NCBI GenBank assembly: GCA_944381345.1 | Contig: CALWKU010000010.1 | Location: 1-50,044 of the forward strand | From: an uncultured Christensenellaceae bacterium | GTDB taxonomy: Bacteria; Bacillota; Clostridia; Christensenellales; UBA3700 | Reading direction: 5' to 3' | Length of the DNA: 50,044 bases | Part shown: positions 1 through 50,044 of the stretch, in pieces | How the letters are laid out: each line of letters starts with the position of its first letter | How positions within the stretch are numbered: the stretch's first letter is position 1 | Made by a program: the position numbers and the translations under genes | The notes under the pieces: generated by a model | The model's database searches: none | Seen by the model: only the letters and a program-made list of their open reading frames with translations | Told to the model about the DNA's origin: nothing

Positions 1-21
1 GCTACCACTCATAAGATATTT

Positions 22-98
22 TGGCGATTCGGAAGGGACTCGAACCCTCGACCTCTAGCGTGACAGGCTAGCGTTCTAACCAGCTGAACTACCGAACC
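22..98 (-). tRNA. tRNA-Asp (anticodon GTC)
   Basis: The reverse complement reads GGTTCGGTAGTTCAGCTGGTTAGAACGCTAGCCTGTCACGCTAGAGGTCGAGGGTTCGAGTCCCTTCCGAATCGCCA. It folds as a cloverleaf: 7-bp acceptor stem, anticodon stem CTAGC/GCTAG with loop CTGTCAC, GTTCGAGTC T-loop, and an encoded CCA. Confidence 0.9.
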
Positions 99-113
99 AT
101 ATTATCTTGTTTG

Positions 114-190
114 TGGTGGGCCATCAAGGACTCGAACCTTGGACCGACCGGTTATGAGCCGGTTGCTCTAACCAACTGAGCTAATGGCCC
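114..190 (-). tRNA. tRNA with CAT anticodon (elongator Met, or Ile2 if lysidinylated)
   Basis: The reverse complement reads GGGCCATTAGCTCAGTTGGTTAGAGCAACCGGCTCATAACCGGTCGGTCCAAGGTTCGAGTCCTTGATGGCCCACCA. The acceptor is GGGCCAT/ATGGCCC, the anticodon loop is CTCATAA, and CCA is encoded. Confidence 0.85.
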
Positions 191-202
191 ACGTTATTGC
201 TT

Positions 203-278
203 TGGTCGGGGTGAAGAGACTCGAACTCCCGGCCTCATGGTCCCAAACCACGCGCGCTACCAACTGCGCCACACCCCG
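203..278 (-). tRNA. tRNA-Pro (anticodon TGG)
   Basis: The reverse complement reads CGGGGTGTGGCGCAGTTGGTAGCGCGCGTGGTTTGGGACCATGAGGCCGGGAGTTCGAGTCTCTTCACCCCGACCA. The acceptor is CGGGGTG/CACCCCG, the anticodon loop is TTTGGGA, and CCA is encoded. Confidence 0.9.
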
Positions 279-303
279 CTGTTCCGCTCCGTGCGACTTC
301 TAA

Positions 304-333
304 AATATACTATAAGGGGAGCGGCTTTGTCAA
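304..333 (-). promoter_or_regulatory. putative sigma-A promoter of the tRNA cluster
   Basis: The minus strand reads TTGACA (333-328), an 18-nt spacer, then TATATT (309-304), about 25 nt upstream of the tRNA-Pro 5' end. Confidence 0.5.
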
Positions 334-430
334 CGATTTGACAGCACTTTTTTGCGAATTTGCAAAATAATTTAAGCTGCGCCGTCGCAGGCGTAAAGCG
401 CTTTGCTTTTCGGGACGTTTTGCTTTGCGA

Positions 431-460
431 AAAACGCTCCCCGACTGACGCCGGGGAGCG
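431..460 (-). terminator. rho-independent terminator after the ispH-S1 gene
   Basis: The minus strand reads CGCTCCCCG-GCGTCAGT-CGGGGAGCG followed by TTTTT. It starts about 12 nt after the stop at 473. Confidence 0.8.
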
Positions 461-472
461 TAAATACACGGA

Positions 473-2797
473 TCAGTCCTTGTTGTCCTCTGCGGATTCC
501 TCGGCGGGAGCAGCTTCCTCGGCTGCTTCCTCCCCATCGGGGAAGTTTATCATGCTGAACAGATCTCCGAAGGTCGCGCTGCCCGACTCCGACTTCCACG
601 AAGTGACCTCGTTGGGGTCGTCCGTCTTCTTGGCTTGTCTCTTGCGGGGAGCGGCTGCGCCTGCAGCTGCATGTTCAAACTTCTTCGCGTTGCGGGAAGC
701 TCTCTTTTCTTTCGCCTCTTGATATTCCTCATCCGAGATCTCGACATCTGCGCTCTCCTGCGGCAGCAAAGCCTTGATGGAGAGTGTGATCTTGTTGTCG
801 TTGAACTTGATGACCTTGGCGGTGACTTCGTCGCCCTCTTTGTAGAGGTCGGCGGGGTCCTTGACATAGTGGTTTGCAAGCTCCGAAACGGGGACGAGAC
901 CGTCTACGTCGCGCTCGATCAACACGAAGATACCGTACTTGAATACGCCTCTTACCTTGCCGGTGACGACGGAACCGACCGGATACTTCTCCGCGGCAAT
1001 CTCGTAGGGCTTTTTCTGCAACTGCTTGTAGCCGAGTGAAACTCTGCCGTTCTCCCTGCTGGCGCGGAGGATGACAAAATCGTAAGTCTTGCCGATCTCA
1101 AGCACCTCGGAGGGGTTGGAGATCGTGTAATGCGAAAGATCGGAGATATGCGCGAGGCAATCGAATCCGTAAACGCTGACGAAAGCGCCGAAGTCGGTCA
1201 GTCTCTTGACCTTGCCCTTGACGATCGCACCTACCTGGAGTTTCGCCCAAAGTTCTTCTTCTTTGCGCGCTTTCTCCTCTTCGAGGATGACGCGTTGAGA
1301 CGCGACTATGGAACGTCTCTTAGAGATCTCGAGGGGTTTCTTCTCCTCTGCCGGAGCCTCGACGGTTTCCTGCGCCGCAGTCTCCTGAGTCTCGACCTCG
1401 GCTGCCTCGACTTCCTGAGCCGCCGACTCGGCGACCTCGGCGGGAGCCTGTTCACCCTTCTTCTTGGGCTCTATCGCACGCAGACGGAGCTGCTTGCCTA
1501 CATATTTTTCAAGATCGGTGACAAAGCCGATGCGGATCTGCGACGCGGGAATGAAGATCTTGTAGCTGCCCAGCTTCGCTTCGAGGCCGCCCTTGACCGC
1601 TCTGTCGACGACGACGGTAAAATCGCCGCCGCGGATGGCCTCTTCCGCCTCTTTGTCCTCTTTGACGCGCTTGTCAACGGCTTTCTTGGAGAAAGCTACT
1701 TCGTCGTTCTTGTCCTTTCTGCCCGACTTTTCGATGACCATAGCGTCGAACTTGTCGCCCGACTTATAGTTTGCGGGATCGTATGTAACGCCGTCGAGTT
1801 CGACTTCCGACTTGTCGATGAAGCCGTCTTTCTTACCGCCGAAACCGACGTAAATGCCTTCGGGAGTTGCACTGATAACCGTGCAGGTGTAGGTTTTGCC
1901 CGCTCTGATGTCCATCGACCTCTTAGCGGATCTTTCGGACTCTTTCAGAAGTTCTTCAAAAGTCTCTTTGCTGTTTTGAGTGTCACTCATTTGTTTGATT
2001 ACCTCCGTCATCAACTCACGGGGAGTCGACGCCCCGGCTGTTACGCCGAGAAGTTTATGATTTTTTGCTGCAACCGACTTGACGTCGGCTATGTTTCGTA
2101 TCAAATACGTGTCCGGGCAGACGGCTTTGCATATATCGTAAAGTTTTCCGGTATTGCTGCTTGACTCGCTGCCGATGACGATCATTGCGTCGCACTCGGA
2201 GGCAAGTTCTTCCGCCTGTTTCTGCCGTTCTGTTGTAGTATAGCAAATAGTATTGTATATATCAAGCGTTTTGCATCGATTTTCGAGCATTCGACGCAAA
2301 ATTTCGTATTTTTTCGCGCTGTACGTCGTCTGCACCACCGCCGCATATTCCCCCTCGATATCCAAAGCCCGAACATCGTCAACGTCGTCCACGACGACGG
2401 CGCCGCCCTTAGCCCAGCCGACGTGCCCTGCGACCTCGGGATGATCCTTCCCTCCGATGACGATGATACGCCTTCCTCTATCCACTTCGCGCTTGATGAT
2501 AGAGTGTATCTTTTTGACAAAAGGACAAGTCGCGTCGACAAACGGGATGCCCTTCTCTTCCAGCTCCCGATAGACGTCCTCGCCCACTCCGTGCGAACGG
2601 ATGATGACAGTGCCGCCGACGTACTCGTCAAGCGAATTTATCGTGCCGACGCCCGCTTGCGCCAGCTTGTCGTTGACATAGTCGTTGTGGATGAGTTTGC
2701 CGAGCGTGACGCGTTTTCCGGGCGTGTTCATCGCGGCGTCGACCGCGCCTTTGACCCCCATACAAAACCCCGCGCCCTTGGCGATGACTATCTTCAC
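473..2797 (-). CDS. ispH: bifunctional 4-hydroxy-3-methylbut-2-enyl diphosphate reductase (IspH/LytB) fused to ribosomal protein S1 repeats
   Basis: The N-terminal ~280 aa match IspH (MKIVIAKGAGFCMGVKGAVD..., ATCPFV, SSNT). The rest is a series of S1 RNA-binding repeats (GxVxxxxxFGxFV-type motifs, e.g. GKVKRLTDFGAFV and GKVRGVFKYGIFV) with an acidic tail. The GTG start overlaps the plsC stop (GTGA). Confidence 0.9.
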   Translation of the reverse strand: MKIVIAKGAGFCMGVKGAVDAAMNTPGKRVTLGKLIHNDYVNDKLAQAGVGTINSLDEYVGGTVIIRSHGVGEDVYRELEEKGIPFVDATCPFVKKIHSIIKREVDRGRRIIVIGGKDHPEVAGHVGWAKGGAVVVDDVDDVRALDIEGEYAAVVQTTYSAKKYEILRRMLENRCKTLDIYNTICYTTTERQKQAEELASECDAMIVIGSESSSNTGKLYDICKAVCPDTYLIRNIADVKSVAAKNHKLLGVTAGASTPRELMTEVIKQMSDTQNSKETFEELLKESERSAKRSMDIRAGKTYTCTVISATPEGIYVGFGGKKDGFIDKSEVELDGVTYDPANYKSGDKFDAMVIEKSGRKDKNDEVAFSKKAVDKRVKEDKEAEEAIRGGDFTVVVDRAVKGGLEAKLGSYKIFIPASQIRIGFVTDLEKYVGKQLRLRAIEPKKKGEQAPAEVAESAAQEVEAAEVETQETAAQETVEAPAEEKKPLEISKRRSIVASQRVILEEEKARKEEELWAKLQVGAIVKGKVKRLTDFGAFVSVYGFDCLAHISDLSHYTISNPSEVLEIGKTYDFVILRASRENGRVSLGYKQLQKKPYEIAAEKYPVGSVVTGKVRGVFKYGIFVLIERDVDGLVPVSELANHYVKDPADLYKEGDEVTAKVIKFNDNKITLSIKALLPQESADVEISDEEYQEAKEKRASRNAKKFEHAAAGAAAPRKRQAKKTDDPNEVTSWKSESGSATFGDLFSMINFPDGEEAAEEAAPAEESAEDNKD

Positions 2798-3561
2798 TCC
2801 GTGATCTCCGCGTCAGAGCCTGCCGCAGATCCGCCCTGAGCGTCTGCTGCGTGCGCGGCAAGATATTTTTTTAGAGAACCGCGGTATTTCTCGACGATCT
2901 CGTCTATCTGCGCGCGCAGCTCGTTCATTTTTGCGATCACGTATGCGTTGGCTTCGTCCTTAACGTCACGAAGGGGCTTGTCATAAAATCTCGACAAGTC
3001 GATGGGGTCGCCGACGATCAGTTTGTTTCCCTTGAAGCCGAACGGCTTTTGACGGCAATAGTACAGCGTCGGAACGAGTTGCGTCTTTGTTTTGAGCGCA
3101 AGCGTGACCGCGCCTTCTTTGAAAGGCAGCAACGTCTTAGAATTGCCGTCCTTGTTGCGCGTTCCCTCGGGGAAGATAAGCACTTTGCCGCCCGAATTGA
3201 TCTCTTTGAACATCTCTTTGATCGCGCCGATGTCCGAATCCCCTCTCGACACGCTTATCGCGCGGCAGAGCGCGGTCAGAAAATTGCCTACAAAGCGATT
3301 GTTCATCGCCTCCGCTTTGACCGCGATGCGTCCTTTGAACCTGAATAATTTGTGGTAAACGACGCAAGCGTCGATAATCGAATAGTGGTTGCATATACAC
3401 ATCACGCTGCCTTCTTTGGGGAATTTTTCCGCAAAATAGACCGTGCGCGGCAACCAAACAATGCGCATCAAACCTCTGCCTATAAAGCCGAGGATGTGGT
3501 AAAACAGATTGGGGCTGTCGTTGTATTTATTCTTGACCTTTTTTCTTTTTTCCGAGGACAT
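2794..3561 (-). CDS. plsC: 1-acyl-sn-glycerol-3-phosphate acyltransferase
   Basis: Carries the HX4D acyltransferase motif (NHYSIIDA) and the FPEGTR motif. It sits in the conserved cmk-plsC-S1 context. Confidence 0.85.
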   Translation of the reverse strand: MSSEKRKKVKNKYNDSPNLFYHILGFIGRGLMRIVWLPRTVYFAEKFPKEGSVMCICNHYSIIDACVVYHKLFRFKGRIAVKAEAMNNRFVGNFLTALCRAISVSRGDSDIGAIKEMFKEINSGGKVLIFPEGTRNKDGNSKTLLPFKEGAVTLALKTKTQLVPTLYYCRQKPFGFKGNKLIVGDPIDLSRFYDKPLRDVKDEANAYVIAKMNELRAQIDEIVEKYRGSLKKYLAAHAADAQGGSAAGSDAEITE

Positions 3562-4201
3562 AGTCCGTGATGACCTCCGCTACTTGGTCCGCGCTAAGGC
3601 GCGTGCTGTCGATGAGGACGGAGTCCTCCGTCTTTGTCAGCGGCGCAAACGCCCTGTGCGAATCGTTGTGATCTCTGTCTTTAATGTCTGCAAGCACCGT
3701 TTCGTAGTCAATGTCGGCGCCCTTTGCGCGCAACTCCTCAAATCTGCGCCGCGCCCTCTCTTCTACGTCCGCCGTCAAAAAGAACTTGAATTTTGCGTCG
3801 GGAAGCACATAGCTGGTGATGTCGCGCCCGTCCAGCACGACGTCGCTCTCGGCGGCTATCCTGCGCTGCATGGCGACCAAAAACATCCTGACTGCGGGGA
3901 TCTTGGAGACGTCCGACGCCGCCTTGGAGATATCGTGGCGTCTGATCGCTGTCGAAACGTCCTCGCCGTTGAGCAGGATGTTGCGTTCCGGAGTGTCCGA
4001 AAACGAAATCGTTATCTCGTCCAGGAGCGGGATCACCGCCTTTTCGTCAAGGGGCGAAACGCCCTTGCTCACCACATAGAGCGCGACTGCTCTGTACATC
4101 GCGCCGGTGTCGAGGTAAGTTATTCCGAGCCTTGCGGCGAGCATCTTTCCGATAGTACTCTTGCCTGCACCCGAAGGTCCGTCGATCGCTATGTTTATCA
4201 T
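3527..4201 (-). CDS. cmk: cytidylate kinase
   Basis: Begins MINIAIDGPSGAGKSTIGKMLAARLGITYLDTGAMYRA (P-loop plus the Cmk signature). An SD (GGAG) lies upstream of the ATG. Confidence 0.95.
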   Translation of the reverse strand: MINIAIDGPSGAGKSTIGKMLAARLGITYLDTGAMYRAVALYVVSKGVSPLDEKAVIPLLDEITISFSDTPERNILLNGEDVSTAIRRHDISKAASDVSKIPAVRMFLVAMQRRIAAESDVVLDGRDITSYVLPDAKFKFFLTADVEERARRRFEELRAKGADIDYETVLADIKDRDHNDSHRAFAPLTKTEDSVLIDSTRLSADQVAEVITDYVLGKKKKGQE

Positions 4202-4235
4202 GAGTATCTCCGAAGAAACCGATATTTATATGATA

Positions 4236-4264
4236 ATTATACACACCGCGCGCCTAAAAAGCAA
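4236..4264 (-). promoter_or_regulatory. putative sigma-A promoter of the cmk operon
   Basis: The minus strand reads TTGCTT, a 17-nt spacer, then TATAAT (4241-4236), about 35 nt upstream of the cmk ATG. Confidence 0.4.
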
Positions 4265-4265
4265 G

Positions 4266-5522
4266 TCATGGACGCACATTGGACGCGCTTTTCACGATCG
4301 CGCGAGCCGCTGCCGCCGCTGTCGCCCACGCGTTTTGCAAATTAAATCCGCCCGTCAGCGAATCGACGTCGATCGTCTCTCCGACAAAGTACAGCCCTTC
4401 TACCTTTTTGCAGCGCATTGTGCGCGGATCGAGTTCGGACACGTCTACGCCGCCCGAAGTGACGACCGCCTGTTCCGCCCCCTCCGCACCGGTCAGCGGA
4501 AAAGTCCAATGTTTGAGTACGGCGACGAGTTTTTTGCGCTGCTCCTTGGATACATCCGCCGCGCGCGACCGCGCGTCGACGCCGCTCGAAGCAAGCACTC
4601 GCTTTACGATCGTCCGCGGCAAAAGTCTCGCCGCAACGGCATCGATCGCTGCGGTCGGACAGGCCGCTAACTCCCTTACAAGCCGCGCGTCAAGAGTCGC
4701 TTCGTCCAACGCGGGTTTGAAGTCGATCGCACCCTGCGTACCGGGCGGATATTCTCCGGACGTACCGCGCGATCCCGCCGTAAAAGACGAGCATTGAAGC
4801 ACGATCGGTCCGCCTACGCCGCTTTTAGTAAAATTCATTTCGCCGAACGCGCTCGCCCTCTCCTTTCCTTCTATGATTATCGAAAAAACGACGTTTTTGA
4901 GCGCTAGCCCTGCCAAACCGTCGATACCGCGCGCTTTCAGCGGAACAAGAGTCGGCTTTGGCGCCACGACGTTGACGCCGACGGAATTTGCAAACGCATA
5001 GCCGTCGCCGGTGCTGCCCGTGGACGGATAGGTAACGCCGCCCGTCGCCACGACAACCGCGTCGGCGCGGTAAATATCGTCGCCGCAACGTACTCCGACG
5101 GCTTTTCCGTCCTTAGCGACAAGACCGTCAACGCGTCTGCCGAACAGAAAATCGACGCCGCCGCTCCCGCAATACCCCGTCAACGCTTTGATGACGTCGG
5201 ACGACTTGTCGGACGCGGGAAATACTCTGCCTCCGCGCTCCGTTTTGAGCCGCAATCCGAGATCGCTGAAAAATTCTTTGGTCGCGGACGGAGGAAACGA
5301 ATAAGCCGCCGAATACAAAAATTTTGCGCCGCATACGGTTGCGTCGAGCCAAGTCCTCACATCGCAGTCGTTGGTCAGATTGCATCTGCCCTTGCCCGTG
5401 ATATAGAGTTTTTTGCCCGCCTTTTCGTTGCGCTCGATCACGCGGACTTCGACGCCGGAATGAGCGAGCATACCTGCGCACAGAAGTCCCGCCGCGCCCG
5501 CGCCGACGACCACCGCTCTCAA
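4266..5522 (-). CDS. NAD(P)/FAD-dependent oxidoreductase, HI0933/BaiN-like flavoprotein
   Basis: Has an N-terminal Rossmann motif (VVVGAGAAGLLCAG) followed by GKGRCNLTN, both typical of the HI0933 family. The ORF-track start at 5912 overlaps all of surE. I use the TTG at 5522, which overlaps the surE stop (TTGA) and keeps the GxGxxG motif. Confidence 0.75.
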   Translation of the reverse strand: MRAVVVGAGAAGLLCAGMLAHSGVEVRVIERNEKAGKKLYITGKGRCNLTNDCDVRTWLDATVCGAKFLYSAAYSFPPSATKEFFSDLGLRLKTERGGRVFPASDKSSDVIKALTGYCGSGGVDFLFGRRVDGLVAKDGKAVGVRCGDDIYRADAVVVATGGVTYPSTGSTGDGYAFANSVGVNVVAPKPTLVPLKARGIDGLAGLALKNVVFSIIIEGKERASAFGEMNFTKSGVGGPIVLQCSSFTAGSRGTSGEYPPGTQGAIDFKPALDEATLDARLVRELAACPTAAIDAVAARLLPRTIVKRVLASSGVDARSRAADVSKEQRKKLVAVLKHWTFPLTGAEGAEQAVVTSGGVDVSELDPRTMRCKKVEGLYFVGETIDVDSLTGGFNLQNAWATAAAAARAIVKSASNVRP

Positions 5523-6259
5523 AACCTCACCTCTTTGAGACGCGACCACAGCGCGTCGTCGTTGAGATATACGCGCACCGGCGCGACCGTTGCCCAACCC
5601 TGCTCGCAAAGCACGACGTCCGACTCCGGATCGTTGTCCTCGGCGGACACGGGATGTCCGGTGATGAAGTAGCCCTTTCCGGGCACAAATTGATATTCGT
5701 CGTGATAGAACCTGTCGCCGGTTCGCGCTATGCGCACGCCCTTGAGATCTTTTTGCGGACAGGGGAAATTGAGGTTGAAAACGGTATTGCAGTCTGCCGG
5801 CAGCATATCTGCGAGCAGCGCGGCGTTGCGAGCGACGAACTTTGCGACGTACGCATAGTCGCCGTCCGTATTGTCGTATGATACCGCGATCGCCTTGACC
5901 TTGTGAAGGCATGCTTCGAGCGCGGCGTTGACCGTGCCCGAATAGACGATATCCGTACCTATGTTGCAGGTGTTGTTGATGCCGCTGACGACGAGATCGG
6001 GCTTGAAACCGAGGATTACGTCTATACCGAATTTTACGCAGTCTGCGGGCGTACCGTGCAGCGAATAAGCCGTCCTGCCGCCGTCAAACGAAACGGGCGC
6101 AAAGTTGAGCGGTTGATGAAAAGTAAGGCTGTGGCCGCATCCCGACTGTTCGCGGTCGGGAGCGACGATGAAAACCTCATGATCTTTGCAAAGCGCGTCT
6201 GCCATGGCGTGCAGACCCGGCGCGTACACTCCGTCGTCGTTTACTAACAATATCTTCAT
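5519..6259 (-). CDS. surE: 5'/3'-nucleotidase SurE
   Basis: Begins MKILLVNDDGVYAPGL and contains SGINNTCN, both SurE signatures. Confidence 0.9.
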   Translation of the reverse strand: MKILLVNDDGVYAPGLHAMADALCKDHEVFIVAPDREQSGCGHSLTFHQPLNFAPVSFDGGRTAYSLHGTPADCVKFGIDVILGFKPDLVVSGINNTCNIGTDIVYSGTVNAALEACLHKVKAIAVSYDNTDGDYAYVAKFVARNAALLADMLPADCNTVFNLNFPCPQKDLKGVRIARTGDRFYHDEYQFVPGKGYFITGHPVSAEDNDPESDVVLCEQGWATVAPVRVYLNDDALWSRLKEVRF

Positions 6260-6308
6260 AGCTCAATATTACTAAAAAACGACGCAAAGCGCAAGCCTTT
6301 GACGGCGA

Positions 6309-7010
6309 TCACATCTTGGACGACAATTCCTTTTTGAGTTTCGCCATCACTCTTTTTTCCAATCTCGATATATAAGACTGCGAGATCCCCATGATGTCGG
6401 CGATCTCCTTTTGAGTCTTACGCGCGGCGCCGAGCAGACCGAATCTCATCTTGACGATCTGTTTTTCGCGCGGATCCAGACCGTCGAAACATTGCAGCAG
6501 CACGCTCTTTTCCTCGTCCTTTTCCAAGTCTTTACCGACCGTGTCGCTCTCCGTGCCGAGTACGTCGGACAGCAGCAATACGTTGCCCTCCCAATCCACG
6601 TTGAGCGGCTCGTCGAGAGAGAGCTCTCCGCGCGAACGCACGCTCTTGCGAAGCTGCATCAGTATCTCGTTTTCTATACAGCGGCTCGCATATGTGGCGA
6701 GTTTGATCTTTTTCCCGTCGTCGAACGACTTGACAGCCTTGATCAGTCCTATCGTCCCAACCGAGATGAGATCGTCCATGTCTATGCCCGACGAATCGAA
6801 TTTTTTCGCTATGAAGATGACGAGACGCAGATTGTGTTCGATCAGTTCGTTTCGCGCCTCGACGTCTCCCGCTGCCGACAGCGCGGTCAATTCCCTCTCT
6901 CTTTCGGGCGAAAGCGGTTCGGGGAGCTGATCCGTTCCCGAAAGATAAGCAACTTCGCCTTCAGCTCGCCCCAAAAGGCGTTTAATCCATGCGATAAGTT
7001 TTGCAAACAT
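6309..7010 (-). CDS. sigE: sporulation sigma factor SigE (pro-sigma-E)
   Basis: A sigma-70 family protein with an N-terminal pro-sequence and the YLSGTDQLPEPLS motif; regions 2 and 4 are recognisable. It lies directly downstream of spoIIGA. A strong SD (AAGGAGGG) precedes the ATG. Confidence 0.9.
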   Translation of the reverse strand: MFAKLIAWIKRLLGRAEGEVAYLSGTDQLPEPLSPERERELTALSAAGDVEARNELIEHNLRLVIFIAKKFDSSGIDMDDLISVGTIGLIKAVKSFDDGKKIKLATYASRCIENEILMQLRKSVRSRGELSLDEPLNVDWEGNVLLLSDVLGTESDTVGKDLEKDEEKSVLLQCFDGLDPREKQIVKMRFGLLGAARKTQKEIADIMGISQSYISRLEKRVMAKLKKELSSKM

Positions 7011-7019
7011 ATTCCCTCC

Positions 7020-7766
7020 TTAGCCGTTCAGCCCGCAATTGAGCAGTATTTTGAAGCCGTCGAACGCACTGTCCGCGCCGATCGCCACCACGTCTTTGAA
7101 CGACTTCTCTCCGTCGGCGTCGCGCACGGTCAGTTCGTCTATGAAGTATGCCGTGCGCCGCGTTTTTCCGCAAACGCTCGACACGATCATCTGTCCCGCG
7201 ACGCGCGCGCCATCAAGAATTCCCGCTCCGTCCGCGCCGACGACTACGACGGGCTCCATACCCCTGAACGTAAGCGAATTGCCGCTGTCCCAAAATCCTG
7301 CGACATTGACCCGTCTGCCCGCTACGCTGACATTTACTTCCGCGCCGTAATCGCGTTTGCGCCCGCTCCTTGCAACGGCTGCGCAGACGGCGCATACGGC
7401 GAAATGACCGACAAGACAAAACGCGCCGGCGGACGCAACGGCTACTATCTGACCGTATGACGAAAAGGCGCCGTAAACTCCGCAATATACAAGCGCCGCC
7501 GCAACTTCGGCGACAGATACCGCGACGATTTTGCGAGCGTCTCCGTGCGCGGTAAGCAGCGACGAAACGAGCAGCGCGGCGACAGAGAGCAGCTGCCATG
7601 CTCTCGGTGCAAAATAAGCTTTTATCCACACAGACAAAGCAAAAACGATTGCCGACGCTACGACGGCGAAACGCCCGCGCCGAGACGATATCCTAAGCGC
7701 TGTCGCCGAACAGAACGCGCCGCAGATCCCTGCAGACGCAACCTCAAATTCCGCAAATCCGAACAT
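7020..7766 (-). CDS. spoIIGA: sigma-E processing peptidase SpoIIGA
   Basis: A polytopic membrane N-terminus followed by the aspartic-protease motif FWDSGNSL, located upstream of sigE. The start is uncertain. The ORF-track TTG at 7880 would place the ftsZ terminator hairpin inside the gene, so I use the ATG at 7766. Confidence 0.75.
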   Translation of the reverse strand: MFGFAEFEVASAGICGAFCSATALRISSRRGRFAVVASAIVFALSVWIKAYFAPRAWQLLSVAALLVSSLLTAHGDARKIVAVSVAEVAAALVYCGVYGAFSSYGQIVAVASAGAFCLVGHFAVCAVCAAVARSGRKRDYGAEVNVSVAGRRVNVAGFWDSGNSLTFRGMEPVVVVGADGAGILDGARVAGQMIVSSVCGKTRRTAYFIDELTVRDADGEKSFKDVVAIGADSAFDGFKILLNCGLNG

Positions 7767-7850
7767 ACTTCGATGATAGCATTTTCGGCGCGCGAAATCT
7801 TTCTTTTTCTTTGCGGTATAATGGCGGAAAACGCCGCATTGCGGCACATG

Positions 7851-7878
7851 AAAAAGCGGACGGCGTCGCGCCGTCCGC
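7851..7878 (-). terminator. rho-independent terminator after ftsZ
   Basis: The minus strand reads GCGGACGGCG-CGA-CGCCGTCCGC followed by TTTTT, about 15 nt after the ftsZ stop. Confidence 0.75.
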
Positions 7879-7892
7879 AAAACGTGTAATGC

Positions 7893-9281
7893 TTATTTGT
7901 TGTTTTTGCCCCTCAACATACGCAGGAACGCGGGCATATTGCCGCCGTTCTTATCCTCGGTTTTTGGCTCCGGCGCGCGATCGTACTCGTTAGCGCGCTG
8001 TCTGCCGTATCCGGCGGCGTCGTCGTATCCCCTGCGCTCGTCCAGACCTCTGCGGTCGTCGTAGCGTCCGCCGTCATACTTGCTCTCGGAAGCAAATCTG
8101 TCGAAAGACGGCTGCTGCTTTGCCTGATCGTCCTTGCGCCCGTACAGAGCGTCGACGGCGGCGTTGTTGCGCCTGTTGTACTCGTCGATCACCGGATTGC
8201 TCGCGCCCAGACCGTTGTTGTATTCGCCGGGACGGCGTTCCTCACTCTTGCGGAAGATGTCGTCGAAGTTTTTGCGCTGAGCGCCTTCCTGCGGATCGCG
8301 CATGGGCGCGGGTTTCTCCTCCTCAAGGTCTTGCTGAGTGTCGTCGAAGCCCGTAGCGATCAGAGTTACGACGGCGGTGTTGTTGAGCTTGTTGTCGTAT
8401 CCTATGCCGAAGATAACGTTGCCGTTGGGAGAAATAACGTCTTTGACGCGGCTGACCGCCTCGTTGACCTCGTCTATCGCAAGATCGTCGCCGCCCGCAA
8501 CGTTGATGATGACGTCTGTAGCGCCCGCAATGGTGGTCGCAAGCAGCGGGCTTTGGATCGCGGCGCGGACCGCGTCCATCATCTTGGCTTCGCCCTCGCC
8601 CACCCCCAGACCGATATGGGCAAGCCCCTTGCGCCTCATCGTCGTGCGCACGTCCGCAAAGTCAAGGTTTATCATCGCCGGCACGGCGATCAGATTGCTG
8701 AGACTTTGCACTGCCTGACAAAGCACGTCGTCTGCGCGGTGGAACGCCTCAACGACCGGCGTGCGCGCGGGAAGGACTTCGAGCAGCTTAGCATTGGGAA
8801 CGACGAGGAGCGTGTCCACGTAGTTACGCAATTTGTTGATGCCGTCGATAGCGTTCGCCATACGCTTTTGATGCTCGAACGGGAACGGCTTGGTGACGAC
8901 GGCTATCGTCAAGATATCCATATCTCTCGCCAACTTGGCGATCACGGGCGCAGCGCCCGTACCCGTACCTCCGCCCATACCTGCGGCAATGAACAGCAGG
9001 TCTACGCCCTTGAGCTGTTCGCGCAGCTCCTCGATGGACTCCTCCGCCGCTCTTTGCCCGATCTCGGGCATTGCGCCGGCGCCAAGCCCTCCCGTGAGCT
9101 TCGCGCCTATCTGTATCTTTGTCGGGGCTTTAGAAAGAGTGAGCGCCTGCATATCGGTGTTGACCGCGACGAACTCCGCGCTCTCTATCCCCGCTTCGAT
9201 CATCCTGTTGACGGCGTTGTTGCCGCCTCCGCCCACGCCGATGACCTTGATCCTTGCTGCTCCGGTAACCTGATCGGGCAT
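7893..9281 (-). CDS. ftsZ: cell division protein FtsZ with a long R/D/Y/G-rich C-terminal linker
   Basis: Contains IKVIGVGGGGNNAVNRM and the tubulin signature GGGTGTGAAP. The C-terminal peptide is MPAFLRMLRG. The start is taken at ATG 9281, which has the SD GGAGG 8 nt upstream. The ORF-track extension to 9383 runs into ftsA. Confidence 0.95.
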   Translation of the reverse strand: MPDQVTGAARIKVIGVGGGGNNAVNRMIEAGIESAEFVAVNTDMQALTLSKAPTKIQIGAKLTGGLGAGAMPEIGQRAAEESIEELREQLKGVDLLFIAAGMGGGTGTGAAPVIAKLARDMDILTIAVVTKPFPFEHQKRMANAIDGINKLRNYVDTLLVVPNAKLLEVLPARTPVVEAFHRADDVLCQAVQSLSNLIAVPAMINLDFADVRTTMRRKGLAHIGLGVGEGEAKMMDAVRAAIQSPLLATTIAGATDVIINVAGGDDLAIDEVNEAVSRVKDVISPNGNVIFGIGYDNKLNNTAVVTLIATGFDDTQQDLEEEKPAPMRDPQEGAQRKNFDDIFRKSEERRPGEYNNGLGASNPVIDEYNRRNNAAVDALYGRKDDQAKQQPSFDRFASESKYDGGRYDDRRGLDERRGYDDAAGYGRQRANEYDRAPEPKTEDKNGGNMPAFLRMLRGKNNK

Positions 9282-9286
9282 AAAAT

Positions 9287-10408
9287 TTACCTCCGTATCT
9301 TGTCTAATAGTCTGCCGAGCGGCGAATTGCCGCTCTCCGTCCTGTGCGCCGCGTCGAACGTGCCGAATGCCGAGGATAGCCATGGCTTGGAGTACATCGG
9401 AACGCCCGGGGCGAACATCCGGGGATTTGTATTCGTTGCGCCGCCGATATAGGCAAGCGCGCCTTTGACGGAGGCAAGCCCTCCGCCCGTGACGTATATA
9501 TCGGCGTCCGAACCGTCTTTCAGCGACTTGATTACCGAGATCAGACGATCAAGCCCGCCGCGCACGACGTCGTGTACCGCTGCCGAAGGAAACGACGCTA
9601 CGCCGTCGCCCGTATCGAGCATATATGTCTCGTCGTCGCCGTAGCCGAGGTTTACCTCGTCAAGCAGCCTGACAGACTCGTCGCAGTCGAGTGAAAACGT
9701 CTCCGCCAATTCTCCCGCGATCGTCGCGCAGCCGAACGGCATAGCGCAAAAGCCGTCGAAACCGTCGCCGAGCGCGTATGCGACCGAAGTGGCGGAATAG
9801 CCCGCGTCGACGGCTATCACGCCCCGGGCGCGGACAAAGCGGTCGAGAAGAGACGAACACTCCGCCCAAAATGACGAGACAAAACAGATCTCCCTGAAAC
9901 CGTATTCTCTCACCGCGTCCGATATCGTCGAGCAAAACGCGTTGTCGCACAAGATATATGTGACGTCTGCGTCGAGCGTCTCGGTCTGCTTCCCCACGGG
10001 GTCGACCGCAAAGACGTTCGCGTCAAGTCTGAAACCGCAAGCCGCCGTCGCTATCACGGTGCGGCGTCTGTCCGAACCGTAGATGTTGCCCCTGGCGAAC
10101 AGCTTGTCCACGTCGCCGCGAGTGACCGTCCTCACTCCGTCGAAACGGTAAGGCACGCTGTTGTTGCGGTACTGAAGGAAATCGCACGGAACGCCTACAT
10201 AGAGCGTCTGCGGACGCTTTACGCCCTGCGGCATCACCGACGCGATGTCCTGCGCGAGCGTATCCGGCGACAGCCATTCTCCGTCAAAAAAGCCGCCGTA
10301 GTCGACAGTCGACAGCCTTGAGATCGAATACAGCCCCGAGGACGTCTTTCTGCCCGACAAGAAAACCAGCTTGCCGGAACCGATGTCGAGCACCCAAATT
10401 TCCTTCAT
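9287..10408 (-). CDS. ftsA: FtsA-like actin-family cell division protein
   Basis: Begins MKEIWVLDIGSGK (phosphate-1 motif), contains an internal YVTGGGL (phosphate-2/adenosine-type motif), and ends in an amphipathic helix. It lies immediately upstream of ftsZ. Confidence 0.8.
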   Translation of the reverse strand: MKEIWVLDIGSGKLVFLSGRKTSSGLYSISRLSTVDYGGFFDGEWLSPDTLAQDIASVMPQGVKRPQTLYVGVPCDFLQYRNNSVPYRFDGVRTVTRGDVDKLFARGNIYGSDRRRTVIATAACGFRLDANVFAVDPVGKQTETLDADVTYILCDNAFCSTISDAVREYGFREICFVSSFWAECSSLLDRFVRARGVIAVDAGYSATSVAYALGDGFDGFCAMPFGCATIAGELAETFSLDCDESVRLLDEVNLGYGDDETYMLDTGDGVASFPSAAVHDVVRGGLDRLISVIKSLKDGSDADIYVTGGGLASVKGALAYIGGATNTNPRMFAPGVPMYSKPWLSSAFGTFDAAHRTESGNSPLGRLLDKIRR

Positions 10409-10414
10409 AGTCTT

Positions 10415-10443
10415 ATTATAGAGAAGCGCGGCGGCAATGTCAA
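10415..10443 (-). promoter_or_regulatory. consensus sigma-A promoter directly abutting the ftsA ATG
   Basis: The minus strand reads TTGACA (10443-10438), a 17-nt spacer, then TATAAT (10420-10415). Only 6 nt separate the -10 element from the ATG, and there is no SD. Confidence 0.6.
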
Positions 10444-10470
10444 TAAAATAATTAAATATTTTTAATTAAA

Positions 10471-10490
10471 ATATGCGCATATGCGCATAT
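10471..10490. promoter_or_regulatory. perfect 20-bp palindrome ATATGCGCATATGCGCATAT upstream of the ftsA promoter
   Basis: The sequence is self-complementary over 20 bp and is also two tandem ATATGCGC units. It is flanked by an A/T-rich tract (10444-10470) that resembles an UP element. Confidence 0.5.
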
Positions 10491-10495
10491 GAGAT

Positions 10496-11266
10496 TTATC
10501 CCGCCGGCACAAAGCTCCAGCTTCCGTCAAAGCGTATCGTGCCTTGTACGGACTGTCCGCCCTCCAAGCGGGCGTCGAGCAGCGCGTATGCGGCGACGAA
10601 CATTTCGGAGACGTCCGAATCGAGCGGTATATCCAAATCGCAGCCGCTTTGCGTACTCACGACCACATTGCCCGCGCCCTCGCCCTCCTGTGCCGGGAAA
10701 TAGCGGATATTCGGCGCAAATTCCCCGAGCCTGTCCTCAGTCAGATAGCACTGCTCCGCCCCGTCTATCACCTCTTCGAGCCAGCCCGCTCTTTCCTTGT
10801 TGAGGAAAGCGCCGAGCAGCTCTTCGTCTGTGCCCGAAACGGAATAGCCCTCTACGAGAGAAAGCGAACCGAGTTCGTCCTTATAGGCGAACGAAACTAT
10901 TTTAAGGTCGCGGTCGACGACCGCATAGTGTTCTTCGTCGGCGATCTTGACGGCGACGACGCCGACGCGACGCATTATCTTGATGATCACGCCGCGGGGA
11001 AAGACTCGTTCGATCGTCACCACTCCGAGCGTAGGATAAGCCTTTTCTATCGCGGCGATCGCGGCGCTCTCATCTACGGCGAAGATGCTGCCGCCTCCGC
11101 TTATGCCTGACGCGGCGACGATGCCCGAAACCTGTTCGTCGGTCAGTTCGAGACCTGTCACCGCTTTCACTTCCACGCCGCCGACCGTAAACAGCACGCA
11201 GCAGACCACGACGATCACTGCGACCGCCGCGATTGCGGCAAACATGATGACAAGTCTCTTGTTCAT
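10496..11266 (-). CDS. ftsQ: cell division protein FtsQ/DivIB (POTRA domain)
   Basis: Has a single N-terminal TM helix (LVIMFAAIAAVAVIVVVCCVLF) followed by a POTRA-like region (IEKAYPTLGVVTIERVFPRGVIIKI), in the dcw position between murA and ftsA. The start is at ATG 11266. The ORF-track extension overlaps murA. Confidence 0.8.
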   Translation of the reverse strand: MNKRLVIMFAAIAAVAVIVVVCCVLFTVGGVEVKAVTGLELTDEQVSGIVAASGISGGGSIFAVDESAAIAAIEKAYPTLGVVTIERVFPRGVIIKIMRRVGVVAVKIADEEHYAVVDRDLKIVSFAYKDELGSLSLVEGYSVSGTDEELLGAFLNKERAGWLEEVIDGAEQCYLTEDRLGEFAPNIRYFPAQEGEGAGNVVVSTQSGCDLDIPLDSDVSEMFVAAYALLDARLEGGQSVQGTIRFDGSWSFVPAG

Positions 11267-11268
11267 TT

Positions 11269-12522
11269 CTAACCTTCTCTCGTTATTTTGACTCCGACCG
11301 AGGGCAGGATGACCGAAAGGTCCTCGTATCCCCTGTCGATGTGATGAATCTCGTCTATCTCGCTTCGTCCCTGCGCCGCAGTAGCGGCGAGTACGAGCGA
11401 AGCTCCGCCTCTCAGATCGGTCGCGGTCACACGCGTGCCGTAGAGGCTCTCCACTCCTCTGACGACGGCAGTGTTGCCCGACACGGTGATGTCCGCTCCC
11501 ATCTTGCACAGCTCTACGGCGGAGCGAAAGCGCGTCTCGAAGATGTTCTCTACGATGACAGCCGTGCCGTCCGAAACGGATTGGAGCGCGGTCATCTGAG
11601 CCTGCAGGTCAGTCGGAAAGCCGGGGTAGTACATCGTCTCCGTTTTTGCCACCGCCGGCGGACGTCCCTTGCTTTCGATAGCTATTTTACCATCGCGCGG
11701 GTATATTTTGCAACTGCTTTTGGGCAATTTGGCAAGAAGTGACGAGATATGTTCGGGGCAGACGTTCTCGACGGTCAGTTTGCCGCCGCACATTGCCGCC
11801 CCGATAAGCCACGTTCCTGCGACTATCCTGTCGGGGATCGGCGTATATTCCACTCCGTGCAGTCGCTTCACCCCCTCGACCGTGATCACGCTCCCGCCCG
11901 CGCCCCGCACCTTTGCGCCCATCGCGTTGAGGAAGTTTTGCAGATCGACTATCTCCGGTTCTTTCGCGCAGTTACGCAGCACGCTTATCCCATCGAGAAA
12001 TACGCACGCCATGATCAGATTTTCGGTCGCGCCCACGCTGGGCAGATCAAGAACTATATCTGCGGCGTGCGCATGCGTGCCGTCGCAGTCGATGTGTCCG
12101 TGCCTCTCCCCTATCGTAACGCCGAGTTCTCTGAGCCCGGCAAGATGTATGTCGATCGGGCGCAGCCCTATGTCGCACCCACCCGGATATACTGCCCTCG
12201 CGCGCTTAATGCGCGACAAGAGCGAACCGAGCATGAATACCGACGAGCGCAGTTCTTTTGCCGGATCGCACGCGATCTTGTACGAATGAAGTCCCGAACT
12301 GTCTATCTCTATGCTTGAGTCTCTGCGGGAGACCTTGCAGCCCAGCTTGCGCAATATCTGAAGCATTACGGCAACGTCGCTGATGTCGGGACAGTCGTTC
12401 AATATCACCGTTTCGGGAGTGAGTATGGATGCGGCGAGCAGCGTCAGCACCGAATTTTTGGCGCCCCTGACCGTCAGCGACCCGTAAAGCTCGCGCCCTC
12501 CCTCTATTATGTATTTTGCCAT
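11269..12522 (-). CDS. murA: UDP-N-acetylglucosamine 1-carboxyvinyltransferase
   Basis: Begins MAKYIIEGGRELYGSLTVRGAKNSVL. The active-site loop GCDIGLRPID with the catalytic Cys is present. Confidence 0.95.
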   Translation of the reverse strand: MAKYIIEGGRELYGSLTVRGAKNSVLTLLAASILTPETVILNDCPDISDVAVMLQILRKLGCKVSRRDSSIEIDSSGLHSYKIACDPAKELRSSVFMLGSLLSRIKRARAVYPGGCDIGLRPIDIHLAGLRELGVTIGERHGHIDCDGTHAHAADIVLDLPSVGATENLIMACVFLDGISVLRNCAKEPEIVDLQNFLNAMGAKVRGAGGSVITVEGVKRLHGVEYTPIPDRIVAGTWLIGAAMCGGKLTVENVCPEHISSLLAKLPKSSCKIYPRDGKIAIESKGRPPAVAKTETMYYPGFPTDLQAQMTALQSVSDGTAVIVENIFETRFRSAVELCKMGADITVSGNTAVVRGVESLYGTRVTATDLRGGASLVLAATAAQGRSEIDEIHHIDRGYEDLSVILPSVGVKITREG

Positions 12523-12600
12523 TGTCGTCTCCTGTCGTCCTAAGACGATCGTCTATTACCATAGTATGCCGACCGCGCTCAAACCGCGCGTGGAGACCTT

Positions 12601-13722
12601 TCAACCCGAAGCGGCTTTCAACAACGACATACGCGGCTCTCGCCGGGCAACGGAATCGAGTATCCCGACCGCGCTGCAAAACGTGACGAGCGAACTGCCG
12701 CCGTAACCGAGAAAAGGCATGGGCAGCCCCGTCGGAGGTATGCTTCCGGTGACGACCGCGATGTTGAGCAGCGTCTGTATGGCTATCACGGCAGTTATCC
12801 CCGCCGCGGCGAACGCGCAAAACCTATCGTCCGTTCTCGAAGCGGTGCGGAAGCCGAAGTATATCAGCGCGCAAAACGCCGCGATCACAGCCGAGCAACC
12901 GACAAGCCCCAGTTCCTCGCCTACGACTGCGAATACGAAATCGCTTTCGGCAAACGGCAGAAACAAATACTTTTGACGGCTGTTGAACAGCCCTACTCCG
13001 AACAGTCCGCCCGAGCCGAGCGCATAGTAAGACTGTATAAGCTGATAGCCTTCCGCGAGCGGAGACGCCCAAGGATCGAGAAACGCAAGCAGACGTTTGA
13101 GCCTGTACGGTTCGACTGCTATAAGCAGCGCCGCCGCGGCGACGGCGGGCACGGCGAGCAAGGCGAACCACCTGAACTTCACGCCGCATACAAACAGCAT
13201 GAACAGCGACGCGAGCGCGACAAGCACCGCTATGGACATATTCGGTTCGATGACTATGAGCAGACAGACCGACAGCGCGGCAAACGCGCAGAGCGCGAAC
13301 TTCCCGAAACTTATTTCCTTTTTCGACGACAGCTCAGCCGCGAGAAAGAGTACGAGTGAAAACTTGGCGAGTTCGGACGGCTGAACGGTGACGAATCCGA
13401 GGTCGAGCCAGCGCGTTGCGCCGTACATCTCCGCTCCGAGACCGGGGATAAACAGCGCGGACAAAAGCGCGATCGAGACGACGAGCAGCGCCGGCGATAT
13501 TTTGGCGAGTATGCGCGCGTCGACGTGGGAAAGAAAAAGCATACAAGCCGTCGCCGCTACAAGCGCGAGCGCCTGTTTTTTGAGATAAAAAAATTCGTCG
13601 CCCGTGTGTACGAACGCCCCGTAACTACTCGCGGAATACTGCATCAGCAATCCGAAAAGCGACAGTCCGAGCGCAATGATCACGAGCGGCGCGCATCCGA
13701 ACGGGCGTCTCCTCTCCGTCAT
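12601..13722 (-). CDS. ftsW: SEDS-family peptidoglycan polymerase FtsW/SpoVE
   Basis: A polytopic membrane protein of about 10 TM helices with SEDS motifs (QPSELAKF, PLPFLGYGGSS). The ATG overlaps the murD stop (ATGA). Confidence 0.9.
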   Translation of the reverse strand: MTERRRPFGCAPLVIIALGLSLFGLLMQYSASSYGAFVHTGDEFFYLKKQALALVAATACMLFLSHVDARILAKISPALLVVSIALLSALFIPGLGAEMYGATRWLDLGFVTVQPSELAKFSLVLFLAAELSSKKEISFGKFALCAFAALSVCLLIVIEPNMSIAVLVALASLFMLFVCGVKFRWFALLAVPAVAAAALLIAVEPYRLKRLLAFLDPWASPLAEGYQLIQSYYALGSGGLFGVGLFNSRQKYLFLPFAESDFVFAVVGEELGLVGCSAVIAAFCALIYFGFRTASRTDDRFCAFAAAGITAVIAIQTLLNIAVVTGSIPPTGLPMPFLGYGGSSLVTFCSAVGILDSVARREPRMSLLKAASG

Positions 13723-15080
13723 GCGCAGAATGTCCTCACTATCTGTTCGAAATGTCTGCCTCTCTCCTCGTAATTGCGATAGCTGTCATAGCTCGACGTA
13801 GACGGCGAAAAGAGCAGATTGTCCGTTCCGAACGACAACCCGAGCATGACCGCTCGTTCGAGCGTCGCGGTGCGGTACAATCTTATCGGCGTGTCGGGCG
13901 GCGCGCACTCCAAGATCGCGTCGCTGTTCGCTCCGCAGCAGACGAGATACCGCACTCCCGACGGCAGCCGCGAAAAGAAGTTGTGATAGGACAGTCTCTT
14001 GTCGTATCCGCCGACGACGAGCGCCGTCGTCCCTTTCATTGCCTCGCACGCCTTGATCGTACAGTCGATATTGGTGGACTTGGAATCGTTGAATATCGCC
14101 GTCCCGCCGTATGTACGCAGATATTCGAGCCTGTATTTCGGCGCATGGAACGTAGCGAGCCCCGTCGCTATCGCCTCGTCGCCCACGCCGAACAGTTTGC
14201 AGACGGCGACCGCGGCGAGACTGTCGGACAGATTGTGCGTTCCGACAAGTTTTACTCTGTCAAGCCCGCAGACGACGCGCGCCCCGTCCCCGCCGTCGAA
14301 AACGATGTCCGCGCCGTCTACGTACGCGCCCCTGCATTTGTCCGAGACGGAGAAAAAATATGTGCGCGATCTCACCTTGTCCGCGATCGCCGCGGCTATC
14401 GCGTCGTCGGCGTTGAACACCGCGCATCCGTCCGCGGTCTGACGCTCGAACAGCCTCGCCTTGGTCTTGGCGTATTCGGCAAAGCTGCCGTGTCTTTCGA
14501 GGTGATCCGGCGTGATGTTGAGCAGCACCGCGACGTCGGCGTCTATGCCTCCGCTCTCCAACATAAAGCTGGACACCTCGACGACGGCGACGCCGTACTT
14601 GGGCATGTCCGCCGCTTCGGACGTATAAGGCGCGCCTATGTTGCCGACGGCGCGCGCGTCCGCTCCGGCGATACGCAATATGTGCGTTATCAGCGACACG
14701 GTAGTCGTCTTGCCGTTGGTGCCGCTGACAGCTATTTTCCGCGCGCGGCAGACGATGTCTGCGAGCGCGACTTCGGACACGGACGGCACTCCGCTGTCTT
14801 TGAGATATACGCTGAGCGGATGCGCGGGCGGAAAGGACGGACTGATCACCGCGAAATCGATCCCGTCCGCCGCTTCTCGAGGCGGCATGCCGCTGCGGTC
14901 GTCCTGCCACGGATCGTGTTCGACGTCGTCATAGAGCGCGCAGGATATCCCCGCTCTCCCAAGCATTTTCGCCGCAGAAACGCCGCTCGTCCCCGCGCCG
15001 AGGATGAGCGCCCGCAAATCGCCGTCCGCGCTCAAACCCAATCTTGCCGCAATCTTGATTTTTATATCTTCGCACATCAT
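13719..15080 (-). CDS. murD: UDP-N-acetylmuramoylalanine--D-glutamate ligase
   Basis: Has an N-terminal Rossmann motif GAGTSGVSAA and the Mur-ligase P-loop VSGTNGKTTT. The start at ATG 15080 overlaps the mraY stop (ATGA). Confidence 0.9.
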   Translation of the reverse strand: MMCEDIKIKIAARLGLSADGDLRALILGAGTSGVSAAKMLGRAGISCALYDDVEHDPWQDDRSGMPPREAADGIDFAVISPSFPPAHPLSVYLKDSGVPSVSEVALADIVCRARKIAVSGTNGKTTTVSLITHILRIAGADARAVGNIGAPYTSEAADMPKYGVAVVEVSSFMLESGGIDADVAVLLNITPDHLERHGSFAEYAKTKARLFERQTADGCAVFNADDAIAAAIADKVRSRTYFFSVSDKCRGAYVDGADIVFDGGDGARVVCGLDRVKLVGTHNLSDSLAAVAVCKLFGVGDEAIATGLATFHAPKYRLEYLRTYGGTAIFNDSKSTNIDCTIKACEAMKGTTALVVGGYDKRLSYHNFFSRLPSGVRYLVCCGANSDAILECAPPDTPIRLYRTATLERAVMLGLSFGTDNLLFSPSTSSYDSYRNYEERGRHFEQIVRTFCA

Positions 15081-16057
15081 ACGCCAGCCGCTGCCGAAAA
15101 GAGCGCGATCGTTCCGGCTGCAGCCGTGATTATCGTGTACCATGCGACGATCTTGCTCTCTCCCACGCCTTTATATTCGAGGTGGTGATGAAAGGGCGCC
15201 ATTGCGAACACGCGCCTGCCCCTTGTCTTGAAACTCACCACCTGCACTATTACCGATATGCACGACACGACGTACATTATGCCGACAAGGGGGATCAAAA
15301 AGATATTGTGCGACATCACCGCAACCGCTGCGGCGGCTCCGCCGAGCGCCAGCGAACCCGTATCGCCCATGAATACCTTTGCGGGATGAGAATTGAACCA
15401 CAAGAACGCGACGAGCGCCGCCGACAGCGCGAACGAAAACAACGCGATCTCTCCGTCTCCGCCTCCCGCAGCCTCGGTCATCGCGCAGATGACGCCGAAC
15501 ACCGCGAAATAAACGCTTCCCGTCCCCGCTGCAAGCCCGTCCAATCCGTCCGTAAGGTTGACGGCGTTGACCGTCGCCACATACGCGAGCGCGGCGAGGG
15601 GGATATACCAATATCCGAGGTCTACGGAGATGTCTGTGAAAGGAACGTGCGCAAGCGTGCCGTCCCCCTGTCCCGTCATGCCGTAGGCGACCGCGATCGC
15701 GGCTATACCTGCTTGTCCGATGATCTTTTGGTAGGCTTTGAGTCCGAGATTGCGTTTGAGTACTACCTTGATCGCGTCGTCGAGAAAGCCGAGCAGCCCG
15801 TATCCGAGCATTACCGCGGCGGCGACCCTCGCAGTACGCGACCGCACGAAAGCGAACGTCACTATCGCGGATGCAAGCAAAAACGCTATCCCTCCCATTG
15901 TCGGAGTACCGCTCTTTGCCGCGTGTTTTTCGACATATCCCAGTACCGTCTGTCTCGCCTTGAGCCGCCTCAACAACGGTATCGTCGCGGCGCACAGCAA
16001 CGCCGATAACGCAAACGCCGTCAATGCCGCCGCGAAATATGCCTCGTCGCCGCTCAT
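15077..16057 (-). CDS. mraY: phospho-N-acetylmuramoyl-pentapeptide transferase
   Basis: A polytopic membrane protein with MraY motifs (GTPTMGG, NLTDGLDGLA, FMGDTGSLALGG). An SD (AGGAGGG) is present and the ATG overlaps the murE stop. Confidence 0.95.
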   Translation of the reverse strand: MSGDEAYFAAALTAFALSALLCAATIPLLRRLKARQTVLGYVEKHAAKSGTPTMGGIAFLLASAIVTFAFVRSRTARVAAAVMLGYGLLGFLDDAIKVVLKRNLGLKAYQKIIGQAGIAAIAVAYGMTGQGDGTLAHVPFTDISVDLGYWYIPLAALAYVATVNAVNLTDGLDGLAAGTGSVYFAVFGVICAMTEAAGGGDGEIALFSFALSAALVAFLWFNSHPAKVFMGDTGSLALGGAAAAVAVMSHNIFLIPLVGIMYVVSCISVIVQVVSFKTRGRRVFAMAPFHHHLEYKGVGESKIVAWYTIITAAAGTIALFSAAAGV

Positions 16058-17496
16058 CCCGCCCTCCTTGCGAGCAACGCCAACGCCGCTTTGAGCGTCG
16101 CCGCGTCGCTGTAAGGAGTCTTTACGCCCATTTCGTCAATATAGTTCTCGTCCCCTTTGCCGGCTATCACGACTACGTCGCCGCGCGCCGCCCTCATGAC
16201 CGCAGCACGTATCGCCACCTCCCTGTCGAGTATGACCGAATATCTCGTCTCGGGCGGTATGCCCGCCGTTATGTCGTCCGCGATCGCGCGTCTGTCCTCA
16301 AAGCGCGGATTGTCCGAAGTTACGATCGTCTCGTCAGCGTACTTCGCCGCTATCGCGCCCATTTGCGCGCGTTTGCCCCTGTCGCGATCTCCTCCGCAGC
16401 CGAACACGCAAATGAGATCGCCGTTTGCGGACTGCCGCGCCTCCGCAAGCAGATTTTCCAATCCCTCGGGTGTGTGCGCAAAGTCTATCACATAATCCAC
16501 GCCGCCCTCCGAATAGACGTTGTATCTCCCGGGCGGAGGTGCGATATCTTTCAATGCGTGCTCTATGCCGCAGGCGGACGCGCCGAGCAGACGCGCCGCC
16601 GAACACGCAGCAAGACAATTGCTCACGTTGAATTTGCCAAAAAGCCGTGTGTCGGCATAAATAAGTTCGTCCATTACGTTGACTACAAAGGAAGTGCCGC
16701 GCGGAGTGCGCTCGCAATTGACCGCAAACACGTCTCCGGGAGCGTCAAGTCCGTAACTGACGATGGGGACTTTGCCTTCGGCGATAAGCTCCGCGCCGCA
16801 ATCGTCGTCCGCATTGACGACCGCGCACTTGCAATTGCAAAAACGAAACCAGCTTTTCTTGACGCGCTTGTACACCTCTTCGTCGCCGAAAAAGTCGAGA
16901 TGGTCGCGTCCCAAATTTGTGAACACCGCGACCTCGGCGCGCACGCCGGCAAGCTTGCGGTAATATATCGCGTGCGCAGACAATTCCATCACGACGAACT
17001 CCGCGCCGCGCGCGGCGAAATCGGCGAACAACGCATGAAGCCGAGGCGGATCGGGCGTCGTCATGTCCGTATTCTCCCTCCTGCCGTCAAACTCCGAATA
17101 CATCGTACCGATCAGCGCCGATCTCATCCCGCACCGCGCCAGCAGTTCATGGATGAGATATGCGGTCGTGGACTTGCCGTTTGTCCCTACGACGGTGACG
17201 ATCTTCAATTTACGCGTCGGATCGGCAAAAAAATTCCGCGACGCTATCGCCAGCGCATACCTGACGTCGTCTGCGACCGCAAACGGAACGTCGATATCCG
17301 TCTTTTCGGACAGCAGCAACGCCGCCGCGCCGTTTTCGAGCGCGAGCGCGCATTGCCGCTCCGCCTCTGCGCCGTCGCGCAGACATACGAACAGATCGCC
17401 TCTTTTCACCTGTCCGGGACGAAACGATATCCCCGTGATCTCGGCGTCGCCGAACAAATCGGCGCCCGCCCCTTTCAAAATTTTGCTTAGCAACAT
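16054..17496 (-). CDS. murE: UDP-N-acetylmuramoyl-L-alanyl-D-glutamate--2,6-diaminopimelate ligase
   Basis: Carries the Mur-ligase P-loop VGTNGKSTT and the DNPR motif (TSDNPRFED) associated with meso-DAP specificity. The start is at ATG 17496, preceded by the SD GGAGGG. Confidence 0.9.
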   Translation of the reverse strand: MLLSKILKGAGADLFGDAEITGISFRPGQVKRGDLFVCLRDGAEAERQCALALENGAAALLLSEKTDIDVPFAVADDVRYALAIASRNFFADPTRKLKIVTVVGTNGKSTTAYLIHELLARCGMRSALIGTMYSEFDGRRENTDMTTPDPPRLHALFADFAARGAEFVVMELSAHAIYYRKLAGVRAEVAVFTNLGRDHLDFFGDEEVYKRVKKSWFRFCNCKCAVVNADDDCGAELIAEGKVPIVSYGLDAPGDVFAVNCERTPRGTSFVVNVMDELIYADTRLFGKFNVSNCLAACSAARLLGASACGIEHALKDIAPPPGRYNVYSEGGVDYVIDFAHTPEGLENLLAEARQSANGDLICVFGCGGDRDRGKRAQMGAIAAKYADETIVTSDNPRFEDRRAIADDITAGIPPETRYSVILDREVAIRAAVMRAARGDVVVIAGKGDENYIDEMGVKTPYSDAATLKAALALLARRAG

Positions 17497-17645
17497 GATC
17501 CCTCCTGCCGAAACATTATAGCTCCGCGCGTCTCTCAATGCGTCGCGTGCGACTATTTGAGCGACGATCTGCGAATATTCGCGCGTTTATGCGCGCGACG
17601 CATGACCGCGTTTTTGCGGATATACGCGCTGTTTGACGAATATCC

Positions 17646-19547
17646 TCACATTTCGCCGAGAGTAAAATGTACGACCGCGCCCTCGTATAGTTCCGCCCCT
17701 GCGACAGGGAATTGCGCGATCACGGCCGTCCCCTCGCCCGAGTATTCGTACTGCAGTCCGGACGCCTTGACGCTTGCCGCAGCTTGCGTCAGGCTCATCC
17801 CGTACAGCTGCGGCATCTCCGTCGACGAGGGCGCTGCGTTTTCATCGTACTTTGGCTGCTCCCCGAACGCCGCGAACGCTCCCGAAAATATCTGCCCGAC
17901 GTAGGGCGCGGCGACGATGCTGCCGTAATAGACGTATCCTTGCGGCTCGTCTACTTTGAACAGACATACGATGGTTCTGCCGTCCATCTCCGTAAATCCT
18001 ATAAACGACGAGATGTATTTCCCGTTCGCTATCGAACCGTTCTCATACTTTTGAGCGGTGCCCGTCTTGCCTCCAATCCTGTATCCGGGAACATACGCGT
18101 TTTTTCCTCCGCCCTCCTCGACGACGGAATAGAGATACTCTTTCATCTGCTCCGACGTGCTTTCCGACACGGTCGCGCCTCTAATTTGCGGTCCGTTTTC
18201 GTACAGCGTTTCGCCGTCCGCCGACTCTATGGACGAAAGGACGTACGGTCTGAGCAGCCTGCCTCCGTTGATGACCGAACAGACCGCGGAGGCAAGCCCT
18301 ATCGGCGTAGACGCAACTGCCTGACCGAAGCCTATACGCGCAAGGTCTACGGGTTTTACCGACTGCTCGGCGAGAAGTATTCCCGCCCCCTCGCCCGGCA
18401 GATCGATCCCGGTGCGCGATCCGATGCCGAAATCTTCGAGATAGTCGTACACGGTCTCCGCTCCGGCGGACAGAGCGATGTCCATGAACACGCAGTTGCA
18501 CGAATTCATAATCCCGTGCGCAAAGTCCTGACTGCCGTGCCCTATGCTGCGCCAACAGCGTATCCTCGCGCCGTCGACCGTGCGGTAGCCCGGACAGTAG
18601 TAGGAATCGCGTATCAGTCCCTCCTCGACGCCCATCGCCGCCGTCAGTATTTTGAACGTGGAACCGGGTTCGTAAACGTCGGAGACGAGCGTGTTCTTCG
18701 CGCCCGTCAGCAAAAAGGCGATGTCGTCGCGCGGCAAGTCGTTGAGATCGTAAGTAGGCGCGCCCGCCATGGCAAGCACTTCGCCCGTATCGGCGTCCAT
18801 CATCAGACAGGACGCAGACAGAGGCGAATACTTTTCTACCGCGTCCCTTACGGCTTTTTCTGCAAGACTTTGCAAAGTTACGTCTATCGTCAGCCGCGCC
18901 GTCGGACCGTCGATCGGCGCGAGATATGACGTAGCCGTTCCGTCCAGTCTGCCGCCTATCAGATCCGTCTCGGTGTACGCCGCACCGTCCACGCCTTTAA
19001 GCCACGCGTCATAATAAAGCTCTATCCCGCTCTGTCCCGTTCCGTCGGCGTTGACAAAGCCTATCAATTGAGTCGCAAAATTGCCCATATCGTAATAGCG
19101 CGCGCTGTCTTTGACTACGTACACGCCGTCCAATCCGCGCGAGCGCAGTTCGAGCGCGCTCGTCTCTCCTACTCCGGCTACGGCTTTTACTTCGGACACT
19201 CCCTTTTTGTCAATCTTTGCCAGCACGCGTTCGTACTCGACGCCGCAGCACTCGGCAATCGCCCGAGCTGTCGTCTGAACACTCTTTGTCTCCACCGGGC
19301 GCACATATACGGTGAACACGTCGTACGACGACGCCAGCGTCTCTCCGTCCCGCGCGACTATCTTGCCGCGTGCAGCGCGCATGGGCAGATCGCGCGTCCA
19401 CTGTCCGTAGGCGCGTTGGGTCAGCCCCTCGCCTTGTACGATCTGCAAGTAGAACAGTCTGCCCGTCAAAGCGCAAAAAAGAAGGGCTATCAGCAGCATT
19501 GCCGCAAATAGCCTTCCTTTGAATGTGATGTGGGAAATATTGCGCAT
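17646..19547 (-). CDS. class B penicillin-binding protein (FtsI/PBP2B/SpoVD type) with a C-terminal PASTA domain
   Basis: Has an N-terminal TM anchor, transpeptidase motifs STFK, SNC-type SxN and KTGT, and a C-terminal PASTA-like ~60 aa (MPQLYGMSLTQAAASVKASGL...). The SD GGAGG is present. Confidence 0.9.
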   Translation of the reverse strand: MRNISHITFKGRLFAAMLLIALLFCALTGRLFYLQIVQGEGLTQRAYGQWTRDLPMRAARGKIVARDGETLASSYDVFTVYVRPVETKSVQTTARAIAECCGVEYERVLAKIDKKGVSEVKAVAGVGETSALELRSRGLDGVYVVKDSARYYDMGNFATQLIGFVNADGTGQSGIELYYDAWLKGVDGAAYTETDLIGGRLDGTATSYLAPIDGPTARLTIDVTLQSLAEKAVRDAVEKYSPLSASCLMMDADTGEVLAMAGAPTYDLNDLPRDDIAFLLTGAKNTLVSDVYEPGSTFKILTAAMGVEEGLIRDSYYCPGYRTVDGARIRCWRSIGHGSQDFAHGIMNSCNCVFMDIALSAGAETVYDYLEDFGIGSRTGIDLPGEGAGILLAEQSVKPVDLARIGFGQAVASTPIGLASAVCSVINGGRLLRPYVLSSIESADGETLYENGPQIRGATVSESTSEQMKEYLYSVVEEGGGKNAYVPGYRIGGKTGTAQKYENGSIANGKYISSFIGFTEMDGRTIVCLFKVDEPQGYVYYGSIVAAPYVGQIFSGAFAAFGEQPKYDENAAPSSTEMPQLYGMSLTQAAASVKASGLQYEYSGEGTAVIAQFPVAGAELYEGAVVHFTLGEM

Positions 19548-19630
19548 GGCTACCTCCGTGACCGAAGGCGCTTACGCTTGGTATAATCGATTATTTTAAC
19601 ATACTTCCGAATATTTTCGAGTTGTATGTA

Positions 19631-20293
19631 TTACCGCGACAGCATATCGCAGAACTCGTCGAACCAATTGGTCGTCGTGTCGTACTCATAGCCCGTCAGT
19701 CTGTCGGTCTCCAAACTCACGGTCGTTCCGTCCTCTGTGCGCGCGGAGAAGATCTCCTCTTGGCTGTATTCCGCATTCGGCGTTTCCGCTTCGACAACGG
19801 CGTCGTCGTTGAACATCACGACGTTGGTGATGACAAGCGACGCGATCAGCGCGACCAGCGCGAAATAGACGGCGATCAAAAACTTGGATCTGCCGTGACG
19901 AACCTGTTTTTTCGCACGGGCGGGAGCGCCGAACTCGACAGGCTCGAACGCACTTTTGCTCTCTCCGCTAACTTCGTAGTCGTCCTGCGAACGGTAGTAA
20001 CTTCCGTATTCGCCGCGCGGCGCCTCGTAGCGATAGTCGTCGCGGCGATAGGTATAGTCGCGTACGTCCTCATAGTCGTAGCGGTCGGAATATGCGCTGC
20101 GGCTGTATCCGTCGTCGCGGCGGTATCCGTCGTCGCGGCGGTCATAGATGTCGGAGCGATAATCGTCATAGCCGTAACCGCGCTCGCGCATCGATCTGTC
20201 TACCGCGTCCTCGCGTCTTTGGGCAAAATAGTCCGCGCGGAAGTCTAAATCGTTCCGCTCGGTCTCCCTCTCTCTTTCCTTCAAGATATTCAT
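19631..20293 (-). CDS. bitopic membrane protein in the FtsL position, with an R/D/Y-rich disordered cytoplasmic domain
   Basis: Lies between rsmH and the PBP, where ftsL normally sits. It has about 140 aa of low complexity (GYGYDDYRSDIYDRRDDGYRRDDGYSRSAYSDRYDYEDVRDY...), one TM helix (FLIAVYFALVALIASLVITNVVMF) and a ~55-aa extracytoplasmic tail. No family was recognised. Confidence 0.65.
   Translation of the reverse strand: MNILKERERETERNDLDFRADYFAQRREDAVDRSMRERGYGYDDYRSDIYDRRDDGYRRDDGYSRSAYSDRYDYEDVRDYTYRRDDYRYEAPRGEYGSYYRSQDDYEVSGESKSAFEPVEFGAPARAKKQVRHGRSKFLIAVYFALVALIASLVITNVVMFNDDAVVEAETPNAEYSQEEIFSARTEDGTTVSLETDRLTGYEYDTTTNWFDEFCDMLSR
20105..20140. repeat. perfect 18-bp tandem duplication inside the FtsL-slot gene
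   Basis: GTATCCGTCGTCGCGGCG occurs twice back to back (20105-20122 and 20123-20140). It is in frame and encodes RRDDGY twice. Confidence 0.9.
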
Positions 20294-20311
20294 ATGACTC
20301 TCTCCTTCTCT

Positions 20312-21253
20312 CTATGCTCGGACGCGCTGTGCTATCCTGAGTTTTGCGCTCTGCGAGCGCGGATTTGCCTCTCTCTCCTGCTCCGACGCCACGATCGGTT
20401 TTTTGGTCAGGATCTCGACCTCTTTTTTCTTGCCGCAAGTGCATATCGGCTGTCTCGGCGGACATATACAGTCGGCTTCGAGAAATTTGAACGCCGTCTT
20501 GACCGCCCTGTCTTCGAGCGAATGAAAGGATATCACACATATCCTGCCGCCCGGTTTCAGCATCAAAGCCAGCTTTTCGATAGTTTCTTTCAAGCCGTCA
20601 AGCTCGCCGTTGACTTCGATCCTTATCGCCTGAAACGTACGTTTGCAGGTACTCGCTCTGCCCTTTCTGTCCTTGGGCGGATAGCACCTCTCCGTTATCT
20701 CTGCAAGTTGCGCCGTGGTCGCTATCGTCTCGGTCTGCCTGTGTCGAACTATCTCCTTTGCGATCTTTCTTGCGTACCTCTCTTCGCCGTATCTGAAGAT
20801 GATGTCCGCAAGCCTCTGTTCGGGATATTCGTTGACGACGTTGAACGCCGTCAGATATTGCTCCTTGTCCATCCTCATATCCAGGGGGGCGTCCGCGCTG
20901 TAAGAAAAACCTCTTTCCGCGCTGTCGAGCTGATATGACGACACGCCGAGATCCATGAGCACTCCGTCAAGCCGCGTAATGCCGGCGCTTGAAAGCCTTT
21001 CCGGCGCGTGCTTGAAGTCGTCGTGGACGAAAGTCGTCCTGTCCGCGTAGGGAGCAAGCCTGCGTTTTGCGAACTCTATCGCCTCGGAGTCCTTGTCGAA
21101 CGCGATCAGCTTGCCCGTCGTCAGCCGCGAAGCTATCTCGCCGCTGTGACCTCCGCCTCCCAGCGTGCAGTCGACATATATCCCGTCGCCCTTGATGTCA
21201 AGCCCCTCGACGCACTCGCGGAGCATCACCGGCACGTGGGCGAACTCAGTCAT
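20312..21253 (-). CDS. rsmH: 16S rRNA (cytosine1402-N4)-methyltransferase RsmH (MraW)
   Basis: Contains HVPVMLRECVEGL, DCTLGGGGHS and the DLGVSSYQLD motif. It lies downstream of mraZ. Confidence 0.95.
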   Translation of the reverse strand: MTEFAHVPVMLRECVEGLDIKGDGIYVDCTLGGGGHSGEIASRLTTGKLIAFDKDSEAIEFAKRRLAPYADRTTFVHDDFKHAPERLSSAGITRLDGVLMDLGVSSYQLDSAERGFSYSADAPLDMRMDKEQYLTAFNVVNEYPEQRLADIIFRYGEERYARKIAKEIVRHRQTETIATTAQLAEITERCYPPKDRKGRASTCKRTFQAIRIEVNGELDGLKETIEKLALMLKPGGRICVISFHSLEDRAVKTAFKFLEADCICPPRQPICTCGKKKEVEILTKKPIVASEQEREANPRSQSAKLRIAQRVRA

Positions 21254-21695
21254 TCTTGTTGAGCAGTTTGTCTATCTCGGCGAGGGCGTTGACGTAACTG
21301 TCGCCGGTCTGCTCGAACCTTGCGGCGAACGTCTCTCTGTCCCAGACCTGCAGCCTGTCGTAAAGTCCGACAAAACGCACTTCTCTGCCGATGTGGGCGA
21401 ACTCCTTCATCGTCGCGGGGATGGTGAACCTGCCCTGCGAATCCTCGTTGATCGCCGTCGTGGAGGAGGAATACAGCACAAATGCCTCGTACAGCGGACC
21501 GCCTCCCATCATCGAGACCTTGGACAGCTTGCCCATGACCTCGTCGTATTTGGAGTCTTTGATGAGTTCGAGGCAGCCGTTGCCCTTCTGCAAGTATATA
21601 GTCTTGCAGTCGGCAAAGAAAGGACGGAATTTGCCGGGTATCCGGATTCTGCCCTTGTCGTCGGTTTGAAGATCGACCGTGCCGCCGAGAAACAT
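21246..21695 (-). CDS. mraZ: transcriptional regulator MraZ
   Basis: Begins MFLGGTVDLQTDDKGRIRIPGKFR (first DxxxR/SpoVT-AbrB repeat), and a second repeat contains DSQGRFTIP. The start is at ATG 21695, preceded by the SD GGAGG. The ORF-track extension to 21842 covers the promoter. Confidence 0.9.
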   Translation of the reverse strand: MFLGGTVDLQTDDKGRIRIPGKFRPFFADCKTIYLQKGNGCLELIKDSKYDEVMGKLSKVSMMGGGPLYEAFVLYSSSTTAINEDSQGRFTIPATMKEFAHIGREVRFVGLYDRLQVWDRETFAARFEQTGDSYVNALAEIDKLLNKND

Positions 21696-21725
21696 CGAAT
21701 TGCCTCCTCTCGATTTCGTACCTCT

Positions 21726-21754
21726 ATTGTACAATAGCGAGCGCATACTGTCAA
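21726..21754 (-). promoter_or_regulatory. putative sigma-A promoter of the mraZ/dcw operon
   Basis: The minus strand reads TTGACA (21754-21749), a 17-nt spacer, then TACAAT (21731-21726), about 30 nt upstream of the mraZ ATG. Confidence 0.6.
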
Positions 21755-21778
21755 CCACTAATTTCCATTTTTTTCCAC
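21755..21778 (-). promoter_or_regulatory. candidate MraZ operator: three direct (G/A)TGG repeats at exact 10-bp spacing, abutting the -35 element
   Basis: The minus strand reads GTGGAAAAAA-ATGGAAATTA-GTGG followed directly by TTGACA. MraZ proteins are known to bind short direct repeats with about 10-bp periodicity at their own promoter. Confidence 0.45.
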
Positions 21779-21919
21779 GAAAAGGCAAACACTTGTTCAC
21801 AACCCTTATTTCATCGCACTTTTTCGATATAACCGAAGGCAAAATCTGAAAGCGCCGTCGCGTGCGTAAAGTTTTTATTTTAATTGAAAATAATAAAAAT
21901 TAACTGAAAATCGACGAAT

Positions 21920-21945
21920 GTGGATAAAGTGGATAATTTGGTGGA
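21920..21945 (+). repeat. second cluster of three GTGGA direct repeats
   Basis: The plus strand reads GTGGATAAA-GTGGATAATTTG-GTGGA, with starts at 21920, 21929 and 21941. It sits about 170 nt upstream of the mraZ promoter, in the opposite orientation to the promoter-proximal set. Confidence 0.5.
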
Positions 21946-22129
21946 AAACTCTCCCTATATTTTACCGAATATCGCGTTTCAACGCCTCGTATATGCTAGT
22001 CGACGCCCGTCTATTCCCTGCCGCACCCGCATCGCGGAAAGCGCGCCCCTCTGCGCTTTGAGCATATTTGCCGGTCTGCCGTTTGCCCTGTTTCATATAC
22101 AAAATTACAGAAAGCACCGGAGGTTGCGG

Positions 22130-22162
22130 GCGCGCATCGTTTGCGCGGCAAACGATGCGCGC
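22130..22162. repeat. perfect 15-bp-arm palindrome/hairpin
   Basis: GCGCGCATCGTTTGC-GCG-GCAAACGATGCGCGC. There is no adjacent T-run on either strand, and it lies in non-coding DNA. Confidence 0.8.
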
Positions 22163-22217
22163 TTAGAATCGGTTCGGTCAGATTATCTTTCGTTGCGATA
22201 GGCATTATGATCCTCAT

Positions 22218-22264
22218 ATGCGCGGCGATATATTCAAAGATACTCCGTATCCGCGCAAAAACCT
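22218..22264. repeat. copy 1 of a ~45-bp direct repeat
   Basis: ATGCGCGGCGATATATTCAAAGATACTCCGTATCCGCGCAAAAACCT. It has internal hairpin potential (GCGCGG...CCGCGC). Confidence 0.8.
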
Positions 22265-22360
22265 CCGCGCCCTGCGGCTCTCTTTCCTTATTTCGACGCG
22301 AGGTCTTTGTCCTGACTGCAATAAGGCGTCGTTGCGATGCCGATCGAAAATGTGATCGCT

Positions 22361-22404
22361 ATGCGGCGATATATTCAAAGATACTATGTATCCGCGCAAA
22401 ACCT
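22361..22404. repeat. copy 2 of the ~45-bp direct repeat
   Basis: ATGCGGCGATATATTCAAAGATACTATGTATCCGCGCAAAACCT. By eye it is about 90 % identical to copy 1, which starts 143 bp upstream. Confidence 0.8.
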
Positions 22405-22464
22405 AAGCTCTTTGATAAAAGCAACGACGACATATTCAAGCGGGCAACGCGCTTTTGACGCAAC

Positions 22465-22486
22465 AAAAAAGCGGTCCGAGGACCGC
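22465..22486 (-). terminator. rho-independent terminator after the metallophosphoesterase gene
   Basis: The minus strand reads GCGGTCC-TC-GGACCGC followed by TTTTTT, about 20 nt after the stop at 22506. Confidence 0.75.
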
Positions 22487-22505
22487 ATGGCTAATATGCG
22501 CCGGC

Positions 22506-23198
22506 TTAGACGTCTAAGATATGCGTCAGTTTGTTGCCGACAAGGTCGCATGAGGTCAGATAGTAAGGTATCCCCTTTTTGTCGACAACGAGCCGCGCGC
22601 GCACGTCTTTGCCGTGAAGGTGTCCGTAGACGACCGCGTCGGGCGAATATTCGGCGATGAGATCGGTGAAACGGCTGTCGGCAAACGTCGCGTCGAACGG
22701 CGGATAGTGCGTCATCACGACTACCTTGTCGCCGTCGTTTCTCATCGCGCGCATAGACTGCAAGCTCAAAGACAGTCTGATAAATTCGCGGTCGGCGATT
22801 TTTACGTCCTCATCTTTTGAGGAACCGAGCGTCCAAAGGCGGCTGCCGCACACCAACAAGCAGCCGAGACGCAGACAGTCGTTTTGCACAGCGAACATTC
22901 CTTGAGGCAACGCCTCTCTGACCCTGCCGATAGCGCTCCACCAATAGTCGTGGTTACCGCGCAAAATAAACTTCACGCCCGGCAGCGCGCCCACCTCGGA
23001 AATATCCGGAAGCGCGTCGTCCAACGACATCGCCCACGACAGATCGCCGGCAAGCAGCACGACGTCGCCGTCGGAGACCTTGGCGCGCCAATCGTCTTTT
23101 ATTTTTTGCCAATATCCTTCCCAGCCCGGACCGAATATGTCCATGGGCTTGGACTGAGTGCTGTCGAGATGAAGATCGCTGATCGCAAAGACTTTCAT
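22506..23198 (-). CDS. metallophosphoesterase (calcineurin-like phosphoesterase family)
   Basis: Carries the motifs AISDLHLD, AGDLS, GNHDYWW and a C-terminal GHLH, which are the classic metallophosphoesterase signatures. Confidence 0.85.
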   Translation of the reverse strand: MKVFAISDLHLDSTQSKPMDIFGPGWEGYWQKIKDDWRAKVSDGDVVLLAGDLSWAMSLDDALPDISEVGALPGVKFILRGNHDYWWSAIGRVREALPQGMFAVQNDCLRLGCLLVCGSRLWTLGSSKDEDVKIADREFIRLSLSLQSMRAMRNDGDKVVVMTHYPPFDATFADSRFTDLIAEYSPDAVVYGHLHGKDVRARLVVDKKGIPYYLTSCDLVGNKLTHILDV

Positions 23199-23205
23199 AT
23201 CTGCA

Positions 23206-23234
23206 ATTATATCTTAATCGGACGATCAATGCAA
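23206..23234 (-). promoter_or_regulatory. putative promoter abutting the phosphoesterase ATG
   Basis: The minus strand reads TTGCAT, a 17-nt spacer, then TATAAT (23211-23206). Only 7 nt separate it from the ATG, and there is no SD. Confidence 0.4.
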
Positions 23235-23904
23235 CTTATTACGCAAAGACGAAGCGCTTGCCGCGCACGGAAATATATAAAAACAGACGCCGTAACGACT
23301 GTCCCTCCCGCCCGGATATCCGATTGACGCGTCGAAAAACCGAATTACGATCCGCCCGAAACACTTATCCATACGTTTAGCCGACACGATCTGCCTCCGC
23401 GCCGACGCATTAGCGCGCCGATCGGTGAACGTCAACGCAGGCGGCGCATAAATGACCCTCCCCGCAAACGTCGATCTCGCATCGACCGACAAATACCGCG
23501 CAACCGCCGCGCCGAACGCAAGCTCCCGGCAACAAAATCGCGCTTCTCTTCGCCTCTGCGACTTGGCGAAGATTTACCTAAACTCGGTTATCGAGTCGTC
23601 GCCGCATCCGCTCTTCTCACACATCAACCGTATACCGAATATATTGAAAGTGGGAGCTTGAAATAGTTATAGGATATATCTATATTATTTATAAATCTTG
23701 TAAAATGTAAATTTGTGCACGTTTGTGTATTATAGAACATATATAACAATTTATGTACTGTTTTGGTATGTATTATTATGAAAATTCAGCTAATACAGAA
23801 CAATTTGCCGCGTAAGTCGCAAAAATTCGTCCGCAAGCATATAGATGTATAGCTGCCGAACAGGTGCGAAAATCTCATCTTTCGGCTAAAGGAGGAATAC
23901 ATAT

Positions 23905-24576
23905 ATGTCATTTTCTAACAACTGCAAATCGGATAAGATTCCGGGGCCGATCAGAGGCAACGCGGCAGCCGGACTTTGCGAAAAGGTTTGCATTCAGGTC
24001 GACAAGGTGTTTGACGCGTGCATGAGACGGGACGACCTGACCGATCTGTCTGTGACGATGACCGACGTCACCCCGGGACTTACCGAACCGTACCGCTTTG
24101 TCAGCGCCCGCTCCTCTTCCACCCAGGCTACGGTGTCCGATCTCGTGGTCACGGAACTTCCCGACGCCCCGTGTTATGCGAGGGTCGTCTGCACGATCAA
24201 CGTCCCGGTCCAGGTGGTGTTCACCGACGCTTACGGAGTCACCGGCACGGGAAACGCCACGATCTCGCTTGCGCGCGACGTGATCATGCACGTCTCTGCG
24301 CCGTCGGTTATCCCCTATTCCATTCAATGCACGGCAGGACTCGTCTCGCCAAAAGGCGTGTACGTTTCGGGTAACAGTTTTTCGATCACCGCATGCGTGA
24401 CTACCATACTCAAAGTCACGATGCCGGTGGAGCTGCTAGTTCCGGCTTACGGATACTGCTACATCCCTCCCTGCCGCGAATACACCGAACAGGTCTGCGG
24501 CGGAGTGTCCGATCTGCCGCTATATCCGCAGGAATCGGGCATAGAACCGCGCTGTCCCAATCAGCCGCGCGGTTGA
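23905..24576 (+). CDS. hypothetical Cys-bearing, beta-rich protein (no family recognised)
   Basis: A strong SD (AAAGGAGGAATACATAT-ATG) precedes the start. The product is 223 aa with 12 Cys, is rich in V/T/S, and has no signal peptide or TM helix. It contains the N-terminal motif GLCEKVCIQVDKVFDAC. Codon usage resembles that of neighbouring genes. Confidence 0.7.
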   Translation: MSFSNNCKSDKIPGPIRGNAAAGLCEKVCIQVDKVFDACMRRDDLTDLSVTMTDVTPGLTEPYRFVSARSSSTQATVSDLVVTELPDAPCYARVVCTINVPVQVVFTDAYGVTGTGNATISLARDVIMHVSAPSVIPYSIQCTAGLVSPKGVYVSGNSFSITACVTTILKVTMPVELLVPAYGYCYIPPCREYTEQVCGGVSDLPLYPQESGIEPRCPNQPRG

Positions 24577-24582
24577 AGGTAT

Positions 24583-24607
24583 GCGGAGGCGCGCAAAGCG
24601 TCTCCGC
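24583..24607. terminator. hairpin between convergent genes (possible bidirectional terminator)
   Basis: GCGGAGGCGC-GCAAA-GCGTCTCCGC forms a 10-bp stem with one G-T pair. There is no clear U-tract. It abuts the stop of the giant minus-strand gene. Confidence 0.35.
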
Positions 24608-27600
24608 TATTTGTACACTCTCGTGACCTCGATCACACCCTTTCCCGGCATCGGACGGAACTCGGTGCAATTGAGATAGGACAGCCCGTCCGAGCGGATG
24701 TGATCGCCGTCGCCCTTTTCGTATTTTATCCTGTATTCCGTCCCCTCGAATCGCAGCGTGACTTTCAGCTTTTCGGGATCGAAAGCCGCGGGGCGTCCGA
24801 TGCGGATCAGCCCTTTGCGCATCTCTATCCCGACCGCCCTTTCCGTCACCGCGGTACGAAACCAGCCCGCGCTGCCGGTGTACCAAGTCCAGCCGCTTTC
24901 GCCGCGCTTGTCCTCGGCGGAATATACGTCCGCGGGCAGCGCGTACGGCTCGCCGAGACGCATATCTCCGAACCTTGCGGCAGCGGTGGACGGACACAGA
25001 TCATACATAGCCCTTGTCGCTTCGTCCGTCCTGCCCGCGTCAAACAGCGCGAGCATATACCATATCGCCGCATGGGTGTACTGTCCTCCGTTTTCACGCA
25101 CGCCGGGCGGATATGCCGAAATATAACCGGCATAGTTGCGTTTATCGAACGGCGGGTCGAACAGCTTTACTGCGCCTATCCCGCCGTCGTACAGCTTTGA
25201 CGCGCTGTCCAACGCGCGCATACGCGTTTTTTCGTCGCCTATCTTTGAAAGCTGCGCCCACGCCTGGCAGATGAGATCGAGCGTACAGACTTTCCCGTCT
25301 CTTCCGAGCCACACGCCGTCGTCGGTGAACGCCCGCGCGAATTTTTTGCCGTCGAACGTATTCTCCGCCGCCATTGCCAACATTTGCGCGATATGCAGAT
25401 ATCGCTGACCCTTTTCGTAACCTACTGCCGCCGCCCAATCGCGCAGCGTTCTGACCGCGAACATCGTGAGCCATACGCTCTCGCCTCTTCCTTGCGAACC
25501 TATGTCGTTCAGCGCGTCGTTCCAATCCCCGCCGCCTATCTTCAACAAGCCGTGATCGCCGACTTGAAGCGCGTTTTCTATCGCTTTATCGCAATGTTCT
25601 TCCACCGTGCCGGACCCGGCGATCTCCGGCGTCTCGTATCTCGCCTCGGCTATTCCGTCGAGCGGCGGCGATTTCAGGAAGCCGGCTTTCTCTCCGAGCA
25701 GCCCCTTGTCTCCCGTGACCGCGACGTAACGCGCCGCAAACCACGGCAAAAACAGTTTGTCGTCCGATATCTTCGTCCGCACTCCCGTGCGCGGCGGATG
25801 CCACCAATGCATCACGTCGCCTTCGAGGTATTGATGCGCACAGACGTCGAGGAAGATGTCCTTCGCCCTCTTGCCGTCGAAAGGAATGATCGCGGCGGCG
25901 TCCTGCAATATATCGCGCGCGCCTATCGCTCCGCCCGCCTGATAATATCCGCATCTGCCGAAAATGCGCGACGAATATATCTGTACGCTCAGCCATCGGT
26001 TGAAGAAACAGTCGAACAACGGGTCGCCGCTCTCTATCTTGACGGGATCGAGCGCGGAAAAACGCCTCTTGGTGTCCTCGACCCCCGCGACAACGTCGGC
26101 GAGAGTCAACGCGCCCAACGCGTCCTTGTCGCGCGAAAGCACGATCGCAAACACACTTCTGCGCGAGCGCTCGGTCTCTATCTCGAAAGAAAGCGCGGGA
26201 TAGGGAGATCTCGCACCCGCGCGAACCCCGCGCGACAATGCGGAGACTACGGGAGCGGCGTCCTCCGAAGGTATAGCGCGCGCGCCCAAACACCTCGCAA
26301 AAACCTCTTCGCCCGTCGAGCAATTGAATGCGCGCAGCATATCGTCTGCGACTCGTTCGCATGCGCAAAACGCGCATCCGTCCGACGCTGCGAGCGAAGG
26401 GCGCAAGACCCAATACGCACGCTTTACGCACTCGTTGTCCGACAGCGTGCGAACTATCGTAGCCGAAAAATCGCCGCCGCCCCACACGCTCGTCTCCGCG
26501 TCCCAATTTATCTCCGACACCCTCGACGAAAACGTCGTAGAGCCGGGCATATGACGGACAAATCCGCCCTCTGTCAGACGATTGACGCGCACATATCCGC
26601 CGCCGGACGCCGCAAACAGCTCCTCGCAAGGCTTGTCGTCGGCAAAGTCGTTGCGCCACGCGGCAAGTTTTCCGAAATAGGCGCTTCCCGCCCAACGGAA
26701 TCCTCCGCCGTTCTCCGTCACGACTATTCCGCCCCTCTCGAGGTTTATCACGTTGGAATAGGGCTTTGTCGGGCGGCGCGTCACGACATACGCGCCGTCT
26801 TTGTCAAACCCTCCGCATCCGCATTCGAGCAGCTGCGGCAGCACGCGCTCCTCGGTCTCCGACTCCTTTAGCGCGCTCATTGCGGAAACAAACGTCACAC
26901 CTGCGGGCTGTTTGCCGTCTATGAACGCGCCCGCGAGCAGTCCGCGTTCCGTCTCTTTGTCCGCCGCGACGTCTATAAGACGGACGAACGACAGCCGTTC
27001 GAGATCGGAGATGCCGCTTTCTTCGATCAAATTGCGTCTTACCGTCGCGTCGTAAACGTCCTTCTCTTTGTACATCACGACGAGCAAAAAATCAATCCCA
27101 GCAAGCGCGCACGCGGTACACGCCTTGACCTTTGCGGCAAAATCGGAGCAGTCGCCGTATTTCAGCACCACCGTCTTTTTGTCCTCTTCCGTCTTTGCCG
27201 CGCCGCCCCTCTCGACCGAGCGCGCGCGTACCGCGTCCGCGGACAACGGCAGCCACAGCAAGCGCGCCGCATAGTCCGAAAATATCTTAGCGCCCTTTTC
27301 TCCGTCGATATATTTGGCAAGTACCCCTCCGTCCGACGCAGACGAAGCGGCGATGCGGACAAAGTCCTCTCGCGCAAGCGCGTTCAGCCTCGGCGATAGC
27401 TCTTCTTCCGTCCGCGCGCAAATCGTGATCACCGTAACTTCGCCGCTCTCGCCCGGCGCGACGGTCAGCTTGCCCGAAAAGCCGAGACACGGCGACATCA
27501 CATAGCCCGTCCTGTTGCGCGGCGAATACAGTCCCTCGCTCAGCCGGCGAAAATGCGCGGCGTCGCAGTCGGGCGTTATCTCTTTCAATCCGCCCAAGGA

Positions 27601-30600
27601 CAGCGCCGCGATCATTCCTCCCGTCCGCTCGCGGCTCACTCGCTCCGCAGTCAAAAGCGATCTTCGCGCGTCGTATGCGGTGTTGATGAACATATCGTCA
27701 AAACAGGGATGGGCAAAGTGATCGGCGCGCCGCGACAACGCTATACGACAATAGTAAACGAACGTGTACTCCCGCGCGGAGTCGCCGTCGTTAAAGACGC
27801 GGTACGTCCTTACCTCGCCGCCCATACCTCTCGGCACGGCTATGTCGAGCGTGCAGTTCCCGCACGAAAAATGCGCGCCCTCGCTCGAAAACACCGCCTT
27901 TGCGTCCGTCCCTTTCCTCAGCGGCGCATAGGTAGGCGACGACGCTTCGTCTTTGTACATAAATATACCGAACGCGCCCTCATCCTCCGCCGCATCGCCG
28001 CGGAATACGTTTACGTCGGCGTCGCAAAAGCGGGAGTAGCCGCACCCTCTGCCGTCCGCGACGACGCAATACTCGCCTCCGCTCGCCGCCCATACGTCGG
28101 ACAGTTCGGCGGGCGAAGTCTCGTACTCGAACCTTGCCGCGCCTCGGCAGGATACGAACGGCTGACCTATACGTCCGACCGCCCTGTTCTCGCTGCGCGG
28201 TTCGGACATCAAAAGCCTTATCGCTGGAGCGAGATCGGACGAAGCGAACAGCTCTTCGATCGCCCCCGGCGCCGACAGTTCCGCCATCGCCGCGAGGATC
28301 ATCCCCTGGTGGTGCGTCATATGCGAATATACCGTGTTTTCTCCGCAGGAAAAGTCGATCGCCTCATAAAACCCCAACCGCCCGAAGTATCCGCTCTCTC
28401 TCAGAGCGGCGAGATTTTTGAGCGCGGCGTGCGGTCCGACGGGCGCGGCAAGCGCGCTCGCGTACGGCGCGATCACTTTGTACTTACACTCGCCCGACAG
28501 CGCGAGCAGATCTATGCCGTGCGCGCGGTATTGATAGTTGCCCTTCTTGTCGAAGGCATGGTATCCGCTCTCGCTTATGCCCCAAAAGCCTCTGCATCCG
28601 CGCAGTCTCATCTTGAAAACCGCGCGGCGCACCGACCGCTCGAGTTCTCCTCCGGGCGGCGACTTTACGAACAGCTCCGGCATCAGATACTCGAACGCCG
28701 GCCCCGACCACGACGCAAGTACGGGCAGCGCCGCGCCGAGTCTGCTTGTACCGAGCCCCGACCACTGTTCGGACGAGCCGGACGCAGCGCACCCTATCGC
28801 TACGGCAAGTCTCGCCTCGGAAGCGAGCAGGTCGTACACTCCGTCGTATTCGCCTCTCTTGGCGTCGTATCCCCGCGCGAACAGCCCCCTTTCTCTGTCA
28901 AAGAATGCGGAAAAGTCGGCGCTTGCCATCATTTCGGACGCAACAGACGCTCCGTCGCCGCGCGCTGCGGCGCGGCACGCTCCGCACGCTACCGAAAGAC
29001 AGGCGAAAAAATTGCCGCTGTCCACAAAGGAGACGTATTCGGGCGGCACGACGTTGCCGTCGAGATCGTACCAATTGTAAAGGTGTCCGCGCCACTTAGG
29101 CAGCTTTTCAAGAGCTTTGAGCTTTTCGCATACTTTTGCAGCCGCCGCCTCGTCCGAGATCAGACCGCATTTTGCAGCGCATATATCCGCGATCAGCCAA
29201 AAGCCGAGATCGGTCGGCGAAACGGTCGCGCTGCGTCCGATCGGAGGATAGATCTGCACGTTGTCGCACGGCAGTCCGTCGCCGAGCGAATCGAAATAGG
29301 CATACGTCCGCGCGGCGTATTCTTTGACTTGCTCTCTCTCCTGTGCGGTCGGCACGCGCGTCTGCGCGGCAGGGACAAACGCGAGCGAAAACCGCGCCGC
29401 GGCTGCGGCGAGATATGCCGCCGCCCACATCGCAAACGCAAAATTGTCCCAAAACATTGCCGCAAACGCCGTCAAGAGCGCGGCGCCGGGCAACACCGTC
29501 GCCGCATGACCCGCCGCATTCTCTTTGTCCGACGACGCGAATGTCCTCCACTCCGTCAGTTTTTCGGGCGAAAACAGGGCAAAAACCGCACATTTGAGCG
29601 CGAGCAGCGCGGAGTTGGCAGCTCGCATCGGAAGCAGAGCAAAGTCGGCTATCGCATTGACGAGCGTCTTTGCCGCTCCGACGAGCACGCAGACCGCGCG
29701 CCGTCCCTTGGCGCGTATCGCGTTCTTTGCGACGCAGGCGAGAGGGACGGCAAAACACGCAAAGGCAGCCGCCGCTCCCAAAGTCGCTCCGCCCGTAGCG
29801 AAGAACAGCGCGGTCAGCGCAAACGCCGCAATCGGCGAAAACACGGCGACGGCGTTGGAGAGGATGATATAGACGTATGCGGCGTTGTCTTTAGCCTTGT
29901 CCAACACGCCGAGCAATATCAGATCGCCCCTCTGCCACCTGCTCGATCTCGCAAAGTCTGCGGTAGGTCCCTGAGGCGGCAGCTCCGATACGAGTACGTC
30001 CGCCGCACCCACGTTCATCACCGCGCCCTCGGCGATGTCGTGACTGAGCAATCTTCTCCCTTCCAGCTTTGCGGTCTTGCGCGCAAACGCTTCGAGCCGA
30101 TATATACCTTTGCCGCAAAACACCGCCGTACCGCAAAGGTCGAACATCAGATCGGAGTGGCGCGCATAGCCGACATATCCTCCCGACCGCGCGAGCGCAT
30201 AGCGCGACTTTGCTCTTCCTCCGTCCGCATACGCGCCGAACGCGAGCATATCGTACTTCTTAGCCAAGGGATGACGTATCGAGTCGATCGCCCGAGCTAT
30301 CGCGCCGGGCGCAAGCAGAGCGTCCTCGTCGACGACGACAACATATTCTATCTTGCCGTCGCACGGCGGCGTAATGCGGAATTTTTCGCCGTTTCCGCTC
30401 AGCCTCAGCTCGTTATAGTCGGCGATCGCCCCGCGCTTGCGGTCGCGGGCGCGCCATTTCCCTCCTTTTTTGACCCTCTTTCTGACCATGACTTTAAGCC
30501 CTCTCTCTCCGCATTCGGCAAGCGCGGCGAGCAAAGGCGCATCCTCTTCCGCCTCCTCCGTTTGGGCAGGCGGCAGATCGCAAAGCAAAAGATATGAGAC

Positions 30601-31965
30601 TATATCCCGGTCGTTGCACGCCCTTATCGCGGCAAGTCTGTCCGCCGCCCCGCGCACGCCCTCGACACTCGACGCATACACGGGCATCACAACCTCGGTG
30701 CGGCATGTTTCTCCTCTCGGTTTGCCGACAAGGCGGGGGCAGGGACGCCTGACAAGCGCGCTTTCCGCGATCGAAGCCGCCGCAAATTCGCATACCGGAA
30801 AAAAGGCGAAAAAGCCGCTCGCCGCGCATATGACCGCAGCGGCGCCCCCTCCGGCAAACACCGCCGAAAGCGCTGCGAGGAGCGCAGCGGTCAAAAACAC
30901 GCAGACAGCATACGCACGCGCGGGCAAGACTTTGCGTCGAGGACGTCTCCCTCTCAGCTTGGCGGCTATCAGTCTCGGCGAATCGAACAGATATACGCCG
31001 AAATGCTCCCCTCTCTCCGCGCCCAGCGCGACGGCAGCCTCGGCAAGAGTGCGCTCCGAAACCCCGTATCTCGCCGCGAGTTTGGCGATACGCGCGTGAT
31101 AGGCATGCTTGGAGGCGACGTCTGTGGCGGCAAAATCGGCGTCGCTCTCCGCGATCGCCGCTCCCGGAAAAAGCGACGCGAGAAAGCGGTCGTCCAACGT
31201 TTCGCCAAGTCCGTTCAAGAGAGCGAATATCCTGTCGGATCTTTGGGTCAACTCCGTCGTCAACGCAATGAACGCAGCGTCTGCGCCGTCGTCGGCAAAT
31301 CTCGGATCGACGCGTTTGCCCGCACGCGCGAAGTAATGGAGATAACCCGTCTTTTTGACTCGTCTGCGATCGACGGACGCGTCGGCAAACGCCGCTTCTC
31401 TCGAATCTCCGATCTCCGTCAGTTTGCGTGCGGTGCGCCGCCACAGCGAAGTCGCCGCCGCGGTAAACGCGAGAGGGAGCGCGCATACTTCCGCATGGTT
31501 GAGCGGCGTATATCGGACAAACGCAGTCAAAGCTCCGCGCAGTTTTTCGCGGTCGGAACATAGCGACGGCGACGCGCATACTGCTTTTGCGAGCGCAAGC
31601 ACGCGAGCGTCCGCTCCCGAATGCGGCAGCGCAGCCAACGCGCCGTAACCGCCGGGAGGCAGCATCGCGGCGATAGCATGGTATTTTTCCGCAAAATTAC
31701 TCTCGCACCGCTCGAGTTCGACGCCGTCCCTGTCTGCGGCAACTATGCGCCGGTATGCTTTCGCGGCAAAAAAAGCGTCGCCTGCCCGAGAAGGAGCCCG
31801 TCCTACCGGCTTTACGTCGTGCAGCGCAAGCGCGAGACTTTTGAGCGCGGCGGGCGTCAACTCCCCCGTTTCCGGCGTCTTTGCGCGCGACGGAGTCGTA
31901 AGCACCAACGCCGCCGCGGCGACAAATATCAATACAAGCAAAGCAATGACCGCATAGATCAACAT
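24607..31965 (-). CDS. cyclic beta-1,2-glucan synthase-like giant: membrane GT84-type glycosyltransferase, (alpha/alpha)6 middle domain and GH94 phosphorylase-type C-terminal domain
   Basis: The product is 2452 aa with N-terminal and internal TM segments. GT motifs are VVVVDEDALL (DxD), LLSHDIAEG and RWQRGDL. The middle region contains GISESGY. The C-terminal domain has the GH94-type motifs GGGDWNDALN and GGQYTHAAIW. The start is at ATG 31965, preceded by the SD GGAGGA. Confidence 0.85.
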   Translation of the reverse strand: MLIYAVIALLVLIFVAAAALVLTTPSRAKTPETGELTPAALKSLALALHDVKPVGRAPSRAGDAFFAAKAYRRIVAADRDGVELERCESNFAEKYHAIAAMLPPGGYGALAALPHSGADARVLALAKAVCASPSLCSDREKLRGALTAFVRYTPLNHAEVCALPLAFTAAATSLWRRTARKLTEIGDSREAAFADASVDRRRVKKTGYLHYFARAGKRVDPRFADDGADAAFIALTTELTQRSDRIFALLNGLGETLDDRFLASLFPGAAIAESDADFAATDVASKHAYHARIAKLAARYGVSERTLAEAAVALGAERGEHFGVYLFDSPRLIAAKLRGRRPRRKVLPARAYAVCVFLTAALLAALSAVFAGGGAAAVICAASGFFAFFPVCEFAAASIAESALVRRPCPRLVGKPRGETCRTEVVMPVYASSVEGVRGAADRLAAIRACNDRDIVSYLLLCDLPPAQTEEAEEDAPLLAALAECGERGLKVMVRKRVKKGGKWRARDRKRGAIADYNELRLSGNGEKFRITPPCDGKIEYVVVVDEDALLAPGAIARAIDSIRHPLAKKYDMLAFGAYADGGRAKSRYALARSGGYVGYARHSDLMFDLCGTAVFCGKGIYRLEAFARKTAKLEGRRLLSHDIAEGAVMNVGAADVLVSELPPQGPTADFARSSRWQRGDLILLGVLDKAKDNAAYVYIILSNAVAVFSPIAAFALTALFFATGGATLGAAAAFACFAVPLACVAKNAIRAKGRRAVCVLVGAAKTLVNAIADFALLPMRAANSALLALKCAVFALFSPEKLTEWRTFASSDKENAAGHAATVLPGAALLTAFAAMFWDNFAFAMWAAAYLAAAAARFSLAFVPAAQTRVPTAQEREQVKEYAARTYAYFDSLGDGLPCDNVQIYPPIGRSATVSPTDLGFWLIADICAAKCGLISDEAAAAKVCEKLKALEKLPKWRGHLYNWYDLDGNVVPPEYVSFVDSGNFFACLSVACGACRAAARGDGASVASEMMASADFSAFFDRERGLFARGYDAKRGEYDGVYDLLASEARLAVAIGCAASGSSEQWSGLGTSRLGAALPVLASWSGPAFEYLMPELFVKSPPGGELERSVRRAVFKMRLRGCRGFWGISESGYHAFDKKGNYQYRAHGIDLLALSGECKYKVIAPYASALAAPVGPHAALKNLAALRESGYFGRLGFYEAIDFSCGENTVYSHMTHHQGMILAAMAELSAPGAIEELFASSDLAPAIRLLMSEPRSENRAVGRIGQPFVSCRGAARFEYETSPAELSDVWAASGGEYCVVADGRGCGYSRFCDADVNVFRGDAAEDEGAFGIFMYKDEASSPTYAPLRKGTDAKAVFSSEGAHFSCGNCTLDIAVPRGMGGEVRTYRVFNDGDSAREYTFVYYCRIALSRRADHFAHPCFDDMFINTAYDARRSLLTAERVSRERTGGMIAALSLGGLKEITPDCDAAHFRRLSEGLYSPRNRTGYVMSPCLGFSGKLTVAPGESGEVTVITICARTEEELSPRLNALAREDFVRIAASSASDGGVLAKYIDGEKGAKIFSDYAARLLWLPLSADAVRARSVERGGAAKTEEDKKTVVLKYGDCSDFAAKVKACTACALAGIDFLLVVMYKEKDVYDATVRRNLIEESGISDLERLSFVRLIDVAADKETERGLLAGAFIDGKQPAGVTFVSAMSALKESETEERVLPQLLECGCGGFDKDGAYVVTRRPTKPYSNVINLERGGIVVTENGGGFRWAGSAYFGKLAAWRNDFADDKPCEELFAASGGGYVRVNRLTEGGFVRHMPGSTTFSSRVSEINWDAETSVWGGGDFSATIVRTLSDNECVKRAYWVLRPSLAASDGCAFCACERVADDMLRAFNCSTGEEVFARCLGARAIPSEDAAPVVSALSRGVRAGARSPYPALSFEIETERSRRSVFAIVLSRDKDALGALTLADVVAGVEDTKRRFSALDPVKIESGDPLFDCFFNRWLSVQIYSSRIFGRCGYYQAGGAIGARDILQDAAAIIPFDGKRAKDIFLDVCAHQYLEGDVMHWWHPPRTGVRTKISDDKLFLPWFAARYVAVTGDKGLLGEKAGFLKSPPLDGIAEARYETPEIAGSGTVEEHCDKAIENALQVGDHGLLKIGGGDWNDALNDIGSQGRGESVWLTMFAVRTLRDWAAAVGYEKGQRYLHIAQMLAMAAENTFDGKKFARAFTDDGVWLGRDGKVCTLDLICQAWAQLSKIGDEKTRMRALDSASKLYDGGIGAVKLFDPPFDKRNYAGYISAYPPGVRENGGQYTHAAIWYMLALFDAGRTDEATRAMYDLCPSTAAARFGDMRLGEPYALPADVYSAEDKRGESGWTWYTGSAGWFRTAVTERAVGIEMRKGLIRIGRPAAFDPEKLKVTLRFEGTEYRIKYEKGDGDHIRSDGLSYLNCTEFRPMPGKGVIEVTRVYK

Positions 31966-32010
31966 AATTCCTCCGCGCTTTCGCGCACGGTGATTATTGC
32001 CTTTTAAGGC

Positions 32011-32037
32011 AAAAAAATGCCGCGCACCCGGCGCGGC
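32011..32037 (-). terminator. rho-independent terminator between the GH16 gene and the glucan-synthase-like gene
   Basis: The minus strand reads GCCGCGC-CGGGT-GCGCGGC followed by ATTTTTTT, about 20 nt after the GH16 stop. Confidence 0.7.
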
Positions 32038-32058
32038 AAAAACCATGAAGTCCGTCGT

Positions 32059-33270
32059 TCAGTTTTGCGGTGAATACTCTCCTTCGCCGCTGTCGTCCTT
32101 TATGTCGTCAAGCCAATCAAGTTTTTGGTAGACGCGGACATAGTCAATCTCCGTTATGCCCGCTCCTCCGTCGTGATCGAACGCGCCGATCTTCTGTCCG
32201 TGCGGCCCCCACTCGTCGCCTGCGTCTATCTCGCAGGTAAAACGCAAAAACTCGCGCACCTTGGCGACGTCGCCGTCGTCGGTCGCCCAATAGGGCTTGC
32301 CGTCCACATAAAAGACGTAATACTCGGGCGTCCACAGCAGCGCGAACGTGTGGAAATTGCCGTCATACAAGTCGTTGTCCCCCAGGTCGAACACTCGCGC
32401 CGAGGACTGAGCGCCGTCGGCGTAGCCGTCCCAAAGCAATGCGTGTCCCATGCGGCGGACGTCGTCGTTGCCGCTGAGAAACGCGGATTCGTAGACGTCA
32501 ATCTCCGTGCCGTCCGCGCCGCTGCCGTCCACCATGCGCTGATAGGACGATTGCAGCCAAAACGCCGACCACATCCCCGTCTTGCGCGGCAGGCGTATCC
32601 TCGTCTCAAAGTAGCCGAACGCCTGGCGGAAAAGGTACTCATCCTGTCTGTAATCTGTCTGCGGGCGATCGTTTGACTCGTTGTAGAGGACGTTGCCTTC
32701 GTCGTCGGTCAAAGGAGTCTCGATACGCGTCTCAAAGCCGCCGGTATATCTGCCCGCCCCGCTTCCGCCGAAAAATTCGGCGTTTGCATTGCACTCCTCG
32801 CAATCGTGATCGGCGATGTATTCGGAGCGTATCACCGCATAGCCGTCGCCGCTCACCGACACCATCTCGGGACACCAATAGCAGGCGTATTCGGGATGTT
32901 TGCCGTCCTGCGACGCCCAGCGCACACCGTGCACCGACGCCGTCCAGATGTCCGGATCAAGTCCCATATTGTCCGCGTAGTCGGCGTTGTAGTCAAAGTT
33001 GTCTATCAGCGTGGGATACCATCCGTCCTCGGTCGGAGTTATGCCGTCCTCTTCGAGTCTTTTCAAAACAAGATCTTCGTCGGCGTCGACGTCCTCGTCG
33101 TATCCGAAAAAGTATTTGTCCGCGGAAAGCCCCGAAAGATCGGGCAAAGTCACGTCAAAGCCGTTGAGTATCGGCTCTTTTTCGACGCTGTTGTTTTGGC
33201 ATGCCGCCGCCGTGAATACGCACGCGATACAGAGCGAGAGACACAGCGCGATGCGAAGTACGTTTTTCAT
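32059..33270 (-). CDS. secreted lipoprotein, glycoside hydrolase family 16 (beta-glucanase/laminarinase-like)
   Basis: Has a lipoprotein signal peptide with a lipobox (CVFTAAAC). The GH16 catalytic motif ExDxxE is present as EIDVYE, and GMWSAFWL lies upstream of it. The start is at ATG 33270 (MKNVL), preceded by the SD GGAGAA. Confidence 0.85.
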   Translation of the reverse strand: MKNVLRIALCLSLCIACVFTAAACQNNSVEKEPILNGFDVTLPDLSGLSADKYFFGYDEDVDADEDLVLKRLEEDGITPTEDGWYPTLIDNFDYNADYADNMGLDPDIWTASVHGVRWASQDGKHPEYACYWCPEMVSVSGDGYAVIRSEYIADHDCEECNANAEFFGGSGAGRYTGGFETRIETPLTDDEGNVLYNESNDRPQTDYRQDEYLFRQAFGYFETRIRLPRKTGMWSAFWLQSSYQRMVDGSGADGTEIDVYESAFLSGNDDVRRMGHALLWDGYADGAQSSARVFDLGDNDLYDGNFHTFALLWTPEYYVFYVDGKPYWATDDGDVAKVREFLRFTCEIDAGDEWGPHGQKIGAFDHDGGAGITEIDYVRVYQKLDWLDDIKDDSGEGEYSPQN

Positions 33271-33282
33271 GATTTTCTCCAA

Positions 33283-34017
33283 TTAAAGCCCTCGCGGGCG
33301 TGAATACAGCGATTTGACGTATGCGATCTCGCGGTCGTTGAGATAGCGGTACGCGCCGCGCGACAATCCTCCGAGACGAATTGCGCCCACGGCGACGCGT
33401 TTGAGGAAGGTGACCTCCTCTCCGACTGCGGCGAACATACGGCGCACCTGCCTGTTGCGTCCCTCGGAGATGGTCATCTGCAGCTTGCTGACGCCGTCCT
33501 TAAATTCGATAAGTTTGACCTTGCTCCGCCCCGTCTTTACGCCGTCGTCCAACACCACGCCCTTGCGAAGTTGGGCTAGCTTGTGTTCGGGCACCTCTCT
33601 TTCGACGTGGACGAGATAGGTCTTTTCCACCTCGCGGCCGGGGTGAGTGAGCGCGTTGACCGCATCGCCGTCGTTGGTCAAAAGCAGCAGTCCTTCGGTG
33701 TCGTAATCCAGCCGTCCGACGGGAACGAGATGCGGGATTCTGAGATCTTTGAGATAGTCGTAAACAGTCTTTCTGCCCTTTTCGTCGCTGCGCGTTGTCA
33801 CGCAGCCCTTGGGCTTGTACAGCATGACGTATTTGAACTCGGACACCGGACGGACGATGTTGCCGTCCACCGAGACGACGTCGCCGTCCCCGACGCAAGT
33901 GCCGAGGGCGGTGACGAGCTTGTTGTTGATCCTGACTCTGCCGTCCGCAATCAGCAGATCGGCGCCTCTTCTCGACGCGACGCCGCAGGCAGCGAGATAC
34001 TTGTTGAGTCTTTCCAC
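33283..34017 (-). CDS. rluB: pseudouridine synthase, RsuA/RluB family
   Basis: Has an S4 domain (LNKYLAACGVASRRGADLLIADGRVRIN) and the catalytic motif GRLDYDTEGLLLLTNDG. A GTG start at 34017 with the SD GGAGGA is proposed. The ORF-track start at 34200 lies deep inside dacB. Confidence 0.85.
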   Translation of the reverse strand: MERLNKYLAACGVASRRGADLLIADGRVRINNKLVTALGTCVGDGDVVSVDGNIVRPVSEFKYVMLYKPKGCVTTRSDEKGRKTVYDYLKDLRIPHLVPVGRLDYDTEGLLLLTNDGDAVNALTHPGREVEKTYLVHVEREVPEHKLAQLRKGVVLDDGVKTGRSKVKLIEFKDGVSKLQMTISEGRNRQVRRMFAAVGEEVTFLKRVAVGAIRLGGLSRGAYRYLNDREIAYVKSLYSRPRGL

Positions 34018-35144
34018 TCCGAAATGTCCTCCGCCGCAAGTCCGCGCAGCGAAGCCGCTCCTTTGTCGTTTATCGCTTTTATCGTAACCGTTTTTGCCGA
34101 GAAAATCAAGCGTTTTCCCTGCCAAAAGCGCACAAAGCCTACCGCGTCTCCCGCGCGATAGCCGACGGGCGCGTCGTCCAGAGGGACGAAATCCCAGCAA
34201 ATATCGCCGCTTTCTCCGTTTTTCAACGGCAGGACCACGTCCTCGGCGAGTCGGAGTTCTATTTGTTCGCCGCGATAATCGTACTCAAACAGCGGCAAGT
34301 CCGCCCTGCCGACAAGGCGCGGTTCGTAGTTTTCAAAGCCGTATTCGAGCAGCGACGCAGCTTTTTGCCACATATCTGCGCGATTGAGGACGACGCAGAT
34401 AAGCTGCATCCCTCCTCTCTTCGCCGCACCCACGAAGCATTTGCCCGCCAGAGTGGTATAGCCCGTCTTGACGCCGTTAGCTCCCTCGAATGTCGAGAGC
34501 AGCTTGTTTTTGTTGTAAAATACTCGCGTCTCGCTCTCCCGCGGATCTTCGGAGCGATAAGACTTTGAAGACGCTATCTTTACGAATTCCGGCTCGAGAA
34601 ACGCTTCGCGCGTTATGAGCGCAAGATCGTGCGCCGAAGTGTAGTGTCCTTCCGCGTGCAAACCGTGCGGATTGCAAAAATGAGTGTTTACAAGTCCCAA
34701 CCTTTCCGCTTCTGCGTTCATCTCGTCGACGAACACTTCTTCGCTTCCGCTTGCCGCTACGGAAAGCGCATGAGCGGCGTCGTTGCCCGAGCGCAGCATC
34801 AATCCGTACAGCAGAGTGCGCACGGAGATCTTCTCTCCCTCTTTGAGATAGACGGACGACCCTTCGATCCCGACGCTGTCTCTCCCCACGACGACGATGT
34901 CGTCCATGTCGAGCTTTCTCAAAGCGACGAGTGCGGTCATGACCTTTGTCGTACTCGCCTCTTCAAGTCTCATATCCTTGTTTTCCGCATCCAAAACGAT
35001 GCCGGTCGCCGCGTCTATAAGCACAAAAGCCGAACCGGTCTGAGCGCTGACATTGAAAAGAAAAAACAGACTCGTTAAGGCTGAAAACAGCGATATTATT
35101 ATCAAAATCGCACTAATTGAGAACAATTTATTACCAATGGTCAT
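33951..35144 (-). CDS. dacB: D-alanyl-D-alanine carboxypeptidase (peptidase S11)
   Basis: Has an N-terminal TM/signal region and the motifs STTK (SxxK), SGND (SxN) and KTGYT (KTG). The ATG at 35144 overlaps the ytfJ stop (ATGA). The scpAB...dac...rluB order mirrors the Bacillus subtilis arrangement. The 3' end overlaps the proposed rluB start by 67 nt. Confidence 0.85.
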   Translation of the reverse strand: MTIGNKLFSISAILIIISLFSALTSLFFLFNVSAQTGSAFVLIDAATGIVLDAENKDMRLEEASTTKVMTALVALRKLDMDDIVVVGRDSVGIEGSSVYLKEGEKISVRTLLYGLMLRSGNDAAHALSVAASGSEEVFVDEMNAEAERLGLVNTHFCNPHGLHAEGHYTSAHDLALITREAFLEPEFVKIASSKSYRSEDPRESETRVFYNKNKLLSTFEGANGVKTGYTTLAGKCFVGAAKRGGMQLICVVLNRADMWQKAASLLEYGFENYEPRLVGRADLPLFEYDYRGEQIELRLAEDVVLPLKNGESGDICWDFVPLDDAPVGYRAGDAVGFVRFWQGKRLIFSAKTVTIKAINDKGAASLRGLAAEDISEWKDSTSISLPAASRREEAPIC

Positions 35145-35500
35145 CGCCTGATCACCCCCGCAGCAATGTCCACTAACCTGTCGAACAGCTCTTTTCTCTC
35201 CTCTTTCCCCATCTTGAACACCTCTGCCTCGCGTCCCGGTCCGCAGCACAAAAATCCGACGGGCGTGACCGTGACGCCTCCTCCTCCGCCTCCCGCAAAC
35301 TGTATGGGAGCAGGCGTGCGTTCTCCTTGAATATAGTCGCCTCCGCCGGTTGCGAAACCTATCGATATCTTGCTCATAGGTATGAGCGTCGACCCGTCGG
35401 GCAAGTGTATCGGCGAACCGAATGCATTGTCGACTACGCCCGCGCTTTTAAGACTGTTCATCGTAGCGGCTATCATAGCGTTTACGTCCTCTTTCATCAT
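35141..35500 (-). CDS. ytfJ: sporulation protein YtfJ / GerW family
   Basis: Matches the 119-aa GerW/YtfJ pattern: FGSPIHLPDGSTLIPMSKISIGFATGGGD, then a Gly run (GGGGGG), then VTPVGFL. The SD GAGGTGG is present. Confidence 0.85.
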   Translation of the reverse strand: MMKEDVNAMIAATMNSLKSAGVVDNAFGSPIHLPDGSTLIPMSKISIGFATGGGDYIQGERTPAPIQFAGGGGGGVTVTPVGFLCCGPGREAEVFKMGKEERKELFDRLVDIAAGVIRR

Positions 35501-35703
35501 TCCACCTCGTCGATAGTGTGCGCCTCCCTGCCGCGCTTATTCGCAGCGCGTATTGTCTTTCGTAGATCCGCAGCGCATACCCGTATCATTCACACTCAAG
35601 CGTCTTTTGGCGTTTTTCATCGGCATACTCCCTCTTATCTTCTCGATTGTCTGCCAAACGTCCTATTCCTGAACAATTTCGATTCGTTACCCATACTAAG
35701 CGT

Positions 35704-36258
35704 ATGACGCCGATGATATTCATCTCTCTGCCCGCTATTACGATTTGCCTTGCCGCATGCGCGCTGCTTGGCGCGAAACTGAATTTTTCATTTATCTTCG
35801 ATCCGTCGATGAGCGCCCTCTGTCTCGACATATACGCTGCGGGCAGACACGTCGCCAAGATCAGAATGTTCGAGGCGGGAGACATGATTTGGCGCAAGAC
35901 AGGCTCGAGCAATCCAAAGCCCCTTCGCGCTCACCGAAAACATAGGACAAAAGATCGCGCCGAAAAACGCGCCGCCGTTGCCGCGGTACGCGCCTTTTCG
36001 CTCAAAGCGGATTCTCTGACGATAAGGCTCACTCTCCCCTTCGGCGATCATCCTGCAACGGAAGCGAAATTGCTTGCCGCAAACGCCGCTCTCGCTTTTG
36101 TCACGCGCTTTGTCATCCCTTCCCGGCATGACTGCGTGATGCGCACCGCGGACGTGCGCTCTGCGTCGCTGTACGGCAGCGTTGTCGTCGAAGCGTCCGA
36201 AGCGATCGAATGCGTCATGCGCTGTCTGTCTGCGGCGAAAACGTCGGCGAAGAAATAA
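35704..36258 (+). CDS. hypothetical membrane-anchored protein, possibly DUF2953/YtfI-like
   Basis: Codon usage matches the neighbours, whereas the antisense ORFs look like shadow frames. It has an N-terminal hydrophobic segment (MIFISLPAITICLAACALL) and a later PFGDHPATEAKLLAANAALAFV stretch reminiscent of DUF2953. There is no obvious SD, and the start is uncertain (the ORF opens at 35647). Confidence 0.4.
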   Translation: MTPMIFISLPAITICLAACALLGAKLNFSFIFDPSMSALCLDIYAAGRHVAKIRMFEAGDMIWRKTGSSNPKPLRAHRKHRTKDRAEKRAAVAAVRAFSLKADSLTIRLTLPFGDHPATEAKLLAANAALAFVTRFVIPSRHDCVMRTADVRSASLYGSVVVEASEAIECVMRCLSAAKTSAKK

Positions 36259-36337
36259 AAATCACAGCAGGTCCGCGCATTTTATGACCGCCTCTCCTGC
36301 GGCGTCCGTTGACTTTACCCGTTTTTACCGATCGGTA

Positions 36338-36366
36338 TTGACATATTCTGCTTGCGGTTGTATAAT
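36338..36366 (+). promoter_or_regulatory. consensus sigma-A promoter
   Basis: TTGACA (36338-36343), a 17-nt spacer, then TATAAT (36361-36366), about 28 nt upstream of the ATG at 36394. Confidence 0.65.
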
Positions 36367-36393
36367 TAAATCGATAAGGAAAAAGGAGGAATT

Positions 36394-36837
36394 ATGGATC
36401 TCGACAGCTATTTTGCCAAGTATTCCGCTTTTGAGCGCCCTCTCTTGCTAAAAGAGGCTTACACCCGTTTCCGCGACTACGACAACGCTCTTTTCGCGCT
36501 CAGTTCGCGGCGAGTCATCTCAGACGAAACATACCGCGACAGCTCAACTTTATTGCCGGCGATCATAGCCGCCGAGGACGGACGCTACTACGAAAAAGAG
36601 GACGATATGTGGGGATATGTATTTGAACCGGCTCAAGCCGCCGCCGTAAAACAAAAGGCGGAACGGCTCGCGGACGGCAACGGAACCGCGGCAGCGATGG
36701 ACGCGCAACGCGACCTGCTCTCCAAACTGCCCGGATCGTCGTGCGAGGACGCGCTCGTCTTTGCGGTCTGCTACATCCTCTGTTTCAGCGCGGTCAGCGA
36801 CGCCAACCGCAAGCTGCTGCACTCGCTGTTCGATTAA
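36394..36837 (+). CDS. hypothetical protein (147 aa, no family recognised)
   Basis: Has a strong SD (AAAAAGGAGGAATT-ATG), its own consensus promoter and its own terminator. The product is soluble and looks helix-rich. Confidence 0.65.
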   Translation: MDLDSYFAKYSAFERPLLLKEAYTRFRDYDNALFALSSRRVISDETYRDSSTLLPAIIAAEDGRYYEKEDDMWGYVFEPAQAAAVKQKAERLADGNGTAAAMDAQRDLLSKLPGSSCEDALVFAVCYILCFSAVSDANRKLLHSLFD

Positions 36838-36847
36838 TCGAAAATAT

Positions 36848-36880
36848 GCGGGGCGCTCCGCGACGGAGCGCCCCGCTTTT
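36848..36880 (+). terminator. rho-independent terminator
   Basis: GCGGGGCGCTCCG-CGA-CGGAGCGCCCCGC forms a 13-bp stem and is followed by TTTT, 10 nt after the stop. Confidence 0.85.
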
Positions 36881-37034
36881 GCCGCTCAAAATTATACCGT
36901 CGGCGCGGCTCTTTGCAAATAATGCGTTCATACTGCCGCGGCGGCTCAAACCGGCGGCCAACGCACGTTACCCGACGAGAACGCCGTCGCCAATACCGAA
37001 ACGATGCAAGTCTGTTTGCTTCGTCAAGACCGCG

Positions 37035-37808
37035 TTACTCTTCGACGTTTTGTCCGTCGGCGTCGGCGGCGACCTCAAAGGTATCGTCTTTCTCTCCGCC
37101 GTCGATGACGTCAAACTTTTCGCCCTCCAAAAAGTCGGGAATCTCGGAGGTGTTCATCTCCCTGTCCAATTCTTTGGCGATCAGCTTTTCCTGCAAGCGC
37201 TTGTCGTATTCGCCGCTTCCGTCGTCGCCTATCTCGCGGTACAATCCCTCGGAGAGGTTGTTGTAGCCGCCCGTCTCGACAAGCCTTTCCATTACTTTGG
37301 CATAGTCGGGCAGCTCGTCTATGCTGTGCAGCGCGAATTTTTTGAGAAAGTTATCCGTAGTGCGGTACAGCGTGGGACGCCCGGGCGCGTTCTTTTTGCC
37401 GCACGACTCGATCAGCTCAAAGCGCAGCAGCGTCGTTATCGCATAGTCGGAACTTACGCCTCCTCTTATCTCTTCGATCTCGCCGCGCGTGGTCGGCTGT
37501 TTGTAGGCGATGATCGCCAACACTTCGAGCAGGGTGCGCGACAGTTCGCGTTCCTTTATGGGACGAAGCGCGCCTGCGACGACATCGCCGTATGCGGGGT
37601 TGGAGGCGAATTGCACCTTGTCGCCCACATGTATGAGGACTATGCCGCGCGGATCGCGGTAAGTCTGATCGAGCGCCTTGATCGCGTCGTTTATGTCTTT
37701 TTTAGTTACCTCGGGGGGCAGACTGTCCAGCAGTTCGGCGCGCTTTATCGGCACTCCGGACGCGAAGATCAGCGCCTCCACGGTATGTATTATTTCACTC
37801 TTCGTCAT
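37035..37808 (-). CDS. scpB: segregation and condensation protein B, with an extended acidic C-terminal tail
   Basis: Begins MTKSEIIHTVEALIFASGVPI and contains LAIIAYKQPTTRGEIEEIRG (ScpB winged-helix repeats). It lies downstream of scpA and overlaps it. Confidence 0.9.
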   Translation of the reverse strand: MTKSEIIHTVEALIFASGVPIKRAELLDSLPPEVTKKDINDAIKALDQTYRDPRGIVLIHVGDKVQFASNPAYGDVVAGALRPIKERELSRTLLEVLAIIAYKQPTTRGEIEEIRGGVSSDYAITTLLRFELIESCGKKNAPGRPTLYRTTDNFLKKFALHSIDELPDYAKVMERLVETGGYNNLSEGLYREIGDDGSGEYDKRLQEKLIAKELDREMNTSEIPDFLEGEKFDVIDGGEKDDTFEVAADADGQNVEE

Positions 37809-38607
37809 ATTTGTCCTCCGTCCTGGTCAGCTCCGCAAGGTCGTAATCTTTGCCCTCCCGCTCCTCGTTCAGCTCGATAAAAATATCCGCGTCGCGGCTC
37901 TCCTGCGTCGCCTTGACAAACTGCTTTTTCATCAATTCGAGCAACGCCTGAAATGTGGCGATGACCTCCGACCTGCTCGCGTCCTCGGCGAACAGATCGT
38001 AAAAATCCACCCTCTTTTTTTCCATCACGACCTTGGAGATGAGCGCGATCTTCTCCGCGACGGTAAACCTGTCCTTGCGTATCTTTTTTGTGCTAAGCTC
38101 TTTGTCTCGCTGTGACATTTTGAGCAGCATCTTGCCGAACGCGTCGACGAGTTTGTCAAGGTTGAAACTCTTGACGACGATCTCGGCGTCGTCCTCGGTG
38201 AACTGAGGCTGCGGATAAAATTGATTGATCACTTCCGTCTTGCGCATCTCGTCCGCCTCGTCCTTGAACATCTTGAACAGGATGAGCTGACGGCGCAGAT
38301 CCTCCTCGGGGTCGTACTCGCCGAAGTCGTCCTGCTCGTCGAGATCGAGTTGTGGCAAAAGGCTCTTAGCCTTGATGTCGAGCAGCGTTGCCGCCATCAC
38401 CAAAAAGTCGCTCGCAACGTCCATATCCACCTCGCCTATCTGATCCATATATGCGAGGTACTGCCCCGTAACCTCGGACAGCCGGCAGGTCATGATGTCC
38501 AGCTTGCTCTCCTTGATCAGCGAATAAAGCAGATCGAGCGGCCCCTCGAAGTCGCTCAATTTGAGTTTGATAACGTCGCTTGCGTGATAGTCGAAAAAGT
38601 TTGCCAT
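37795..38607 (-). CDS. scpA: segregation and condensation protein A (kleisin)
   Basis: Contains LSDFEGPLDLLYSLIKESKLDI and TGQYLAYM, the ScpA N-terminal signatures. Confidence 0.9.
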   Translation of the reverse strand: MANFFDYHASDVIKLKLSDFEGPLDLLYSLIKESKLDIMTCRLSEVTGQYLAYMDQIGEVDMDVASDFLVMAATLLDIKAKSLLPQLDLDEQDDFGEYDPEEDLRRQLILFKMFKDEADEMRKTEVINQFYPQPQFTEDDAEIVVKSFNLDKLVDAFGKMLLKMSQRDKELSTKKIRKDRFTVAEKIALISKVVMEKKRVDFYDLFAEDASRSEVIATFQALLELMKKQFVKATQESRDADIFIELNEEREGKDYDLAELTRTEDKYDEE

Positions 38608-38616
38608 ATCAGCCGT

Positions 38617-39342
38617 CTATACCCCCAATATCAGCTCGAATAGTTGCAGCATCGCATTGCGCACGGCGTTCATGTACAGCCCCAAAACGTCGAGATAGGG
38701 ACTGATCCTGCCCAACACGTTGCCCGCAAGCAACAGCCCGAGCAACAAAAACGAACCGTAGCGGTAGTTGAACTCTACGTATTTGTTGTACGGCTTGGCG
38801 AGCGTCTCGACGACGCGGAAGCCGTCCAAAGGATAGACCGGGATGAGGTTGAACGCGAGCAGCGTCAGGTTGACCGTGGCGGAATAGCTGAGCAGCTGCA
38901 AACAGAATTGCATAAAGTAGTACCCCGCGTTCTTTGACGCGAACGTGACCGTCTCGCCGAGTATCGCCGCCATGACGGCAATACACGCGGTTGCCAAAAA
39001 CGCCTGCAACAGGTTGCACAGCACACCTGCAAGCGAGACGGTGATCATACCTTTTTTGTAATTGCGGAAATTGCGGCTATCGATCGGCACGGGCTTTGCC
39101 CAACCGAATCCGATCAACGCCAACATGAGAAACCCTATCGGATCAAAGTGCTTGACGGGATTGAGAGTAAGTCTGCCCGCCGCCTTTGCGGTGTAGTCTC
39201 CGTTCCAATAAGCGACGAGACCATGCGCAAGCTCGTGAAGCACGATTGCGCCGCAAATGGCTATCAAATAGGCAGTCACTGCGATGAAACCGAGCAACAG
39301 ATCGTCGGTCGACAACATCGACACTATCAAACTTATCAGCAT
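38617..39342 (-). CDS. site-2 protease family (M50) membrane metalloprotease
   Basis: A polytopic membrane protein with the HExxH motif (LHELAHGLVA) in TM1 and a downstream LIPVYPLDG (NxxPxxxLDG-like) motif. Confidence 0.85.
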   Translation of the reverse strand: MLISLIVSMLSTDDLLLGFIAVTAYLIAICGAIVLHELAHGLVAYWNGDYTAKAAGRLTLNPVKHFDPIGFLMLALIGFGWAKPVPIDSRNFRNYKKGMITVSLAGVLCNLLQAFLATACIAVMAAILGETVTFASKNAGYYFMQFCLQLLSYSATVNLTLLAFNLIPVYPLDGFRVVETLAKPYNKYVEFNYRYGSFLLLGLLLAGNVLGRISPYLDVLGLYMNAVRNAMLQLFELILGV

Positions 39343-39406
39343 ACTATCCCTGCTTCTCCCTCGCGCCGCATTCTCATAGTTTAGCAGACCTGCGCGCCGC
39401 TGTCAA

Positions 39407-42400
39407 TCAAACGGACAGCATCCCTTCGACATTGACGATAACTCTCTTTTGGGCGATCGCGTCATCGAGGACATACCCTATCCAATCGAGCGCAGCCTTG
39501 GTCTTTTTCCCGCCCAACAGATTGGACGCCTCTTTGACGGCGTCGTCGCGCGAGAGCTTTCCTCCGCATTCGAGCGCGCACTTGATCGCGGCGAGAATTT
39601 CGTCCGGGTACATACGCGCGATGTCGCGGACGTTCTTTGCGTCCGACGGACGGAAAGTCTCCACCGTCTTGTCTACAAAGAACGCTTTGTCCTCTATCTC
39701 CCTGCGCAGCGAAGCGAACATATCGCAGTAGGCGGTCAGCTGCGCGATCGCCTTTTTCGCGGTCGCAGGCACGGCGAACTGCGCGCACAAGCGGGTCAGC
39801 AGCGTGCGCAGCTCGATCGGCGATTCGCGGTCGATGATCGCGCGTATCTTCTCGACGATCTTGTCCTTGCTTGCGGGGTTGAGCACGAAGTCCGCGCCCG
39901 ACGCCTTTGCCGCCGGTTTGACGGCGAACGCCTTGTACGGTTCTTTGTACTTGGCGACGATGTCGCGCATCGCCTTTTTGCCCAGCGCGCGCTTCTCGAC
40001 GAGCGCGGACACCGCATCCTTAATCCTCTGTATCTCGCGCTTGGGATTGTTGAAGTAGTTGACGCACCAGACGTGGTAAGTATTCCAACCGAGACGGCGC
40101 AATATACGCGCATGCATCGTCACGCGGTCGCGCACGCCCTTGAATTTGAGGTCGTTCTCGCTGTCGGCGAGTACCGCGAGGATATAGCGGTCGGGGTTGC
40201 GCGGGTCGACGATCGCAACGTCGATCTTGAAGTCGGATACGCCCACGTTGCTCTCGCAGGCGATGCCTCTGTCTTTGAGTTCGCGCGCAAGCTGCTCTCC
40301 TATCCCCTCGTCCGTTCTGCCCATATCGGTGTTGCTGATGGCGAGCATATCCTTGCCGCGCTCCGCATATTCGAGGAAGTATTTGAGACACTCCACGCCC
40401 TTACTGTTGGTGCGGCTGAGATCTATCATATTGCCGCGTATCGCGCTGAATACGCACATCTCCGAGCGTGCGCGCGTGACCGCGACGTTGAGACGTTTCT
40501 GTCCGCCGTTTTGATTGATCGGTCCGAAATTGAGCGACAGCTTGCCGTTTTTATCCGGACCGTAGCCCACGCTGAACAGTATTACGTCGCGCTCGTCGCC
40601 CTGCACGTTTTCGAGATTTTTGACAAACAGCGGCTCTTCCCGCTCAAACGCCGCCGAGTCAAGCCCCTCTTCGTGGATGCGCTTGTTGAGTGCTGTCTCG
40701 ATGTAATTTTGCTGAGCTATGTTGAAAGTGACGACGCCTATGCTCTCCTTGTTCTTGACGGGATCTTTGAGCCTCTTGACTATGTCGGCGACCAGTTCGT
40801 CGCCCTCTTTTTTGTTGCACTTCTCGCCGCCTCTCTCGTAGACGCCGTCCACATAGCGGAACGTCACCTTGCTGTTGAGTTCGTTGGGCGACGGGAAGGT
40901 CAAAAGCGTGTTGTCGTAGAAAGTCGCGTTTGAGAATGCGATAAGGCTCTCGTGACGCGAACGGTAATGCCAACGCAGTCTGTTTTGAGGCATACCGAGC
41001 GCGAGACAGTCGTCGAGGATGCTCTCGAGGTCCTCCGACTCGTAGTTGTCCTCGTCGCGCACGTCCGCGTTGAAGAACGTGGTCGGAGGCAGCTGCTGCG
41101 GATCGCCGACGACGATAAGCGACTTTCCTCTCACGATGCTGCCCACCGCCTTACAGGTCGGCAGCTGCGACGCCTCGTCGAAAATGACGAGGTCGAACTT
41201 GTCCAGATCAACGTCGAGGAATTGGGTGACCGAGGACGGGCTCATCATCATACACGGACAGCACGCTTTGAGCAGCGTCGGGATGTTGGCAAACAACGTC
41301 CTCAGCGTCATCCCCTTCATATTGGTCTTTTCGGCGCGCATCAACAGCACTCGTTCCGTGCTTTGAGCGCCTTCGTCCTCGGGACGCGGCAGGCGCGCGA
41401 CGAGACGGTTGAAGATCTCCGAACGGGTGAGCCGTTCGTACTCGTCCGTCATCTCGCGGAACTTGGCGGACGTCTCCTCGAGCGACATACCCGAAAAGCG
41501 GCTGAGCGTCTCGTCGAGCAGCAGCTCGCTGCGCACGAAGTTGAGATACACGCACTTTTTGAAACAGCTCAGCACGTCCGCCGCGGTGATCTCGCCGTTG
41601 CCGAGAGGTCCGATCACAAATTCCAGACCGCTCGCGCGGCACTTTTGGACTATCTCCTGATAGCGGCACCAATTGGGGACGTAATCAAAGTTTTTCTGAA
41701 TGTTGGAGATATACTCTATCTTTGCGCCAAGCTCCGCGCCTCCGCACCAGCCGTCCGTTCGGTAGACGTCGCAGAACGTCTTGATCGCGCGCTCGTAGCC
41801 CTCGTAGGCGTAGACGTAATATTGCCCGTGCAGATTTGAACCGTAGCGCGTCAGCGCGGCGCAGCTCTCCTCGAACACCCCGACGTCGAGGTCGGCGTAC
41901 AGATCCGCCGCCGCGCCGTAGAGTTCTTCTATCGCTTCGCAATATTCGGCGACCGTCTTTGCGTCGGCGTCCGGCGCGCCGAACACGACGCGCAGCTCCT
42001 TGGCTGTCTTGCCTGCCATACGGCGCGTCTGCTCGCAGCGCGACAAATAGCCGAAGAACGCCTGTCTCTGCTCCTTTTCGACGCCGTCCGGCATGAGCTT
42101 ACGCAGCTTGCGCGACGGACCTTTGCCCCCGGCAGCCTCCGCGAGGTCGTCCTGCGGGACGTCGGCGGGATATGCACCGTACCGCGCGCGGTAGTCGGTC
42201 ATCATCATCGCCGCCTTGTTGCTGAGGTTGAGATAGTTGTCCACAAGATCCTTTTTGTTCGGATTTTTGTCGGCAAAATAGCTCGCGGCAAACTCCTTGT
42301 CCAATCCGAGAGACAGCTTGTACAGCGCCTTCAATTTTTGGTCTGTCAGCGACACCGTGCGCACGCTGTAATACGGCAGCAGATTGCGCGCGGAAGAGCG

Positions 42401-45040
42401 AAGATTGCGCAATTGGTCAAGCGCGATGTCAAGTATCGGTCCGCCCTTGGCGCGCCACCCGTCGTCGTACTCAAAGCCGCCTATTCGTTTGAACGGCGAT
42501 TTTTGGATGTCGCCGCATTCCTTCGCGCGCAGCGACAATTCGCCGAGAATCTGCAGATATCCTCTGAACGAGTCCGCAGTCAGCTTTTCGTAGAACAGCG
42601 AATCTATACGCAGACAGTCGGGCGCGTCCTGGTTTTCGAAATATTCGAGGATGCCCTCGTACAGCGAGATGCCGAGATAGCGCTTGCGGTGCATCGCCGC
42701 GAGTTCGCCGGCGAGCGCGTCTATGCACTCTTTGATCTCGCCGAGTTTTTCCTGCATATCGGCTTCGGAAACGCCGGCTTTGAGACCCAGCGTGTTGACG
42801 ATCTGTCCCAAGACCGCGGTCTTGTTGGTCTTGCCCGAATGCAGTTCGAGACAAAAGTCGGCAAGCCCTATCGATTTTAGCCTGCGGTGGACGACGGACA
42901 GCGCCGCCTTCTTTTCGGCGACGAACAGCACGCGTCTGCCTCTCACGATATTGTTGGCGATGATGTTGGTGATCGTCTGCGATTTGCCCGTGCCCGGAGG
43001 TCCGTGCAGTACAAAACTCTTGCTCAAACTGTCGTAGATCGCCGAATATTGCGACGAATCGGCGGAGATGGGAAGATACATCCTCTCCTCTCCGACATAC
43101 GCCTCGTCGCTGCTGCGGTCGGACAGATCGAACGCTCCCTCGGGCAGTTCGAGCCTGTTGTCGAGCAGCGACGCGACTATCGGGTGTTCGCGGAATTTTT
43201 CGGTACGGTATTTGATGTCGTACCAAAGCTGATAGTTGGCGAACGAAAGACTTGCGAAAAACGCATCGCCGAACACCTCCCAGCCCTTCATATCGACCGT
43301 CTCGCGCTTTATCCGCGCGATAACGGACATAAAACTCTGCTCGCCGCTCAGCGCGACCGTGCCCAGCCCCCTTATGTCGAGATTGAATTGGCGATAGAGA
43401 AATTCCAAAAGCGTGGAGTTGAGCCTGACGTCGTCGGTGTTGATCTCGGCGGTATATGTCGGCGAGGCAAGCCCTTTGCGCGTCATCGTCACGGGGAAAA
43501 GAAAGAGCGGCGCGTACTTGTACTCGTTTGCGTTCTCCTCTTTCCAACGCAAGAAGCCTGCGGCGAGATAAAGCGACGTAGTGCCGGTCTCCTCCTGCAC
43601 GCTGCTCTCCTTGCGGAATAGGCGGAACAGCGTCCCCTCATGCTCCTTGGCGTCGTAGACGGACAGCAGCCTCTTGTTGGAATATTCGTAACCGACAAAG
43701 TCGGCGAACGGCTTTGTATAGCCGACATGGGCGAAGTCCTTGGCGAGTTCTATGCCCGCCTTCTCCGCCTCCTTCGCGCCCGGCTCGACGGTGAAAGTCT
43801 TGTTTTTGTCAAGTGCGGAGAAGAGATTTTGGAGCGACGGGGTGAGCAGCTTGCACGCCGCGCGCGAGATCTTGAAATTGAGCAGCGCATTGCGCATATC
43901 CATATCGAGCAGCTTGCGCTCCCATTGCGCGATCTTGCCCGTCTCCTTATCGCCCTCGACCGCGCCCTTGAATTCGCGGATCTGCGACGGACGCAGTTCG
44001 GGCGCAAAGTCGCGGCTCTCCTCGAGGTCGTATCCGCCGCCCTGTCTGCGCTTACGCTCGGGCAGAGGTCTGATGTTGATGATACGCGCGCGCTTGATGT
44101 CGACAAACAGCCCGTCGTCAGCGTGTTTGAGCGCGTTTTTGGCGTTGCGCTCCGCCTTTTCAAACGACGACCCCTCCGAGATGTCGTCCATACATATGAG
44201 CGTGAAGTCGTTGACGCCGGAGGACGTCTTTTTGGCGAGAAAGTCGGCGTCGTCCCACACAGTTGACGGACAGCATTCGTCCGTCAAAAACACGCCCGCA
44301 TACCATCTGCCGCCGAACTTGCCGACGACGGCGTTGTGCCCTTCGCTCTCGACGAGCGACGCCATGAAAAGCGCAAGTTCCGGTCCTGTTGCAATGCCCG
44401 AATCGAACAATTCTCTGTGCGCAACCACTTTGAAGTCGTCGCCCGGCGTATCTTCGAGGACGAATTTCTCCTCCGCTATCACGCTGTAACAGGCTGCGAA
44501 ATAGTTGCGCACGCCGTTGCGCGAGCCGTAGCCCTTCGAAACGGACAGCTTCCAATCGCGGGCGCGCTGTTCGGCGTCCGCGACGACCTTGTTGACCTCG
44601 GCGGTACGCTTGACGAACGCCGCGAGCGATTCGGGCGACGCGCCGAAATCGCACTCGTCGAACGCGAGTATATCCGTCTTGACGCTCGCGCTCATCACCT
44701 GCTGCTCGCCCACGAAGATCTCGACGTCGAGGTCGCCCTCGGTGCGCTCGTCCATCGCAACGAGGCATGTCGGCGAGCAATTGACGTCGAGATTGAACCT
44801 TGCGGTCGTCCTTTTGGGGATGACCTGCTGAACGAATTCGTACGGCACGACAAAGTCGGGCTTTGAGGTCACCTTGATGCGAATGTCCTCTATATCGTTT
44901 TCGGAAGTATTTTTCAGATAAAAACGCTTTATCGGTCTGATGCCGTTTTGCAAAGCGTAATAGCCGATAGTATCGGCGCATTCCAACGTAAGCTCGAACG
45001 CCCCCTCTTTGACGCTTGTCACGTTCTTTTCTTCGGACAT
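39407..45040 (-). CDS. giant SF1 (Upf1/DNA2-like) helicase with a DUF4011-like N-region, a Vsr/MTES_1575-like endonuclease fold and a DUF3320-like C-terminus
   Basis: The product is 1877 aa. Helicase motifs are Walker A HGPPGTGKSQT, motif II VIFDEASQL, motif III VVGDPQQLPPT, then LRWHYRSRHESLIAFSN and motif VI VAVTRAR. A REase-like block follows the helicase (DFKIDVAIVDP...LAVLADSE...ILRRLGWNTYHVW), then a ~250-aa C-terminal domain. The start is at ATG 45040, preceded by the SD AGGAG. Confidence 0.85.
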   Translation of the reverse strand: MSEEKNVTSVKEGAFELTLECADTIGYYALQNGIRPIKRFYLKNTSENDIEDIRIKVTSKPDFVVPYEFVQQVIPKRTTARFNLDVNCSPTCLVAMDERTEGDLDVEIFVGEQQVMSASVKTDILAFDECDFGASPESLAAFVKRTAEVNKVVADAEQRARDWKLSVSKGYGSRNGVRNYFAACYSVIAEEKFVLEDTPGDDFKVVAHRELFDSGIATGPELALFMASLVESEGHNAVVGKFGGRWYAGVFLTDECCPSTVWDDADFLAKKTSSGVNDFTLICMDDISEGSSFEKAERNAKNALKHADDGLFVDIKRARIINIRPLPERKRRQGGGYDLEESRDFAPELRPSQIREFKGAVEGDKETGKIAQWERKLLDMDMRNALLNFKISRAACKLLTPSLQNLFSALDKNKTFTVEPGAKEAEKAGIELAKDFAHVGYTKPFADFVGYEYSNKRLLSVYDAKEHEGTLFRLFRKESSVQEETGTTSLYLAAGFLRWKEENANEYKYAPLFLFPVTMTRKGLASPTYTAEINTDDVRLNSTLLEFLYRQFNLDIRGLGTVALSGEQSFMSVIARIKRETVDMKGWEVFGDAFFASLSFANYQLWYDIKYRTEKFREHPIVASLLDNRLELPEGAFDLSDRSSDEAYVGEERMYLPISADSSQYSAIYDSLSKSFVLHGPPGTGKSQTITNIIANNIVRGRRVLFVAEKKAALSVVHRRLKSIGLADFCLELHSGKTNKTAVLGQIVNTLGLKAGVSEADMQEKLGEIKECIDALAGELAAMHRKRYLGISLYEGILEYFENQDAPDCLRIDSLFYEKLTADSFRGYLQILGELSLRAKECGDIQKSPFKRIGGFEYDDGWRAKGGPILDIALDQLRNLRSSARNLLPYYSVRTVSLTDQKLKALYKLSLGLDKEFAASYFADKNPNKKDLVDNYLNLSNKAAMMMTDYRARYGAYPADVPQDDLAEAAGGKGPSRKLRKLMPDGVEKEQRQAFFGYLSRCEQTRRMAGKTAKELRVVFGAPDADAKTVAEYCEAIEELYGAAADLYADLDVGVFEESCAALTRYGSNLHGQYYVYAYEGYERAIKTFCDVYRTDGWCGGAELGAKIEYISNIQKNFDYVPNWCRYQEIVQKCRASGLEFVIGPLGNGEITAADVLSCFKKCVYLNFVRSELLLDETLSRFSGMSLEETSAKFREMTDEYERLTRSEIFNRLVARLPRPEDEGAQSTERVLLMRAEKTNMKGMTLRTLFANIPTLLKACCPCMMMSPSSVTQFLDVDLDKFDLVIFDEASQLPTCKAVGSIVRGKSLIVVGDPQQLPPTTFFNADVRDEDNYESEDLESILDDCLALGMPQNRLRWHYRSRHESLIAFSNATFYDNTLLTFPSPNELNSKVTFRYVDGVYERGGEKCNKKEGDELVADIVKRLKDPVKNKESIGVVTFNIAQQNYIETALNKRIHEEGLDSAAFEREEPLFVKNLENVQGDERDVILFSVGYGPDKNGKLSLNFGPINQNGGQKRLNVAVTRARSEMCVFSAIRGNMIDLSRTNSKGVECLKYFLEYAERGKDMLAISNTDMGRTDEGIGEQLARELKDRGIACESNVGVSDFKIDVAIVDPRNPDRYILAVLADSENDLKFKGVRDRVTMHARILRRLGWNTYHVWCVNYFNNPKREIQRIKDAVSALVEKRALGKKAMRDIVAKYKEPYKAFAVKPAAKASGADFVLNPASKDKIVEKIRAIIDRESPIELRTLLTRLCAQFAVPATAKKAIAQLTAYCDMFASLRREIEDKAFFVDKTVETFRPSDAKNVRDIARMYPDEILAAIKCALECGGKLSRDDAVKEASNLLGGKKTKAALDWIGYVLDDAIAQKRVIVNVEGMLSV

Positions 45041-45068
45041 ACTCTTCTCCTGCCTTATCACGAAAATG

Positions 45069-45527
45069 TCAATCTCGAAGCGACGCGAAATCGGTCACCT
45101 CGACCCCCGCCTCTTTGAACAGCAGCATACTGAAATCGTCGGGATAGCCGTATTTATATATAACCCGCTTAATGCCGGCGTTGATGATCATCTTTGCGCA
45201 GATCACACAGGGCTGATGCGTGCAGTACAGCGTCGCGCCGTCAACGCTTACGCCGAGTTTTGCGGCTTGGATGATCGCGTTCTGCTCCGCATGAACGGCA
45301 TAACACAGCTCGTGTCTCGTGCCCGAAGGGATGCCCAGCTTGATGCGTATGCACTCTCCTTTTTCGGTGCAGCTCTTGACGCCGCTGCTCGCGCCGTTGT
45401 AACCGGTGGTCAAAATGCGCTTATCCTTGACGATCACGGCGCCTACGTGCCGATCCTGTTTGAAACAGCTCGACCAAGTTGCGACCTGCTCCGCCATATC
45501 CATAAATCTCTGATCCCATTTGTTCAT
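45069..45527 (-). CDS. comEB: deoxycytidylate (dCMP) deaminase, ComEB type
   Basis: Carries the zinc-deaminase motifs HAEQNAI and PCVICAKMI. The start is at ATG 45527, preceded by the SD AGGAG. About 28 nt separate its stop from the helicase ATG. Confidence 0.85.
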
Positions 45528-45716
45528 AAAGAAAACTCCTGATGTATATATAATACCATAATTCCGCGCGCAACGCAACAGCAAATCCGTGCGGCGCGCG
45601 ACAATTTTGCAATAAGAAAAACGTCAGCGGCGCGTCGGTTTTTCACCCCCGTTTAACGTTTCGGGCGCGAAATGAAAATTTTTGGTAAAATGCATCAAAA
45701 AAATTGCAAAGATGTC

Positions 45717-45745
45717 TTTACATACCGAAACGAGCGTGCTATAAT
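45717..45745 (+). promoter_or_regulatory. sigma-A promoter of groES-groEL
   Basis: TTTACA (45717-45722), a 17-nt spacer, then TATAAT (45740-45745), immediately upstream of the CIRCE-like operator. Confidence 0.7.
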
Positions 45746-45753
45746 ATGCAATG

Positions 45754-45780
45754 TTGGCAGTCGATAGGCTTGACTGCTAA
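45754..45780 (+). promoter_or_regulatory. CIRCE-like HrcA operator (variant)
   Basis: The sequence is TTGGCAGTC-N9-GACTGCTAA, against the canonical TTAGCACTC-N9-GAGTGCTAA. It has the same 9-N9-9 inverted-repeat geometry and the same position between the promoter and groES. Confidence 0.75.
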
Positions 45781-45812
45781 ATACAATGAGATCAATCGGA
45801 GGTATAAACACA

Positions 45813-46100
45813 ATGAACATCAAACCGTTGTTCGACAGGATCGTCATCGAACCGATGGACGCTCCAGAAAAGACAGAGAGCGGTCTCTTCCTGCCCTCGT
45901 CCGCGCAGGAAAAACCCCAGCTTGCCCGCGTGATCGCGGTCGGTCCGGGCGGACTTGTGGACGGCAAGGAAGTGACCATGCAGGTCAAGGTCGGCGATGT
46001 TATACTCTACAACAAATATGCCGGTTCCGACTTCAAGTTGGACGAAAAAGAAGTTACCGTACTCAAACAGAGCGACGTACTCGCTGTCGTTGAGCAGTAA
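45813..46100 (+). CDS. groES: co-chaperonin GroES
   Basis: Begins [14 protein letters not shown] and contains KTESGLFLP and [11 protein letters not shown]. The SD GGAGG is present. The ORF-track start at 45786 lies upstream of the SD. Confidence 0.95.
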
Positions 46101-47735
<1,635 letters not shown>

Positions 47736-47749
47736 GACGCTTCGCTTTT

Positions 47750-47844
47750 AGGCGAAACCCGAAAATAACTCATCGAATCGCAACGGGCATATCCGCACCT
47801 CGGATATGCCCGTTCCTCATACTCGCTGTTTTCGGGTTTCGCCT
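47750..47844. repeat. nested inverted-repeat structure downstream of groEL
   Basis: An outer perfect 16-bp stem (AGGCGAAACCCGAAAA at 47750-47765 pairing with TTTTCGGGTTTCGCCT at 47829-47844) encloses an inner perfect 13-bp hairpin (ACGGGCATATCCG-CACCT-CGGATATGCCCGT at 47783-47813). No U-tract follows either stem on either strand. Confidence 0.8.
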
Positions 47845-47869
47845 CGCGGAGGCGGCATTGCGGCTTTCA

Positions 47870-48226
47870 TTATATCGGTATTGACTCGTTTGTCGCATAG
47901 AGACTTGCGTATGCCGTTCCTCTGTACGGATATACACCCATCTCGTTTATTTGGTCTATGTAATACTTTGTGTTTGGGTCGGGCTTATCCACAAACTCCG
48001 AAAAATAGTCATTGCTATTTTTTGCTGTTGCGTTTACCGCGTTGAGCGTTTCGCCGTTGAACACAATTGAACCGCCTCTGTCCGTTGCTGCGCCCTGCGG
48101 CTCGATGTAGTACGCGGTATCCGCGTACTTATGCGCGATTGGCTGCGTGAACGTCTTGGTGTCCACATTCACTCGCTTCAGCTCCTCGGTCGGTTCGATA
48201 AGTCCTATCCTTTGATTAAACAGCAT
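47870..48226 (-). CDS. hypothetical protein (118 aa, no family recognised)
   Basis: An ATG-initiated ORF in a lower-GC segment with a weak SD (GGTGAG). It is soluble and N/T/Y-rich, and it could be a gene fragment. Confidence 0.4.
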   Translation of the reverse strand: MLFNQRIGLIEPTEELKRVNVDTKTFTQPIAHKYADTAYYIEPQGAATDRGGSIVFNGETLNAVNATAKNSNDYFSEFVDKPDPNTKYYIDQINEMGVYPYRGTAYASLYATNESIPI

Positions 48227-48271
48227 TGCGCTCTCACCGATTGTGTGTTATCATAATATCGAGGTGATACT

Positions 48272-48889
48272 ATGACAAGGTTTTTTGATATTGGCAAGAA
48301 AGTTCTATATTTTATGTACATAGCGCTCATTACGCTCCTTTTCTTTGCGCCAACTGTTCCAGCCTTGCCCGATAGAAAGCCTCTTATTGCGGTGTTTTGT
48401 CAAAGTCTCGGCGATATGCCGTCGCATTTTTCCGAGATTTTGTCCGACACAAGCCTCTCTACAGACGCACAGGCGCGAACACTGGTAAGAGACGTCTTTG
48501 TTGCAATCTTCTTTTTTGCAACGTTGATTTCTTTGATTTTCTCGCTCGTAACGTTTTTCCGCAAAAAGCGTTGTCGTCTGTTCATATTTCTTTTGTGTGC
48601 AAGCCTGTTTTTTGTTTGCTATGGCACAATATACGCCAATCTTCCCGACAACAATGGCATTCCTCGGCTTGCCTATCACTACGTCTCATATCCAAACGCA
48701 ACTGCGGTTTTTGCCCTCTTCGCTCTCTACGTCCTCTATCTCCTGCTTCGTCGTTTCTACGCCCCTGCCAAGGCGCGTGTAGTCGCCTCTGTCGAGCGGC
48801 GCAAGGCAAGCCGCAAGCCTACCAAGGACGAGCGCATAGCCGAGCTTGAAAAGCGCGTTGCGGAGTTAGAGAGCAAGGATAAAGATTAG
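48272..48889 (+). CDS. hypothetical 4-TM membrane protein with a charged coiled-coil-like tail
   Basis: Has the SD GAGGTG 6 nt upstream of the ATG, four hydrophobic helices and a C-terminal KDERIAELEKRVAELESKDKD. It lies in the lower-GC segment. Confidence 0.6.
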   Translation: MTRFFDIGKKVLYFMYIALITLLFFAPTVPALPDRKPLIAVFCQSLGDMPSHFSEILSDTSLSTDAQARTLVRDVFVAIFFFATLISLIFSLVTFFRKKRCRLFIFLLCASLFFVCYGTIYANLPDNNGIPRLAYHYVSYPNATAVFALFALYVLYLLLRRFYAPAKARVVASVERRKASRKPTKDERIAELEKRVAELESKDKD

Positions 48890-49055
48890 TCCGCGCTCAT
48901 ATTTGCCGCTTCGCCTGCCCCAGAGGACGAGTACATATACCGACTGCCGCTTGCCACCGTTGTGCCGCTCGCGTTTGTCTCCGTTATCGTTATGCGGAAC
49001 ATATTGTCCAAACAAATCAGCGCCTTTGCGGACGTCCCGCTTTTGGCTCGCTTTG

Positions 49056-50044
49056 CAAACTCACAACACCCACCCAACAAAAAAACTTACTAATACCAAC
49101 AATATCAAAAACAGCACCACACCCACCACACAAACCAATCATCTCCCAACACATCGTGACATCACCCACCTCACACCTACCACCCAAACTCACAACACCC
49201 ACCAAAACATCTCCCCTCACTCTCACAACACAACTCAATCAACTACAACACTTTTGGCAACATATCACCATCCCATATCGCCTAAAAAATCTCTCATCAC
49301 TCAACCCGCAAAACTTATTGACATACAACTCTATCGAAAACAACAACACACCCACCACACAAACAAACTGACACCACACCTACAAACCAATCATCTTCCT
49401 ACACATCATAACATCACCCACCTTACACCTGCCACACCAAATTCACAACACAAACACCAAGAACATCAACTACTCATTCACAAACATACAACTAAATCAA
49501 CCAACACACTCTCACCAACACATCATCACACTCCCCAACTTAAATCTCAAAAATCTCTCATCACTCAACCCGCAAAACTTACTGCCGCCACCTCACAAAT
49601 CAATCATCTCCCAACACATCGTGACATCACCCACCTCACATCTACCACCTCAAACTTATAACACCACCACTCACTCACAAACACACAGCTAAATCAACCA
49701 ACACACTCTCACCAACACATCATCACGCTCCCCAACTTAAATCTCAAAAATCTCTCATCACTCAAACCGCAAAACTTATTGATACCCAACTCTATCAAAA
49801 CAGTAACACACACCACACAAACATACTGCCACCACACACAAACCAATCATCTTCCAACATATCTTAACATCACCCACCTCACATCTACCACCCCAAACTT
49901 ATAACACCACCACTCATTCACAAACATACAACTAAATCAACCAACACGCTCTTACCAACATATCATCACACCCAAACTCACATTTCAAAAATCTCTAACT
50001 ACCCAACCCACAGAACTTACTTCACCTAACTCTATCAAAACAGC
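49056..50044. repeat. G-depleted (plus strand) degenerate tandem-repeat array with units of about 210-265 bp, running off the window end
   Basis: My hand count finds about 26 G in about 990 nt. The anchor ATCACCCACC occurs at 49161, 49413, 49626 and 49869. The anchor AAAAATCTCT occurs at 49285, 49549, 49746 and 49987. There are at least 4 units plus a partial leading unit. Confidence 0.9.

Follow-up and report, generated by a model that had tools for sequence, protein, structure and literature searches.

A tandem array with almost no guanine on one strand in a single lineage of chicken-gut Clostridia

We identified a tandem array in which guanine has almost disappeared from the plus strand, at the right-hand end of the window (the whole contig analysed here, 50,044 nucleotides). 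The array is a real, lineage-specific non-coding minisatellite; it is conserved within its clade, resembles rut sites in composition and has no predicted structure. Only 26 of its 988 nt are G (2.6%), the others being A (401, 40.6%), C (387, 39.2%) and T (174, 17.6%), whereas the remainder of the window holds 26.2% G and 30.6% C. The poorest 200 nt within the array contain 2 G, against 27 anywhere else in the window. The composition flips sharply at position 49056, directly after ...GGCTCGCTTTGC, and the GC skew per 100 nt, about 0 before, lies between -0.81 and -0.94 from about 49100 on. A first-pass annotation of this DNA had reported about 26 G in about 990 nt, an abrupt compositional change and a skew outside the normal range, and all of this held on recounting.

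The array is built from degenerate units in which two anchors recur exactly: ATCACCCACC at 49161, 49413, 49626 and 49869 (spacings of 252, 213 and 243 nt) and AAAAATCTCT at 49285, 49549, 49746 and 49987 (264, 197 and 241 nt), each with four matches where 0.06-0.07 would be expected by chance. A repeat finder resolved four degenerate copies of about 213-264 nt with 62-91% identity (Table 1). The long period of the array escaped Tandem Repeats Finder, because the copies are too divergent. The anchor positions, the minimum of four degenerate units and the partial unit ahead of them had all been described in the first-pass annotation and were reproduced here, as was its expectation that the array runs beyond the window. 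A protein database lists 50044 nt as the length of the longest contig carrying the array reading frame, so the window is an entire contig; the array therefore ends at an assembly break, and comparison with another locus, L007, places the missing part at about 200 nt. The spacing of C within the array has a period near 2, and there are short sub-repeats; no clear helical or 3-nt periodicity was seen above the repeat harmonics.

Table 1. Coordinates of the array, its units and its neighbours in the window, and of homologous arrays in related loci (L numbers).
Feature	Location	Strand	Remarks
Membrane protein gene, 205 aa	48272..48889	+	Coiled-coil tail; reads towards the array
Leader, 177 nt	48880..49056	+	Normal composition; between membrane-protein gene and array
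G-free tandem array	49057..50044	+	Four degenerate units and a partial first unit; cut by contig end
Partial first unit	49057..49130	+	Canonical left array edge (…TTTGC/AAACTCACAACACCCACCC…); identical junction in L016 and L017; unit alignment A1
Unit 1	49131..49382	+	Near-identical to units of L006 and L007
Unit 2	49383..49594	+
Unit 3	49595..49837	+
Unit 4	49838..50044	+	Cut by contig end; L007 counterpart runs about 200 nt further, to the conserved terminal unit
Homologous array	L006 5368-4612	-
Homologous array	L007 2185-3515
Homologous array	L008 7371-8690
Homologous array	L016 8065-9110
Homologous array	L019 7665-9290
Homologous array	L022 ~1850-4040

The array is present in the complete PacBio HiFi chromosome OZ006985.1 and in 17 other metagenome loci examined, from separate assemblies of Candidatus Ornithoclostridium (Christensenellaceae), and therefore it is not an artefact. 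In every assembly other than the window it adjoins efp, with the spoIIIA operon on its far side wherever the contig reaches that far, and both of these flanking genes are encoded on the G-rich strand of the array. Its size ranges from 0.75 to 2.4 kb across strains. Conservation covers the efp-proximal unit and 520 nt of flank on the right, and no strain examined has less than 750 nt of array or lacks the shared terminal unit. The array is limited to one species-level clade of chicken-gut Clostridia, with efp at 97-100% nucleotide identity, and is missing from two sister lineages. Even between strains this similar, gains and losses occur at the scale of whole units, and large deletions from the left side are tolerated, with breakpoints that differ and lie inside units. 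The island to the left of the array is hypervariable and includes polymorphic-toxin cassettes.

The genes neighbouring the array gave 0 PADLOC matches and uninformative Pfam matches for defence or mobile functions, and they include no transposase, integrase or reverse transcriptase. The first-pass annotation had proposed looking beside the array for a reverse transcriptase, a deaminase or a recombinase, and none adjoins it in the complete loci. A phage or plasmid origin was rejected, since a blastn search of the array and its right flank against phage and plasmid collections gave no match, and a search of viral contigs gave 0 hits. We also rejected the product of a template-independent polymerase of the Abi/DRT type: no reverse transcriptase lies near, and the one paper on such polymerases that was consulted contains no matching composition data.

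The left context of the window is peculiar to it. The array had initially been placed downstream of groEL, with syntenic arrays to be sought there in relatives; this did not hold up, since groEL is not followed by an array in three near-identical strains whose contigs are longer, and all other arrays lie beside efp. The groEL-to-array junction occurs in the window alone and may be chimeric. The final 167 nt of the membrane-protein gene (48713-48879) are common to a paralogue at the efp locus, and this shared stretch is probably the point of a chimeric assembly or recombination. An exact-protein look-up of the 205-aa product returned no match. The leader that follows is 93-97% identical to L007 1080-1259, L016 ~7890-8065 and L019 ~5340-5513; no intrinsic terminator was detected in it, and its predicted fold is no better than that of shuffled sequences.

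Gene callers predict open reading frames of 160-347 aa in every array, and the one at 48903-49661 of the window was confirmed (252 aa, TTG start). One frame is poorer in stops than the others (2, 2 and 4), and three of the six anchor spacings are divisible by 3, both of which would suit a low-complexity Thr/His/Pro/Gln/Asn-rich protein gene, or a recent pseudogene, on the G-free strand. However, mismatches between orthologous arrays are flat across the codon phases (10/9/7, 14/8/6 and 16/16/23), these arrays are separated by indels of 1-2 nt, and the reading frames change in frame and extent from strain to strain. TAA totals are near expectation (14 vs 16, 9 vs 11 and 14 vs 19) with stops in every frame, G is missing at all three codon positions against 26% G in the remaining window, and a Pfam search of the array reading frame gave no match. 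We consider a coding origin highly improbable, in agreement with the first-pass annotation, which had not accepted the reading frame as a credible coding sequence. A 47-aa reading frame just past the array was also rejected as a gene, as it carries a stop in L015, has lost its start in L016 and L019 and has no phase bias. Rfam contains no family matching the window at gathering thresholds or L006 at E <=1, and a CRISPR array is incompatible with degenerate units of 213-264 nt. With the phage, plasmid and neighbour searches empty as well, the earlier statement that the array is not a CRISPR, an rRNA or tRNA, or a known mobile element stands.

One of two causes initially offered for the loss of G was strand-specific C-to-T (G-to-A) hypermutation, by a deaminase, a RIP-like process or chronic single-strand exposure, or else an artefact of chemical conversion or assembly. 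The flanking genes are carried by the keto-rich strand (G+T 79%), which is the direction expected for single-strand deamination if that strand is the leading one, and the toxin cassettes of the adjacent island are in keeping with a deaminase. The substitutions, however, run the other way. Among young polarised changes, 20 create G and 3 remove it (two-sided binomial p ~0.0005), with 17 A>G against 3 G>A among the polarised singletons, and therefore ongoing G-to-A hypermutation is not the cause. The scarcity of G is not a current mutational equilibrium. Per-site rates are strand-symmetric (A>G 0.051, T>C 0.045, C>T 0.086 and G>A 0.13), so that the ratio of G>A to A>G is only about 2.6, against a required value of about 15. 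The same strand still holds 39% C, undoing the conversion implies a parent of about 80% G+C, and the left edge is sharp, not graded. The first-pass annotation had also proposed a search for a G-containing paralogue; in about 200 kb of the clade, a G-to-A-collapsed search found no such parent, the best match (64.6 bits) lying within the 60-80 bits that shuffled queries reached. With the array in a HiFi chromosome and many Illumina assemblies, this explanation is largely refuted, and we give it very little credence. Relative to C/T differences, A/G differences are about half as frequent among old paralogous differences (0.27-0.32) as among young ones (0.54-0.62), which suggests that G has been purged, the comparison being drawn from non-independent pairs and possibly noisy alignments.

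In the G-free strand the bases are ordered A ~ C >> T >> G, and an RNA of this strand could hardly fold, because it has almost no guanine. Its predicted minimum free energy over 988 nt is -17.4 kcal/mol, compared with -316 to -404 for ten control segments, and changing 10% of A to G tripled the computed folding energy. The C-over-G and A-over-T skews each cut pairing in the G-free strand, so that the composition of the array is predicted to minimise base pairing there. No such rationale exists for the other strand, which has a predicted energy of -137 kcal/mol, no better than shuffles. The RUT criteria of RhoTermPredict call for about 78 nt or longer, more C than G and a C every 11-13 nt (PMC6407284). 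In our re-implementation, the share of 78-nt windows that passed was 76-87% for the G-free strand, 17-34% for controls and 0% for the opposite strand, these criteria being lax enough that about a third of control windows pass. The C/G ratio of the array is 13-15 (mean of predicted E. coli RUT sites, 1.6), and YC dimers occur on the G-free strand at about 20 per 100 nt. A conserved stretch of 24% GC comes after the array. In L008, a scan for pause or release sites, either a GC-rich hairpin or G-11G-10Y-1G+1, up to about 150 nt downstream gave one GGN8YG match 147 nt past the array and no GC-rich hairpin. A canonical hairpin with a T-tract stands right behind the gene at an array-less paralogous locus, and no intrinsic terminator was detected between the upstream plus-strand gene and the array.

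If the G-free strand were transcribed, it would yield a long, structure-free, C-rich RNA. Such an RNA might act as an oversized rut tract on which Rho hexamers could load anywhere, with RNA polymerase released by Rho within the AT-rich segment behind the array. The array would then insulate the convergent efp-pepP-...-infB operon from transcription exiting the strain-variable island, and it may also titrate Rho. Transcription of the array, the strand concerned and the involvement of Rho are what we infer, and a giant Rho-loading tract or insulator is a tentative proposal. Against it, no sigma-70-like promoter was consistently placed on the G-free strand across the loci scanned, and an apparent plus-strand extended -10 upstream of the array proved to be the -10 of a divergent minus-strand gene. 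In many strains the left neighbour of the array (GNAT or cargo) lies on the opposite strand and points away. About 80 nt suffices for a rut site, which leaves 1-2.4 kb as an unexplained excess, and the laxity of the RUT criteria, the confinement to one species-level clade and the tolerance of large left-side deletions also count against a role in termination. The G content of 2.6-4.6% is close to the level that a G-free ancestor would have reached by neutral decay, given the divergence seen between units, and the contrast between old and young differences carries the weakness of its pairs and alignments noted above. The second cause initially offered, selection for an unstructured G-free transcript, therefore fared only in part: the low predicted pairing and the rut-like composition stood, while a consistent promoter and an adjoining reverse transcriptase were not found. 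Judged from predicted folding and composition, it is tentatively the best remaining reading.

Proposals that need no Rho must be weighed against this. A neutral or selfish minisatellite could have grown by slippage from a G-free CA, CCA or CAA seed, decayed and been re-amplified as units of about 250 nt without any function. The turnover of units among nearly identical strains, left-end deletions that stop at varying points inside units, restriction to a single clade with two sister lineages lacking the array, conservation between units of only 60-90%, and the short sub-repeats with their C period of about 2 all accord with such a history. The G content corresponds to neutral A>G input since a G-free ancestor, and neither a conserved motif nor a promoter nor a partner gene came to light. 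Yet T is about 7 times as frequent as G, where a seed of C and A alone would at current rates give about 1.6 to 1, and neutrality does not readily account for the roughly two-fold under-representation of A/G among older differences, the fact that no strain examined has dropped below 750 nt or lost the terminal unit, or the coincidence of both skews with minimal pairing. This history is about as plausible as Rho loading, the two being near-equal, and like it falls short of likely. The same composition and predicted lack of structure would also suit a C-rich RNA that serves as a sponge or scaffold, sequestering a single-strand RNA-binding protein or pairing G-rich ribosome-binding sites through anti-Shine-Dalgarno-like motifs (…AUCACCCACCUCACA…). 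A motif containing ACCUC or CACCUC occurs once per unit, and multivalency would account for the tandem repetition; however, the motif is only moderately conserved in the divergent strains L016 and L019, the array has no linked gene for a partner protein and Rfam gave no match, and we regard a sponge as unlikely.

The other strand might instead be the functional one, either as a C-free G/U-rich transcript that forms R-loops or is immune to Rho, or as GT-rich DNA that acts as a recombination hotspot for the island, because RecA prefers GT-rich DNA. Promoter-like sites recurring in the units do lie on the minus, C-free strand (TTGAGA-17-GATGAT with an upstream TG), a further one lies on the same strand in the AT-rich flank, and this is the strand that carries efp and spoIIIA. 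The hypervariable left flank, with deletion junctions within units, would fit recombination, and the failure of C-free RNA in all RUT windows would fit immunity to Rho. Nevertheless, promoter-like matches are no more frequent than chance in L008 and do not exceed it significantly in the window or L022, and the minus-strand fold does not improve on shuffles. On the G-rich strand of four arrays there are 0 canonical G-quadruplex motifs (runs of at least 3 G, up to 7 nt apart), two-tetrad motifs fall below the shuffle mean and G occurs mainly as single residues. The abundant k-mers of the array are not among the strand-skewed k-mers of the genome, and there is no clear reason for the depletion of A alongside C. 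A role for this strand seems improbable to us. Two further kinds of DNA signal were rejected: a DnaA-box cluster of the datA or DBC type, as TTATCCACA boxes with up to one mismatch number 0-1 per array, no more than in shuffles, and polar motifs of the Chi, KOPS or SRS kind, as the top 6- to 8-mers of the array occur rarely, and with no strand skew, in 83 kb from the same genomes, which is a weak test.

Among known systems, the array strand resembles the rut sites of Rho-dependent terminators in being C-rich, G-poor, non-coding, predicted to be unstructured, and dense in YC dimers, in being followed by an AT-rich zone and in lying between convergent transcription units. Known rut sites, however, measure about 70-80 nt with a C/G ratio of about 1.6, as opposed to 750-2400 nt, a ratio of 13-15 and 250-nt tandem units here. 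Degenerate units, strain-variable copy number, unit-scale turnover, a C/A-rich strand opposite a G/T-rich one and a single conserved edge recall eukaryote-type minisatellites and higher-order satellites such as telomeric and subtelomeric C1-3A/TG1-3 repeats, although the array lies inside a circular bacterial chromosome and has no short perfect repeat, telomerase or chromosome end. The omega (poly-CAA) leader of TMV and engineered 'G-less cassettes' are viral or synthetic sequences of 70-400 nt that serve as 5' leaders or assay tools. They share with the array the dominance of A and C and the absence of RNA secondary structure that follows from having no guanine, but coding is not conserved in the reading frame behind the array. 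Immunoglobulin class-switch and R-loop repeats are likewise degenerate tandem repeats of kilobase size with a G-rich non-template strand beside a recombining or deleting region; the array differs in lacking G clusters, G-quadruplex motifs and a deaminase signature in its substitutions, and in being prokaryotic. The Firmicute C-rich sRNAs RsaE and RoxS (PMC2790875) carry unpaired C-rich (UCCC) motifs able to pair G-rich Shine-Dalgarno regions. They are about 100 nt long and structured, with defined promoters and terminators, and have no sequence or Rfam similarity to the array.

Our literature search on bacterial repeats that are G-free, G-less or guanine-depleted gave no relevant result, and in the searchable literature we found no description of a bacterial tandem array with units of this size and less than 3% of one base. 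A strand from which one base is nearly excluded for 1-2.4 kb lies far beyond normal bacterial skew. In practical terms, short-read assemblies break at the array, and gene callers make spurious His/Thr/Pro-rich proteins from it that are already in public databases. It is possible, at odds we would put well short of even, that the array is a selected, structure-free long non-coding element that functions by composition and not by sequence, as a multivalent loading platform or sink for Rho or another single-strand RNA binder, for example, and that it arose recently in one gut lineage. Should the array be neutral, it would show that a compact bacterial chromosome can generate and keep higher-order repeats of the satellite type whose strands are extremely asymmetric. 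If the composition itself is selected, the array would be a natural 'G-less cassette' and a test case for the way in which composition is read by Rho or a different single-strand RNA binder, for the weight of rut length and, being present in one clade and absent from two sisters, for the birth of new non-coding elements. A composition-dependent, kilobase G-free RNA or single strand would, if true, represent a previously undescribed kind of bacterial lncRNA.

The G-poor array at 49057-50044 comprises 401 A, 387 C, 174 T and 26 G on its plus strand by base count, giving a G content of 2.6% compared with 26.2% in the rest of the window; the poorest 200-nt window contains 27 G outside the array and 2 inside it. 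The GC skew per 100 nt drops from near 0 to values of -0.81 to -0.94 at ~49100 and beyond, and the abrupt, near-complete absence of G up to the window end that the first-pass annotation had read from the sequence is thus confirmed. Its two anchor words lie exactly where it had placed them (four exact occurrences each, against 0.06-0.07 expected), and a repeat finder recovered four degenerate copies of 62-91% identity with the same spacings of 252/213/243 and 264/197/241. Alignment of the units, which are ~200-320 nt long, revealed the conserved core …CAATCATCTCCCAACACATCGTGACATCACCCACCTCACA…, and the rare G residues sit at matching unit positions (CGTGAC, CCCGCAAAA, TTGAC/TTGAT and TTTTGGC). 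The window spans a whole contig (the longest recorded for the array ORF, 50044), so an assembly break truncates the array. The sole other base-depleted stretch of the window, a C-poor (6% C), T-rich intergenic segment of 151 nt at 23636-23786, is much milder and is not itself a repeat.

An exact-pattern scan of species-representative genomes identified the array in OZ006985.1, a HiFi-assembled Christensenellaceae chromosome of 1.8 Mb from an uncultured bacterium, where it is bounded and ~755 nt long, and a metagenome scan yielded a 1.33-kb copy (locus L007). With the 252-aa pseudo-ORF of the array as the query, a protein database returned 20 related "proteins", whose contigs provided 15 more loci with G-poor tracts of 0.9-2.4 kb and 3-5% G. 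The array is a genuine, non-coding minisatellite of a single lineage. In every assembly except the window, its neighbour is the efp-pepP-AP endonuclease-ribF-truB-nrnA-rbfA-infB string, the spoIIIA operon flanks its other side wherever the contig extends there, and both gene sets are on the strand opposite to the G-free strand. The efp gene is 97-100% identical at the nucleotide level across these loci, which therefore represent one species-level clade; on the evidence of cluster names, this clade belongs to Candidatus Ornithoclostridium of the chicken gut.

TAA stops are found in all three plus frames of the array, and their totals in three arrays are close to expectation (14 vs 16, 9 vs 11 and 14 vs 19). 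Orthologous arrays differ by mismatches without codon-phase bias and by indels of 1-2 nt, which makes a coding gene extremely improbable and agrees with the earlier judgement that this was no credible CDS. Coding is likewise not conserved in a 47-aa ORF beginning at the array end. No Rfam family matched the array, no phage or plasmid similarity was found for it, no defence or mobile genes were found near it, helical periodicity gave no clear signal, and literature searches returned no account of such arrays. Gene callers have translated G-free arrays into spurious 143-347-aa "proteins" rich in His, Thr, Pro, Gln and Asn (window 48903-49661 and database entries P0002-P0021), which are now in public collections and served as a handle for locating related arrays.

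The position downstream of groEL given in the first-pass annotation proved misleading. Three related loci (L001-L003) are >99% identical to the window across groES, groEL and the two genes that follow, but similarity ends at 48879, past which they carry an intrinsic terminator followed by DivIVA-like, NYN and NAPRTase genes and no array; two further contigs end at this same breakpoint. The window matches the groEL locus up to 48879 (L001 at 99.6%). From 48713 on it matches efp-locus sequence in L007, L016 and L019 (93-97% identity), where a paralogous membrane-protein gene and the same 177-nt leader precede the array. The shared 167 nt (48713-48879) are the 3' end of the 205-aa membrane-protein gene, a repeat common to both paralogous loci, and hence the junction reflects either chimeric assembly through this repeat or real recombination. 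The groEL-array linkage was found in none of the other contigs compared, and the window contig is probably chimeric or, failing that, a record of true recombination. L016/L017 confirm both the array and the canonical form of its left edge, …TTTGC|AAACTCACAACACCCACCC. The middle of the membrane-protein gene (48290-48712) is hypervariable: L002, L003 and L005 have no detectable nucleotide similarity to the window there, despite >99% identical groEL, whereas L001 and L004 are 99.6-99.8% identical throughout.

Elsewhere in the window, a 1884-aa protein (39407-45061, minus strand) combines DUF4011, SF1 helicase (AAA_11/AAA_12) and MTES_1575 restriction-endonuclease-like domains; its gene adjoins tadA, lies upstream of groES/groEL and is kept in all related strains. 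A 2479-aa protein (24607-32046, minus strand) carries GH94 catalytic, GH94 supersandwich and glucoamylase-like domains and is similar to a cyclic beta-1,2-glucan synthase or a glycan phosphorylase. Positions 1-23200 hold ordinary Clostridia chromosome genes, nearly all of which lie, like the G-rich side of the array, on the minus strand.

Strains have gained or lost units, whole or in part. The terminal unit nearest efp is conserved among them, as is the adjacent 520 nt of non-coding DNA, which opens with ~200 nt at 24% GC (genome ~57%), holds several invariant blocks such as GACAACATCTCATTTTGTCCATATTG, and had no match in Rfam. On the efp strand of this flank, a 39-aa Cys-rich ORF (MDKIRCCRT…AGCECFDDKSC…) is present in L019 and carries a frameshift in L007. 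The left edge varies between strains, and in some 1-2 kb of cargo lies between leader and array. Among the island cargo are polymorphic-toxin cassettes of the Ntox50 and Gln_amidase (papain-fold) types, accompanied by small neighbouring ORFs. It also holds a Nudix hydrolase and two divergent, uncharacterised genes, one of 321-343 aa and the other, of 189-205 aa, encoding a coiled-coil membrane protein.

Features of the array loci and of the window
Feature	Locus	Coordinates	Strand
Conserved 520-nt non-coding stretch, array to efp terminator	L008	8690-9215	
Same stretch	L007	3523-4045	
Same stretch	L006	4063-4610	
Left edge joined to 177-nt leader	window, L016		
Left edge joined to membrane-gene interior	L008		
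Left edge joined to GNAT gene remnant	L006		
Left edge joined to GNAT promoter region	L021/L022		
Strain-specific island, spoIIIAA/GNAT to array	L019	5610-7525	
Same island	L016	5196-7898	
Same island	L007	1260-2184	
Three tRNA genes	window	25-278	minus
IspH-S1 fusion	window	within 1-23200	
sigE adjoining spoIIGA	window	within 1-23200	
ftsZ and dcw cluster (murA-like gene, ftsW, murD, mraY, murE/F, PBP, mraW)	window	within 1-23200	

To polarise singleton differences, six haplotypes were compared over the anchored efp-proximal portions of the arrays only. Among these young changes, 20 create G (17 being A>G) and 3 remove it (hand-calculated two-sided binomial p ~0.0005). The per-site rates (A>G 0.051, T>C 0.045, C>T 0.086, G>A 0.13) show strand symmetry and predict a G/(A+G) of ~0.28 at equilibrium versus 0.06 observed; the skew is therefore not made by an ongoing deamination-type process. 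Nor did a search of ~200 kb of the clade with G collapsed to A find the normal-composition, G-containing parent that the first-pass annotation had suggested seeking (best score 64.6 bits, against 60-80 bits for shuffled queries). Its proposal of hypermutation or artefact is contradicted by these results and by the presence of the array in the HiFi chromosome and separate metagenome loci, and retains hardly any probability. A neutral satellite that expanded from a simple-sequence seed lacking G is a possible alternative, about as probable as the Rho-loading reading below: the present G content is close to that expected if a G-free ancestor had decayed neutrally, but the frequency of A/G relative to C/T differences is 0.27-0.32 for old paralogous differences, about half the 0.54-0.62 seen for young ones. 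This contrast, in which pairs are non-independent and old alignments noisier, suggests weak purging of G, and selection on composition seems likely.

As RNA, the G-free strand is predicted to be almost structureless, with an MFE of -17.4 kcal/mol over 988 nt compared with -316 to -404 for ten control segments and -137 for the complement; changing 10% of A to G tripled the folding energy. Because A and C cannot pair together, the excesses of C over G and of A over T both lower pairing in this strand, and they have no such rationale in the complementary strand. Published criteria for Rho-utilisation (rut) sites (C>G, with C residues spaced 11-13 nt apart, over 78-nt windows; PMC6407284) are passed by 76-87% of G-free-strand windows, 17-34% of control windows and 0% on the other strand. 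The array C/G ratio is 13-15, whereas the mean for predicted E. coli rut sites is 1.6 (PMC6407284). No intrinsic terminator was detected between the upstream plus-strand gene and the array; the array-less paralogous locus has a canonical one at the corresponding place. The unstructured transcript previously suggested survives as a candidate reading, in keeping with the predicted folding and the rut criteria. Tentatively, the G-free strand might be transcribed into a functional, structure-free C-rich RNA that would serve as a Rho-loading tract or insulator. Against this, there is no consistently placed plus-strand promoter, the left neighbour is directed away from the array in many strains, and promoter-like matches occur at chance frequency in L008, with no significant excess elsewhere. 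Furthermore, the array is 10-30x longer than a rut site requires, strains tolerate left-side truncation, and its occurrence is confined to one clade. A sponge or scaffold role for such an RNA is distinctly unlikely. Similarly improbable is a role for the opposite strand or for the DNA: the promoter-like matches recurring within units do lie on that strand, which also weighs against Rho loading, but we found no G-quadruplex motifs in the array, and no Chi, KOPS or SRS-like polar words common to it and the genome sample. A search of the array for DnaA boxes was negative as well.

Two sister lineages, with EF-P 88% and 83% identical, carry efp and then spoIIIAA across a gap of 375-415 nt without an array. 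Given this and the restriction of the array to a single clade, the array and its island represent a recent, lineage-specific acquisition.
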